In this document: positions 1 through 64,000 of the stretch, piece by piece
Layout of the letters: each line of letters begins with the position of its first letter
How positions within the stretch are numbered: the first letter of the stretch is position 1
DNA from: Rhodobacterales bacterium
GTDB taxonomy: Bacteria; Pseudomonadota; Alphaproteobacteria; Rhodobacterales; CAZPXZ01
NCBI GenBank assembly: GCA_965217995.1
Contig: CBDCKB010000002.1
Coordinates: forward strand, 40,385 to 104,384
Length of the DNA stretch: 64,000 nucleotides
Reading direction: 5' to 3'
Translations under genes and position numbers: made by a program
The notes under the pieces: model-generated
What the model was told of the DNA's origin: nothing
The model's input: only the letters and a program-made list of their open reading frames with translations
Databases searched by the model: none

Positions 1-3000
1 ACCATTCGGTAACCTGCTGTAACCTGCTGTAACCCATTGTAACTACTCCGTAACCTGCTGTAACCCACTGTAACCACTCGGTAACCTGCTCTAACCTGCT
101 CTAACCTGTTTTAACCTCCTGTAACCCACTGAAATCACTCGTAAACCTGCTGTAACCCACTGTAACCACTCAGTAACCTGCTGTAACCACTCGGTAACCT
201 GCTGTAACCTGCTGTAACCCACTGTAACCACTCGGTAACCTGCTGCAACCTGCTGTAACCCACTGTAACCACTCGGTGACCTGCTGTAACCATGCTGTAA
301 CCCACTGTAACCACTCGGTAACCTGCTGTAACCTGCTGTAACCTACTGTAACCACTCTGTAACCTGCTTTAACCTGCTGTAATCCACTGTAACCACTCGG
401 TAACCTGCTGTAACCTGCTGTAACCCACTGTAACCACTCGGTAACCTGCTGTAACCAACTGTAACCACTCGGTAACCTGCTGTAACCTGCTGCAACCCTG
501 TGCAACCACTCGGTAACCTGCTGTAACCTGCTGTAATCCACTGTAACCACTCGGTAACCTGCTGTACCCTGCTGTAACCCACTGTAACCACTCGGTAACC
601 TGCTGTAACCTGCAGTAACCTGCTGTAACCCACTGTACCCTCTCAGTAACCTGCTGTAACCTGCTGTAACCCACTGTAACCACTCGGTAAACTGCAGTAA
701 CCTGCTGTAACCCTCTGTAACCATTCGGTAACCTACTGTAACCTGCTGTAACCCACTGTAACCACTCTTTAACCTTCTGTAACCTTCTGTAACCCACTGT
801 ATCCATTCAGTAACCTGTTGTAACCTACTGTAACCCACTGTAACCCCTCGTTAACCTACTGTAACCAGCTCTAACCCACTGTAACCACTCGGTAACCTGC
901 TGTAACCTGCTGTAACCCACTGTAACCACTCGGTAACCTGCTGCAACCTGCCGTAACCCACTGTAACCATTCGGTACCCTACTCTAACCTGTAACCCACT
1001 GTAACCACTCAGTGACATGCTGTAACCCACTGCAACCACTCGGTAACCTGCTGTAAAATGCTGTAACCCACTGTAACCACTCGGTAACCTGCTGTAACCT
1101 GCTGTAACCCACTGTAACCACTCGGTAACCTGCTGTAACCTGCTGTAACCCACTGTAACCACTCGGTAACCTGCTGTAACTTTTCTGTAACACACTGTAA
1201 CCACTCGGTAACCAGCTGTAACCTGCTGTAACCCACTGTAACCACTCGGTAACCTGCTGTAATCTGCTGTAACCCACTGTAACCACTAGGTACCTGCTGT
1301 AACCTGCTGTATCCCTCTGTAACCACTCGGTGACCTGCTGTGACCTGCTCTAACCCACTGTAATCACTCGGTAACCTGCTGTAATCTGCTGTAACCCCCT
1401 GTAACCACTCGGTAACCCACTGTAATCACTCGGTAACCTGCTGTAACCTGCTGTAACCCACTGTAACCACTCGGTAACCTGCTGTACACCACTGTAATCA
1501 CTTGGTAACCTGCTGTAACCTGCTGTAACCCACTGTAACCACTCGGTAACCTGCTGTAACCTGCTGTAACCCACTGTAACCACTCGGTAACCTGCTGTAA
1601 CCTGCTGTAACCCACTGTAACCACTCGGTAACCTGCTGTAACCTTCTGTAACACACTGTAACCACTCGGTAACCAACTGTAACCTGCTGTAACCCACTGT
1701 AATCACTCGGTAACCTGCTGTAATCTGCTGTACACCACTGTAATCACTTGGTAACCTGCTGTAACCTGCTGTAACCCACTGTAACCACTCGGTAACCTGC
1801 TGTAACCTGCTGTAACCCACTGTAACCACTCGGTAACCTGCTGTAACCTGCTGTAACCCACTGTAACCACTCGGTAACCTGCCGTAACCTGCTGTAACCC
1901 ACTGTAACCACTCGGTAACCTGCTGTAACCTGCTGTAACCCACTGTGACCACTCGGTAACCTGCTGTAACCTTCTGTAACACACTGTAACCACTCGGTAA
2001 CCAGCTGTAACCTGCTGTAACCCACTTTAACCACTCGGTAACCTGCTGCAATCTGCTGTAACCTACTGTAACCACTAGGTACCTGCTGTAACCTGCTGTA
2101 ACCTGCTGTAACCTGCTGTATCCCACTGTAACCACTCGGTGACCTGCTGTGACCTGCTCTAACCCACTGTAATCACTCGGTAACCTGCTGTAACCCACTG
2201 TACCCACTGGTTAACCTTCTCTAACAATGCTGTAACCCACTGTAACCGCTCGGTAATTTGTTGTAACCTCCTGTAACCTGCTGTAACCCCCTGTAACCAC
2301 TCGGTAACCCACTGTAATCACTCGGTAACCTGCTGTAACCTGCTGTAACCCACTGTAACCACTCGGTAACCTGCTGTAACCTGCTGTAACCTACTGTAAC
2401 CACTCTGTAACCTGCTTTAACCTGCTGTAACCCACTGTAACCACTCGGTAACTTGCTATAACCTGCTGTAACCCACTGTAACCACTCGGTAACCTGCTGT
2501 AACCAACTGTAACCACTCGGTAACCTGCTGAAACCTGCTGCAACACTGTGCAACCACTCGGTAACCTGCTGTAACCTGCTGTAATCCACTGTAACCACTC
2601 GGTAACCTGCTGTAACCTGCTGTAACCCACTGTAACCACTCGGTAAACTGCTGTAACCCACTGTAACCACTCGCTAACCTGCTGTAACCTGCTGTAACCC
2701 ACTGTAACCACTCGGTAACCTGCTGTGACCTGCTGTAACCCGCTGTAACAACTCGGTAACCTGCTGTAACCTGCTGTAACCCACTGTAACCATTCGGTAA
2801 CCTGCTGTAACCTGCTGTAACCCATTGTAACTACTCCGTAACCTGCTGTAACCCACTGTAACCACTCGGTAACCTGCTCTAACCTGCTCTAACCTGTTTT
2901 AACCTCCTGTAACCCACTGAAATCACTCGTAAACCTGCTGTAACCCACTGTAACCACTCAGTAACCTGCTGTAACCACTCGGTAACCTGCTGTAACCTGC

Positions 3001-5560
3001 TGTAACCCACTGTAACCACTCGGTAACCTGCTGCAACCTGCTGTAACCCCCTGTAACCACTCGGTGACCTGCTGTAACCATGCTGTAACCCACTGTAACC
3101 ACTCGGTAACCTGCTGTAACCTGCTGTAACCTACTGTAACCACTCTGTAACCTGCTTTAACCTGCTGTAATCCACTGTAACCACTCGGTAACCTGCTGTA
3201 ACCTGTAGAAATCCACTGTAACCACTCGGTAACCTGCTGTAACCTGCTCTAACACACTGTAACAACTCGGTAACCTGTAGTAACCTGCTGTAACCCACTG
3301 TAACCACTCGGTAACCTTCTGTAACGTGCTGTAACCCACTGTAACCACTCGGTAACCTGCTGTAACCCACTGTAACCACTCGGTAACCTGCTGTAACCAT
3401 GCTGTAACCCACTGTAACCTCTCGGTAACCTGCTGTAAGCTTATGTAACCCACTGTAACCACTCGGTAACCTGCTGTAACCTGCTGTAACCCACTGTAAC
3501 CACTCGGTGACCTGCTGTAACCTGCTGTAACCCACTGTAACCACTCGGTATCCTGCGGTAATCACTCGGTAAACTTCTGTAACCTACTGTAATCCACTGT
3601 AAACACTCGGTAACCTGTTGTAACCCACTGTAACCACTCGGTAACCTACTCTAACCTGCTGTAACCCACTGTAACCACTCTGTAACCTGCTGTAACCTGC
3701 TGTAACCCACTGTAACCACTCGGTGACCTGCTGTAACCTGCTGTAACCCACTGTAACCACTCGGTAACCTGCGGTAATCACTCGGTAAACTTCTGTAACC
3801 TACTGTAATCCACTGTAAACACTCGGTAACCTGTTGTAACCCACTGTAACCACTCTGTAAACTGCTTTAACCTGCTGTAACCCACTGTAACCACTCGGTA
3901 ACTTGCTGCAACCTGCTGTAACCCACTGTAACCACTCGGTAACATGCTGTAACCAACTGTAACCACTCGGTAACCTGCTGTAACCTGCTGTAACCCAGTG
4001 CAACCACTCGGTAACCCACTGTAACCACTCGGTCACCTTCTGTAACCTGTGCAAACCCACTGTAACCACTCAGTAACCTGCTGTAACCACTCGGTAACCT
4101 GCTGTAACCTGCTGTAACCCACTGTAACCACTCGGTAACCTGCTGCAACCTGCTGTAACCCACTGTAACCACTCGGTGACCTGCTGTAACCATGCTGTAA
4201 CCCACTGTAACCACTCGGTAACCTGCTGTAACCTGCTGTAACCTACTGTAACCACTCTGTAACCTGCTTTAACCTGCTGTAACCCACTGTAACCACTCGG
4301 TGACTTGCTGTAACCTGCTGTAACCCACTGTAACCACTCGGTAACCTGCTGTAACCAACTGTAACCACTCAGTAACCTGCTGTAACCTGCTGTAACTCTG
4401 TGCAACCACTCGGTAGCTTGCTGTAACCTGCTGTAATCCACTGTAACCACTCGGTAACCTGCTGTAACCTGTATAAATCCACTGTAACCACTCGGTAACC
4501 TGCTGTAACCTGCTCTAACACACTGTAACAACTCGGTAACCTGCAGTAACCTGCTGTAACCCACTGTAACCACTCGGCAACCTTCTGTAACGTGCTGTAA
4601 CCCACTGTAACCACTCGGTAACCTGCTGTAACCCACTGTAACCACTCGGTAACCTGCTGTAACCATGCTGTAACCCACTGTAACCTCTCAGTAACCTGCT
4701 GTAAGCTTATGTAACCCACTGTAACCACTCGGTAACCTGCTGTAACCTGCTGTAACCCACTGTAACCACTCGGTGACCTGCTGTAACCTGCTGTAACCCA
4801 CTGTAACCACTCGGTAACCTGCGGTAATCACTCGGTAAACTTCTGTAACCTACTGTAATCCACTGTAAACACTCGGTAACCTGTTGTAACCCACTGTAAC
4901 CACTCGGTAACCTACTCTAACCTGCTGTAACCCACTGTAACCACTCTGTAACTTGCTGTAACCTATTGTAATCCACTGTACCTACTTGGTGACCTGCTGT
5001 AACATGCTGTAACCTGCTGTAACCCACAGTAACCATTCGGTAACCTGCTGTAACCTGCTGTAACCCACTGTAACCACTCGGTTACCTGCTGTAACCTGCT
5101 GTAACCCACTGTAACCACTCGGTTACCTGCTGTAACCTGCTGTAACCCACTGTAAGCAATCGGTAACCTTCTGTAACCTGCTGTAACTCACTGTAACCAG
5201 TCGATAACCTTCTGTAACCTGCTGTAACCCAGTGTAACCACTCGGTAACCTGCTGTAACCTGCTTTAACCTGATGTAACCTCCTGTAACCCACCGTAACC
5301 AATCGGTAACTTGCTGTAACCTTCTGTAACCCAATGTAACCACTCAGTAACCTGTTGTAACCACTCGGTAACCTGCTGTAAACTGCTGTAACCCACTGTA
5401 ACCACTCGGTAACTTGCTGTTACCTGCTGTAACCCACTGTAACCACTCGGTAACCTGCTATAACCATGCTGTAACCCACTGTAACCACTCGGTAACCTGC
5501 TATAACCATGCTGTAACCCACTGTAACCACTCGGTAACCTGCTGTAACCCACTGTAACCA
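1..5560. repeat. Satellite A domain I: irregular kb-scale segmental copies
   Basis: The unusual run starting ctctaacctgctctaacctgttttaacctcct at 89-148 recurs at 2877-2936 (offset 2788). The segment about 170-800 recurs again at about 4070-4700. Segment 3395-3700 recurs at 4661-4960 (offset about 1266). Minus-strand translations 170..838, 2958..3143 and 4070..4678 share the same C-terminal string. Confidence 0.7.
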
Positions 5561-8500
5561 CTCGGAAACCTACTCTAAGCTGCTGTAACCCACTGTAACT
5601 ACTCTGTAATTTACTTTAACCTGCTGTAACCCACTGTACCCACTCGGTAACCTGCTGTAACCCTCTGTAACCACTCGGTAACCTGCTGTAACCTGCTGTA
5701 ACCCACTGTAACCACTCGGTAACCTGCTGTAACCCCCTGAAACCTTTCGGTAACCTGCTGTAACCCACTGTAACCACTCGGTAACCTGATATAACCCACT
5801 GTAACCACTCGGTAACCTGCAGTAACCTGCAGTAACCTGCTGTAACCCACTCTACCCTTTCGGTAACCTGCTGTAACCTGCTTTAACCCACTATAACTAC
5901 TCGGTAAACTGCTGTAACCTGCTGTAACCCACTGTAACCACTCGGTAACCTACTGTAACCTGCTGTAACCCATTGTAACCACTCTTTAACCTTCTGTAAC
6001 CTGCTGTAACCCACTGTAGCCATTCAGTAACCTGCTGTAACCTACTGTAACCCACTGTAACCACTCGGTACCTGCTGTGACCTGCTGTAACTCACTGTAA
6101 CCACTCGGTAACTTGCTGTAACCTGTTGTACCCCACTGTAAACACTCGGTAACCTGCTGTAACCCACTGTAACCACTCGGTAAACTGCTGTAACCTGCAG
6201 TAACCCACTGCAACCACTCGCTAACCTGCTGTAACCTGCTGTAACCCACTGTAGCTATTCAGTAACCTGCTGTAACCTACTGTAACCAACTGTAACCACT
6301 CGGTACCTGCTGTGACCTGCTGTAACTCGCTGTAACCACTCTGTAAACTGCTTTAACCTGCTGTAACCCACTGTAACCACTCGGTAACTTGCTGTAACCT
6401 GCTGTAACCCACTGTAACCACTCGGTAACATGCTGTAACCAACTGTAACCACTCGGTAACCTGCTGTAACCTGCTGTAACCCAGTGCAACCACTCGGTAA
6501 CCCACTGTAACCACTCGGTAACCTTCTGTAACCTGTGGAAACCCACTGTAACCACTCGGTAACCTGCTGTAAACTGCTCTAACACACTGTAACAACTCCG
6601 TAACCTGCTGTAACCCACTGTAACCACTCGGTAACCTGCTGTAACGCGCTGTAACCCACTGTAACCACTCGGTAACCTGCTGTAACCCACAGTAACCACT
6701 CGGTAACCTGCTGTAACCATGCTGTAACCCACTGTAACCACTCGGTAACCTGCTGTAAGCTGCTGTAACCCACTGTAACCACTCGGTGACCTGCTGTAAC
6801 CTGCTGTAACCATGCTGTAACCCACTGTAACCACTCGGTAACCTGCTGTAACCTGCTTTAACCTACTGTAACCACTCTGTAACCTGCTTTAAACTGCTGT
6901 AACCCACTGTAACCACTCGGTAACTTGCTGTAACCTGCTGTAACCCACTTTACCCACTCGGTAACCTGCTGTAACCTGCTGTAACCCACTGCAACCACTC
7001 GGTAACCTACTGTAACCTGCTGTAACCCACTGTAACCAGTCTGTAACCTGCTGTAACCTGCTGTAACCCACTGTAACCACTCGGTAACCTGCTGTAACTT
7101 GCTGTAACCCACTGTAACCACTTGGTAACCTGCTGTAACCTGCTCTAACCCACTGTAACCACTCGGTAACTTGCTGTAACCCTCTGCAACCTTTCGGTAA
7201 CCTGCTGTAACCCACTGTAACCACTCGGTAACCTTATATAACCCACTGTAACCACTCGGTAACCTGCTGTAACCTGCTGTAACCCGCTGTAACCACTCGG
7301 TAACCTGATATAACCCACTGTAACCACTCGGTAACCTGCAGTAACCTGCAGTAACCTGCTGTAACCCACTCTACCCTTTCGGTAACCTGCTGTAACCTGC
7401 TTTAACCCACTATAACTACTCGGTAAACTGCTGTAACCTGCTGTAACCCACTGTAACCACTCGGTAACCTACTGTAACCTGCTGTAACCCACTGTAACCA
7501 CTCTTTAACCTGCTGTAACCCACTGTAACCACTCGGTAAACTGCTGTAACCTGCAGTAACCCAGTGCAACCACTCGCTAACCTGCTGTAACCTGCTGTAA
7601 CCCACTGTAGCTATTCAGTAACCTGCTGTAACCTACTGTAACCAACTGTAACCACTCGGTACCTGCTGTGACCTGCTGTAACTCGCTGTAACCACTATGT
7701 AAACTGCTTTAACCTGCTGTAACCCACTGTAACCACTCGGTAACTTGCTGTAACCTGCTGTAACCCACTGTAACCACTCGGTAACATGCTGTAACCAACT
7801 GTAACCACTCGGTAACCTGCTGTAACCTGCTGTAACCCAGTGCAACCACTCGGTAACCCACTGTAACCACTCGGTAACCTTCTGTAACGTGTGGAAACCC
7901 ACTGTAACCACTCGGTAACCTGCTGTAAACTGCTCTAACACACTGTAACAACTCCGTAACCTGCTGTAACCCACTGTAACCACTCGGTAACCTGCTGTAA
8001 CGCGCTGTAACCCACTGTAACCACTCGGTAACCTGCTGTAACCCACAGTAACCACTCGGTAACCTGCTGTAACCATGCTGTAACCCACTGTAACCACTCG
8101 GTAACCTGCTGTAAGCTGCTGTAACCCACTGTAACCACTCGGTGACCTGCTGTAACCTGCTGTAACCATGCTGTAACCCACTGTAACCACTCGGTAACCT
8201 GCTGTAACCTGCTGTAACCTACTGTAACCACTCTGTAACCTGCTTTAAACTGCTGTAACCCACTGTAACCACTCGGTAACTTGCTGTAACCTGCTGTAAC
8301 CCACTTTACCCACTCGGTAACCTGCTGTAACCCACTGTAACCACTCGGTAACCTACTGTAACCTGCTGTAACCCACTGTAACCAGTCTGTAACCTGCTGT
8401 AACCTGCTGTAACCCACTGTAACCACTCGGTAACCTGCTGTAACTTGCTGTAACCCACTGTAACCACTTGGTAACCTGCTGTAACCTGCTCTAACCCATT

Positions 8501-11500
8501 GTAACCACTCGGTAACTTGCTGTAACCCTCTGCAACCTTTCGGTAACCTGCTGTAACCCACTGTAACCACTCGGTAACCTTATATAACCCACTGTAACCA
8601 CTCGGTAACCTGCTGTAACCTGCTGTAACCCGCTGTAACCACACTGTAACTTGCTGTAACCTGCTCTAACCCAATGTAACCACTCGGTAACCTGCTGTAA
8701 CCCACTGTAACCACTCGGTGACTTGCTGTAACCTGCTCTAACTCACTGTAACCACTCGGTAACATAATGTAACCTGTTGTACCCCACTGTAAACACTCGG
8801 TAACCTGCTGTAACCCACTGTAACCACTCGGTAAACTGCAGTAACCCACTGCAACCACTCGGTAACCTACTGTAACCTGCTGTAACCCACTGTAACCACT
8901 CGGTAACCTGCTGTAACTTGCTGTAACCCACTGTAACCACTTGGTAACCTGCTGTAACCTGCTCTAACCCATTGTAACCACTCGGTAACTTGCTGTAACC
9001 CTCTGCAACCTTTCGGTAACCTGCTGTAACCCACTGTAACCACTCGGTAACCTTATATAACCCACTGTAACCACTCGGTAACCTGCTGTAACCTGCTGTA
9101 ACCCGCTGTAACCACACTGTAACTTGCTGTAACCTGCTCTAACCCAATGTAACCACTCGGTAACCTGCTGTAACCCACTGTAACCACTCGGTGACTTGCT
9201 GTAACCTGCTCTAACTCACTGTAACCACTCGGTAACATAATGTAACCTGTTGTACCCCACTGTAAACACTCGGTAACCTGCTGTAACCTGCTGTAACCCA
9301 CTGTAACCACTCGGTAACCTGCTGTAACCTGCTGTAACCCACTGTAACAACTCGGTACCTGCTGTACCCTGCTGTATCCCACTGTAACCACTCGGTAACC
9401 TGCTGTAACCTGTTGTACCCCACTGTAAACACTCGGTAACCTGCTGTAACCACTCGGTAAACTGCAGTAACCCACAGCAACCACTCGGTAACCTGCTGTA
9501 ACCTGCTCTAACCCACTGTAACCACTCGGTAACCTGCTGTAACCCTCTGCAACCTTTCGGTAACCTGCTGTAACCCACTGTAACCACTCGGTAACTTTAT
9601 ATAACCCACTGTAACCACTCGGTAACCTGCTGTAACCTGCTGTAACCCGCTGTAACCACACTGTAACTTGCTGTAACCTGCTCTAACCCAATGTAACCAC
9701 TCGGTAACCTGCTGTAACCCACTGTAACCACTCGGTGACTTGCTGTAACCTGCTCTAACTCACTGTAACCACTCGGTAACATAATGTAACCTGTTGTACC
9801 CCACTGTAAACACTCGGTAACCTGCTGTAACCCACTGTAACCACTCGGTAAACTGCAGTAACCCACTGCAACCACTCGGTAACCTACTGTAACCTGCTGT
9901 AACCCACTGTAACCACTCGATAACCAGCTGTAACCTGCTGAAACCCAGTGTAACCACTCGGTAACCTGCTGTAACCTGCAGTAACCTGCTGTAATCCACT
10001 GTACCCTCTCAGTAACCTGCTGTAACCTGCTTTAACCCTCTGTAACTACTCGGTAAACTGCTGTAACCTGCTGTAACCCGCTGTAACCACTCGGTAACCT
10101 ACTGTAACCTGCTGTAACCCACTGTAACCACTCTTTAACCTGCTGTAACCTGCTGTAACCCACTGTAGCCATTCAGTAACCTGCTGTAACCTACTGTAAC
10201 CAACTGTAACCACTCGGTACCTGCTGTGACCTGCTGTAACTCGCTGTAACCACTCTGTAAACTGCTTTAACCTGCTGTAACCCACTGTAACCACTCGGTA
10301 ACTTGCTGTAACCTGCTGTAACCCACTGTAACCACTCGGTAACATGCTGTAACCAACTGTAACCACTCGGTAACCTGCTGTAACCTGCTGTAACCCAGTG
10401 CAACCACTCGGTAACCCACTGTAACCACTCGGTAACCTTCTGTAACCTGTGGAAACCCACTGTAACCACTCGGTAACCTGCTGTAAACTGCTCTAACACA
10501 CTGTAACAACTCCGTAACCTGCTGTAACCCACTGTAACCACTCGGTAACCTGCTGTAACGCGCTGTAACCCACTGTAACCACTCGGTAACCTGCAGTAAC
10601 CCACAGTAACCACTCGGTAACCTGCTGTAACCATGCTGTAACCCACTGTAACCACTCGGTAACCTGCTGTAAGCTGCTGTAACCCACTGTAACCACTCGG
10701 TGACCTGCTGTAACCTGCTGTAACCATGCTGTAACCCACTGTAACCACTCGGTAACCTGCTGTAACCTGCTGTAACCTACTGTAACCACTCTGTAACCTG
10801 CTTTAAACTGCTGTAACCCACTGTAACCACTCGGTAACTTGCTGTAACCTGCTGTAACCCACTTTACCCACTCGGTAACCTGCTGTAACCTGCTGTAACC
10901 CACTGTAACCACTCGGTAACCTGCTGTAACCTGCTGTAACCCACTGTAACCACTCTGTAACCTGCTGTAACCTGCTGTAACCCACTGTAACCACTCGGTA
11001 ACCTGCTGTAACTTGCTGTAACCCACTGTAACCACTTGGTAACCTGCTGTAACCTGCTCTAACCCACTGTAACCACTCGGTAACCTGCTGTAACCCTCTG
11101 CAACCTTTCGGTAACCTGCTGTAACCCACTGTAACCACTCGGTAACCTTATATAACCCACTGTAACCACTCGGTAACCTGCTGTAACCTGCTGTAACCCG
11201 CTGTAACCACACTGTAACTTGCTGTAACCTGCTCTAACCCAATGTAACCACTCGGTAACCTGCTGTAACCCACTGTAACCACTCGGTGACTTGCTGTAAC
11301 CTGCTCTAACTCACTGTAACCACTCGGTAACATAATGTAACCTGTTGTACCCCACTGTAAACACTCGGTAACCTGCTGTAACCTGCTGTAACCCACTGTA
11401 ACCACTCGGTAACCTGCTGTAACCTGCTGTAACCCACTGTAACAACTCGGTACCTGCTGTACCCTGCTGTATCCCACTGTAACCACTCGGTAACCTGCTG

Positions 11501-14500
11501 TAACCTGTTGTACCCCACTGTAAACACTCGGTAACCTGCTGTAACCACTCGGTAAACTGCAGTAACCCACTGCAACCACTCGGTAACCTGCTGTAACCTG
11601 CTGTAACCTGCTGTAACCCACTGTAACCACTCAATAACCAGCTGTAACCTGCTGAAATCGAGTGTAACCACTCGGTAACCTGCAGTAACCTGCAGTAACC
11701 TGCTGTAACCCACTCTACCCTTTCGGTAACCTGCTGTAACCTGCTTTAACCCACTATAACTACTCGGTAAACTGCTGTAACCTGCTGTAACCCACTGTAA
11801 CCACTCGGTAACCTACTGTAACCTGCTGTAACCCACTGTAACCACTCTTTAACCTGCTGTAACCTGCTGTAACCCACTGTAGCCATTCAGTAACCTGCTG
11901 TAACCTACTGTAACCCACTGTAACCACTCGGTACCTGCTGTGACCTGCTGTAACTCACTGTAACCACTCGGTAACTTGCTGTAACCTTTTGTACCCCACT
12001 GTAAACACTCGGTAACCTGCTGTAACCCACTGTAACCACTCGATAAACTGCTGTAACCTGCAGTAACCCACTGCAACCACTCGCTAACCTGCTGTAACCT
12101 GCTGTAACCCACTGTAGCTATTCAGTAACCTGCTGTAACCTACTGTAACCAACTGTAACCACTCGGTACCTGCTGTGACCTGCTGTAACTCGCTGTAACC
12201 ACTCTGTAAACTGCTTTAACCTGCTGTAACCCACTGTAACCACTCGGTAACTTGCTGTAACCTGCTGTAACCCACTGTAACCACTCGGTAACATGCTGTA
12301 ACCAACTGTAACCACTCGGTAACCTGCTGTAACCTGCTGTAACCCAGTGCAACCACTCGGTAACCCACTGTAACCACTCGGTAACCTTCTGTAACCTGTG
12401 GAAACCCACTGTAACCACTCGGTAACCTGCTGTAAACTGCTCTAACACACTGTAACAACTCCGTAACCTGCTGTAACCCACTGTAACCACTCGGTAACCT
12501 GCTGTAACGCGCTGTAACCCACTGTAACCACTCGGTAACCTGCTGTAACCCACAGTAACCACTCGGTAACCTGCTGTAACCATGCTGTAACCCACTGTAA
12601 CCACTCGGTAACCTGCTGTAAGCTGCTGTAACCCACTGTAACCACTCGGTGACCTGCTGTAACCTGCTGTAACCATGCTGTAACCCACTGTAACCACTCG
12701 GTAACCTACTGTAACCTGCTGTAACCTACTGTAACCACTCTGTAACCTGCTTTAAACTGCTGTAACCCACTGTAACCACTCGGTAACTTGCTGTAACCTG
12801 CTGTAACCCACTTTACCCACTCGGTAACCTGCTGTAACCTGCTGTAACCCACTGTAACCACTCGGTAACCTACTGTAACCTGCTGTAACCCACTGTAACC
12901 AGTCTGTAACCTGCTGTAACCTGCTGTAACCCACTGTAACCACTCGGTAACCTGCTGTAACTTGCTGTAACCCACTGTAACCACTTGGTAACCTGCTGTA
13001 ACCTGCTCTAACCCACTGTAACCACTCGGTAACCTGCTGTAACCCTCTGCAACCTTTCGGTAACCTGCTGTAACCCACTGTAACCACTCGGTAACCTTAT
13101 ATAACCCACTGTAACCACTCGGTAACCTGCTGTAACCTGGTGTAACCCGCTGTAACCACACTGTAACTTGCTGTAACCTGCTCTAACCCAATGTAACCAC
13201 TCGGTAACCTGCTGTAACCCACTGTAACCACTCGGTGACTTGCTGTAACGTGCTCTAACTCACTGTAACCACTCGGTAACATAATGTAACCTGTTGTACC
13301 CCACTGTAAACACTCGGTAACCTGCTGTAACCCACTGTAACCACTCGGTAAACTGCAGTAACCCACTGCAACCACTCGGTAACCTGCTGTAACCTGCTGT
13401 AACCCACTGTAACCACTCGATAACCAGCTGTAACCTGCTGAAACCCAGTGTAACCACTCGGTAACCTGCTGTAACCTGCAGTAACCTGCTGTAATCCACT
13501 GTACCCTCTCAGTAACCTGCTGTAACCTGCTTTAACCCTCTGTAACTACTCGGTAAACTGCTGTAACCTGCTGTAACCCGCTGTAACCACTCGGTAATCT
13601 ACTGTAACCTGCTGTAACCCACTGTAACCACTCTTTAACCTGCTGTAACCTGCTGTAACCCACTGTAGCCATTCAGTAACCTGCTGTAACCTACTGTAAC
13701 CAACTGTAACCACTCGGTACCTGCTGTGACCTGCTGTAACTCGCTGTAACCACTCTGTAAACTGCTTTAACCTGCTGTAACCCACTGTAACCACTCGGTA
13801 ACTTGCTGTAACCTGCTGTAACCCACTGTAACCACTCGGTAACATGCTGTAACCAACTGTAACCACTCGGTAACCTGCTGTAACCTGCTGTAACCCAGTG
13901 CAACCACTCGGTAACCCACTGTAACCACTCGGTAACCTTCTGTAACCTGTGGAAACCCACTGTAACCACTCGGTAGCCTGCTGTAAACTGCTCTAACACA
14001 CTGTAACAACTCCGTAACCTGCTGTAACCCACTGTAACCACTCGGTAACCTGCTGTAACGCGCTGTAACCCACTGTAACCACTCGGTAACCTGCAGTAAC
14101 CCACAGTAACCACTCGGTAACCTGCTGTATCCATGCTGTAACCCACTGTAACCACTCGGTAACCTGCTGTAAGCTGCTGTAACCTACTGTAACCACTCTG
14201 TAACCTGTTTTAAACTGCTGTAACCTACTGTAACCACTCGGTAACTTGCTGTAACCTGCTGTAACCCACTTTACCCACTCGGTAACCTGCTGTAACCTGC
14301 TGTAACCCACTGTAACCACTCGGTAACCTGCTGTAACCTGCTGTAACCCACTGTAACCACTCTGTAACCTGCTGTAACCTGCTGTAACCCACTGTAACCA
14401 CTCGGTAACCTGCTGTAACTTGCTGTAACCCACTGTAACCACTTGGTAACCTGCTGTAACCTACTGTAACCCACTGTAACCACTCGGTAACCTGCTGTAA

Positions 14501-17250
14501 CTTGCTGTAACCCACTGTAACCACTTGGTAACCTGCTGTAACCTGCTCTAACCCACTGTAACCACTCGGTAACCTGCTGTAACCCTCTGCAACCTTTCGG
14601 TAACCTGCTGTAACCCACTGTAACCACTCGGTAACCTTATATAACCCACTGTAACCACTCGGTAACCTGCTGTAACCTGCTGTAACCTGCTGTAACCCGC
14701 TGTAACCACACTGTAACTTGCTGTAACCTGCTCTAACCCAATGTAACCACTCGGTAAACTGCAGTAACCCACTGCAACCACTCGGTAACCTGCTGTAACC
14801 TGCTGTAACCCACTGTAACCACTCGATAACCAGCTGTAACCTGCTGAAACCCAGTGTAACCACTCGGTAACCTGCTGTAACCTGCAGTAACCTGCTGTAA
14901 TCCACTGTACCCTCTCAGTAACCTGCTGTAACCTGCTTTAACCCTCTGTAACTACTCGGTAAACTGCTGTAACCTGCTGTAACCCGCTGTAACCACTCGG
15001 TAACCTACTGTAACCTGCTGTAACCCACTGTAACCACTCTTTAACCTGCTGTAACCTGCTGTAACCCACTGTAGCCATTCAGTAACCTGCTGTAACCTAC
15101 TGTAACCAACTGTAACCACTCGGTACCTGCTGTGACCTGCTGTAACTCGCTGTAACCACTCTGTAAACTGCTTTAACCTGCTGTAACCCACTGTAACCAC
15201 TCGGTAACTTGCTGTAACCTGCTGTAACCCACTGTAACCACTCGGTAACATGCTGTAACCAACTGTAACCACTCGGTAACCTGCTGTAACCTGCTGTAAC
15301 CCAGTGCAACCACTCGGTAACCCACTGTAACCACTCGGTAACCTTCTGTAACCTGTGGAAACCCACTGTAACCACTCGGTAACCTGCTGTAAACTGCTCT
15401 AACACACTGTAACAACTCCGTAACCTGCTGTAACCCACTGTAACCACTCGGTAACCTGCTGTAACGCGCTGTAACCCACTGTAACCACTCGGTAACCTGC
15501 TGTAACCCACAGTAACCACTCGGTAACCTGCTGTAACCATGCTGTAACCCACTGTAACCACTCGGTAACCTGCTGTAAGCTGCTGTAACCCACTGTAACC
15601 ACTCGGTGACCTGCTGTAACCTGCTGTAACCATGCTGTAACCCACTGTAACCACTCGGTAACCTACTGTAACCTGCTGTAACCTACTGTAACCACTCTGT
15701 AACCTGCTTTAAACTGCTGTAACCCACTGTAACCACTCGGTAACTTGCTGTAACCTGCTGTAACCCACTTTACCCACTCGGTAACCTGCTGTAACCTGCT
15801 GTAACCTACTGTAACCACTCGGTAACCTGCTGTAACCAGCTGTGACCCACTGTAACTACTCGGTAACCTGTTGTAACCAACTGTAACTACTCGGTAACCT
15901 GCTGTAACCATGCTGTAACCCACTGTAATCACTCGGTAACCTGCTGTAAGCTGCTGTAACCCACTGTAACCACTCGGTGACCTGCTGTAACCTGCTGTAA
16001 CCATGCTGTAACCCACTGTAACCACTCGGTAACCTGCTGTAACCTGCTGTAACCTACTGTAACCACTCTGTAACCTGCTTTAAACTGCTGTAACCCACTG
16101 TAACCACTCGGTAACTTGCTGTAACCTGCTGTAACCCACTTTACCCACTCGGTAACCTGCTGTAACCTGCTGTAACCCACTGTAACCACTCGGTAACCTG
16201 CTGTAACCTGCTGTAACCCACTGTAACCACTCTGTAACCTGCTGTAACCTGCTGTAACCCACTGTAACCATTCGGTAACCTGCTGTAACTTGCTGTAACC
16301 CACTGTAACCACTTGGTAATCTGCTGTAACCTGCTCTAACCCACTGTAACCACTCGGTAACCTGCTGTAACCCTCTGCAAACTTTCGGTAACCTGCTGTA
16401 ACCCACTGTAACCACTCGGTAACCTTATATAACCCACTGTAACCACTCGGTAACCTGCTGTAACCTGCTGTAACCCGCTGTAACCACACTGTAACTTGCT
16501 GTAACCTGCTCTAACCCAATGTAACCACTCGGTAACCTGCTGTAACCCACTGTAACCACTCGGTGACTTGCTGTAACCTGCTCTAACTCACTGTAACCAC
16601 TCGGTAACATAATGTAACCTGTTGTACCCCACTGTAAACACTCGGTAACCTGCTGTAACCCACTGTAACCACTCGGTAAACTGCAGTAACCCACTGCAAC
16701 CACTCGGTAACCTGCTGTAACCTGCTGTAACCCACTGTAACCACTCGATAACCAGCTGTAACCTGCTGAAACCCAGTGTAACCACTCGGTAACCTGCTGT
16801 AACCTGCAGTAACCTGCTGTAATCCACTGTACCCTCTCAGTAACCTGCTGTAACCTGCTTTAACCCTCTGTAACTACTCGGTAAACTGCTGTAACCTGCT
16901 GTAACCCGCTGTAACCACTCGGTAACCTACTGTAACCTGCTGTAACCCACTTTAACCACTCTTTAACCTGCTGTAACCTTCTGTAACCCACTGTAGCCAT
17001 TCAGTAACCTGCTGTAACCTACTGTAACCCACTGTAACCACTCGGTACCTGCTGTGACCTGCTGTAACTCACTGTAACCACTCGGTAACCTGCTGTATCC
17101 TGTTGTACCCCACTGTAAACACTCGGTAACCTGCTGTAACCCACTGTAACCACTCGGTAAACTGCTGTAACCTGCAGTAACCCACTGCAACCACTCGATA
17201 ACCAGCTGTAACCTGCTGAAACCCAGTGTAACCACTCGGTAACCTGCTGT
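5560..17250. repeat. Satellite A domain II: variable-length HOR family (copy spacing 1356-2558 bp between markers)
   Basis: A 558-bp marker segment occurs at 6277-6834, 7633-8190, 10191-10748, 12140-12697 and 15097-15654. Its 185-codon translations are identical or differ at 1-2 codons. A truncated copy lies at 13691-14155. A 279-bp marker occurs at 8580-8858, 9597-9875, 13097-13375 and 16425-16703. Spacings differ because sub-blocks are gained or lost. Confidence 0.85.
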
Positions 17251-19560
17251 AACCTGCAGTAACCTGCTGTAACCCACTGTACCCTCTCAGTAACCTGCTG
17301 TAACCTGCTGTAACCCACTGTAACCACTCGGTAAACTGCTGTAACCTGCTGTAACCCTCTGTAACCACTCGGTAACCTACTGTAACCTGCTGTAACCCAC
17401 TGTAACCACTCTTTAACCTTCTGTAACCTGCTGTAACCCTCTGTATCCATTCAGTAACCTGTTGTAACCTACTGTAACCCACTGTAACCCCTCGTTAACC
17501 TACTGTAACCTGCTCTAACCCACTGTAACCACTCGGTAACCTGCTGTAACCTGCTGTAACCCACTGTAATCACTCGGTAACCTGCTGCAACCTGCCATAA
17601 CCCACTGTAACCATTCGGTACCCTACTATAACCTGTAACCCACTGTAACCACTCAGTGACATGCTGTAACCTGCTGTAACCCACTGCAACCACTCGGTAA
17701 CCTGCTATAAAATGCTGTAACCCACTGTAACCACTCGGTAACCTGCTGTAACCTGCTGTAACCCACTGTAACCACTCGGTAACCTGCTGTAACCTGCTGT
17801 AACCAACTGTAACCACTCGGTAACCTGCTGTAACCTTCTGTAACACACTGTAACCTCTCGGTAACCAGCTGTAACCTGCTGTAACCCACTGTAACCACTC
17901 GGTAACCTGCTGTAATCTGCTGTAACCCACTGTAACCACTAGGTACCTGCTGTAACCTGCTGTAACCTGCTGTATCCCACTGTAACCACTCGGTGACCTG
18001 CTGTGACCTGCTCTAACCCACTGTAATCACTCGGTAACCTGCTGTAATCTGCTGTAACCCCCTGTAACCACTCGGTAACCCACTGTAATCACTCGGTAAC
18101 CTGCTGTAACCTGCTGTAACCCACTGTAACCACTCGGTAACCTGCTGTAACCTGCTGTACACCACTGTAATCACTTGCTAACCTGCTGTAACCTGCTGTA
18201 ACCCACTGTAACCACTCGGTAACCTGCTATAAACTGCTGTAACACACTGTAACAACTCGGTACCCTGCTGTAACCCACTGCAACCTTTCGGTAACCTGCT
18301 GTAACCCACTGTAACCACTCGGTAACTTGCTATAACCCACTGTAACCACTCGGTAACCTACTGTAACCTGCTCTAACCCACTGTAACCACTCGGTAACCA
18401 GCTGTAACCTACTGTAACCCACTGTAACCACTCGGTAACCTGCTGCAACCTGCCGTAACCCACTGTAACCATTCGGTACCCCACTCTAACCTGTAACCCA
18501 CTGTAACCACTCAGTAACATGCTGTAACCTGCTGTAACCCACTGAAACCACTCGGTAACCTGCTGTAAAATGCTGTAACCCACTGTAAACACTCGGTAAC
18601 CTGCTGTAACCTGCTGTAACCCACTGTAACCACTCGGTAACCTGCTGTAACCTGCTGTAACCCACTGTAACCACTCGGTAACCTGCTGTAACCTTCTGTA
18701 ACACACTGTAACCACTCGGTCACCAGCTGTAACCTGCTGTAATCCACTTTAACCACTCGGTAAACTGCTGCAATCTGCTGTAACCCACTGTAACCACTAG
18801 GTACCTGCTGTAACCTGCTGTAACCTGCTGTATCCCACTGTAACCACTCGGTGACCTGCTGTGACCTGCTCTAACCCACTGTAATCACTCGGTAACCTGC
18901 TGTAACCCACTGTACCCACTCGTTAACCTTCTCTAACAATGCTGTAACCCACTGTAACCGCTTGGTAATTTGTTGTAACCTCCTGTAACCTTCTGTAACC
19001 CCCTGTAACCACTTGGTAACCCACTGTAATCACTCGGTAACCTACTGTAACCTGCTGTAACCTGCTGTAACCCACGGTAACCACTCAATAACCTGCTGTA
19101 ACCTGCTGTACACCACTGTAACCACTCGGTAACCTGTTGTAACCTGCAGTAACCCCCTGTAACCACTCGGTAACCTGCTGTAACCCACTGTAACCACTCG
19201 GTAACCTGCTGTAACCCACTGTAACGACTCGGTAACCTGCTGTAACCTGCTGTAACCCACTGTAACCACTCGGTAACATGCTGTGACCTGCTGTAACCCG
19301 CTGTAACAACTCGGTAACCTGCTGTAACATTCTGTAACCCACTGTAACCACTCGGTAACCTGCTGTAACCTGCTGTAACCCATTGTAACCACTCGGTAAC
19401 CTGCTGTAACCAGCTGTAACCCACTGTAACCACTCGGTAACCTGCTGTAACCTGATATAACCCTCTGTAACCACTCGGTAACCTGCTGTAACCTTCTGTA
19501 ACACACTGTAACCACTCGGTAACCAACTGTAACCTGCTGTAACCCACTGTAACCACTCGG
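17250..19560. repeat. Satellite A domain I-prime: diverged copy of about 600-2670 of domain I
   Basis: Shared minus-strand translation markers lie at an offset of about 16.6-16.7 kb: 369..806 vs 17019..17450, 170..838 vs 17069..17482, 1009..1326 vs 17653..17898, 1744..2034 vs 18511..18756, and 2221..2670 vs 18933..19556. The last pair shares the ending GGYNKLPSGYSGLQHC. Confidence 0.7.
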
Positions 19561-20039
19561 TAACCTGCTGTAACCTGCTGTAACCCATTGTAACCACTCG
19601 GTAACCTGCTCTAACCAGCTGTAACCCACTGTAACCACTCGGTAACCTGCTGTAACCTGATTTAATCCTCTGTAACCACTCGGTAACCTGCTGTAACCTG
19701 CTGTAATCCACTCGGTAACCACTCGGTAACCTGTTGTAACCTGCTGTAACCCACTGTAACCACTCGGTAACCTGCTGTAACCTGCTGTAACCCACTGTAA
19801 CCACTCGGTAACCTGCTGTAACCTGCTGTAACCCACTGTAACAACTCGGTAACCTGCTGTAACCTTCTGTAACACACTGTAATCACTCGGTAACCAACTG
19901 TAACCTGCTGTAACCCACTGTAACCACTAGGTAACCAGCTGTAACCCACTGTAACCACTCGGTAACCTGCTGTAACCCACTGTAACCACTCGGTAACCTG
20001 CTGCGACCTGCTCTAACCCACTGTAATCACTCGGTAACC

Positions 20040-23000
20040 TGCTGTAACCCACTGTAACCTCTCGTTAACCTTCTCTAACCATGCTGTAACCCACTGTAAC
20101 CATTCGGAAACCTGCTGTAACCTGCTGTAACCCCCTCAAACAACTCGGTAACCCACTGTAATCACTCGGTAACCTGCTGTAACCTGCTGTAACCCACTGT
20201 AACCACTCGGTAACCTGTTGCAACCTGCTGTAACCCACTGTAACCACTCTGTAACCTGCTGTAACCCACTGTAACAACTCGGTAACCTGCAGTAACCTTT
20301 TGTAACCCACTGTAACCACTCGGTAACCTGCTGTAACCTGCAGTAACCCACTGTAATCACTCGGTAACCTGCTGTAACCTGCTGTAACCCACTGCAACCA
20401 CTCGGTAACCTGCTGTAACCCACTGTAACCACTCGGTAACCTTCTGTAACCCACTGTAACCACTCGGTAACCTGCTGTAACCATGCTGTAACCCACTGTA
20501 ACCACTCGGTAACCAGCTGTAAGCTGCTGTAACCCACTGTAACCACTCGGTAACCTGCTGTAACCTGCTGTAACCCACTGTAACCACTCGGTGACCTGCT
20601 GTAATCTGCTGTAACCCACTGTAACCACTCGGTAATCTGCTGTAACCACTCGGTAAACTGCTGTAACCTACTGTAACCCACTATAACCACTCGGTAACCT
20701 GTTGTAACCCACTGTAACCACTCGGTAACCTACTCTAACCTGCTGTAAACCACTGTAACCACTCTGTAAATTGCTGTAACCTATTGTAATCCAATGTACC
20801 CACTTGGTAACCTACAGTAACCTGCTGTAACCTGCTGTAACCCACAGTAACCATTCGGTAACCTGCTGTAACCTGCTGTAACCCACTGTAACCACTCGGT
20901 AACCTGCTGTAACCTGATATAACCCTCTGTAACCACTCGGTAACCTGCTGTAACCTGCTGTAATCCACTCGGTAACCACTCGGTAACCTGCTGTAACCTG
21001 CTGTAACCCACTGTAACCACTCGGTAACCTTCTGTAACCTGCTGTAACCCACTGTAACCACTCGGTAACCTGCTGTAACATTCTGTAACACACTGTAACC
21101 TGCTGTAACCCACTGTAACCACTCGGTAACCTGCTGTAACCCACTGTAACAACTCGGTAACCTGCTGTAACCTACTGTAACACACTGTAACCACTCGGTA
21201 ACCAACTGTAACCTGCTGTAACCCACTGTAACCACTAGGTAACCAGCTGTAATCTGCTGTAACCCACTGTAACCACTCGGTAACCTGCTGTAACCCACTG
21301 TAACCACTCGGTAACCTGCTGCGACCTGCTCTAACCCACTGTAATCACTCGGTAACCTGCTGTAACCCACTGTAACCTCTCGTTAACCTTCTCTAACCAT
21401 GCTGTAACCCACTGTAACCATTCGGAAACCTGCTGTAACCTGATATAACCCCCTCAAACAACTCGGTAACCCACTGTAATCACTCGGTAACCTGCTGTAA
21501 CCTGCTGTAACCCACTGTAACCTATCGGTAACCTGTTGCAACCTGCTGTAACCCACTGTAACCACTCTGTAACCTGCTGTAACCCACTGTAACAATTCGG
21601 TAACCTGCAGTAACCTTTTGTAACCCACTGTAACTACTCGGTAACCTGCTGTAACCTGCAGTAACCCACTGTAATCACTCGGTAACCTGCTGTAACCTGC
21701 TGTAACCCACTGCAACCACTCGGTAACCTGCTGTAACCCACTGTAACCACTCGGTAACCTTCTGTAACCCACTGTAACCACTCGGTAACCTGCTGTAACC
21801 ATGCTGTAACCGACTGTAACCACTCGGTAACCAGCTGTAAGCTGCTGTAACCCACTGTAACCACTAGGTAACCTGCTGTAACCTGCTTTAACCCACTGTA
21901 ACCACTCGGTGACCTGCTGTAATCTGCTGTAACCCACTGTAACCACTCGGTAATCTGCTGTAACCACTCGGTAAACTGCTGTAACCAACTGTAACCCACT
22001 ATAACCACTCGGTAACCTGTTGTAACCCACTGTAACCACTCGGTAACCTACTCTAACCTGCTGTAAACCACTGTAACCACTCTGTAAATTGCTGTAACCT
22101 ATTGTAATCCAATGTACCCACTTGGTAACCTACAGTAACCTGCTGTAACCTGCTGTAACCCACAGTAACCATTCGGTAACCTGCTGTAACCTGCTGTAAC
22201 CCACTGTAACCACTCGGTAACCTGCTGTAACCTGATATAACCCTCTGTAACCACTCGGTAACCTGCTGTAACCTGCTGTAATCCACTCGGTAACCTGCTG
22301 TAACCATGCTGTAACCCACTGTAACCACTCGGTAACCAGCTGTAAGCTGCTGTAACCCACTGTAACTACTCGGTGACCTGCTGTAATCTGCTGTAACCCA
22401 CTGTAACCACTCGGTAATCTGCTGTAACCACTCGGTTAACTGCTGTAACCTACTGTAACCCACTATAACCACTCGGTAACCTGTTGTAACCCACTGTAAC
22501 CACTCGGTAACCTACTCTAACCTGCTGTAAACCACTGTAACCACTCTGTAAATTGCTGTAACCTATTGTAATCCAATGTACCCACTTGGTAACCTACAGT
22601 AACCTGCTGTAACCTGCTGTAACCCACAGTAACCATTCGGTAACCTGCTGTAACCTGCTGTAACCCACTGTAACCACTCGGTAACCTGCAGTAACCTGCT
22701 GTAACCCACTGTAACCACTCGGTTACCTGCTGTAACCTGCTGTAACCCACTGTAACCACACGGTAACCTGCTCTAACCTGCTGTAACCCACTGTAACAAC
22801 TCGGTAACCTGTTGTAACCATGCTGTAACACAATGTAACCACTTGGTGACCTGCTGTGACCTGCTGTAACCCACTGTAACCACTCGGTAACCTGCTGTAA
22901 CCTGCTGTAACCCACTGTAACCACTCGGTGACCTGCTGTAATCTGCTGTAACCCACTGTAACCACTCGGTAATCTGCTGTAACCACTCGGTAAACTGCTG

Positions 23001-25250
23001 TAACCTACTGTAACCCACTATAACCACTCGGTAACCTGTTGTAACCCACTGTAACCACTCGGTAACCTACTCTAACCTGCTGTAAACCACTGTAACCACT
23101 CTGTAAATTGCTGTAACCTATTGTAATCCAATGTACCCACTTGGTAACCTACAGTAAACTGCTGTAACCTGCTGTAACCCACAGTAACCATTCGGTAACC
23201 TGCTGTAACCTGCTGTAACCCACTGTAACCACTCGGTAACCTGCTGTAACCTGATATAACCCTCTGTAACCACTCGGTAACCTGCTGTAACCTGCTGTAA
23301 TCCACTCGGTAACCACTCGGTAACCTGCTGTAACCTGCTGTAACCCACTGTAACCACTCGGTAACCTTCTGTAACCTGCTGTAACCCACTGTAACCACTC
23401 GGTAACCTGCTGTAACATTCTGTAACACACTGTAACCTGCTGTAACCCACTGTAACCACTCGGTAACCTGCTGTAACCCACTGTAACAACTCGGTAACCT
23501 GCTGTAACCTTCTGTAACACACTGTAACCACTCGGTAACCAACTGTAACCTGCTGTAACCCACTGTAACCACTAGGTAACCAGCTGTAATCTGCTGTAAC
23601 CCACTGTAACCACTCGGTAACCTGCTGTAACCCACTGTAACCACTCGGTAACCTGCTGCGACCTGCTCTAACCCACTGTAATCACTCGGTAACCTGCTGT
23701 AACCCACTGTAACCTCTCGTTAACCTTCTCTAACCATGCTGTAACCCACTGTAACCATTCGGAAACCTGCTGTAACCTGATATAACCCCCTCAAACAACT
23801 CGGTAACCCACTGTAATCACTCGGTAACCTGCTGTAACCTGCTGTAACCCACTGTAACCTATCGGTAACCTGTTGCAACCTGCTGTAACCCACTGTAACC
23901 ACTCTGTAACCTGCTGTAACCCACTGTAACAATTCGGTAACCTGCAGTAACCTTTTGTAACCCACTGTAACTACTCGGTAACCTGCTGTAACCTGCAGTA
24001 ACCCACTGTAATCACTCGGTAACCTGCTGTAACCTGCTGTAACCCACTGCAACCACTCGGTAACCTGCTGTAACCCACTGTAACCACTCGGTAACCTTCT
24101 GTAGCCCACTGTAACCACTCGGTAACCTGCTGTAACCATGCTGTAACCGACTGTAACCACTCGGTAACCAGCTGTAAGCTGCTGTAACCCACTGTAACCA
24201 CTAGGTAACCTGCTGTAACCTGCTGTAACCCACTGTAACCACTCGGTGACCTGCTGTAATCTGCTGTAACCCACTGTAACCACTCGGTAATCTGCTGTAA
24301 CCACTCGGTAAACTGCTGTAACCAACTGTAACCCACTATAACCACTCGGTAACCTGTTGTAACCCACTGTAACCACTCGGTAACCTACTCTAACCTGCTG
24401 TAAACCACTGTAACCACTCTGTAAATTGCTGTAACCTATTGTAATGCAATGTACCCACTTGGTAACCTACAGTAACCTGCTGTAACCTGCTGTAACCCAC
24501 AGTAACCATTCGGTAACCTGCTGTAACCTGCTGTAACCCACTGTAACCACTCGGTAACCTGCTGTAACCTGATATAACCCTCTGTAACCACTCGGTAACC
24601 TGCTGTAACCTGCTGTAATCCACTCGGTGACCTGCTGTAACCATGCTGTAACCCACTGTAACCACTCGGTAACCAGCTGTAAGCTGCTGTAACCCACTGT
24701 AACTACTCGGTGACCTGCTGTAATCTGCTGTAACCCACTGTAACCACTCGGTAATCTGCTGTAACCACTCGGTTAACTGCTGTAACCTACTGTAACCCAC
24801 TATAACCACTCGGTAACCTGTTGTAACCCACTGTAACCACTCGGTAACCTACTCTAACCTGCTGTAAACCACTGTAACCACTCTGTAAATTGCTGTAACC
24901 TATTGTAATCCAATGTACCCACTTGGTAACCTACAGTAACCTGCTGTAACCTGCTGTAACCCACAGTAACCATTCGGTAACCTGCTGTAACCTGCTGTAA
25001 CCCACTGTAACCACTCGGTAACCTGCAGTAACCTGCTGTAACCCACTGTAACCACTCGGTTACCTGCTGTAACCTGCTGTAACCCACTGTAACCACACGG
25101 TAACCTGCTCTAACCTGCTGTAACCCACTGTAACAACTCGGTAACCTGTTGTAACCATGCTGTAACACAATGTAACCACTTGGTGACCTGCTGTGACCTG
25201 CTGTAACCCACTGTAACCACTCGGTAACCTGCTTTAACCTGCTATAATCC
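20040..25250. repeat. Satellite A domain IV: 2337-bp HOR (57 x 41 bp), two copies plus a partial leading copy
   Basis: Markers 20735..21370, 21383..22039, 22053..22472 and 22517..22924 recur at 23072..23707, 23720..24376, 24390..24809 and 24854..25333. All are offset exactly 2337 bp with 0-2 codon differences. I checked the nucleotides directly (20701 vs 23038). The internal sub-blocks are 1318 + 464 + 555 bp. Confidence 0.9.
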
Positions 25251-25860
25251 ACTGTAACCACTCGGTGACTTGCTGTAACCTGCTGTAACCAACTGTAACC
25301 ATTCGGTAACCTGCTGTAACCCGCTGTAACCACTCAGTAACCTGCTGTAAACTGCAGTAACCCACTGCAACTACTCGGTAACCTGCTGTGACGTGCTGTA
25401 ACTCACTGTAACCACTCGGTAACCTGCTGTAACCTGCTGTAACCCACTGTAACCACACGGTAACTTGCTGTAACCTGCTGTAACCCACTGTAACAACTAG
25501 GTAACCTGTTGTAACCATGCTGTAACCCAATGTAACCACTCGGTGACCTGCTGTGACCTGCTGTAACCCACTGTAACCACTCGGTAACCTGCTTTAACCT
25601 GCTGTAATCCACTGTAACCACTCGGTGACTTGCTGTAACCTGCTGTAACCAAATGTAACCACTCGGTAACCTGCTGTAACTCGCTGTAACCACTCAGTAA
25701 CCTGCTGTAAACTGCAGTAACCCACTGCAACTACTCGGTAACCTGCTGTGACGTGCTGTAACTCACTGTAACCACTCGGTAACCTATTGTAACCTGCTGT
25801 AACCCACTGTAACCACTCGGTAACCTGCTGTAACCTGCTGTAACCCACTGTAACCACACG
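25141..25860. repeat. Satellite A local 360-bp HOR, 2 copies
   Basis: gtaacctgttgtaaccatgctgtaac... at 25141 recurs at 25501. ORFs 24854..25333 and 25403..25693 share the same N-terminal string, with starts 360 bp apart. Confidence 0.8.
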
Positions 25861-27616
25861 GTAACCTGCTGTAACCTGTTGTAACCCTCTCTAACCACTC
25901 GGTAACCAGCTGTAACCTGCTGTAACCTGCCGTAACCCACTGTAACCACTCGGTTACCTGTTGTAACCTGCTGTAACCCACTGTAACCACTCGGTAACCT
26001 GCTGTAACCTGCTGTAACCCACTGTAACCTCTCGGTAACCTGCTGTAACCTGCTGTAACCCACTGTAACCACTCGGTAACCTACTGTAAACTGCTATAAC
26101 CCACTGTAACCATTCGGTAACCAGTTGTAACCTGCTGTAACCCCCAGTAACCACTCGGTAACCTGCTGTAACCTGCTGTAACCAACAGTAACCACTCGGT
26201 AAACTGCTGTAACCTGCTGTAACTCACTGTAACAACTCGGTAACCTGCTGTAACCTTCTGTAACCCACTGTAACCACTCGGTAACCTGCTGTAACCTACT
26301 GTAACCCACTGCAACCACTCGGTAACCTGCTGTAACCCACTGTAACCACTCGGTAACCAGCTGTAACCCGCTGTAACCACTCGGTAAACTGCTGAAACCT
26401 GCTGTAACCCTCTGTAACCACTCGGTCACCTGCTGTAACCTGCTGTAACCTGCTGTTACCTGCTGTAACCCACTATAACCATTAGGTAACCTGCTGTAAC
26501 CTGCTATAACCCACTGTAACCACTCGTTAATCTGCTTTTACCTGCTGTAACCCACTGTAACCACTCGGTAACCTGTTGTAACCTGCTGTAACTCAGTGTA
26601 ATCACTCGGTAACCTGCTGTAACCTGTTGTAACCCACTGTAACCATTAGGTAACCTGCTGTAACATTCTCTAACCCACTGTAACCACTCGGTAACCTACT
26701 GTAACCCACTGTAACCACTCGGTAACTTGCTGTGACCTGCTATAACCCACTGCAATTACTCGGTAACCTGCTGTAAACTGCTGTAACCTGCTGTAACCCA
26801 CTGTAACCACTCGATAACCTACTGTAAACTGCTGTAACCCACTGTTACCACTCGGTAACCTGCTGTAACGAGCTGATATCACTCGGCAACCTGCTATAAC
26901 CTGCTGTATCCCACTGTAATCTCTCGGTAACCTGCTGTAACCTGCTGTAACCTTCTGTAACCCACTGTAACCACTCGGTAACCTGCTGTAACCAGCTGTG
27001 ACCCACTGTAACTACTCGGTAACCTGTTGTAACCAACTGTAACCACTCGGTAACCTGCTGTAACCTGCTGTAACCGACTGTAACCACTCGGAAACCTGCT
27101 GTAACCTGCTGTATCCCACTGTAATCTCTCGGTAACCTGCTGTAACCTGCTGTAACCTTCTGTAACCCACTGTAACCACTCGGTAACCTGTTGTAACCTG
27201 CTGTAACCCACTGTAACCACTCGGTAACCTGCTGTAACCTGCTGTAACCCACTGTAACAACTCGGTAACCTGCTGTAACCATGCTGTAACCCAATGTAAC
27301 CACTCGGTGACCTGCTGCGAACTGCTGTAACCTACTGTAACCACTCGGTAACCTGCTTTAACTTGCTGTAACCCACTTTAACCACTCGGTGACTTGCTGT
27401 AACCTGCTGTAATCAACTGTAATCAACTGTAACGACTCGGTAACCTGCTGTAACCAGCTGTAACCACTCAGTAACCTGCTGTAAACTGCTGTAACCCACT
27501 GCAACTACTCGGTAACCTGCTGTGACTTGCTGTAACTCACTGTAACCACTCGGTAACCTGTTGTAACCTGCTGTAACCCACTGTAACCACTCGGTCACCT
27601 GCTGTAACCTGCTGTA

Positions 27617-27862
27617 ACCCTCTGTAACCACTCGGTAACCTGCTGTAACCCTCTCTAACCACACGGTAAACTGCTGTAACCTGCTGTAACCTGCCGTAAC
27701 CCACTGTAACCACTCGGTAACCTGCTGTAACCTGCTGTAACCCTCTGTAACCACTCGGTAACCTGCTGTAACCCTCTCTAACCACACGGTAAACTGCTGT
27801 AACCTGCTGTAACCTGCCGTAACCCACTGTAACCACTCGGTAACCTGTTGTAACCTGCTGTA
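27617..27862. repeat. Satellite A local 123-bp (3-monomer) tandem duplication
   Basis: ccctctgtaaccactcggtaacctgctgtaaccctctctaaccacacggtaaactgctg occurs at 27617 and again at 27740. Confidence 0.85.
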
Positions 27863-29229
27863 ATCCACTGTAACCACTCGGTAACCTGCTGTAACCTGCT
27901 GTAACCCACTGTAACCTCTCGGTAACCTGCTGTAACCTGCTGTAACCCACTGTAACAACTCGGTAACCTACTGTAAACTGCTATAACCCACTGTAACCAT
28001 TCGGTAACCTGTTGTAACTTGCTGTAACCCCCTGTAACCACTCGGTTACATGCTGTAACCTGCTGTAACCCATTGTAACCACTCGGTAACCTGCTGTAAC
28101 CTGCTGTAACCCACTTTAACAACTCGGTAACCTGCTGTAACCCTCTGTAACCCACTGTAACCACTCGGTAACCTACTGTAACCTGCTGTAACCTACTGTA
28201 ACCTACTGTAACCTCTCGGTAACCTGCTGTAACCTGCTGTAACCCACTGCAACCACTCGGTAACCTGCTGTAACCCACTGTAACCACTCGGTAACCAGCT
28301 GTATCCCGCTGTAACCACTCGGTAAACTGCTGAAACCTGCTCTAAACCTCTGTAACCACTCGGTAACCTGCTGTAACCTGCTGTAACCTGCTGTTACCTG
28401 CTGTAACCCACTGTAACCATTCGGTAACCTGCTGTAACATTCTGTAACCCACTGTAACCACTCGGTAACCCACTGTAACCCACTGTAACCACTCGGTAAC
28501 TTGCTGTGACCTGCTATAACCCACTGCAACTACTCGGTAACCTGCTGTAAACTGCTGTAACCTGCTGTAACCCACTGTAACCACTCGATAACCTACTGTA
28601 AACTGCTGTAACCCACTGTTACCACTCGGTAACCTGCTGTAACGAGCTGATACAACTCGGCAACCTGCTGTAACCTGCCGTAACCTAATGCAAACACTCT
28701 GTAACCAGTTGTAACCTGCTGTAACCCGCAATAACCACTCGGTAACCTGCTGTAACCTGCTGTATCCCACTGTAATCTCTCGGTAACCTGCTGTAACCTA
28801 CTGTAACCTGCAGTAACCCACTGTAACCACTCGGTAACTTGCTGTAACCAGCTGTGACCCACTGTAACTACTCGGTAACCTGTTGTAACCAACTGAAACC
28901 ACTCGGTAACCTGCTGTAACCTGCTGTAACCGACTGTAACCACTCGGAAACTTGCTGTAACCTGCTGTAACCAACTGTAACCACTCGGTAACCTGCGGGC
29001 ACTTGCTGTAACACACTGTAACCACTCGGTAAACTGCTGTAATCTGCTGTAACGCACTGTAACCTCTTAGTAACCTCCTGTAATCTGCTGTAACCCACTG
29101 TAACTACTCGGTAATCTGCTTCAACCTGCTGTAACCCTCTGTAACCACTCGGTAACCTGCTGTAACCTGCTGTAACCCACTGTAAACTCGGTAACCTGCT
29201 GTAACCAACTGTAACCCACTGTAACCACT

Positions 29230-30180
29230 CAGTAACCTGCTGTAACCTGATGTAACCCACTGTAACCACTCGGTAACCTGTTGTAAGCTGCTGTAACCCA
29301 CAGTAACCACTCGGTAACCTGTAGTAACCTGCTGTAACCCACTGTAACCACTCGATAACCTGTTCTAAACTGCTGTAACCCACTGTAACCTCTCGGTAAC
29401 CTGCTGTAGTCTGCTGTAACCCATTGTAACCACTCGGTAACCTGCTGTAACCTGCTGTGACCCATTGTAACCACTCGGAAACCTGCTGTAACCCACTGTA
29501 ACCCCTCGGTAACCTGCTGTAACCTGCTGTAACCCACTGTAACCACTCGGTAACCTGCTGTAACCTGATGTAACCCACTGTAACCAGTCGGTATTCTGTT
29601 GTAAGCTGCTGTAACCCACAGTAACCACTCGGTAACCTGTAGTAACCTGCTGTAACCCACTGTAACCACTCGATAACCTGTTCTAAACTGCTGTAACCCA
29701 CTGTAACCTCTCGGTAACCTGCTGTAGTCTGCTGTAACCCATTGTAACCACTCGGTAACCTGCTGTAACCTGCTGTGACCCATTGTAACCACTCGGAAAC
29801 CTGCTGTAACCCACTGTAACCCCTCGGTAACCTGCTGTAACCTGCTGTAACCCACTGTAACCACTCGGTAACCTGCTGTAACCTGATGTAACCCACTGTA
29901 ACCACTCGGTATTCTGTTGTAAGCTGCTGTAACCCACAGTAACCACTCGGTAACCTGTTGTAACCTGCTGTAACCCACTGTAAACACTCGATAACCTGTT
30001 CTAACCTGCTGTAACCCACTGTAACCTCTCGGTAACCTGCTGTAGTCTGCTGTAACCGATTGTAACCACTCGGTAACCTGCTGTAACCTGCTGTGACCCA
30101 TTGTAACCACTCAGAAACCTGCTGTAACCCACTGTAACCCCTCGGTAACCTGCTGTAACCTGCTGTAACCCACTGTAACC
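29230..30180. repeat. Satellite A local 318-bp HOR, about 3 copies
   Basis: The marker ctcgataacctgttctaa occurs at 29351, 29669 and 29987 (318-bp steps). ORFs 29365..29628 and 29683..29946 are near identical. Confidence 0.88.
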
Positions 30181-30899
30181 ACTCGGTAACCTGCTGTAAC
30201 CCACTGTAAACACTCGGTAACCTGCTGTAGCCCACTGTAACCACTCGGTAACCTGCTGTAACCAGCTGTAACCCACTGTAACCACTCGGTAACCTGCTGT
30301 AACCCACTGTAACCACTCTGTAACTTGCTGTAACCTGCTGTAACGCACTGTAACTACTCGGTAACCTGCTGTAACCCACTCTAACCACTCGGTAACCTGA
30401 AGTAATCTTCTGTGACCCACTGTAACCACTCGGTAACCTGCTGTAACCTGCCACTGTTACCAATCGGTAACCTGCTGTAACCTGCTGTAACCCACTGTAA
30501 CCACTCGGTAACCTGCTGTGTAAGCACTCGGTAACCTGCTGTAACCCACTGTAACTTCTCGGTAACCTCTCGGTAACCTGCTGTAACCCACTGTAACAAC
30601 TCGGTAACCTACTGTAAACCTGCTGTAACCTGCTGTAACTCAATGTAATCACTCGGTAACCTGCTGTAACCTGCTGTAACCAACTGTAACCATTCGGTAA
30701 CCTGCTGTAACATTCTGTAACCCACTGTAACCACTCGGTAACCTGCTGTAACCCACTGTAACCACTCGGTAACTTGCTGTGACCTGCTATAACCCACTGC
30801 AACTACTCGGTAACCTGCTGTAAACTGCTGTAACCTGCTGTAACCCACTGTAACCACTCGATAACCTACTGTAACCCACTGTAACCACTCGGTAACCTG

Positions 30900-33800
30900 C
30901 TGTAACCCAATGTAACCACTCGGAAACCTGCTGTAACCTGCTGTAGCCCACTGTAACCATTAGGTAACCCACTGTAACCACTCGGTAACCTGCTGTAACC
31001 CATTGTAAACACTCTGTAACTTGCTGTAACCTGTTGTAACCCACTGTACACACGCAGTAACCTGCTGTAACCTGCTGTAACGCACTGTAACCTCTCGGTA
31101 ACCTGCTGTAACATTCTGTAACCCACTGTAACTTGCTGTAACCCACTGTAACCACTCGATAACCTGCAATAACCTTCTGTAACCCACTGTAACCAATCGG
31201 TAACCTGCTGTAACCTGCTGTAACCCACTGTAACCACTCGGTGACCTGCTGTAACCTGCCACTGTAACCAATTGGTAAACTGCTGTAACCAGCTGTAACC
31301 CACTGTAACCACTCGGTAACCTGCTGTAACCCACTGTAACCCCTCGGTAACCTGCTATAACCTGCTGTAACCCACTGTAACCACTCGGTCACCTGCTGTA
31401 ACCCACTGTAACCACTCGGTAACCTGCTGTAACCTGCTGTAGCTCACTGTAACCACTCGGTAACCTGCTGTAACCAGCTGTAACCCACTGTAACCACTCG
31501 GTAACCTGCTGTAACCCACTGTAACCACTCTGTAACTTGCTGTAACCTGCTGTAACACACTGTAACCACTCGGTAACCTGCTGTAACCCACTGTAACCAC
31601 TCGGTAACCTGCAGTAATCTTCTGTGACCCACTGTAACCACTCGGTAACCTGCTGTAACCTGCCACTTTTACCAATCGGTAACCTGCTGTAACCTGCTGT
31701 AACCCACTGTAACCACTCGGTAACCTGCTGTAACCTGCTGTGTAAGCACTCGGTAACCTGCTGTAACCCACTGTAACCTCTCGGTAACCTGCTGTAACCT
31801 ACTGTAATCCACTGTAACCACTCGGTAACCTGCTGTAACCTGCTGTAACCCACTGTAACCACTCGGTGACCTATTGTAACCTGCTGTAACCCACTGTAAC
31901 CACTCGGTAACCTGCTGTAACCTGCTGTAACCCACTGTAACCTCTCGGTAACCTGCTGTAACCTGCTGTAACCCACTGTAACCACTCGGTAACCTGCTGT
32001 GACCTGTTATAACCCACTGTAATCACTCGGTAACCTGCTGTATCCTTCTGTAATACACTGTAACCAATCGGTAACCTGCTGTAACCTGCTGTAACCCACT
32101 GTAACCACTCGGTAACCTGCTGTTACCTGCTGTGTAAGCACTCGGTGACCTGCTGTAACCCTCTGTAACCTCTCGGTAACCTGCTGTAACCTACTGTAAC
32201 CTACTGTAACCACTCGGTAACCTGCTGTAACCTGCTGTAACCCACTGTAACCACTCGATGACCTATTGTAACATGCTGTAACCCACTGTAACCACTCGGT
32301 AACCTGCTGTAACCTGCTGTAACCCACTGTAACCACTCGGTAAACTGCTGTAACCTGCTGTAACCGGCTGTAACCACTCGGTAACCTGCTGCAACCTGCT
32401 GTAACCCACTGTAACAACTCGGTTACCAGCTGTAACCTGCCGTAACCCACTGTAACCACTAGTTTACCTGCTGTAACCTGCCTTAACCTGCTGTAACCTA
32501 CCGTAACCACTCGGTAACATGCTGTAACTTGCTGTAACCCACCGTAACCACTCGGTAACCTGCTGTAACCCACTGTAACCTCTCGGTAACCTACAGTATC
32601 CTTCTGTAACCCACTGTAACAACTCGGTAACCTGCTGTAACTTGCTGTAACCCACTGTAACCACTCGGTAACCTTCTGTAACCTGCTGTAACCCACTGTA
32701 ACAACTCGGTATCCTGCTGTAACCTGCTATAACCCGTTGTAACCACTCGGTAACCTGCTGTAACCTGATGTAACCCACTGTAACCACTCGGTAACCTGCT
32801 GTAACTATCTGTAACCACTCGGTAATCTGCTGTAACCTGCTGTAACCCATTGTAACCATTCGGTAAACTGCTGTAACCTGATGTAACCCACTGTAACCAC
32901 ACGGAAACCTTCTGTAACCCACTATAACCCACTGTAACCACTCGGTAACCTGCTGTAACCCACTGTAACCACTCGGTAACCTGCTGTAACCCACTGTAAC
33001 CACTCGGTAACCTGCTGTAACCCACTGTAACCACTCGGAAACCTGCTGTAACCTGCTGTAGCCCACTGTAACCATTAGGTAACCCACTGTAACCACTCGG
33101 TAACCTGCTGTAACCCACTGTAAACACTCTGTAACTTGCTGTAACCTGTTGTAACCCACTGTACACACGCAGTAACCTGCTGTAACCTGCTGTAACGCAC
33201 TGTAACCTCTCGGTAACCTGCTGTAACATTCTGTAACCCACTGTAACCTGCTGTAACCCACTGTAACCACTCGATAACCTGCAGTAACCTTCTGTAACCC
33301 ACTGTAACCAATCGGTAACCTGCTGTAACCTGCTGTAACCCACTGTAACCACTCGGTGACCTGCTGTAACCTGCCACTGTAACCAATTGGTAACCTGCTG
33401 TAACCAGCTGTAACCCACTGTAACCACTCGGTAACCTGCTGTAACCTGCTGTGTAAGTACTCGGTTTCCTGCTGTAACCCACTGTAACCACTCGGAAACC
33501 TGCTGTAACCTTCTGTAGCCCACTGTAACCATTAGGTAACCCACTGTAACCACTCGGTAACCTGCTGTAACCCACTGTAAACACTCTGTAACTTCCTGTA
33601 ACCTGTTGTAACCCACTGTACACACGCAGTAACCTTCTGTAACCTGCTGTAACCCACTGTAACCACTCGGTAACCTGCTGTAACCTGCTGTAACCCACTG
33701 TAACCACTCGGTAAACTGCTGTAACCTGCTGTAACCGGCTGTAACCACTCGGTAACCTGCTGCAACCTGCTGTAACCCACTGTAACAACTCGGTTACCAG

Positions 33801-36800
33801 CTGTAACCTGCCGTAACCCACTGTAACCACTAGTTTACCTTCTGTAACCTGCCTTAACCTGCTGTAACCTACCGTAACCACTCGGTAACATGCTGTAACT
33901 TGCTGTAACCCACCGTAACCACTCGGTAACCTGCTGTAACCCACTGTAACCTCTCGGTAACCTACTGTATCCTTCTGTAACCCACTGTAACAACTCGGTA
34001 ACCTGCTGTAACTTGCTGTAACCCACTGTAACCACTCGGTAACCTTCTGTAACCTGCTGTAACCCACTGTAACAACTCGGTATCCTGCTGTAACCTGCTA
34101 TAACCCGTTGTAACCACTCGGTAACCTGCTGTAACCTGATGTAACCCACTGTAACCACTCGGTAAACTGCTGTAACCCACTGTAACCACTCTGTAACTTG
34201 CTGTAACCTGCTGTAACACACTGTAACCACTCGGTAACCTGCTGTAACCCACTGTAACCACTCGGTAACCTGCAGTAATCTTCTGTGACCCACTGTAACC
34301 ACTCGGTAACCTGCTGTAACCTGCCACTTTTACCAATCGGTAACCTGCTGTAACCTGCTGTAACCCACTGTAACCACTCGGTAACCTGCTGTAACCTGCT
34401 GTGTAAGCACTCGGTAACCTGCTGTAACCCACTGTAACCTCTCGGTAACCTGCTGTAACCTACTGTAATCCACTGTAACCACTCGGTAACCTGCTGTAAC
34501 CTGCTGTAACCCACTGTAACCACTCGGTGACCTATTGTAACCTGCTGTAACCCACTGTAACCACTCGGTAACCTGCTGTAACCTGCTGTAACCCACTGTA
34601 ACCTCTCGGTAACCTGCTGTAACCTGCTGTAACCCACTGTAACCACTCGGTAACCTGCTGTGACCTGTTATAACCCACTGTAATCACTCGGTAACCTGCT
34701 GTATCCTTCTGTAATACACTGTAACCAATCGGTAACCTGCTGTAACCTGCTGTAACCCACTGTAACCACTCGGTAACCTGCTGTTACCTGCTGTGTAAGC
34801 ACTCGGTGACCTGCTGTAACCCTCTGTAACCTCTCGGTAACCTGCTGTAACCTACTGTAACCTACTGTAACCACTCGGTAACCTGCTGTAACCTGCTGTA
34901 ACCCACTGTAACCACTCGATGACCTATTGTAACATGCTGTAACCCACTGTAACCACTCGGTAACCTGCTGTAACCTGCTGTAACCCACTGTAACCACTCG
35001 GTAAACTGCTGTAACCTGCTGTAACCGGCTGTAACCACTCGGTAACCTGCTGCAACCTGCTGTAACCCACTGTAACAACTCGGTTACCAGCTGTAACCTG
35101 CCGTAACCCACTGTAACCACTAGTTTACCTGCTGTAACCTGCCTTAACCTGCTGTAACCTACCGTAACCACTCGGTAACATGCTGTAACTTGCTGTAACC
35201 CACCGTAACCACTCGGTAACCTGCTGTAACCCACTGTAACCTCTCGGTAACCTACAGTATCCTTCTGTAACCCACTGTAACAACTCGGTAACCTGCTGTA
35301 ACTTGCTGTAACCCACTGTAACCACTCGGTAACCTTCTGTAACCTGCTGTAACCTGCTGTAACAACTCGGTATCCTGCTGTAACCTGCTATAACCCGTTG
35401 TAACCACTCGGTAACCTGCTGTAACCTGATGTAACCCACTGTAACCACTCGGTAACCTGCTGTAACTATCTGTAACCACTCGGTAATCTGCTGTAACCTG
35501 CTGTAACCCATTGTAACCATTCGGTAAACTGCTGTAACCTGATGTAACCCACTGTAACCACACGGAAACCTTCTGTAACCCACTATAACCCACTGTAACC
35601 ACTCGGTAACCTGCTGTAACCCACTGTAACCACTCGGTAACCTGCTGTAACCCACTGTAACCACTCGGTAACCTGCTGTAACCCACTGTAACCACTCGGA
35701 AACCTGCTGTAACCTGCTGTAGCCCACTGTAACCATTAGGTAACCCACTGTAACCACTCGGTAACCTGCTGTAACCCACTGTAAACACTCTGTAACTTGC
35801 TGTAACCTGTTGTAACCCACTGTACACACGCAGTAACCTGCTGTAACCTGCTGTAACGCACTGTAACCTCTCGGTAACCTACTGTAACATTCTGTAACCC
35901 ACTGTAACCTGCTGTAACCCACTGTAACCACTCGATAACCTGCAGTAACCTTCTGTAACCCACTGTAACCAATCGGTAACCTGCTGTAACCTGCTGTAAC
36001 CCACTGTAACCACTCGGTGACCTGCTGTAACCTGCCACTGTAACCAATTGGTAACCTGCTGTAACCAGCTGTAACCCACTGTAACCACTCGGTAACCTGC
36101 TGTAACCTGCTGTGTAAGTACTCGGTTTCCTGCTGTAACCCACTGTAACCACTCGGAAACCTGCTGTAACCTTCTGTAGCCCACTGTAACCATTAGGTAA
36201 CCCACTGTAACCACTCGGTAACCTGCTGTAACCCACTGTAAACACTCTGTAACTTCCTGTAACCTGTTGTAACCCACTGTACACACGCAGTAACCTTCTG
36301 TAACCTGCTGTAACCCACTGTAACCACTCGGTAACCTGCTGTAACCTGCTGTAACCCACTGTAACCACTCGGTAAACTGCTGTAACCTGCTGTAACCGGC
36401 TGTAACCACTCGGTAACCTGCTGCAACCTGCTGTAACCCACTGTAACAACTCGGTTACCAGCTGTAACCTGCCGTAACCCACTGTAACCACTAGTTTACC
36501 TTCTGTAACCTGCCTTAACCTGCTGTAACCTACCGTAACCACTCGGTAACATGCTGTAACTTGCTGTAACCCACCGTAACCACTCGGTAACCTGCTGTAA
36601 CCCACTGTAACCTCTCGGTAACCTACTGTATCCTTCTGTAACCCACTGTAACAACTCGGTAACCTGCTGTAACTTGCTGTAACCCACTGTAACCACTCGG
36701 TAACCTTCTGTAACCTGCTGTAACCCACTGTAACAACTCGGTATCCTGCTGTAACCTGCTATAACCCGTTGTAACCACTCGGTAACCTGCTGTAACCTGA

Positions 36801-39800
36801 TGTAACCCACTGTAACCACTCGGTAACCTGCTGTAACTATCTGTAACCACTCGGTAATCTGCTGTAACCTGCTGTAACCCATTGTAACCATTCGGTAAAC
36901 TGCTGTAACCTGATGTAACCCACTGTAACCACACGGAAACCTTCTGTAACCCACTGTAATCCACTGTAACCACTCGGTAACCTGCTGTAACCCACTGTAA
37001 CCACTCGATAACCTGCAGTAACCTTCTGTAACCCACTGTAACCAATCGGTAACCTGCTGTAACCTGCTGTAACCCACTGTAACCACTCGGTGACCTGCTG
37101 TAACCTGCCACTGTAACCAATTGGTAACCTGCTGTAACCAGCTGTAACCCACTGTAACCACTCGGTAACCTGCTGTAACCTGCTGTGTAAGTACTCGGTT
37201 TCCTGCTGTAACCCACTGTAACCACTCGGAAACCTGCTGTAACCTGCTGTAGCCCACTGTAACCATTAGGTAACCCACTGTAACCACTCGGTAACCTGCT
37301 GTAACCCACTGTAAACACTCTGTAACTTCCTGTAACCTGTTGTAACCCACTGTACACACGCAGTAACCTTGTGTAACCTGCTGTAACCCACTGTAACCAC
37401 TCGGTAACCTGCTGTAACCTGCTGTAACCCACTGTAACCACTCGGTAAACTGCTGTAACCTGCTGTAACCGGCTGTAACCACTCGGTAACCTGCTGCAAC
37501 CTGCTGTAACCCACTGTAACAACTCGGTTACCAGCTGTAACCTGCCGTAACCCACTGTAACCACTAGTTTACCTTCTGTAACCTGCCTTAACCTGCTGTA
37601 ACCTACCGTAACCACTCGGTAACATTCTGTAACTTGCTGTAACCCACCGTAACCACTCGGTAACCTGCTGTAACCCACTGTAACCTCTCGGTAACCTACT
37701 GTATCCTTCTGTAACCCACTGTAACAACTCGGTAACCTGCTGTAACTTGCTGTAACCCACTGTAACCACTCGGTAACCTTCTGTAACCTGCTGTAACCCA
37801 CTGTAACAACTCGGTATCCTGCTGTAACCTGCTATAACCCGTTGTAACCACTCGGTAACCTGCTGTAACCTGATGTAACCCACTGTAACCACTCGGTAAC
37901 CTGCTGTAACTATCTGTAACCACTCGGTAATCTGCTGTAACCTGCTGTAACCCATTGTAACCATTCGGTAAACTGCTGTAACCTGATGTAACCCACTGTA
38001 ACCACACGGAAACCTTCTGTAACCCACTGTAATCCACTGTAACCACTCGGTAACCTGCTGTAACCCACTGTAACCACTCGGTAACCTGCTGTAACCCACT
38101 GTAACCACTAGGAAACCTGCTGTAACCTGCTGTAGCCCACTGTAACCATTAGGTAACCCACTGTAACCACTCGGTAACCTGCTGTAACCCACTGTAAACA
38201 CTCTGTAACTTGCTGTAACCTGTTGTAACCCACTGTACACACGCAGTAACCTTCTGTAACCTGCTGTAACCCACTGTAACAACTCGGTATCCTGCTGTAA
38301 CCTGCTATAACCCGTTGTAACCACTCGGTAACCTGCTGTAACCAGCTGTAACCCACTGTAACCACTCGGTAACCTGCTGTAACCCACTGTAACCCCTCGG
38401 TAACCTGCTATAACCTGCTGTAACCCACTGTAACCACTCGGTTACCTGCTGTAACCCACTGTAACCACTCGGTAACCTGCTGTAACCTGCTGTAACCCAC
38501 TGTAACCACTCGGTAAACTGCTGTAACCTGCTGTAACCCACTGTAACCACTCTGTAACTTGCTGTAACCTGCTGTAACACACTGTAACCACTCGGTAACC
38601 TGCTGTAACCCACTGTAACCACTCGGTAACCTGCAGTAATCTTCTGTGACCCACTGTAACCACTCGGTAACCTGCTGTAACCTGCCACTTTTACCAATCG
38701 GTAACCTGCTGTAACCTGCTGTAACCCACTGTAACCACTCGGTAACCTGCTGTAACCTGCTGTGTAAGCACTCGGTAACCTGCTGTAACCCACTGTAACC
38801 TCTCGGTAACCTGCTGTAACCTACTGTAATCCACTGTAACCACTCGGTAACCTGCTGTAACCTGCTGTAACCCACTGTAACCACTCGGTGACCTATTGTA
38901 ACCTGCTGTAACCCACTGTAACCACTCGGTAACCTGCTGTAACCTGCTGTAACCCACTGTAACCTCTCGGTAACCTGCTGTAACCTGCTGTAACCCACTG
39001 TAACCACTCGGTAACCTGCTGTGACCTGTTATAACCCACTGTAATCACTCGGTAACCTGCTGTATCCTTCTGTAATACACTGTAACCAATCGGTAACCTG
39101 CTGTAACCTGCTGTAACCCACTGTAACCACTCGGTAACCTGCTGTTACCTGCTGTGTAAGCACTCGGTGACCTGCTGTAACCCTCTGTAACCTCTCGGTA
39201 ACCTGCTGTAACCTACTGTAAACTACTGTATCCACTCGGTAACCTGCTGTAACCTGCTGTAACCCACTGTAACCACTCGATGACCTATTGTAACATGCTG
39301 TAACCCACTGTAACCACTCGGTAACCTGCTGTAACCTGCTGTAACCCACTGTAACCATTCGGTAAACTGCTGTAACCTGCTGTAACCGGCTGTAACCACT
39401 CGGTAACCTGCTGCAACCTGCTGTAACCCACTGTAACAACTCGGTTACCAGCTGTAACCTGCCGTAACCCACTGTAACCACTAGTTTACCTGATGTAACC
39501 TGCCTTAACCTGCTGTAACCTACCGTAACCACTCGGTAACATGCTGTAACTTGCTGTAACCCACCGTAACCACTCGGTAACCTGCTGTAACCCACTGTAA
39601 CCTCTCGGTAACCTACAGTATCCTTCTGTAACCCACTGTAACAACTCGGTAACCTGCTGTAACTTGCTGTAACCCACTGTAACCACTCGGTAACCTTCTG
39701 TAACCTGCTGTAACCCACTGTAACAACTCGGTATCCTGCTGTAACCTGCTATAACCCGTTGTAACCACTCGGTAACCTGCTGTAACCTGATGTAACCCAC

Positions 39801-42800
39801 TGTAACCACTCGGTAACCTGCTGTAACTATCTGTAACCACTCGGTAATCTGCTGTAACCTGCTGTAACCCATTGTAACCATTCGGTAAACTGCTGTAACC
39901 TGATGTAACCCACTGTAACCACACGGAAACCTTCTGTAACCCACTGTAATCCACTGTAACCACTCGGTAACCTGCTGTAACCCACTGTAACCACTCGGTA
40001 ACCTGCTGTAACCCACTGTAACCACTCGAAAACCTGCTGTAACCTGCTGTAGCCCACTGTAACCATTAGGTAACCCACTGTAACCACTCGGTAACCTGCT
40101 GTAACCCACTGTAAACACTCTGTAACTTGCTGTAACCTGTTGTAACCCACTGTACACACGCAGTAACCTTCTGTAACCTGCTGTAACCCACTGTAACAAC
40201 TCGGTATCCTGCTGTAACCTGATATAACCCGTTGTAACCACTCGGTAACCTGCTGTAACCTGATGTAACCCACTGTAACCACTCGGTAACCTTCTGTAAC
40301 TATCTGTAACCACTCGGTAATCTGCTGTAACCTGCTGTAACCCATTGTAACCATTCGGTAAACTGCTGTAACCTGATGTAACCCACTGTAACCACACGGA
40401 AACCTTCTGTAACCCACTGTAACCCACTGTAACCACTCGGTAACCTGCTGTAACCCACTGTAACCACTCGGTAACCTGCTGTAACCCACTGTAACCACTC
40501 GGAAACCTGCTGTAACCTGCTGTAGCCCACTGTAACCATTAGGTAACCCACTGTAACCACTCGGTAACCTGCTGTAACCCACTGTAAACACTCTGTAACT
40601 TGCTGTAACCTGTTGTAACCCACTGTACACACGCAGTAACCTGCTGTAACCTGCTGTAACGCACTGTAACCTCTCGGTAACCTGCTGTAACATTCTGTAA
40701 CCCACTGTAACCTGCTGTAACCCACTGTAACCACTCGATAACCTGCAGTAACCTTCTGTAACCTACTGTAACCAATCGGTAACCTGCTGTAACCTGCTGT
40801 AACCCACTGTAACCACTCGGTGACCTGCTGTAACCTGTAAATGTAACCAATTGGTAACCTGCTGTAACCAGCTGTAACCCACTGTAACCACTCGGTAACC
40901 TGCTGTAACCTGCTGTGTAAGTACTCGGTTTCCTGCTGTAACCCACTGTAACCACTCGGAAACCTGCTGTAACCTGCTGTAGCCCACTGTAACCATTAGG
41001 TAACCCACTGTAACCACTCGGTAACCTGCTGTAACCCACTGTAAACACTCTGTAACTTCCTGTAACCTGTTGTAACCCACTGTACACACGCAGTAACCTG
41101 CTGTAACCTGCTGTAACCCACTGTAACCACTCAGTAACCTGCTGTAACCTGCTGTAACCCACTGTAACCACTCGGTAAACTGCTGTAACCTGCTGTAACC
41201 GGCTGTAACCACTCGGTAACCTGCTGCAACCTGCTGTACCCCACTGTAACAACTCGGTTACCAGCTGTAACCTGCCGTAACCCACTGTAACCACTAGTTT
41301 ACCTGCTGTAACCTGCCTTAACCTGCTGTAACCTACCGTAACCTCTCGGTAACATGCTGTAACTTGCTGTAACCCACCGTAACCACTCGGTAACATGCTG
41401 TAACCCACTGTAACCTCTCGGTAACCTACTGTATCCTTCTGTAATCCACTGTAACAACTCGGTAACCTGCTGTAACTTGCTGTAACCCACTGTAACCACT
41501 CGGTAACCTTCTGTAACCTGCTATAACCCACTGTAACAACTCGGTATCCTGCTGTAACCTGCTATAACCCGTTGTAACCACTCAGTAACCTGCTGTAACC
41601 TGATGTAACCCACTGTAACCACTCGGTAACCTTCTGTAACTATCTGTAACCACTCGGTAATCTGCTGTAACCTGCTGTAACCCATTGTAACCATTCGGTA
41701 AACTGCTGTAACCTGATGTAACCCACTGTAACCACACGGAAACCTTCTGTAACCCACTGTAACCCACTGTAACCACTCGGTAACCTGATGTAACCCACTG
41801 TAACCACTCGGTAACCTGCTGTAACCCACTGTAACCACTCGGAAACCTGCTGTAACCTGCTGTAGCCCACTGTAACCATTAGGTAACCCACTGTAACCAC
41901 TCGGTAACCTGCTGTAACCCACTGTAAATACTCTGTAACTTGCTGTAACCTGTTGTAACCCACTGTACACACGCAGTAACCTGCTGTAACCTGCTGTAAC
42001 GCACTGTAACCTCTCGGTAACCTGCTGTAACATTCTGTAACCCACTGTAACCTGCTGTAACCCACTGTAACCACTCGATAACCTGCAGTAACCTTCTGTA
42101 ACCCACTGTAACCAATCGGTAACCTGCTGTAACCTGCTGTAACCCACTGTAACCACTCGGTGAGCTGCTGTAACCTGCCACTGTAACCAATTGGTAACCT
42201 GCTGTAACCAGCTGTAACCCACTGTAACCACTCGGTAACCTGCTGTAACCTGCTGTGTAAGTACACGGATTCCTGCTGTAACCCACTGTAACCACTCGGA
42301 AACCTGCTGTAACCTGCTGTAGCCCACTGTAACCATTAGGTAACCCACTGTAACCACTCGGTAACCTGCTGTAACCCACTGTAAACACTCTGTAACTTCC
42401 TGTAACCTGTTGTAACCCACTGTACACACGCAGTAACCTGCTGTAACCTGCTGTAACGCACTGTAACCACTCGGTAACCTGCTGTAACCTTCTGTAACCC
42501 ACTGTAACCTGCTGTAACCCACTGTAACCACTCTGTAACCTGCAGTAACCTTCTGTAACCCACTGTAACCCACTGTAACCAATCGGTAACCTGCTGTAAC
42601 CTGCTGTAACACACTGTAACCACTCGGTGACCTGCTGTAACCTGCCACTGTAACCAATTGGTAACCTGCTGTAACCAGCTGTAACCCACTGTAACCACTC
42701 GGTAACCTGCTGTAACCTGCTGTGTAAGTACTCGGTATCCTCCTGTAACCCACTGTAACCTCTCGGTAACCAGCTGTAACCTGATGTAGCCCACTGTAAC

Positions 42801-43400
42801 CACTTGGTAACCTGCTGTAACCTGCTGTAACCCACTGTAACCACTCGGTGACCTATTGTAACCTGTTGTAACCCACTGTAACCACTCGGTTACCTGCTGT
42901 AACCCACTGTAACCACTCGGAAACCTGCTGTAACCTGCTGTAGCCCACTGTAACCATTAGGTAACCCACTGTAACCACTCGGTAACCTGCTGTAACCCAC
43001 TGTAAACACTCTGTAACTTGCTGTAACCTGTTGTAACCCACTGTACACACGCAGTAACCTGCTGTAACCTGCTGTAACGCACTGTAACCCCTAGGTAACA
43101 TGCTGTAACCTACTGTAACCACTCGGTAACATGCTGTAACCTGCTGTAACCCACTGTACACACGCAGTAACCTGCTGTAACCTGCTGTAACGCACTGTAA
43201 CCCCTAGGTAACCTGCTGTAACCTACTGTAACCACTCGGTAACATGCTGTAACCTGCTGTAACCCACTGTAACCCCTAGGTAACCTGCTGTAACCTACTG
43301 TAACCACTCGGTAACATGCTGTAACCTGCTGTAACCCACTGTAACCACTCGGTAACCTGCTGTAACCTGCTGCAACCCCCTGTAACCACTCGGTCACCTG
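30900..43400. repeat. Satellite A domain VI: 2661-bp HOR with additional partial or rearranged copies
   Basis: Markers ending at 31771, 31985, 32696, 33270 and 34067 recur at exactly +2661 (34432, 34646, 35234/35357 region, 35931, 36728). There is 1 codon difference in 268 codons and 1 in 330. Further copies lie at 36496-38387, 38305-41531 and 41521-43161 with different spacing (1073, 1917 and 1813 bp between homologous starts). Domain-specific variants include ctgtgtaagcactcgg, ccactgtacacacgcagtaacc, cctgccactgtaaccaattgg and ccactagtttacc. Confidence 0.88.
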
Positions 43401-44439
43401 CTGTCACCCACTGTAACCTCTCGGTAACCTACTGTATCCTTCTTTAACCCACAGTAACCACTCGGTAACCTACTGTAACTTGCTGTAACCCACTGTAACC
43501 ACACGGCAACCTGATGTAACCTGATGTAACCTGCTGTAATCCGCTGTAACCACTCGGTAACCTCCTGTAACCTGATGTAACCCACTGTAACCACTCGGTA
43601 ACCTACTGTAACCTGCTGTAACCCACTGTAACCACTAGGTAACTTGCTGTAAGTTGCTGTAACTCACTGTAACCACTCGGTAACCTGCTGTAACGTGCTG
43701 TAACCCACTGTAACCACTCGGTAACCTGCTGTAACCTGCTGTAACCCACTGTAAGCACTCGGTAACCTGCTGTAACCCACTGTAACCACTCGGTGACCGC
43801 TGTAATCTGCAGTAACCCACTGTACCCACTCGGTACCCTGCTGTAACCTACTGTAACCCACTGTACCCACTAGGTTCCCCGCTGTAACCTGTTGTAACCC
43901 ACTGTTACCACTCGGTAACCTGCTGTAACCTAATGTAACCCACTGTAACCACTCAGTAACAAGCTGTAACCTGCTGTAACCCACTGTAACCACTCGGTAA
44001 CCTGTTGTAACCTGCTGTAACCCACTGTAACCACTCGGTAACCTGCTATAACCTGCTGTAACCTGCTGTAACCCACTGTAAACACTCGGTAACGTGCTGT
44101 AACCTGCTGTAACCCACTGTAACAACTCGGTACCTGCTGTAACCTGCTCTAACCCACCACAACCACTCGTTAACCTGCAGTAACCTGCTGTAACCCACTG
44201 TAACCACTCGGTAACCTGCTGTAACCTCCTGTAACCCACTGTAACCACTTGTTAACCTGCTGTAACCTGCTGTAACCCACTGTAACCACTCGGTGACCTG
44301 CTGTAACCATGCTGTAACCCACTGTAACCATTCGGTAACCTTCTGTAACCAGCTGTAACCCACTGTAACCACTCGGTAACCTGCTGTAACCTGCTGTAAC
44401 CCACTGTAACCACTCGGTAACCTGCTGTGACCTGCTCTA

Positions 44440-47400
44440 AACCACTGTAATCACTCGGTAACCTGCTGTAACCCACTGTAACCTCTCGTTAACCTTCTCT
44501 AACCATGCTGTAACCCACTGTAACCACTCTGTAACCTGCTGTAACCTGCTGTAACCCATTGTAACCACTCGGTGACCTGCTGTAACCAGCTGTAACCCAC
44601 TGTAACCACTCGGTAACCTGCTGTAACCTGATATAACCCTCTGTAACCACTCGGTAACCTGCTGTAACCTGCTGTAATCCACTCGGTAACCTGCTGTAAC
44701 CTGCTGTAACCCACTGTAACCACTCGGTACCCTGCTGTAACCTGCTGTAATCCATTGTAACCACTCGGTAACCTGCTGTAATCCACTGTAACCACTCGGT
44801 AACCTGATGTAACCTGCTGTAACCAGCTGTAACCCTCTGTAACCACTCTGTAACTTGCTGTAACCTGATGTAACCCACTGCAACCACTCTGTAACCTGCT
44901 GTAACCTGCTGTAACCACTCGGTAACCTGCTGTAACCGGCTTTAACCCGCTGTAACCACTCGGTAACCTGCTGTAATCCACTGTAACCACTCGGTAACCT
45001 GCTGTAACCTGCTGTAACCTGCTGTAACCCACTGTAACCACTCTGTAACTTGCTGTAACCTGCTCTAACCCACTGTAACCTTCGGTAACCTGCTGTAACC
45101 TGCTGTAACCCACTGTAACCATTCGGTAACCTGCTGTAACCACTTGTTAACCTGCTGTAACCCACTGTAACCACTCGGTGACCTGCTGTAACCATGCTGT
45201 AACCCACTGTAACCATTCGGTAACCTTCTGTAACCTGCTGTAACCCACTGTAACCACTCGGTAACCTGCTGTAACCTGCTGTAACCCACTGTAACCACTC
45301 GGTAACCTGCTGTGACCTGCTCTAACCCACTGTAATCACTCGGTAACCTGCTGTAACCCACTGTAACCTCTCGTTAACCTTCTCTAACCATGCTGTAACC
45401 CACTGTAACCACTCTGTAACCTGCTGTAACCTGCTGTAACCCATTGTAACCACTCGGTAACCTGCTGTAACCAGCTGTAACCCACTGTAACCACTCGGTA
45501 ACCTGCTGTAACCTGATATAACCCTCTGTAACCACTCGGTAACCTGCTGTAACCTGCTGTAATCCACTCGGTAACCACTCGGTAACCTGCTGTAACCTGC
45601 TGTAACCCACTGTAACCACTCGGTAACCTGCTGTAACCTGCTGTAACCCATTGTAACCACTCGGTAACCTGCTGTAATCCACTGTAACCACTCGGTAACC
45701 TGATGTAACCTGCTGTAACCAGCTGTGACCCACTGTAACCACTCTGTAACTTGCTGTAACCTGATGTAACCCACTGCAACCACTCTGTAACCTGCTGTAA
45801 CCTGCTGTAACCACTCGGTAACCTGCTGTAACCGGCTTTAACCCGCTGTAACCACTCGGTAACCTGCTGTAATCCACTGTAAACACTCGGTAACCTGCTG
45901 TAACCTGCTGTAACCTGCTGTAACCTGCTGTAACCCACTGTAACCACTCTGTAACCCACTGTAACCTTCGGTAACCTGCTGTAACCTGCTGTAACCTGCT
46001 GTAACCCACTGTAACCATTCGGTAACCTGCTGTAACCTCCTGTAACCCACTGTAACCACTTGGTAACCTGCTGTAACCTGCTGTAACCCACTGTAACCAC
46101 TCGGTAACCTGCTGTAACCATGCTGTAACCCACTGTAACCATTCGGTAACCTTCTGTAACCTGCTGTAACCCACTGTAACCACTCGGTAACCTGCTGTAA
46201 CCAGCTGTAACCTGCTGTAACCCACTGTAACCACTCGGTAACCTGCTGTCATCTGCTCTAACCCACTGTAATCACTCGGTAACCTGCTGTAACCCACTGT
46301 AACCTCTCGTTAACCTTCTCTAACCATGCTGTAACCCACTGTAACCACTCTGTAACCTGCTGTAACCTGCTGTAACCCATTGTAACCACTCGGTAACCTG
46401 CTGTAACCAGCTGTAACCCACTGTAACCACTCGGTAACCTGCTGTAACCTGATATAACCCTCTGTAACCACTCGGTAACCTGCTGTAACCTGCTGTAATC
46501 CACTCGGTAACCACTCGGTAACCTGCTGTAACCTGCTGTAACCCACTGTAACCACTCGGTAACCTGCTGTAACCTGCTGTAACCCATTGTAACCACTCGG
46601 TAACCTGCTGTAATCCACTGTAACCACTCGGTAACCTGATGTAACCTGCTGTAACCAGCTGTAACCCACTGTAACCACTCTGTAACTTGCTGTAACCTGA
46701 TGTAACCCACTGCAACCACTCTGTAACCTGCTGTAACCTGCTGTAACCACTCGGTAACCTGCTGTAACCGGCTTTAACCCGCTGTAACCACTCGGTAACC
46801 TGCTGTAATCCACTGTAACCACTCGGTAACCTGCTGTAACCTGCTGTAACCTGCTGTAACCTGCTGTAACCCACTGTAACCACTCTGTAACCCACTGTAA
46901 CCTTCGGTAACCTGCTGTAATCTGCTGTAACCCACTGTAACCATTTGGTAACCTGCTGTAACCTCCTGTAACCCACTGTAACCACTTGGTAACCTGCTGT
47001 AACCTGCTGTAACCCACTGTAACCACTCGGTAACCTGCTGTAACCATGCTGTAACCCACTGTAACCATTCGGTAACCTTCTGTAACCTGCTGTAACCCAC
47101 AGTAACCACTCGGTAACCTGCTGTAAACTGCTGTAACCCACTGTAACCACTCGGTTACATGCTGTAACCTGCTGTAACCCACTGTAACCACTCGGTAACA
47201 TGTGGTAACCCACTGTAACTACTCGGTTTCCTGCTGTAACCTGATGTAACCCACTGCAACCACTCTGTAACATGCTGTAACCTGCTGTAACACACTGTAA
47301 CCACTCGGTAACCTGCAGTAACCCACTGTAACCACTCGGTACCCTGCGGTAACCTGCTGTAACCTGCTGTAACCCACTGTAACCACTCGGTAACCTGATG

Positions 47401-49590
47401 TAACCATGCTGTAACCCACTGTAACCACTCGGTAACCAGCTGTAAGCTGCTGTAACCCACTGTAACCACTCGGTAACCTGCTGTAACCGGCTCTAACCCA
47501 CTGTAATCACTCGGTAACCTGCTGTAACCCACTGTAACCTCTCGTTAACCTTCTCTAACCATGCTGTAACCCACTGTAACCACTCTGTAACCTGCTGTAA
47601 CCTGCTGTAACCCATTGTAACCACTCGGTAACCTGCTGTAACCAGCTGTAACCCACTGTAACCACTCGGTAACCTGCTGTAACCTGATATAACCCTCTGT
47701 AACCACTCGGTAACCTGCTGTAACCTGCTGTAATCCACTCGGTAACCACTCGGTAACCTGCTGTAACCTGCTGTAACCCACTGTAACCACTCGGTAACCT
47801 GCTGTAACCTGCTGTAACCCATTGTAACCACTCGGTAACCTGCTGTAATCCACTGTAACCACTCGGTAACCTGATGTAACCTGCTGTAACCAGTTGTGAC
47901 CCACTGTAACCACTCTGTAACTTGCTGTAACCTGATGTAACCCACTGCAACCACTCTGTAACCTGCTGTAACCTGCTGTAACCACTCGGTAACCTGCTGT
48001 AACCGGCTTTAACCCGCTGTAACCACTCGGTAACCTGCTGTAATCCACTGTAAACACTCGGTAACCTGCTGTAACCTGCTGTAACCTGCTGTAACCTGCT
48101 GTAACCCACTGTAACCACTCTGTAACCCACTGTAACCTTCGGTAACCTGCTGTAACCTGCTGTAACCTGCTGTAACCCACTGTAACCATTCGGTAACCTG
48201 CTGTAACCTCCTGTAACCCACTGTAACCACTTGGTAACCTGCTGTAACCTGCTGTAACCCACTGTAACCACTCGGTAACCTGCTGTAACCATGCTGTAAC
48301 CCACTGTAACCATTCGGTAACCTTCTGTAACCTGCTGTAACCCACTGTAACCACTCGGTAACCTGCTGTAACCAGCTGTAACCTGCTGTAACCCACTGTA
48401 ACCACTCGGTAACCTGCTGTCATCTGCTCTAACCCACTGTAATCACTCGGTAACCTGCTGTAACCCACTGTAACCTCTCGTTAACCTTCTCTAACCATGC
48501 TGTAACCCACTGTAACCACTCTGTAACCTGCTGTAACCTGCTGTAACCCATTGTAACCACTCGGTAACCTGCTGTAACCAGCTGTAACCCACTGTAACCA
48601 CTCGGTAACCTGCTGTAACCTGATATAACCCTCTGTAACCACTCGGTAACCTGCTGTAACCTGCTGTAATCCACTCGGTAACCACTCGGTAACCTGCTGT
48701 AACCTGCTGTAACCCACTGTAACCACTCGGTAACCTGCTGTAACCTGCTGTAACCCATTGTAACCACTCGGTAACCTGCTGTAATCCACTGTAACCACTC
48801 GGTAACCTGATGTAACCTGCTGTAACCAGCTGTAACCCACTGTAACCACTCTGTAACTTGCTGTAACCTGATGTAACCCACTGCAACCACTCTGTAACCT
48901 GCTGTAACCTGCTGTAACCACTCGGTAACCTGCTGTAACCGGCTTTAACCCGCTGTAACCACTCGGTAACCTGCTGTAATCCACTGTAACCACTCGGTAA
49001 CCTGCTGTAACCTGCTGTAACCTGCTGTAACCTGCTGTAACCCACTGTAACCACTCTGTAACCCACTGTAACCTTCGGTAACCTGCTGTAATCTGCTGTA
49101 ACCCACTGTAACCATTTGGTAACCTGCTGTAACCTCCTGTAACCCACTGTAACCACTTGGTAACCTGCTGTAACCTGCTGTAACCCACTGTAACCACTCG
49201 GTAACCTGCTGTAACCATGCTGTAACCCACTGTAACCATTCGGTAACCTTCTGTAACCTGCTGTAACCCACAGTAACCACTCGGTAACCTGCTGTAAACT
49301 GCTGTAACCCACTGTAACCACTCGGTTACATGCTGTAACCTGCTGTAACCCACTGTAACCACTCGGTAACATGTGGTAACCCACTGTAACTACTCGGTTT
49401 CCTGCTGTAACCTGATGTAACCCACTGCAACCACTCTGTAACATGCTGTAACCTGCTGTAACACACTGTAACCACTCGGTAACCTGCAGTAACCCACTGT
49501 AACCACTCGGTACCCTGCGGTAACCTGCTGTAACCTGCTGTAACCCACTGTAACCACTCGGTAACCTGATGTAACCATGCTGTAACCCAC
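44440..49590. repeat. Satellite A domain VII: 2171-bp HOR (sub-blocks 936 + 1235 bp), about 2.4 copies
   Basis: 45361 vs 47532 was checked at nucleotide level. Translations 46310..47191 vs 48481..49362 (293 codons) and 46320..47273 vs 48491..49444 (317 codons, a different frame) are identical. 45374..46297 vs 47545..48468 differ at 1 codon. The boundary motif recurs at 44485, 45370, 46306, 47541 and 48477. Confidence 0.92.
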
Positions 49591-50699
49591 TCTAACCACT
49601 CGGTAATCTGCTGTAACCTGTTGTATCCACTCGTTATCTTGCTGTAACCTGCTGTAACCCACTGTAACCACGCGGTAACCTGCTGTAACCCACTGTAACC
49701 ACTCGATAACCTGCTGTAACCTGCTGTAACCCACTGCAACCACTCCGTAAACTGCTGTAAACTGCTGTAACCTGCTGTACTCACTGTAACCACTCGGTAA
49801 CATGCTGTAACCTGCTGTAACCCCTTGTAACCACTCGATAACATGCTGTAACCCGCTGTAACCTCTCGGTGACCTGCTGTATCTTGTTGTAACCCACTGT
49901 AACCACTCGTTAACCTGCGGTAACCTGCTGTAACCCACTGTCACCACTCGGTATCCTGCTGTAACTTGCTGTAACTCACAGTGTGACCACACGGTAACCT
50001 GCTGTAACACACTGTAACCACTCGGTACCTGCTGTAACCTGCTGTAACCCACTGTAACCACTCGGTAACCTGCGGTAACCTGCTGTAACCTGCTGTAACC
50101 CACTGTAACAACTCGGTGACGTGCAGTAACCTGCAGTAACCTGCTGTAACCCACTGTAGCCAATCGGTTGCCTGCTGTAACCTGCTGTAAGCCACTGTAA
50201 CCACTCGGTAACTTGCTGTAACTTGCTGTTGCCCACTGTAACCTGCTGTAACCAGCTGTAACCCACTGTAACCACTCTGTTACCTGCGGTAACTTGCTGT
50301 AACCTGCTGTAACCCACTGTAACCACTCGGTGTCCTGTAGCAACCTGCAGTAAACTGCTGTAACCCACTGTAACCAATCGGTTACCTGCTGTAACTCACT
50401 GTAACCACTCGGTAACTTGCTGAACTTGCTGTTGCCCACTGTAACCTGCTGTAACCCACTGTAACCTGCTGTAACCTACTGTAACCCACTGTAACCAATC
50501 GGTAACCTGCTGTAACCTCCTGTAACCCACTGTTCCCACTTGGTAACCTTCTGTAACCTACTGTAACCCACTGTAACCACTCAATAACCTGCTGTAACCT
50601 GCTGTAACCCATTGTAATCACTCGGTAACCTGCTGTAACCTGTAACCCACTGTAACCACTCGGTAACCTGCTGTAACCCATTGTAACCACTCGGTAACC
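49590..50699. repeat. Satellite A distal edge: same monomer family, no HOR, more degenerate monomers
   Basis: HOR identity with the previous copy stops near 49590. Aberrant monomers include ctcacagtgtgaccacacggtaacc (about 49975-50000), ggtgtcctgtagcaacctgcagtaaactg (about 50328-50356) and cttgctgaacttgctgttgccc (about 50417-50437). Confidence 0.55.
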
Positions 50700-50753
50700 A
50701 CGCAGAGAAACGCTAAAATAGTGGTTATTGAGCAACCATAAACACAAAAATGG
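50700..50753 (+). repeat. Isolated fragment (about 0.6 unit) of satellite C between satellite A and junction J1
   Basis: acgcagagaaacgctaaaatagtggttattgagcaaccataaacacaaaaatg matches the C sub-variant at about 60170-60224, 61226-61284 and 61447-61506 (gagtggttattgagcaaccat.ggcacaaaa.tg). Confidence 0.8.
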
Positions 50754-50824
50754 GTTGTTACTTCGTGTAAGAGTCACGAAATATGCTTAGTCAGCTTAGA
50801 TATGCAACTAATTGGCCTAATGGT
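50754..50824 (+). other. Junction element J, copy 1 (71 bp, non-satellite leader from which the B array starts)
   Basis: The sequence is gttgttacttcgtgtaagagtcacgaaatatgcttagtcagcttagatatgcaactaattggcctaatggt. It is 63/71 identical to 61916-61986. Its 3-prime end (ggcctaatggt) already resembles a B unit. Confidence 0.85.
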
Positions 50825-53800
50825 GTGTGAGGGGGCCTACACGTGTCTGAGGGTGCTTAATGGTATCTACTAGTGTCTGAGGGTGCCTACTGGTGCCTGA
50901 GGGTGCCTAGTGGTGTCTGTGGGTGGCTATGGGTATCTGTGGGTGACAACGGATGTCTGAGGGTGCCTACTGGTGACTGTAGGTGCCTAAGGGTATCTGA
51001 GGGTGCCTACTGGTGTCTGTGGGTGCCTACTCGTGTCTGAGAGTACCTACCGGTACCTACTACTGTCTGAGAGTGCCTACTGGTGTCTGAGGGTGCCTAC
51101 TTGTGCCTAAGGGAGCCTACTGGTGTCTGTGGGTGCCTAACGGTGTCTGTGGGTGTGGACAGGTGTGTGAGAATGCCTACTCGTGTCTGTGGGCACCTAC
51201 GGGTGTCTGAGGGTGCCTACTGGGATCTGTGGGTGCCTACTGGTGTCTGAGGGTGCCTATGGGTATCTGTGGGTGCTTATTTGTGCTTGTGGGTGCCTAC
51301 TGGTGTCTGACAGTACCTACTGGTATCTCAGTGTGCCTACTGGTGTCTGTGCGTGCCCACTGGTGTCTGAGTGTACCTACTGGTATCTGTGAGTGCCTAC
51401 TGGTGTGTAAGAGTGCCTATTGGTGCCTAAGGGTGACTACTGGTGTCTGTGGGAGCTCACGGGTGTCTGTGGGTGCCTACTGGTGCCTGAGGGTGCCTAC
51501 TAGTGTTTCAGGGTGCCTACGGTTGTCTGAGGGTACCTACTGGTGTCTGAGGGCGCCTATGGGTGTCTGTGTATGCCAACTAGGGACTGTGGGTGCCTCC
51601 TGGTGTCTGAGGGTGCCTACCGGTGTCTGAGTGTGCCTAATGGTGTCTGAGGGTACCTAATAGTGTGTTAGGGTACCTACATGTGTCTGAGGGTGCCCAC
51701 TGGTGTTTGAGGGTGCCTTCTAGTGTCTGAGAATGCCTACTTGTGCCTGAGGGTGCCTACTGGTGTCTGAGGGTGCCTACTGGTGTCTGAGGGTGTCTAC
51801 GGGTGTCTGTGGGTACCTACTGGTGTCTGAGGGTGCTTACTGATGTCTGAGGGTGCCTACGGGTGTCTGAGGGTGCCTAGTGTTGTCTGAGGGTTCCCAC
51901 TGGTGTATGAGTGTGCCTAATGGTGTCTGAGGGAACGTAATGGTGTCTTAGGGCTCCTACATGTGTTTGATGGTGCCCACTGGTGTCTGAGGGTGCCTTC
52001 TGGTGTCTGAGGATGACTACTGGTATCTGTGGGCGCCTACTGGTGCCTGAGGGTACCTACTGGTGCCTTCTGGTATCTGAGGGTGCCTACTGGTATCTGA
52101 TGGTCCCTATTTGTGCCTGAGGGAGCCAATGGATGTCAGTTGGTACCTACTGGTGACTGTAGGTGCCTGCTGGCGTCTGAGGGTGCCTACTGGGGTCTGT
52201 TGGTACCTAATGGTGGTGCACACAGGTGTCTGAGAGTTCCTATTGGTATCTGAGGATGCCTACTTGTGCCTAAGGGTGCCTACTGGTGCCTTCTGGTGTC
52301 TGAAGTCGCCTACTGGCATCTGTGGGTGTCTACTGGTATCTGAGGGTGCCTACTGGTGTCTGAGCGTGCCTACTGGTGTTTTAGGATGCCTACTGGTGCC
52401 TGTAGGTGCCTACTGGTATCTGAGGGTGCCTATGGGTGTCTGTGGAAGCCTACTGGTGTCTGAGAATGGCCAATGGTGGTACACATAGTTGTCTGAGAAT
52501 GCCCATTGGTATCTGAGGAAACCTACTGGTGCCTAAGGGTGCCTACTGGTGCCTTCTGGAATCTGAAGGCGCCTACTGGCATCTGTGGATGCCTACTGGT
52601 GCCTGGGGTGCCTACTGATGTCTGAGCGTGCCTACTGGTGTCTGAAGGGGCCTACTGGTATCTGTGGGTGCTTACTGTTGCTTAAGGGTGTCTACTGGTG
52701 TCTACTGGTATCTGAGGTTTCCTACTGGTGTCTGAGAATGCCTAGTGGTATCTGTGGTTGCCTACTGGTATCTAAAGGTGCCTATTGGTTCTAACTGTGC
52801 CTACACGTGTCTGAGAGTTCCTATTGGTTCTAACTGTGCCTACTGGTCTCTGAGGGTGCCTACAGGTGCCTGAGGCTACCTACTACTGTCTGAGGGTTCC
52901 TACTGGTGTTCGAGTGTGGATACTGGTGTCTGAGTGTGCCTACTGGTTTCTACTGCTGTGTGAGGGAGCCTACTGGAGTCTGTGGGTGCCTACTTGTGCC
53001 TGAGGGTAACTACTGTTGTCTGACGGTACCTACTGGAGTCTGAGGGTGTCTAATGGTGTGTGAAGGTGTCTGAGGGTTCCTACTGGTGCCTGAGATTGCC
53101 CACTGGTAACTTCCGGTGACTGAGGGTGCCTACTGGTGTCTGTGGTTAGCTACTGGTGCCTGATGGTGCCTACTTGTGTCTGTGGGTGCCTACTGGTGTC
53201 TGAGGGTTCCTACTGGTATCTGAGGATGTCTACTGGCATCTGTGCGTGCGCACTTGTGTCTAAGGATGCCTCATGGTGTCTGAGGGTTCCTATTGGTGTC
53301 TGAGAGGGCCTGTGGGTGCCTACTATTTTCGGAAGCTGTCTACAGCAGACTGAGCAGGCCTGCTGGTGTCTGTGGGTAGCTACTGTTGTCTGAGGGTGCT
53401 TACTGGTGTCTGAGGATGCCTACAGGTGCCTGAGGGTGCCTACTGGTGCCTTCTGCTGTCTGAGGATGCCTACTGGTGCCTGAGGGTGCCTAATGGAGTC
53501 TCAGGGGGCCTACTGGTGTCTGTGGATGCGTACTTGTGACTGAGGTTGCCTCATGGCGTCTGAGTGTTCCTGCTGTTGTTTGAGAGGGCCTATAGGTGCC
53601 TACTAGTGTCTGAAGGTACCTGCGGATGTCTGTGAGTACCTGCTGTTGTCTGTGGGGATCTACTGGTGTCTGAGGGTACCTACTGGTAACCGTGGGTGCC
53701 TGCTGGTGTATGTGGGTACCTACTGGTGTCTGAGGGTAACTAATGGTGTCTGCGGGTATCTGAAGTTTCATACTGGTGTCTGAAGGTGCCTACTGTTGCC

Positions 53801-54550
53801 TTCTAGTGTCTGAGGGTGCCTACTTGTATCTGTGGGTGCCTACTTGTGCCTGACGGTTCATACTGGCGTCTGAGGGTGCCTACTGGTGCCTGTGAGTGCG
53901 TACTTGTGTCTGAGAATGCCTCATTGTGTCTGAGTGTACCTACTGGTATCTGAGAGGGCCTATGGGTGCCTACTAGTATCTGAACGTACCACAGGTGTCT
54001 GTGAGTACCTGCTGTTTTCTGTGGATGCCTACTGGTCTCTGAGGATGCCTACAGGTACATTACGGTGCCTACTGCGGTCTGAGGAGATCTACGGGTATCT
54101 GTGAGAACCTACAGGTATCTAAGAGGACCTATTCGTTTCTGAGGATTCCTACTGGTACCTGAGGGTGCCTACTGGTGCCTTCTCGTATCTAAGGGTGTGT
54201 CTATGGGTGCCAACTGATGCCTGAGAGTGCCAACTGGTATCTGAGAGTGCCTAATGGTATCTAACTGTGCCTACAGGTCTCTGAGAGTGCCTATTGGTAT
54301 CTGAGGGTGCCTACTGGCTTCTGAGGACACCTACTGGTGCCTTAGGGTGCCTACTGTTGTCTCAGAGTGTGTACTGGTCTCTGAGTGTGGCTACTGGTGT
54401 GTGAGGGTGCCCACTGGTATCTGAGGATGCTTACCGGTGGCCTTCTGGTTTCTGAGGGAGCCTACTGGTGTCTGTGGATCCCTACTGGTACCTTAGGGTG
54501 CCTACTGGTGTCTGAGGATGCCTACTGGTGCCTTCTTGTGTCTGAGGGTG
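50815..54550 (+). repeat. Satellite B, forward arm: 20-bp monomer TGGTGTCTGAGGGTGCCTAC
   Basis: Perfect units occur e.g. at 51751-51800. The unit is two related 10-mers (GGTGTCTGAG / GGTGCCTACT). Local HORs of about 261 bp (52213 vs 52474) and 280-370 bp (markers at 53247, 53527, 53897) are present. Confidence 0.95.
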
Positions 54551-56230
54551 GCACCAGTAGGCAACCTCAGACAACAGTAGGCACCCTCTGAAAGCAGTAG
54601 GCACCATCAGACACCAGAAGTCACCAGTATGCACCCTTAGAGAACAGTAGGCACCCTCAGGGACCAGTAGGCACCCACAGATATCTGTAGACACTGTCAG
54701 ACAATAGAAGGCACCAGTAAGCATCCTCAGGCAACAGTAGGCATTCTCAGACACCAGTAGGCACCGTCAGACACCAATAGACATTCTCAGACAACAGTAG
54801 GTACCCTCAGATACTAGTAGGTACCCACAGGCCCCACTAGGCAACCACAGACACCAGTAGGTACCCTCAGATACCAATAGGTACAAGTAGGGGAACTCAG
54901 ACACCAGTACGCACCCACAGATACCGGTAGGCACTCACAGGCAACAGTACGCCCTCTCAGATACCAGTAGGCACTCTCAGACACCCAAACGAACTCTCAG
55001 ACAGCAGTAAGCGCCCACAGGCACCGGTGGGCACCCTCAGATACCAGTAGGTAACTACAGACATCAGTAGGCATCCTCAGATACCACTAGGTACCCTCAG
55101 ATACCAGTAGGCACCTGTAGGCACGTTCAGACACCCATAGGCACCCACAGACACCAGTAGGTACCCTCAGATACTAGTAAGTTCACTAAGACACCAGAAG
55201 GCACCAGTATGCACGCTCAGACAACGGTAGGCACCCTCAGGCACCAGTAGGTACCCACAGACACCAGTAGGCATACTCAGATACCAGTAGGTACCCTCAG
55301 ACACTAGGAGGTACCAGTATATACCATCCAACAACAGGAGGCACCCTCAGATACCGGTAGGCACGCACACATACCTGTAGGCATCCTCAGACACCAGAAG
55401 GCACCAGTAGGCACCCTCAGGCAACCGTAGGCATCCTCAGACACCAGTAGGTACCCTCAGACACCAGTAGGTACCCTAAGAGACATGTAGGCCATCTAAG
55501 ACACCATTAGGTACCCTCAGACACTAGTAGGCATTCTCAGACACCAATATGCACCCACAGATACCAGTAGGCAGTCACAGACACCAGTAGTCATCCTCAG
55601 ACACCAGTAGGCACCAGTAGGTGTGCTCAGATACCAGTACGCACCCACAGACACCAGTAGTCATCCACAGGAACCAGTACGCACTCTCAGATACCAGTAG
55701 GCACCCACAGATACCAGTAGGCACACTCAGACACCAGTAGGCACACTCAGACACCAGGAGGTACCAGTATACACCCATAGACACCAGTAGGCACACTCAG
55801 ACACCGGTAGGCACCCAAAGATACCAGCAATTACCTACAGACACCAGTAGGCACCCTCAGATACCAGTAGGCACCCTCAGATACCAGTAGGCACCCACAG
55901 ACTCCAGCATGTCTCCTCAGACACCAGTAGGTATTCTCAGATACCAATAGGCATCAATAGACCCCTCAGACACCAGTAGGCTCCCTTAGACACCAGCACG
56001 CACCCTCAGATACAGTTAAGCAACCACAGTAACCACCAGGCACCCACACATATCAGTAGCCAACCACAGACACCAGTAGGCAAACTCAGTCACCAGAAGG
56101 CAGCCTCAGACACAAGTAGGCACCCTCAGACACCAGTAGACTCCCTCAGACACCAGTAGGTTACCAGAGACACCAGTAGGTACCCACAGATACCAGTAGG
56201 AACCCTCAGACACCAGTAGGCATCCACAGA

Positions 56231-57070
56231 CACCAGTACGCACCCTCAGACTCCAGCAGACACCCTGAGACACCAGTAGGTACACTCAGACACCCATAGG
56301 TTCCCTCACACACTAGTAGGCACGATCAGATATCAGTTGACACACTCAGACACCGGTAGGTACCCACAGATACCAGCAGGTACCCACAGACACCAGTAGC
56401 CAACCAGACATAACAGAAGGCAACCTCAGGCTCCAGTAGGCACCCTGAGAAACCAGTAGGCACCCTCAGACGCCAGTAGGCAATCTCAGTCACCAGTAGG
56501 CACACTCAGACACCTGAAGGCACCCTCAGACACCAGTAGCCACTCACCGACACTCATAGGTTCCTTCAGAGACCAGTAGACACCCTTAGACAGCAGTAGC
56601 CACCAACCGACACCCATAAGTACCATCAGACACCAGCAGGAATCCACAGATACCAGTACGCACACTCAGACTCCAGTAGACACCCTCAGACGCCAGTAGG
56701 TACTCTCAGATACCTATGGGTACCCTCACACACTAGTAGGTACGCTCAGATACCAGTTGGCACCCTCATACACCGGTAGATTCCCACAGACACTGGCAGG
56801 CACCCTCAGACATCAGTAGCCATCCAGAGATACCAGAAGGCAACCTCAGGTTCCAGTAGGCACCCTGAGAAACCAATAGTCACCCTCAGAAGCCAGTAGG
56901 CAGTCTCAGTCACCAGTAGGCACACACAGGCACCTGAAGGCACCCTCAGACACCAGTAGCCATCCACCTACACCCATAGGTACCCGCAGAGAACAGTAGG
57001 CACCTTTAGACACCAGTAGCCATCCACCGACACCCATAGGTACCCTCAGACTCCAGCAGGAATTCACAGA
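56231..57070 (-). repeat. Satellite B local 420-bp HOR (21 units), 2 tandem copies; diverged third copy near 57761
   Basis: caccagtacgcaccctcagactccagcaga at 56231 matches taccagtacgcacactcagactccagtaga at 56651. The ends align too (56591 vs 57011). Confidence 0.85.
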
Positions 57071-58040
57071 CACCAGTAGGCACCCTGAGATACCAGTAGG
57101 TACCGTCAGGCACCAGTAGGTACGCACAGACACCTGTACGCTCCCTCAGACACCAATAGGCACCCTCAGATACCAGTAGATATAGACACACACAAGTACG
57201 GACCCTCAGACACCAGTAGGTATCCTCAGACACCAGTAGGCACCCACAAAAACTTGTAGGCACCCTTAGACACCAGTAGCCATCCACCGACAACCATAGG
57301 TACCCTCAGACACCAGTAGGTACCCTTAGACACCAGTAGCCACCCACCGACACCCGTAGGTATCCTCAGATACCAGTAGATTCCCACAGACTCCAGTACG
57401 CACACTCAGATACCAGTAGGCATCATCAGATACCAGTAGATACCAGAAGGCAACCTCAGACACCAGTAGGCACCCTGAGACACCAGTATGCTCCTTCAGA
57501 GGCCATTAGACACTCTCAGTCACAAGTAGGTACCCACAGACATTAGTAGGTGCCCTCAGACACCAGTAAGCACCCACAGACACCAGTAGGCAACCTCAGG
57601 TACCAGTAGGCACCCTCAAACACCAGTAGGCATCCACAGTTACCAGTACGCACCCTCAGAGACCAATAAGTACCATTAGACACCAGTAGGCACCCTTAGA
57701 TACCCATAGGAACCCTCATACACCAGTAAGTATACTCTGACACCAGTAGGCATCCACAGACACCAGTACGCACCCTCAGACTCTAGTACATACCCTCAGA
57801 CATCAGTAGGTACACTCAGACACCAATAGGCCCCCTCACACACCAGTAGGTACCCTCAGACACCAGTTGGCACTCTCAGATACCGGTAGGCACTCACAGA
57901 CACTAGCAGGCACCCACAGACACCAGTAGCCATCCACAGATACCAGAAGACAACCTCAGGCACCGGTAGGCACACTGAGATACCAGAAGTCACCCTGAGA
58001 TCCCAGTAGTCACCCTCAGTCACCAGCGGGCACACTCAGA

Positions 58041-59100
58041 CACCTGAAGGCACCCTAAGACACCAAAAAGTACACTCAGGCACTAGTAGGCACCAACAGA
58101 CATAAGTAGACACCCTCAGATACCAGTGGGCCCCCTTAGATACCAGTAGGAACCCTCAAACACCCTTAGGAACCTACAAGCACCAGTTGGTACCTTTAGA
58201 CACCAGTACGCACCCTTAGATACCTCCAGACACCATTAGGAACACTCAGACACCAGTACGCACTAGTAGGCACACTCCTGCACCAGTAGTCACCCTCAGA
58301 CAAACATAGGCACCCTATCACACCAGTAGGCACCCTCAGACACCATTTAGCACCCTCAGATACCAGTAGTCATCCACAGACACCAGTGGGCAACCTCAGT
58401 CACCAGTAGGCACCAACAGACACCAGTAGGCATACTAAGATACCAGTAGGCATCCACAGATACCAGCAGGCACCCACAGACACCAGTAGCCACCCACAGA
58501 CACCAGTAGGCAACCTCAGTCACCAGTAGGCACCAACAGACACCAGTAGGCACACTAAGATACCAGTAGGCATCCACAGAGACCAGTAGGCGCCTACAGA
58601 CACCAGTAGTCACCCTCAGACACCTGAAGGCACACTAAGACACCAAAAGGCACACTCAGGCAACAGTACGCACCAACAGATATAAATAGGCACCTTCAGA
58701 CACCAGTAGGCCCCCTTAGATACCAGTAGGAACCCTCAAACACTCTTACGAACACTCAGACACCAGTAGGAACTAGTAGGCACCCTCCTGCACCAGTAGT
58801 CACCCTCAGACACACATAGGCACCCTTACTCACCAGTAGGCACCCTCAGACACCATTTAGTACCCTCAGACACCAGTAGGAACCCACAGAAACCAGCAGG
58901 CACCCACAGACACCAGTAGACATCCACAGACACCAGTAGGCAACCTCAGTTACCAGTAGGCAACCTCAGTCACCAGTAGGCACCATCAGACACCAGTAGG
59001 CACCCTAAGATACCAGTAGGCACCCACAGAAACCAGTAAGCTCCTACAGACACCAGCAGGATTCCACAGTCACCAGTGGGCACCCTGAGATACCAGTAGG
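58041..59100 (-). repeat. Satellite B local 0.51-0.58 kb HOR, 2 copies, containing a 120-bp (6-unit) internal duplication at 58381-58620
   Basis: cacctgaagg caccctaaga caccaaaaag at 58041 matches 58621 (offset 580). After a 60-70-bp indel the offset becomes 510 (58271 vs 58781). 58381-58500 vs 58501-58620 are near identical. Confidence 0.8.
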
Positions 59101-59322
59101 TACCGTCAGACACCAGTAGGCAGGCACAGACACCTGTACGCTCCCTCAGACACTAATAGGCACCCTCAGATACCAGTAGGCATCCTCAGACACCAGTAGG
59201 CACTCAGACACCAGTAGGTACCCTCAGACACCAGTAGGCACCCTCAGGCTCCAGTAGGCCCCCACAGATACTAGTACTCACCGTAGGACAACACTAGGCG
59301 CCAGTAGGCACCCTCAGACACA

Positions 59323-61745
59323 AACGCAGACAAAAGCTAAAGGAGTGCTTATAGAGCTACTAAAAGCGAACAAACATGTACAATCAGCGAAAGGGTGTCC
59401 AATAAGCTGGAAAACGCAGACAAACACTTAAGCAGTACTTATTGTGCAATGAATAGTACAACAATGTTCTCAACCAGACAAAGTCGGGCAAAAATCAAGC
59501 AAAAATACAGACAAACGCTAAAAGAGTGTTTACTGAGCAACCAAGAGCACAAAAAACATGCACACCAGCTAAGGGTTGGTCAACAAACAGTTGCTTAGTG
59601 AGCAACCTTAAATCACCAAAACATTCCCAACTAACAAAACTGTGGTCAACAAACAAGCAAAGACGAAGAGAAATGCTAAAGGAGTGCTTATTGAGCAACT
59701 AAAAGCGCAAAAACATTCGCAACCAGATAAAGGGTGTACAACAAACTTGCAAAAACGTACAGAAACGCTAAAGGAGTGCTTACAAACCACCTGCATAAGG
59801 ATGGTCAACAAACAAGTAAAAGTCGGAGAAATGCTAACGGATAGCTCATTGAACAACCTATTGCGAAGAAACATGCTCAACCTGTCAAAGGATGGCCAAT
59901 AAACAAGTAAAGGCAAGAGAAACGCTAAAGGTTTGCTTAGTGAGCCATAACGCAGAGAAATGCGAAAGGAGTGATTATTGAGCAACAATATGCACACAAA
60001 TGTGCTCAACCAGCCAAAGGCAGATTAATGAACTAGCAAAAATATAGACGAACGCTAAAGGAGCTGTTATTGAGCAGCCAAAAGTACAAAAACATTCACA
60101 CCTGCTAAAGGATGGTCAACAAGAAAGCAAAAGTGTAGAGAAACGCTAAAGGAATGCTTACTGAGCAAAAACGCAGGGAAACGGTGAAAGGAGTGGTTAT
60201 TGAGCAACCATGGGCACAAAAGTGTGCTCAACCAGCCAAAGGCAGGTCAATAAACAAGCATAAATGTAAACAAATGTAAATGACGACTTATTGAGGAACC
60301 AAGAGTAGAAAATGCCCTGCACCAGCTAAAGGATTGCCAATAAAAAGCAAAAATGCACAGAAATGCTACAGGAGTGCTTGTAAACAAACAACCAGCATGA
60401 GGATGGCCAATAAACAAACAAAAACGCAGTAAAACGCTAAAGGAGTGGTTATTGAGCAAACAATAGCACAAAAACATGCTCTCCTGCTAAGGGATGGTCA
60501 ACAAACAGGCAAAAATACGGAGAAATACTAAAGGGGTGCTTATTGTGCGAAAAAACATCTACAACCAGCCAAAGTCAGCCAAAGCACTAAAAAATACAAA
60601 ACAAGCAAAACGACGGCCAATAAACAAGCAAAAACGCTGACAAAACCTAAATGAGTGCTTATAGAGCTACCAAATGCGAACAAACATGTACAAACAGCGA
60701 AAGAGTATCCAATAAGCTGGAAATCGCAGACAAACACTAAAGCGGTACTTATTGTGCAATGAATAATACAACAATGTTCTCAACCAGACAAAGGGTGTAC
60801 AACAAACTTGCAAAAACGTACAGAAACGCTAAAGGAATGCTTACACAACCAGCTTAAGGATGGTCAACAAATAAGCAAAAGTCGGAGAAACGCTAACGGA
60901 TAGCTCATTGAACAACAAAATGCGAAGAAACATGCTCAACCTGGCAAAGGATGGCCAATAAGCAAGCAAAAGCGAGAGAAAGGCTAAATGTTTGCTTATC
61001 GAGCAAAAATGTAGAGAAACGCGAAAGGAGTGATTATTGAGCAACAGTATGGGCAAAAATGTTCTCAACCAGCCAAAGGCAGGTCGATAAACAAGCAAAA
61101 ATATAGACGAACTATAAAGGAGCGCTTATTGAGCAGCCAAACGTACAAAAACATTCACACCAGCTAAAGGATGGTCAACAAGAAAGCAAAAGTGCAGAGA
61201 AACGCTAAAGGATTGCTTACTGAGCAAAAACGTAGGAAATGCTAAAAGGAGTGGTTATTGAGCAACCATAGGCACAAAAATGTGTTCAACCAGCCAAAGG
61301 CAGGTCGATAAACAAGCAAAAATAAAGACGAACGCTAAAGGAGCGCTTATTGAGCAGCCAAACGTACAAAAACATGCACACCAGCTAAACTATGGTCAAC
61401 AAGAAAGCAAAAGTGCAGAGAAACGCTAAATGATTGCTTACTGAGCAAAAATGCAGGGAAATGCTAAAAGGAGTGGTTATTGAGCAACCATAGGCACAAA
61501 AATGTGTTCAACCAGCCAAAGGCAGGTCAATCAAGAAGCATAAATGTATACAAATGCAAATGAGGACTTATTGAGGAACCAAGAGCAGAAAATGCGCTGC
61601 ACCAGCTAAAGGATTGCCAATAAAAAGCAAAAATGCACGGAAATGCTACAGGAGTGCTTGTAAACAACCAGCAAGAGGATGGCCAATAAACAAACAAAAA
61701 CGCAGTGAAACGCCAAAGGATTGCTTATTGTGTTGCTAAAAGTGC
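59323..61745 (+). repeat. Satellite C: A-rich ~90-bp monomer, two HOR copies of about 1.1-1.3 kb
   Basis: The approximate unit is GCAAAAACGCAGAGAAACGCTAAAGGAGTGCTTATTGAGCAACCAAAAGCACAAAAACATGCTCAACCAGCTAAAGGATGGTCAACAAACAA. The gctaaagga-type motif is spaced about 90 bp, with some 37-66 bp short units. HOR evidence: 59341 matches 60651 (offset 1310), 59722 matches 60793 (offset 1071) and 60241 matches 61521 (offset 1280). Confidence 0.9.
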
Positions 61746-61915
61746 AAGTGCTCTAGGAGCGTTCGTTTAGCGTTTGTGTTGGTTTTTGCTAGTATAATGG
61801 CCATCCTTCAGCTGGTTGAGCTCATTTTCGCACTTGGTTGCTCAATAAGCCCTCTTTTTCATTTGTCTTTAATTTTCTTTTACATTGACCTGCCTTGGGA
61901 TGGTTACATTCTTGA
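61746..61915 (-). repeat. Inverted segment (about 1.8 units) of satellite C immediately upstream of J2
   Basis: ttggttgctcaataagc is the reverse complement of gcttattgagcaaccaa. ccatccttcagctggttgagc is the reverse complement of gctcaaccagctgaaggatgg. attgacctgcctt is the reverse complement of aaggcaggtcaat. Confidence 0.85.
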
Positions 61916-61986
61916 GTTGTTACTTCATGTAAGAGTCACGAAATATGCTGAGTCGGCTAAGACAAGCAACTATTTGGCCAAATGGT
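61916..61986 (+). other. Junction element J, copy 2
   Basis: The sequence is gttgttacttcatgtaagagtcacgaaatatgctgagtcggctaagacaagcaactatttggccaaatggt. It is 63/71 identical to J1, in the same orientation, and is again followed directly by forward satellite B. Confidence 0.85.
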
Positions 61987-64000
61987 ATCTGTGGCTGCCT
62001 ATTGGTGTCTGAGGGTGCCTAATGGTGCCTAATGATGCCTACAGGTATCTCAGGATACCTACTGGCGTCTGATGGTTCCTACTAGTTTCTGAGGGTGCCT
62101 ACTGGGGTCTATGGGCGCCTACTGGTGTCTGAGTTTGCCTAATTATCCTTACTGGTGTCTGAGTGTGCCTAATTATCCTTGCTGGTACCTGAGGGTGCCT
62201 ATGGGTGCCTACTGGTGTCTGAGAGTGCCTACTGGTGTCTGTGTGTGCCTGCTGGTGTCTGAGGATGCCTACTGGTGTCAAAGGGTGCCTAGTGGTGTCT
62301 GAGGGTGCCCACTGGTTTCTGTGGATGCCTACTGGTGTCACAGGGTGCCTACTTGTGTCTGAGGATGGCTACTGGTGTCTGTGGGTGCCTGCTGGTATCT
62401 GTGGATGCCTACTGGTGTCTGAGGATGCTAAATGTTGTCTGAAGATGCCTACTGGTGTGTGAGAGTGCCTATGTTTGTCTGAGGGTGACTACTGGAGCAG
62501 GAGGGTGCCTACTGGTGTCTGAGTGTGCCTAATTATCCTCACTGGTATCTGACGGTGCGTATGGGTGCCTACTGGTGTCTGAGTGTGCCTACTGGAGTCT
62601 GTGTGTGCCTGCTGGTGTCTGAGGAAGCCTACTGGTGTCAGAGGGTGCCTACTTGTGTCTGAGGGTGCCCACTGGTTTCTGAGGATGCCTACTGGTGTCC
62701 CAGGGTATTTACTTGTGTCTGAGGATGGCTACTGGTATCTATGGGTGCCTGCTGGTATCTGTGGGTGCCTGCTGGTATCTGTGGGTGCCTACTGGTATCA
62801 GAGGCTTCTAAATGGTGTCTGAGGATTCCTACTGGTGTGTGAGGGTACCTATGTGTGTCTGAGGGTGACTACTGGTGCAGGAGGGTGCCTATTGGTGTCT
62901 GAGTGTGCCTACTGGTGTCTGAGGGTGCTAAATGGTGCCTGAGAATGCGTGCTGGTGTGTGAGGGTGCCTATGTGTGTTTGAGGGTAACTACTGGTGCAG
63001 GAGGGTACCTACTGTTGTCTGAGTGTGCCTAATTATCCTTACTGGTGTCTGAGGGTACCTATGGGTGCCTTCTGGTATCTGAGTGTGCCTACTGGTGTCT
63101 GTATGTGCCTGCTGTTGTCTGAAGAAGCCTACTGGTGTCAGAGGGTACCTACTGGTGTCCGAGGGTGCCCACAGGTTTCTGAGGATGCCTACTGGTGTCA
63201 CAGGGTGCCTACTGCTGTCTTAGGGCACCTACTCGTGTCCGAGGGGGCCTAAAGGTACTTCAGGGCACCTACTGGTGCCTGTGGGTGGCTACTTGTATCT
63301 GAGGGTGACTACTGGTGCAGGAGGGTACCTACTGGTGTCTGAGTATGCCTAATTATCCTTACTGGTATCTGAGGGTGCCTATGGGTGCCTACTAGTGTCT
63401 GAGTGTGCCTACTGGTGTCTGTGTGTGCCTGCTGGTGATTGAAGAAGCCTACTGGTGTCAGAGGGTACCTACTGGTGTCCAAGAGTGCCCACTGGTTTCT
63501 GAGGATGCCTACTGGTGTCACAGGGTGACTACTTGTGTCTGAGGATGCCTACTGATGTCAGAGGGTACCTACTGGTATCTGAGGGTGCCCACTAGTGTCT
63601 TAGGGTGCCTACTGGATTCTGTGGGTGCCTTCTGGTGTCTGAGGATGCCTACTGGTGTCACAGGGTGACTACTTGTGTCTGTGGATACCTACTGTTGTCT
63701 TAGGGTGCGTACTGGTGTCTGTGGGTGCCTACTCGAGTCTGAGGGTACCTACTCGTATCTGAGGGTGCCTACAGGTGTTTCAGGGCACCTACTTGTGCCT
63801 GAGGTGCCTACTGGTGCCTGTGGGTGGTTACTGGTGTGTGAGGTGCCTACAGCTGCCTGTGGGTGCCTACTGGTGTCTGAAAGTGCCTACTGGCGCCTAC
63901 TAGTGTCTGAAGTGACCTATGGGTGCCTACTGTTATCTGAGGATGCCTACTGGTGTCTGTGGGTACCTACTGGTGTCTTAGGGTGCGTACTGGTGTCTGT
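61975..64000 (+). repeat. Satellite B, second forward array (runs off the window), with a variable 320-500 bp HOR at about 62100-63620
   Basis: The 20-bp units are as in 50815-54550. HOR markers: aattatcc at 62141, 62171, 62531, 63031 and 63351; actactgg.gcaggaggg at 62487, 62867, 62987 and 63307. Similar minus-strand ORF artefacts occur at 62099..62341, 62989..63201 and 63309..63521. Confidence 0.93.

Follow-up and report, generated by a model that had tools for sequence, protein, structure and literature searches.

A non-repetitive leader of satellite B arrays as the probable terminus of a foldback-type DNA transposon, in host satellite DNA binned with a bacterial genome

Satellite arrays of the window and their source

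The window analysed here comprises 64,000 nucleotides of contig C2 (C2:40385-104384) and is made up of the satellites A, B and C and of two copies of a short non-repetitive sequence, J. Satellite A, with a 41-bp unit composed of 10/11-bp sub-repeats, occupies positions 1..50699 on the forward strand (TRF and blastn satellite annotation) and forms the context to the left of the element described below; the right end of the module in paralogous host loci is formed by an inverted A array. It is followed at 50700..50752 by a forward 53-bp fragment of satellite C, which is 83-88% identical to the C units at 61453-61508 and 61230-61286 and which, based on C-unit identity and on the reconstruction of an empty site, is regarded as the left flank of an old insertion. 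The last 8 bp of this fragment (50745-50752, forward strand) read CAAAAATG and represent the left copy of a putative target-site duplication. J1, delimited by blastn and by the alignment of its copies, extends over 50753..50824 on the forward strand; it starts with GGTTGTTACTTC... and passes into a B half-unit, GCCTAATGGT, over its last 10 nt. We interpret J1 as the outermost non-repetitive domain of a foldback inverted arm, and the forward B array with its 20-bp unit at 50815..54551 as the expanded arm joined to it. An inverted B array lies head-to-head with this forward arm at 54552..59319 on the reverse strand (both arrays according to TRF and annotation), and its outer head abuts forward C without any J. 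The two arms are not mirror images of each other, and an artefactual foldback read was therefore rejected as the origin of the B(+)/B(-) junction.

The right part of the window consists of forward satellite C at 59320..61742 (TRF), with units of ~91 bp organised in a 221-bp higher-order repeat and including, at 61452-61673, an uninterrupted paralogue of the insertion site. At 61743..61914 the polarity of C is reversed, and this inverted stretch is considered the other flank of the old insertion (C alignment and empty-site reconstruction). Its last 8 bp (61907-61914) read CATTCTTG, the reverse complement of which is CAAGAATG, and represent the second copy of the putative duplication. J2 follows at 61915..61986 on the forward strand (blastn, copy alignment), in direct and not inverted orientation relative to J1, and is interpreted as the terminal domain at the other end of that old element. 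The forward B array joined to it (61977..64000, forward strand; TRF and annotation) reaches the contig end; in the paralogous locus L011 the corresponding array measures ~5.5 kb and ends at inverted satellite A.

The assembly from which the window was taken is recorded as bacterial and contains five contigs (2.55 Mb in total), one of which, of 2.37 Mb and 64% G+C, is the chromosome. The remaining four (C1, C2, C3 and C5; 13-107 kb each, ~184 kb together, 39-49% G+C) consist wholly of tandem repeats, with units of 102, 194, 72, 41, 20 and ~91 bp. The satellites of these four contigs are eukaryotic host DNA that has been binned with the bacterial chromosome; those of the window are also found on Mb-scale contigs with eukaryotic features, which identifies the window as host DNA. 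A public “bacterial genome” record is thus contaminated by host satellite DNA in four of its five contigs. The host contigs were reached by searching protein collections with a B-array ORF and, in a second step, a synthetic cyclic B peptide: spurious ORFs called on their B arrays provided the handle to ENA assembly ERZ25071859, a HiFi-type metagenome, from which contigs were fetched and the loci L011-L018 and L020 obtained. Satellite-bearing contigs of this assembly also carry a hAT dimerisation domain, a DDE_3 transposase, a Dicty_CAR-type receptor and DCAF17; within the host loci, hAT and Tc1/mariner-type transposase fragments and a DCAF17-like ORF are present. This sample of loci is biased towards B, through which it was found, and could miss any J without B.

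In the ENA assembly, B arrays had been translated into predicted proteins by a gene caller with a TGA=Trp code (L011:10001-10498, L015:10001-10534 and L015:633-1229), and satellite arrays thereby fill the protein database with spurious ORFs. Searches by other routes returned little. The invariant 22-mer of J had no exact match in public genome or metagenome contig collections; an exact scan with a B 21-mer gave none in genome contigs and two single chance matches in metagenome contigs; the C-J-B stretch had no BLAST match in 60 relatives of the bacterium; and in a protein search with the J2 ORF the sole match was the window's own predicted protein. Finally, about two units of the 72-bp satellite found at the head of C2 and C5 occur alone in euchromatic DNA (L013:15103-15263), so this satellite may be dispersed as short copies too.

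The J leader and its copies in host loci

The sequence-only reading of the window had proposed that a conserved leader precedes both forward B arrays. Its alignment was reproduced: J1 (50754-50824) and J2 (61916-61986) are identical at 63 of 71 positions, in the same orientation, with a blastn E value of 5.5e-16. The alignment of 11 copies places the terminus of the element one base further out, at G 50753 and A 61915. The interval 50700-50824 under which the observation had been listed is in part satellite, with the C fragment at 50700-50752 and J1 in the remainder. Forward satellite B directly follows both J1 and J2, as had been described, and has the same polarity behind all 11 J copies. 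Satellite C does precede both leaders, but J1 comes after 53 bp of forward C and J2 after ~170 bp of inverted C, so that the left flanks are not the same sequence. Along the diagonal of the J1/J2 comparison, identity leaps from ~30% to 88% exactly at the start of J, and the similarity specific to this pair fades to the generic B level ~100 bp further on, that is, after J and roughly 1.5 B units. Position by position, the B array following J1 is not orthologous to the one following J2.

The non-satellite character attributed to J was borne out, as no significant similarity to the A, B, C, 72-bp, C1 or C3 satellites was detected apart from the B-like last 10 nt. An origin of J as a derivative of any of the A, B, C, 72-bp or C1/C3 satellites was rejected on Smith-Waterman scores compared with those of shuffled sequences and, for B, on an in-phase comparison. 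As a structured element J is not notable either (DNA fold z -1.1). It had also been suggested that the inner end of J grades into the B unit, from which B would have been seeded. The gradation holds for the last 10 nt (GCCTAATGGT), which in the J consensus match the B consensus at 9 of 10 positions and are identical to a common B variant; the other ~61 nt are not significantly similar to B, with no B match in consensus positions 1-31 and 32-59. The seeding of B from J found no statistical support, either against shuffles or in phase (11/40, p 0.38).

The reverse derivation, in which J would represent old B monomers decayed at the array edge, where homogenisation is weakest, and conserved by common descent, could draw on the same B half-unit and on the conservation of the first 1-2 B units after J, but not of deeper ones, between J1 and J2. 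It is nevertheless extremely improbable: outside these 10 nt J is not significantly like B (local alignment against shuffles, and in phase), the sharp outer boundary of J coincides with the target-site duplications, and no graded monomers intermediate between B and J occur in ~190 kb of host loci.

When the 71-mer was compared by BLAST with the whole 2.55-Mb assembly, as the sequence-only reading had recommended, J1 and J2 were the only copies. This confinement to a single contig within the bacterial assembly is what would be expected if J were unique DNA trapped at one C/B boundary and copied with it by plain segmental duplication, with no mobility of its own. In the host loci, nine further copies were identified by blastn: two in L014, two in L017 and one each in L011, L012, L013 (diverged), L015 and L016. 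In all 11 copies homology begins abruptly at G(G/A)TTGTTACTTC, and in 11/11 the ~62 non-B nucleotides of J are followed by 20-bp B units. Four of the loci (L011, L014, L015 and L016) share extended flanks and the module layout with the window, and segmental duplication accounts for their copies. As the sole explanation it is contradicted, and we consider it very improbable: the left flanks of J1 and J2 differ, their B flanks are not orthologous, and J-B also occurs at three unrelated sites of unique DNA, at one of which J ends are inverted and enclosed by a perfect 8-bp duplication. J is therefore not confined to one set of extended flanks, but is found in four independent and unrelated contexts, namely satellite C and the unique DNA of L012, of L013 and of L017. 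The flanks of L012 and L013 have no similarity to each other or to those of the other loci. Within satellite C, the flank is forward C for window J1 and L014a and inverted C for window J2, L014b, L011, L015 and L016; judged from the alignments, these look like the two sides of one site.

The euchromatic copies of J are 97% identical to each other (L012 vs L017) and 88-96% identical to the heterochromatic ones, and they occupy the middle of the identity matrix, where a family consensus would be expected to fall. J1 and J2 are 88-89% identical to each other, each being 92-93% identical to the euchromatic near-consensus copies, and the two J ends of L017 are ~94-97% identical. Similarity among euchromatic copies extends beyond J and B: L012 and L017 share a 175-bp internal segment at 84%, and the first 24 nt of the L017 inner domain are matched by L013 at 23/24 positions. 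In L012, a short inverted B piece is found 330 bp past the forward array without a J(-), indicating a truncated copy. A G+C-rich tandem repeat of ~69 bp (GCCGCCGAGTCTCTCC...GGCTCG) begins exactly at the end of this piece (L012:10553-10820). In L013, a 2.9-kb hAT element (10203-13127) with termini TAGGGCTGTGCGATT and TAGGCCTGCGCGATT is nested in the B arm; it has a perfect 8-bp target-site duplication, GTCTCAGG, and an ORF with a Dimer_Tnp_hAT domain on its minus strand. This hAT element inside the B arm is secondary.

Apart from one site rebuilt from rearranged ends, a single copy was recovered that is structurally complete, having its two ends and a target-site duplication. It lies at 9896-12986 of L017, beside a receptor-like gene on a 592-kb contig. 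It measures ~3.1 kb including a nested MITE, and has the order J(+), B(+), non-coding middle, B(-), J(-). J(+) at 9904-9962, which has lost 10 bp, is followed by forward B in two parts (9953-10108 and 10470-11545) separated by the 361-bp MITE (10109-10469), then by the unique middle (11546-12242), inverted B (12243-12924) and J(-) at 12917-12985. The left arm of J and B, interrupted by the MITE, thus has ~1.3 kb and the right arm ~0.75 kb of the 3.1 kb, and the arms are ~95% identical over their outer 220 bp. The flanks, CATTCTAC/GGT...AACC/CATTCTAC, form a perfect 8-bp duplication with a chance probability of ~1.5e-5; in a wider view the ends read ...TTACATTCTAC/GGT... and ...AACAACC/CATTCTACAGT.... 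The middle domain contains no ORF longer than 105 aa and no Pfam match, and neither an autonomous copy nor a transposase was found among the host loci examined. A search for an empty allele of the site through the neighbouring GPCR-like gene returned only the filled contig. The nested 361-bp element has inverted ends that match at ~20/27 positions (CACCGCAAAAATTGAAGGGTTG...) and a TA duplication, which suggests a non-autonomous element of the Tc1/mariner type.

The sequence-only reading had offered foldback elements as one class of mobile element that could carry B arrays along with a leader, and it is this class that the copies support, through the J-B units in unrelated unique DNA of L012, L013 and L017 and through the complete copy, whose two J ends are inverted and whose 8-bp duplication is perfect. 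The Helitron/MITE-like alternatives named beside it were not supported, given the target-site duplication and the inverted ends. Helitrons have asymmetric ends and create no target-site duplication. An alternative would make J the end of a rolling-circle (Helitron/Helentron-type) or other non-TIR element with internal tandem repeats, like the satellite-bearing elements of oyster and Drosophila. It has some appeal in the short B arrays dispersed behind a fixed leader in euchromatin (L012, L013), which superficially resemble Helentron-borne arrays (PMC7492417). The complete L017 copy, in which the leader stands at the two ends in inverted orientation and is enclosed by an 8-bp duplication, and the terminus of J (GGTTG...), which is neither a 5'-TC nor a 3'-CTRR end, leave this idea with hardly any probability. 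We therefore favour, with a probability of about 85%, the interpretation that J is the domain that terminates each long inverted arm of a non-autonomous foldback-type DNA transposon, with B as its subterminal 20-bp repeat; the mobility of this element is what we infer from the structure of its copies.

Probable insertion into satellite C, module copies and rearrangements

The 8-mers that flank J1 and J2 match at 7/8 positions within the window, and the one beside J2 reads CATTTTTG in the paralogues L014 (L014b) and L011, in agreement with the left copy CAAAAATG at 8/8 positions. Joining the J1 flank, a single 8-mer and the reverse complement of the J2 flank gave a reconstructed empty site of 217 bp, which is collinear across the join with forward C 61452-61673, with one 4-bp gap; this uninterrupted stretch is a paralogue of the insertion site and not an allele. 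Identity to the reference paralogue is ~87% on one side vs ~73% on the other. Because the empty C site reconstructs collinearly with a shared 8-mer, J1 and J2 look like the ends of one insertion. The duplication is 8 bp long both in L017 and at the reconstructed C site (n=2).

Two independent insertions, at the same position of two C repeats and in opposite orientations through a target-site preference, would be in line with the identity of only 89% between J1 and J2, vs ~94-97% for the ends of L017, with their present direct orientation and with the unequal C identities. We regard them as unlikely, since, in the 221-bp higher-order register of C, the flanks of J1 and J2 line up collinearly and have an 8-mer in common, and since the other three sites have no evident common target motif (CATTCTAC, ATTTTCTC) that would point to a strict site preference. 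A single insertion remains our preferred reading of the C site.

In the heterochromatic loci the insertion belongs to a module with the order A(+), C fragment, J, B(+), B(-), C(+), C(-), J, B(+) ... A(-), in which the A-C-J-B composite has been copied as a unit of ~20 kb. The window, L011, L014, L015/L020 and L016 are paralogous copies of this one rearranged module, and the segmental duplication of a C-J-B composite, which had been put forward as the other possible origin, was in this respect correctly anticipated. Both proposed origins, mobile element and segmental duplication, are thus true, at different scales. The B arms of the window measure 4-9 kb, and the 600 bp of B next to J1 share 94% identity between the window and L014.

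B arrays also have heads without J: at 59319 in the window, on B(-), at L012:10552, at L018:535, at the A/B junctions of contig ctg32790 and at the B(-)/C(+) junctions; in L015/L016 a J-less B block of 0.4-0.8 kb lies inside C. These heads have to be explained as truncations or rearrangements. The sequence-only reading would have been refuted if B arrays elsewhere commonly lacked J; heads of this kind exist, at truncated or rearranged junctions, and a sample of loci selected through B does not cleanly exclude that they are common. A common B phase at J-less heads was considered and dismissed, the junctions being ambiguous by several nucleotides owing to microhomology. In L018, a direct repeat of 532 bp (1-532 and 6665-7196) is 97.6% identical; its first copy stops exactly where a J-less B array of 958 bp starts, and the second continues into other sequence.

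The B(-)/C(+) junction differs among paralogues (window 59319/59320, L014:15632, rc(L020):16080, L011 ~10221-10239) and falls at three different points of the C unit, the one of L014 lying in a stretch common to B(-) and C (ACACCAG), which hints at microhomology-mediated joining. In ctg32790 (rc(L020):5540-5720, L015:17740-17800), a paralogue without a J1-type end, the left A(+)/B(+) junction mirrors the right B(-)/A(-) junction (…AACCTGTTGCAACCT/GCCAACTGGTGTCTG…), which places the whole module inside a large inverted duplication. A simple palindrome, in which the region from A through the element to C would have been duplicated in inverted form, was rejected, as the mirrored position in forward C (61452-61673) is the uninterrupted site. 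According to our model, the direct orientation of J1 and J2 would require at least one later inversion. The history of the locus is clearly more complex than a single inversion, given that the B(-)/C(+) junction varies among paralogues and that ctg32790 has mirror-image A/B junctions and no J1 end.

Proposed mechanism and comparison with known elements

Under the foldback interpretation, a transposase supplied in trans would recognise the termini formed by J, and perhaps secondary sites within the B units as well, excise the element and integrate it at an 8-bp staggered break. One old insertion of this kind into a satellite-C repeat, at the target CAAAAATG, would have left J1 and J2 as its two ends, and the B arms would then have expanded to multi-kb arrays, presumably via unequal exchange or slippage. 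Both ends may have come into the same orientation through one or more inversions between B arrays of opposite polarity. A candidate event is recombination of the right B(-) arm of the element with a neighbouring B(+) array, which would invert the segment comprising J2, its C flank and the C array, and would give the present order with no new junction. Elements of the Galileo and FB types produce inversions, and chimeric copies whose flanks do not match, in this way. The whole A-C-J-B composite would then have been copied several times as the ~20-kb module. The transposition mechanism, the superfamily of the transposase, the succession of the rearrangements and the way in which the arms expanded are in this sense parts of a model. 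Seen this way, one insertion and recombination between inverted arms may explain the layout of the window, with its head-to-head B arrays, its switch in C polarity and its two co-oriented leaders, and a foldback transposon would have supplied the repeat unit of a multi-kb satellite, with a non-repetitive terminus of 72 bp as the sole surviving marker of this origin.

A more far-reaching version, in which a still-active foldback family founded the host satellite B and its opposed arms are the main engine of inversions and palindromes in a large, possibly centromeric, A/C domain, seems unlikely to us. The near-consensus state of the euchromatic copies (97% for L012 vs L017) allows recent activity, though nothing here shows it. 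In the most unusual form of this version, B units may carry transposase sites and J-less B blocks may be mobilised as alternative ends, which would make satellite B partly self-propagating.

With regard to known systems, the copies display the features of the foldback class: long inverted arms that form most of the element, arms of tandem repeats behind a non-repeated outer domain, a target-site duplication (n=2 sites) and dispersal in four unrelated flanks. A duplication of 8 bp is typical of hAT elements, and 8 bp is the length at both sites; the termini are another matter, as the L013 hAT copy, the only one compared, ends in TAGGGCTGTGCGATT, which is unrelated to GGTTGTTACTTC. Membership of the Helitrons/Helentrons (5'-TC, 3' hairpin and CTRR, A^T, no duplication) was rejected in view of the identical, inverted ends and the 8-bp duplication. 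In the Pacific oyster, short tandem arrays dispersed in euchromatin on non-autonomous Helentron/HINE elements are reported to be linked to the origin of satellites (PMC7492417). Such elements are of the rolling-circle type, with asymmetric ends and no duplication, unlike the inverted identical ends and the 8-bp duplication reported here.

Galileo, of the P superfamily in Drosophila buzzatii/mojavensis, has 7-bp duplications and a THAP/P-type transposase, and the internal tandem repeats of its arms expand and contract independently, with ectopic recombination leading to inversions and to chimeric copies with non-matching flanks (PMC3573991). The long foldback-like arms are alike, and so is the type of inversion that would be needed to set J1 and J2 in direct orientation. 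Membership of the Galileo/P superfamily was rejected, the duplication being 8 bp at both sites here vs 7 bp. In the Drosophila FB elements, the arm repeats measure 10, 20 and 31 bp. FB and Tm1 of Meloidogyne are foldback elements of the Mutator/Phantom type, defined by a Phantom/MULE transposase; in Tm1 a short motif on the outside precedes 13-15 bp tandem repeats in varying number, and the duplications measure 8-10 bp, most commonly 9 bp (PMC3169594). Composite inverted arms, variable arm length and the frequency of non-autonomous copies are common to Tm1/FB and the present element. The commonest duplication differs (9 bp vs 8 bp at both sites here, n=2, which is within the Tm1/Tetris range), and these families have a Phantom/MULE transposase, whereas no coding copy is present among the loci studied here.

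The closest known case, by description, is Tetris, a foldback transposon of Drosophila virilis (Dias et al. 2014, PMC4079207), to which both the architecture and the satellite outcome are alike. Tetris consists of an outer flanking domain, tandem repeats, an inner domain and a variable non-coding middle, with 8-10 bp duplications, few structurally complete copies and no transposase found, and its arm repeats have been amplified into heterochromatic satellite arrays that end abruptly against another satellite (PMC4079207). The two differ in host and in dimensions: the repeats of Tetris have 220 bp and its flanking domain up to 866 bp, vs a 20-bp repeat and a flanking domain of ~62-72 bp here, and the Tetris flanking domain shares 37 bp with the repeat, whereas J shares 10 nt with B. 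The element is a new family of a known kind, and foldback arms as a source of satellites are already known; for the biology of transposons and satellites, the present example, which comes from a eukaryotic host other than Drosophila, confirms rather than surprises.

Follow-up and report, generated by a model that had tools for sequence, protein, structure and literature searches.

Positions 50753–61914 lie in animal DNA that is rich in satellites, and we interpret this segment of tandem repeats as the trace of one old inversion of about 11.2 kb, an interpretation to which we assign a probability of roughly 50%. The window, which is the whole stretch of DNA analyzed, covers 64 kb of a 106.8-kb contig, and the proposed inverted segment within it measures 11,162 bp. 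Flipping this segment in silico restored one monomer of satellite C from two separated pieces (c1 and c2) and placed the two copies of a short sequence, J1 and J2, head to head. The best reading is an ordinary kind of event that took place in undescribed satellites, with no proven jumping gene.

The window begins with satellite A, which occupies positions 1–50699 on the forward strand and was identified using TRF as a 41-bp period across 50.7 kb (41/31/10-bp periods, GTAACC... units), with ...CGGTAACC as its last letters at 50699. It is followed by c1, a 53-nt piece of forward satellite C (50700–50752) that consists of the tail of the preceding unit, ACGCAGAG, and, after it, the opening half of a monomer of subtype X, and that ends with the first copy of an 8-mer, CAAAAATG (50745–50752, forward). 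The 61-nt core of J1, which is unique sequence (50753–50813, forward), then leads into 3.7 kb of forward satellite B (B1, 50814–54550), for which TRF gave a 20-bp unit, CTACTGGTGTCTGAGGGTGC. B1 abuts 4.8 kb of inverted satellite B (B2, 54551–59318), whose final letters are ...CCCTCAGA at 59318. Forward satellite C (Cq, 59319–61742) opens with CACAAACGCAGAC and has the spacer of a C inverted repeat at its right end (61674–61742). Inverted satellite C follows as c2 (61743–61906), and then come the second 8-mer (61907–61914, inverted), the J2 core (61915–61975, oriented as J1) and forward satellite B once more (B3, 61976–64000), which has its own variant with CTAATTATCC and runs past the window edge. 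The monomer of satellite C measures 91 bp, with truncated variants of 38 and 64–71 bp, and is arranged in a higher-order repeat of ~1.3 kb. All of these are satellites in the sense of head-to-tail arrays with ordered variant monomers, and A and B arrays also occur on other contigs. Satellite A is present in the assemblies ERZ26051151 and ERZ25068685 as well.

The coding content of the window was also investigated. All open reading frames of at least 150 aa lie inside satellite A. Pfam returned no matches for the reading frames tested in 50.4–64 kb and only artefactual ones for an A-array reading frame. The window contained no transposase-like reading frame, in agreement with an earlier reading made from the letters alone (the sequence-only reading), which had proposed a foldback-type insertion into satellite C.

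The left flanks of J1 and J2 are two complementary halves of one C-monomer subtype, with an 8-nt overlap. c1 aligned with forward satellite C at 61440–61504 (56/68) and stops at position 61504 of this reference monomer. The reverse complement of c2 aligned to 61505–61673, and with the 8-mer included the alignment covered 61497–61673 (130/171, 76%); the left flank of J2, reverse complemented, runs collinearly with the higher-order repeat over 177 nt. On the C monomer, the positions covered by both flanks are exactly those of the 8-mer. Diagnostic letters place both halves in one subtype, X (GTGGTTATTGAGCAACCAT... and ...GGCAGGTCAAT; CCCAAGGCAGGTCAAT for c2), which accounts for five of the ~30 C monomers. 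When c1 and c2 were rejoined, the restored monomer was 80% identical (174/217) to, and collinear with, the higher-order repeat copy at 61451–61680. The two 8-mers, CAAAAATG and CAAGAATG (the latter being CATTCTTG on the forward strand), match at seven of eight positions and are mutually inverted. They lie within a dyad of the C monomer, CACA-AAAA-TGTG (CACAAAAATGTG), and the first copy is a proposed breakpoint or target duplication. The 8-mer was also compared with the hAT target consensus nTnnnnAn, which it does not fit, and this comparison was given zero weight. The TG adjoining J could be J's own, so the duplicated stretch is 4–8 nt long. Relative to all X-type monomers, c2 is missing 4 nt directly after the 8-mer, and the restoration of the C monomer is therefore imperfect; this gap is directly explained by neither repair nor transposition.

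The complementary halves and their shared 8-mer had been pointed out by the sequence-only reading, and both were recovered at the same coordinates. Its estimate of a 5–10% chance that the monomer phase agrees by accident proved conservative: the chance of opposite orientation together with a phase overlap of 2–10 nt is 0.05, and ~0.01 once the shared subtype is counted in. These figures bear on a reading by coincidence or artefact, in which the J–B junctions were segmentally duplicated and their left flanks replaced independently, or in which the satellites were misassembled. The region is highly rearranged and made of diverged repeats, its junctions are known from a metagenome-style long-read assembly alone, and the observation was chosen post hoc from a long window. 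Nevertheless, phase, orientation and subtype have a joint chance of ~1%, both replacements would have to break at the same J nucleotide, and a misjoin would not yield monomer halves that complement each other beside an inverted duplication of the 8-mer. We consider this reading unlikely.

J has a discrete left terminus, sharp and common to both junctions. J1 and J2 share 88% identity over 69 nt, both on the forward strand. Sensitive blastn found no third J copy on either strand of the window and no reverse-complement J near 59322 or elsewhere in it, which upholds the earlier observation that the J copies are co-oriented and that 59322 has no inverted copy. Homology begins 0–2 nt from the 8-mer and extends ~115 nt rightward, spanning J and the first 45 nt of B; the identity is 87% starting at offset 0, compared to 27–37% leftward, which is the random level. 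The letters right of J1 (GGCCTAATGG, 50814–50823) and right of J2 (GGCCAAATGG) are already B-like, and the first ~45 nt of B1 retain specific homology with the beginning of B3, whereas beyond ~115 nt the identity drops to B background. Both junctions thus use the same J nucleotide, and each J is followed by a tandem-repeat array at fixed phase.

Several sources for J were considered. Local alignment with the neighbouring satellites A and B, on either strand, gave scores no better than shuffles, and blastn matches between J and satellite C were never longer than 13 nt. The start of J showed a 20-nt, 80% match with inverted A (E ~3). An origin of J from an adjoining satellite was rejected. ARAGORN and Rfam gave no match of J to a tRNA, SINE or known RNA; Rfam gave far sub-threshold hairpin matches alone, and these were located at the B turnaround. 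An exact 22-mer of J was absent from viral contigs, JGI metagenome contigs and GTDB genome contigs, an exact 24-mer of J from the JGI metagenome contigs and an exact 32-mer of satellite B from the GTDB genome contigs, all of them collections that probably do not hold this organism. A protein search with the reading frame spanning J2 matched only itself. The same search with the reading frame spanning A, c1 and J1 retrieved 67 satellite-A reading frames, which led to 11 A/B satellite loci of the same assembly (202 kb; ~180 kb non-redundant); a chimeric B/C query had no matches. J was absent from these 11 loci, and satellite C was likewise absent from the ~180 kb. No matching papers were found when the literature was searched for strings from A, B, C, D and J.

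The proposed inversion would have started from the order A> – C> (c1–8-mer–c2, about 235 bp) – <C (2.4 kb) – B2> – <B1 – <J / J> – B3>, an arrangement that zig-zags from turnaround to turnaround and in which the two J copies would have stood head to head. One break may have hit the dyad CACAAAAATGTG within one C monomer of the X subtype, with a stagger of 4–8 nt, and fill-in of the staggered ends would have left one 8-mer copy at each junction. The other break is assumed to have fallen exactly between the two J copies. Rejoining in the opposite orientation would produce c1–8-mer–J1>B1>... on the left and ...<c2–8-mer'–J2>B3> on the right, with the J copies co-oriented and each preceded by half of the same monomer. 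A single inversion therefore accounts for the shared J orientation, and since turnarounds are common in these satellites, head-to-head J copies would be an ordinary precursor. The sequence-only reading had called for at least one further rearrangement after an insertion; one inversion of 50753–61914 suffices, and no insertion is needed. Its 8-bp target duplication does not hold as such, as the 8-mers are inverted rather than direct, which fits an inversion junction. The event would be old, given that J1 and J2 are 12% apart and the 8-mers differ at one of eight positions. The precursor arrangement was seen nowhere in the sequence examined, and with two J copies only and no outgroup, the direction of change is not polarized.

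The inversion topology matches both reversed-ends transposition and staggered-break repair, which are inseparable here. We lean slightly toward breakage and end-joining repair, in which a fragile palindrome centre would have combined with a small staggered break. The same inversion might instead have been made by a transposase, through reversed-ends (alternative) transposition (RET) of two facing J termini into a nearby C monomer, a tentative second reading that we consider less likely. J would then serve as terminal domain in a foldback-like, cut-and-paste element with the B array inside, and 11 kb would have been inverted while an 8-bp target duplication was created. The topology is exactly that of RET, with J termini at both junctions, one element inside, one just outside and 8-bp duplications (PMC8225341), and the duplication length falls within the range of the foldback-like elements Tetris (8–10 bp; PMC4079207) and Tm1 (8–10 bp, mostly 9; PMC3169594). 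The use of the same J nucleotide at both junctions also agrees with this, as does the resemblance of J plus fixed-phase tandem repeats to the terminal and repeat domains of foldback TIRs and the fact that the B foldback core occurs at least twice, with outer flanks that differ between the copies. However, J is absent from the 11 related loci (202 kb) and, as exact 22-/24-mers, from three public collections, the J2-spanning reading frame matched itself alone in the protein search, eight other B array ends are without J and the window holds no transposase. The 4-nt gap beside the duplication also stands against it, and the TG ambiguity could cut the duplication to 4 nt.

The turnarounds of the satellite arrays were examined as well. 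B1 and B2 abut without a loop, as the sequence-only reading had said, with the centre of the turnaround at 54550/54551 in GGTG-G-CACC (54541–54560). The arms are only ~70–75% complementary, which is no better than any two B segments, and show no symmetric identity. A paralogue of this forward-to-inverted B turnaround is present at ~18940 of locus L007 on contig ctg32043 of the same assembly (ENA ERZ25071859). Near the centre they share 85–90% identity, with the centre sequences ~90% alike, and they align collinearly from one arm into the other. The turnaround is an inherited module. The closest relative of B1 is the inverted arm of the ctg32043 paralogue and that of B2 is L007 16075–18930, whereas the outer flank of the paralogue is satellite A and not C. 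The B foldback core is thus present at least twice, each time with another outer flank. The diverged arms and the paralogue indicate that the turnarounds are real and old rather than assembly palindromes, and a recent palindrome or chimeric-read artefact was ruled out by the arm divergence, the missing symmetric identity and the paralogue on another contig.

The right end of B2 has the phase ...CCCTCAGA, which is also the phase at seven of eight B array-end occurrences on ctg32043 and at a junction in L001. Position 59318 therefore looks like an array end rather than a break within a longer arm, and no second rearrangement breakpoint is needed there. A GCAAACA "linker" at 59318 and at the B–A junctions of ctg32043 was considered and rejected, as CACAAACGCAGAC fits better as a C-monomer tail (11/13) than as the linker (9/13); from the 59318 comparison, the B end phase alone was counted as evidence. 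The B turnaround and the B2 end are older than the inversion. Other turnarounds include the forward-to-inverted B junction in L007, an inverted-to-forward A junction in L004, forward and inverted A separated by 260 bp in L001 and a forward-to-inverted C junction in the window, so that A and C arrays, too, turn around with no loop or almost none. Eight other B array ends on ctg32043 abut satellite A directly, without J. Inverted abutting arms are consequently a general property of these satellites and no mark of a J-bounded element.

These observations bear on the model of that reading, in which one foldback (TIR) element, J–B...B'–J', entered a C monomer and duplicated 8 bp of the target, and its right end and C flank were flipped later. 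Part of it stood: a broken C monomer, a short duplication, a discrete J terminus and a fixed-phase array do form a cut-and-paste-like footprint. The single element did not, given that the J copies are direct, the 59318 end has no J, its phase is that of an array end and the paralogue is flanked by A. The expectation of the same J domain at both outer ends also failed, with J at the B1 end alone and the B2 end joining C directly. The complementary flank halves with their 8-mer overlap agree with the model, as does forward C on both sides of the region from J1 to 59318. Judging from the layout, flipping 59319 to a point beyond 64000 would give c1–8-mer–(J B1 <B2 <B3 <J)–8-mer–c2. Yet two events are required, and the second break must hit a B arm at the usual array-end phase of ctg32043. 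The B foldback core and both arm subtypes are shared with the A-flanked paralogue, which makes the B foldback older than this locus and not peculiar to it. Moreover, complementarity between the arms does not exceed that of random B segments, and the window has no reverse-complement J. We regard this insertion as improbable, on a par with coincidence.

Target preference could also place J beside the same sequence twice. Dyads are targets of many transposases, and two J-ended units might have inserted independently at the preferred dyad CACAAAAATGTG, one in a forward and one in an inverted C monomer. This would account for the same site being used in opposite orientation relative to C, and the target would be a dyad. 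It would leave the exact complementarity of the halves unexplained, as each insertion should keep both halves nearby and extra deletions would be needed for the missing ones. No other C monomer among the ~30 in the window is interrupted, and J was not found at the 11 related loci. Two such insertions are thus very improbable.

Compared with known systems, the proposed inversion resembles events of different origin. In maize, inversions by reversed-ends transposition arise in a single event, with an element inside, an element just outside and duplications at the termini (PMC8225341). In the Ac/fAc RET inversions, each junction carries an element terminus with an 8-bp duplication of a single target exactly beside it, and of the two elements one lies within the inversion and the other just beyond it, which is also the arrangement here (4–8 nt). 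They differ from it in that J is not known to be a transposon terminus, kilobase satellite arrays are involved and the event is old (12% divergence). Staggered-break inversions in the Drosophila melanogaster group have inverted breakpoint duplications of 46 bp to about 1.9 kb (PMC1885836). They likewise place breakpoint sequence at both segment ends, inverted, and need no ectopic repeat recombination, whereas the duplication here is 4–8 nt and at one of two breakpoints only. Foldback transposons (Drosophila FB, Tetris, Tm1, Galileo) resemble this block in their inverted tandem-repeat arms, in little or no middle domain, in a non-repetitive sequence such as J outside repeats at fixed phase and, if all 8 nt here are duplicated, in a duplication size within 8–10 bp. 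Unlike them, the block does not have J at both outer ends, its duplications are inverted, no coding copy was found in the window, its arms are 3.7 and 4.8 kb long and ~70–75% complementary, and its B arrays are interleaved with A without J.

Fold-back (snap-back) inverted junctions in tandem arrays arise from hairpin-capped breaks or template switching. The loop-less B turnarounds at 4-nt palindromes (GGTG-N-CACC) are similar to such junctions, with comparable ones in A and C and neighbouring blocks that zig-zag. However, the arms here are not sister copies and have no symmetric identity, which indicates that the junctions are ancient or were formed between non-sister arrays.

Satellite breakpoints can rarely be read to the nucleotide, and here one monomer is split with a short duplication at both junctions. 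The proposed inversion suggests that satellite blocks are reshuffled by discrete two-break events, beside unequal exchange. J is a concrete candidate for a transposon end. Through it, a satellite might be traced back to a foldback-type element, as was proposed for Tetris, in which such repeats seeded one (PMC4079207). On a more speculative and rather improbable view, the host is a marine or other invertebrate and J formed the terminal domain of a foldback-like, cut-and-paste transposon that is as yet undescribed; the internal 20-bp repeats of this transposon would have seeded satellite B, and the window would preserve a fossil reversed-ends transposition. Should J prove confined to this locus, the finding reduces to an old inversion in heterochromatin that is well resolved. 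If the transposon reading is true, it would be a natural case of alternative transposition outside maize and Drosophila, in which 11 kb were inverted and satellite arrays were reshaped.

Tandem repeats compose nearly the entire window, which comes from a 106,804-bp contig of a metagenome-style long-read assembly (ENA ERZ25071859). Satellite A, with periods of 41, 31 and 10 bp, fills positions 1–50699 in forward orientation, and the final 13 kb is a mosaic of pieces of satellites B and C and of J, a 61-nt sequence present in two copies. From left to right, this mosaic consists of a forward C fragment (c1, 50700–50752), J1 (50753–50813, plus strand), a forward B array (B1, up to 54550), an inverted B array (B2, 54551–59318), a forward C array (59319–61742), an inverted C fragment (c2, 61743–61906), J2 (61915–61975, plus strand) and a forward B array (B3) running from J2 to the window end. 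Satellite C has a 91-bp monomer, truncated variants of 38 and 64–71 bp and a higher-order repeat (HOR) of ~1.3 kb. No transposase is encoded in the window. All ORFs of at least 150 aa are read-through of the minus strand of satellite A, whose consensus across 1–50699 is stop-free and so gives ORFs as long as 644 aa. The mosaic ORFs tested had no Pfam matches, and those of the long A-array ORF were artefactual only. Such A-derived ORFs sit in public protein sets as predicted "proteins", a source of spurious protein families. On further ERZ25071859 contigs, satellite A adjoins sparse ORFs with teneurin-type domains, and the host organism is therefore probably an animal.

All features described in the sequence-only reading were present, including an 8-mer that forms the final eight bases of c1 (CAAAAATG at 50745–50752) and recurs between c2 and J2 (CAAGAATG, the reverse complement of 61907–61914). 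J1 and J2 share 88% identity across 69 nt, both on the plus strand, and sensitive blastn found no third copy on either strand of the window. Homology specific to the two copies starts 0–2 nt from the 8-mer and extends ~115 nt, through J and 45 nt into B at equal B phase, beyond which it fades to the B background; left of the J copies, identity is random (27–37%). The left flank of J1 aligned to forward C as far as the base G of the 8-mer, and the reverse-complemented left flank of J2 aligned to satellite C from the base C of the same 8-mer, staying collinear with the HOR for 177 nt. Both halves carry the same monomer-subtype diagnostics (a subtype of 5 of ~30 monomers), and c1 and c2 joined are 80% identical to the HOR copy at 61451–61680, with a single 4-nt gap directly after the 8-mer. 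The chance of opposite orientation with a 2–10-nt phase overlap is 0.05, falling to near 0.01 with the shared subtype; because of this, and because the identical J nucleotide is used at both junctions, the pattern of complementary halves is not accidental. Coincidence or misassembly is improbable as a source of the arrangement, and two site-specific insertions are very improbable. The 8-mer lies within the dyad CACA-AAAA-TGTG, and the TG beside J could be part of J itself, so that the duplicated stretch measures 4–8 nt. The J core did not significantly resemble A or B on either strand, gave nothing longer than 13 nt against C by blastn and matched no tRNA or Rfam family; neither J nor the satellites matched anything in searchable literature or sequence collections.

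The event was reconstructed by flipping 50753–61914 in silico. The resulting order is forward A, c1–8-mer–c2 forward, inverted C, forward B2, inverted B1, inverted J1 meeting forward J2, and forward B3. One C monomer becomes whole, the J copies stand head to head, and each remaining junction is of a type found elsewhere in this genome. We propose that one two-break inversion of 50753–61914 would have produced the present state, with one break in a C monomer, staggered by 4–8 nt, and the other between the two J copies. Such an inversion leaves J1 and J2 pointing the same way and 59318 without a reverse-complement J, two features that the sequence-only reading had listed as caveats. We place this topology, all mechanisms taken together, at a probability of about 0.7. 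On both of its outer sides (50699/50700 and 59318/59319), the C material begins at the same monomer phase (chance ~5%), reading forward A then ACGCAGAG... and inverted B2 ...CCCTCAGA then CACAAACGCAGAC...; with the inversion undone, these two boundaries enclose one inverted C block, of which 235 bp are forward and 2.4 kb inverted.

Two known routes lead to exactly this topology, reversed-ends (alternative) transposition and staggered breakage with end joining. In maize Ac/fAc, two termini that face each other are cut by the transposase and inserted into a single nearby target; the flanking segment becomes inverted, with one element within it and the other immediately beyond it, and an 8-bp target duplication directly abuts each terminus (PMC8225341). 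A transposase would account for both junctions using exactly the same end of J; the 8-bp duplication falls in the 8–10 bp range of Tetris, Tm1 and similar foldback-like elements, and the layout is that of a terminal piece plus tandem repeats. However, J was found nowhere else in a limited sample of 11 related loci, eight other B ends lack it, no transposase was found, the duplication is possibly 4 nt only and 4 nt are absent beside it, which leaves this route rather unlikely. Staggered breaks that are filled in and end-joined generate inverted duplications at inversion breakpoints (PMC1885836); here, a second break, in the middle of the J–J palindrome, would have accompanied the staggered one. 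An inversion of this repair type is the best explanation, at roughly even odds.

The meeting point of the two B arms (54550) is collinear across its centre with a turnaround on contig ctg32043 (locus L007, ~18940, at GGTGCCACC). Identity is 85–90% within ~300 bp of the centre and 65–72% (background) farther out, and each window arm matches the corresponding arm subtype there, so the foldback core is a module that has been inherited and duplicated, and it differs from this paralogue about as much as J1 does from J2. On its outer side, the B2-type arm stops at one and the same B phase, ...CCCTCAGA, both at 59318 and on ctg32043, with A coming next on the latter, and so the junction at 59318 resembles a native array end. 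The sequence-only reading had proposed one terminal-inverted-repeat element (J and B facing their inverted counterparts), inserted into C with an 8-bp target duplication and later rearranged. One further inversion can make this fit, but it must cut the B arm exactly at the apparent native end, and its other breakpoint would fall outside the window; we consider this model improbable.

Satellite-A read-through ORFs in a protein collection led to the 11 related loci (202 kb in total, ~180 kb non-redundant), in which neither J nor C was found even with a word size of 7 and E ≤ 1. B arrays often adjoin A without J. Positions 4898–18930 of L007 hold six macro-repeats of inverted A (0.45–1 kb) and forward B (0.7–2.9 kb) with conserved junctions, ...GGTTAC, TGTTTGC, TGTGAGGGTGCC from A to B and, in four of five cases, ...CTGTCTGTGGGTGGC followed by TACAGTGGG from B to A; A and B are co-amplified as a composite unit. 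One more B-to-A junction was seen besides these. Contig ctg31987 (L004, 17100–17140) has a nearly loop-less turnaround from inverted to forward A, ctg32043 has forward A, 260 bp and inverted A, and the C turnaround in the window has a 69-nt spacer. Turnarounds with no or almost no loop are ordinary in this genome. The arms of the C inverted repeat (61497–61673 and 61743–61914) are 76% alike, and other HOR copies resemble the inverted arm at least as closely; the repeat is therefore old or joined from non-sister monomers.

Several further arrangements of satellites were observed. A fourth satellite of ~80 bp (…GGGTCCCAGACCTCACCTGTCGTTTTGTGCATGCAAAACAGCG…) lies immediately behind an A array (L004, 18640–20243). 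In L011, forward-A pieces of 75–85 bp recur every 1–7 kb within a long inverted A array (208–283, 5135–5209, 12323–12408, 13512–13597 and 17803–17878), and are small inversions set into this array, apparently amplified along with it. Short arrays of A-type repeats occur across many contigs, as long as 3 Mb (67 proteins); the one examined, of 330 bp, lies in unique DNA near teneurin-like ORFs (L002, 10071–10402), with no flanking inverted repeat or duplication. Two "circular" contigs of pure satellite A, L005 (ERZ26051151 ctg155055_8x_c, 14.2 kb) and L008 (ERZ25068685 ctg6043_0x_c, 24.7 kb), are either tandem-repeat assembly artefacts or extrachromosomal circles, and show repeated sampling of this host or a related one.

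Foldback elements share one terminal domain between their two ends and are flanked on both sides by direct duplications, and the region shows neither feature. Since these two features define the family, it should not be classed as a foldback element; structurally, it behaves like a pair of inversion junctions that carry a target duplication. J itself may form the terminus of such an element, though this is rather unlikely. The old rearrangement in the window, set among undescribed satellites, is cleanly resolved and of an already known kind; its interest would rise only if J were a multi-copy transposon end.
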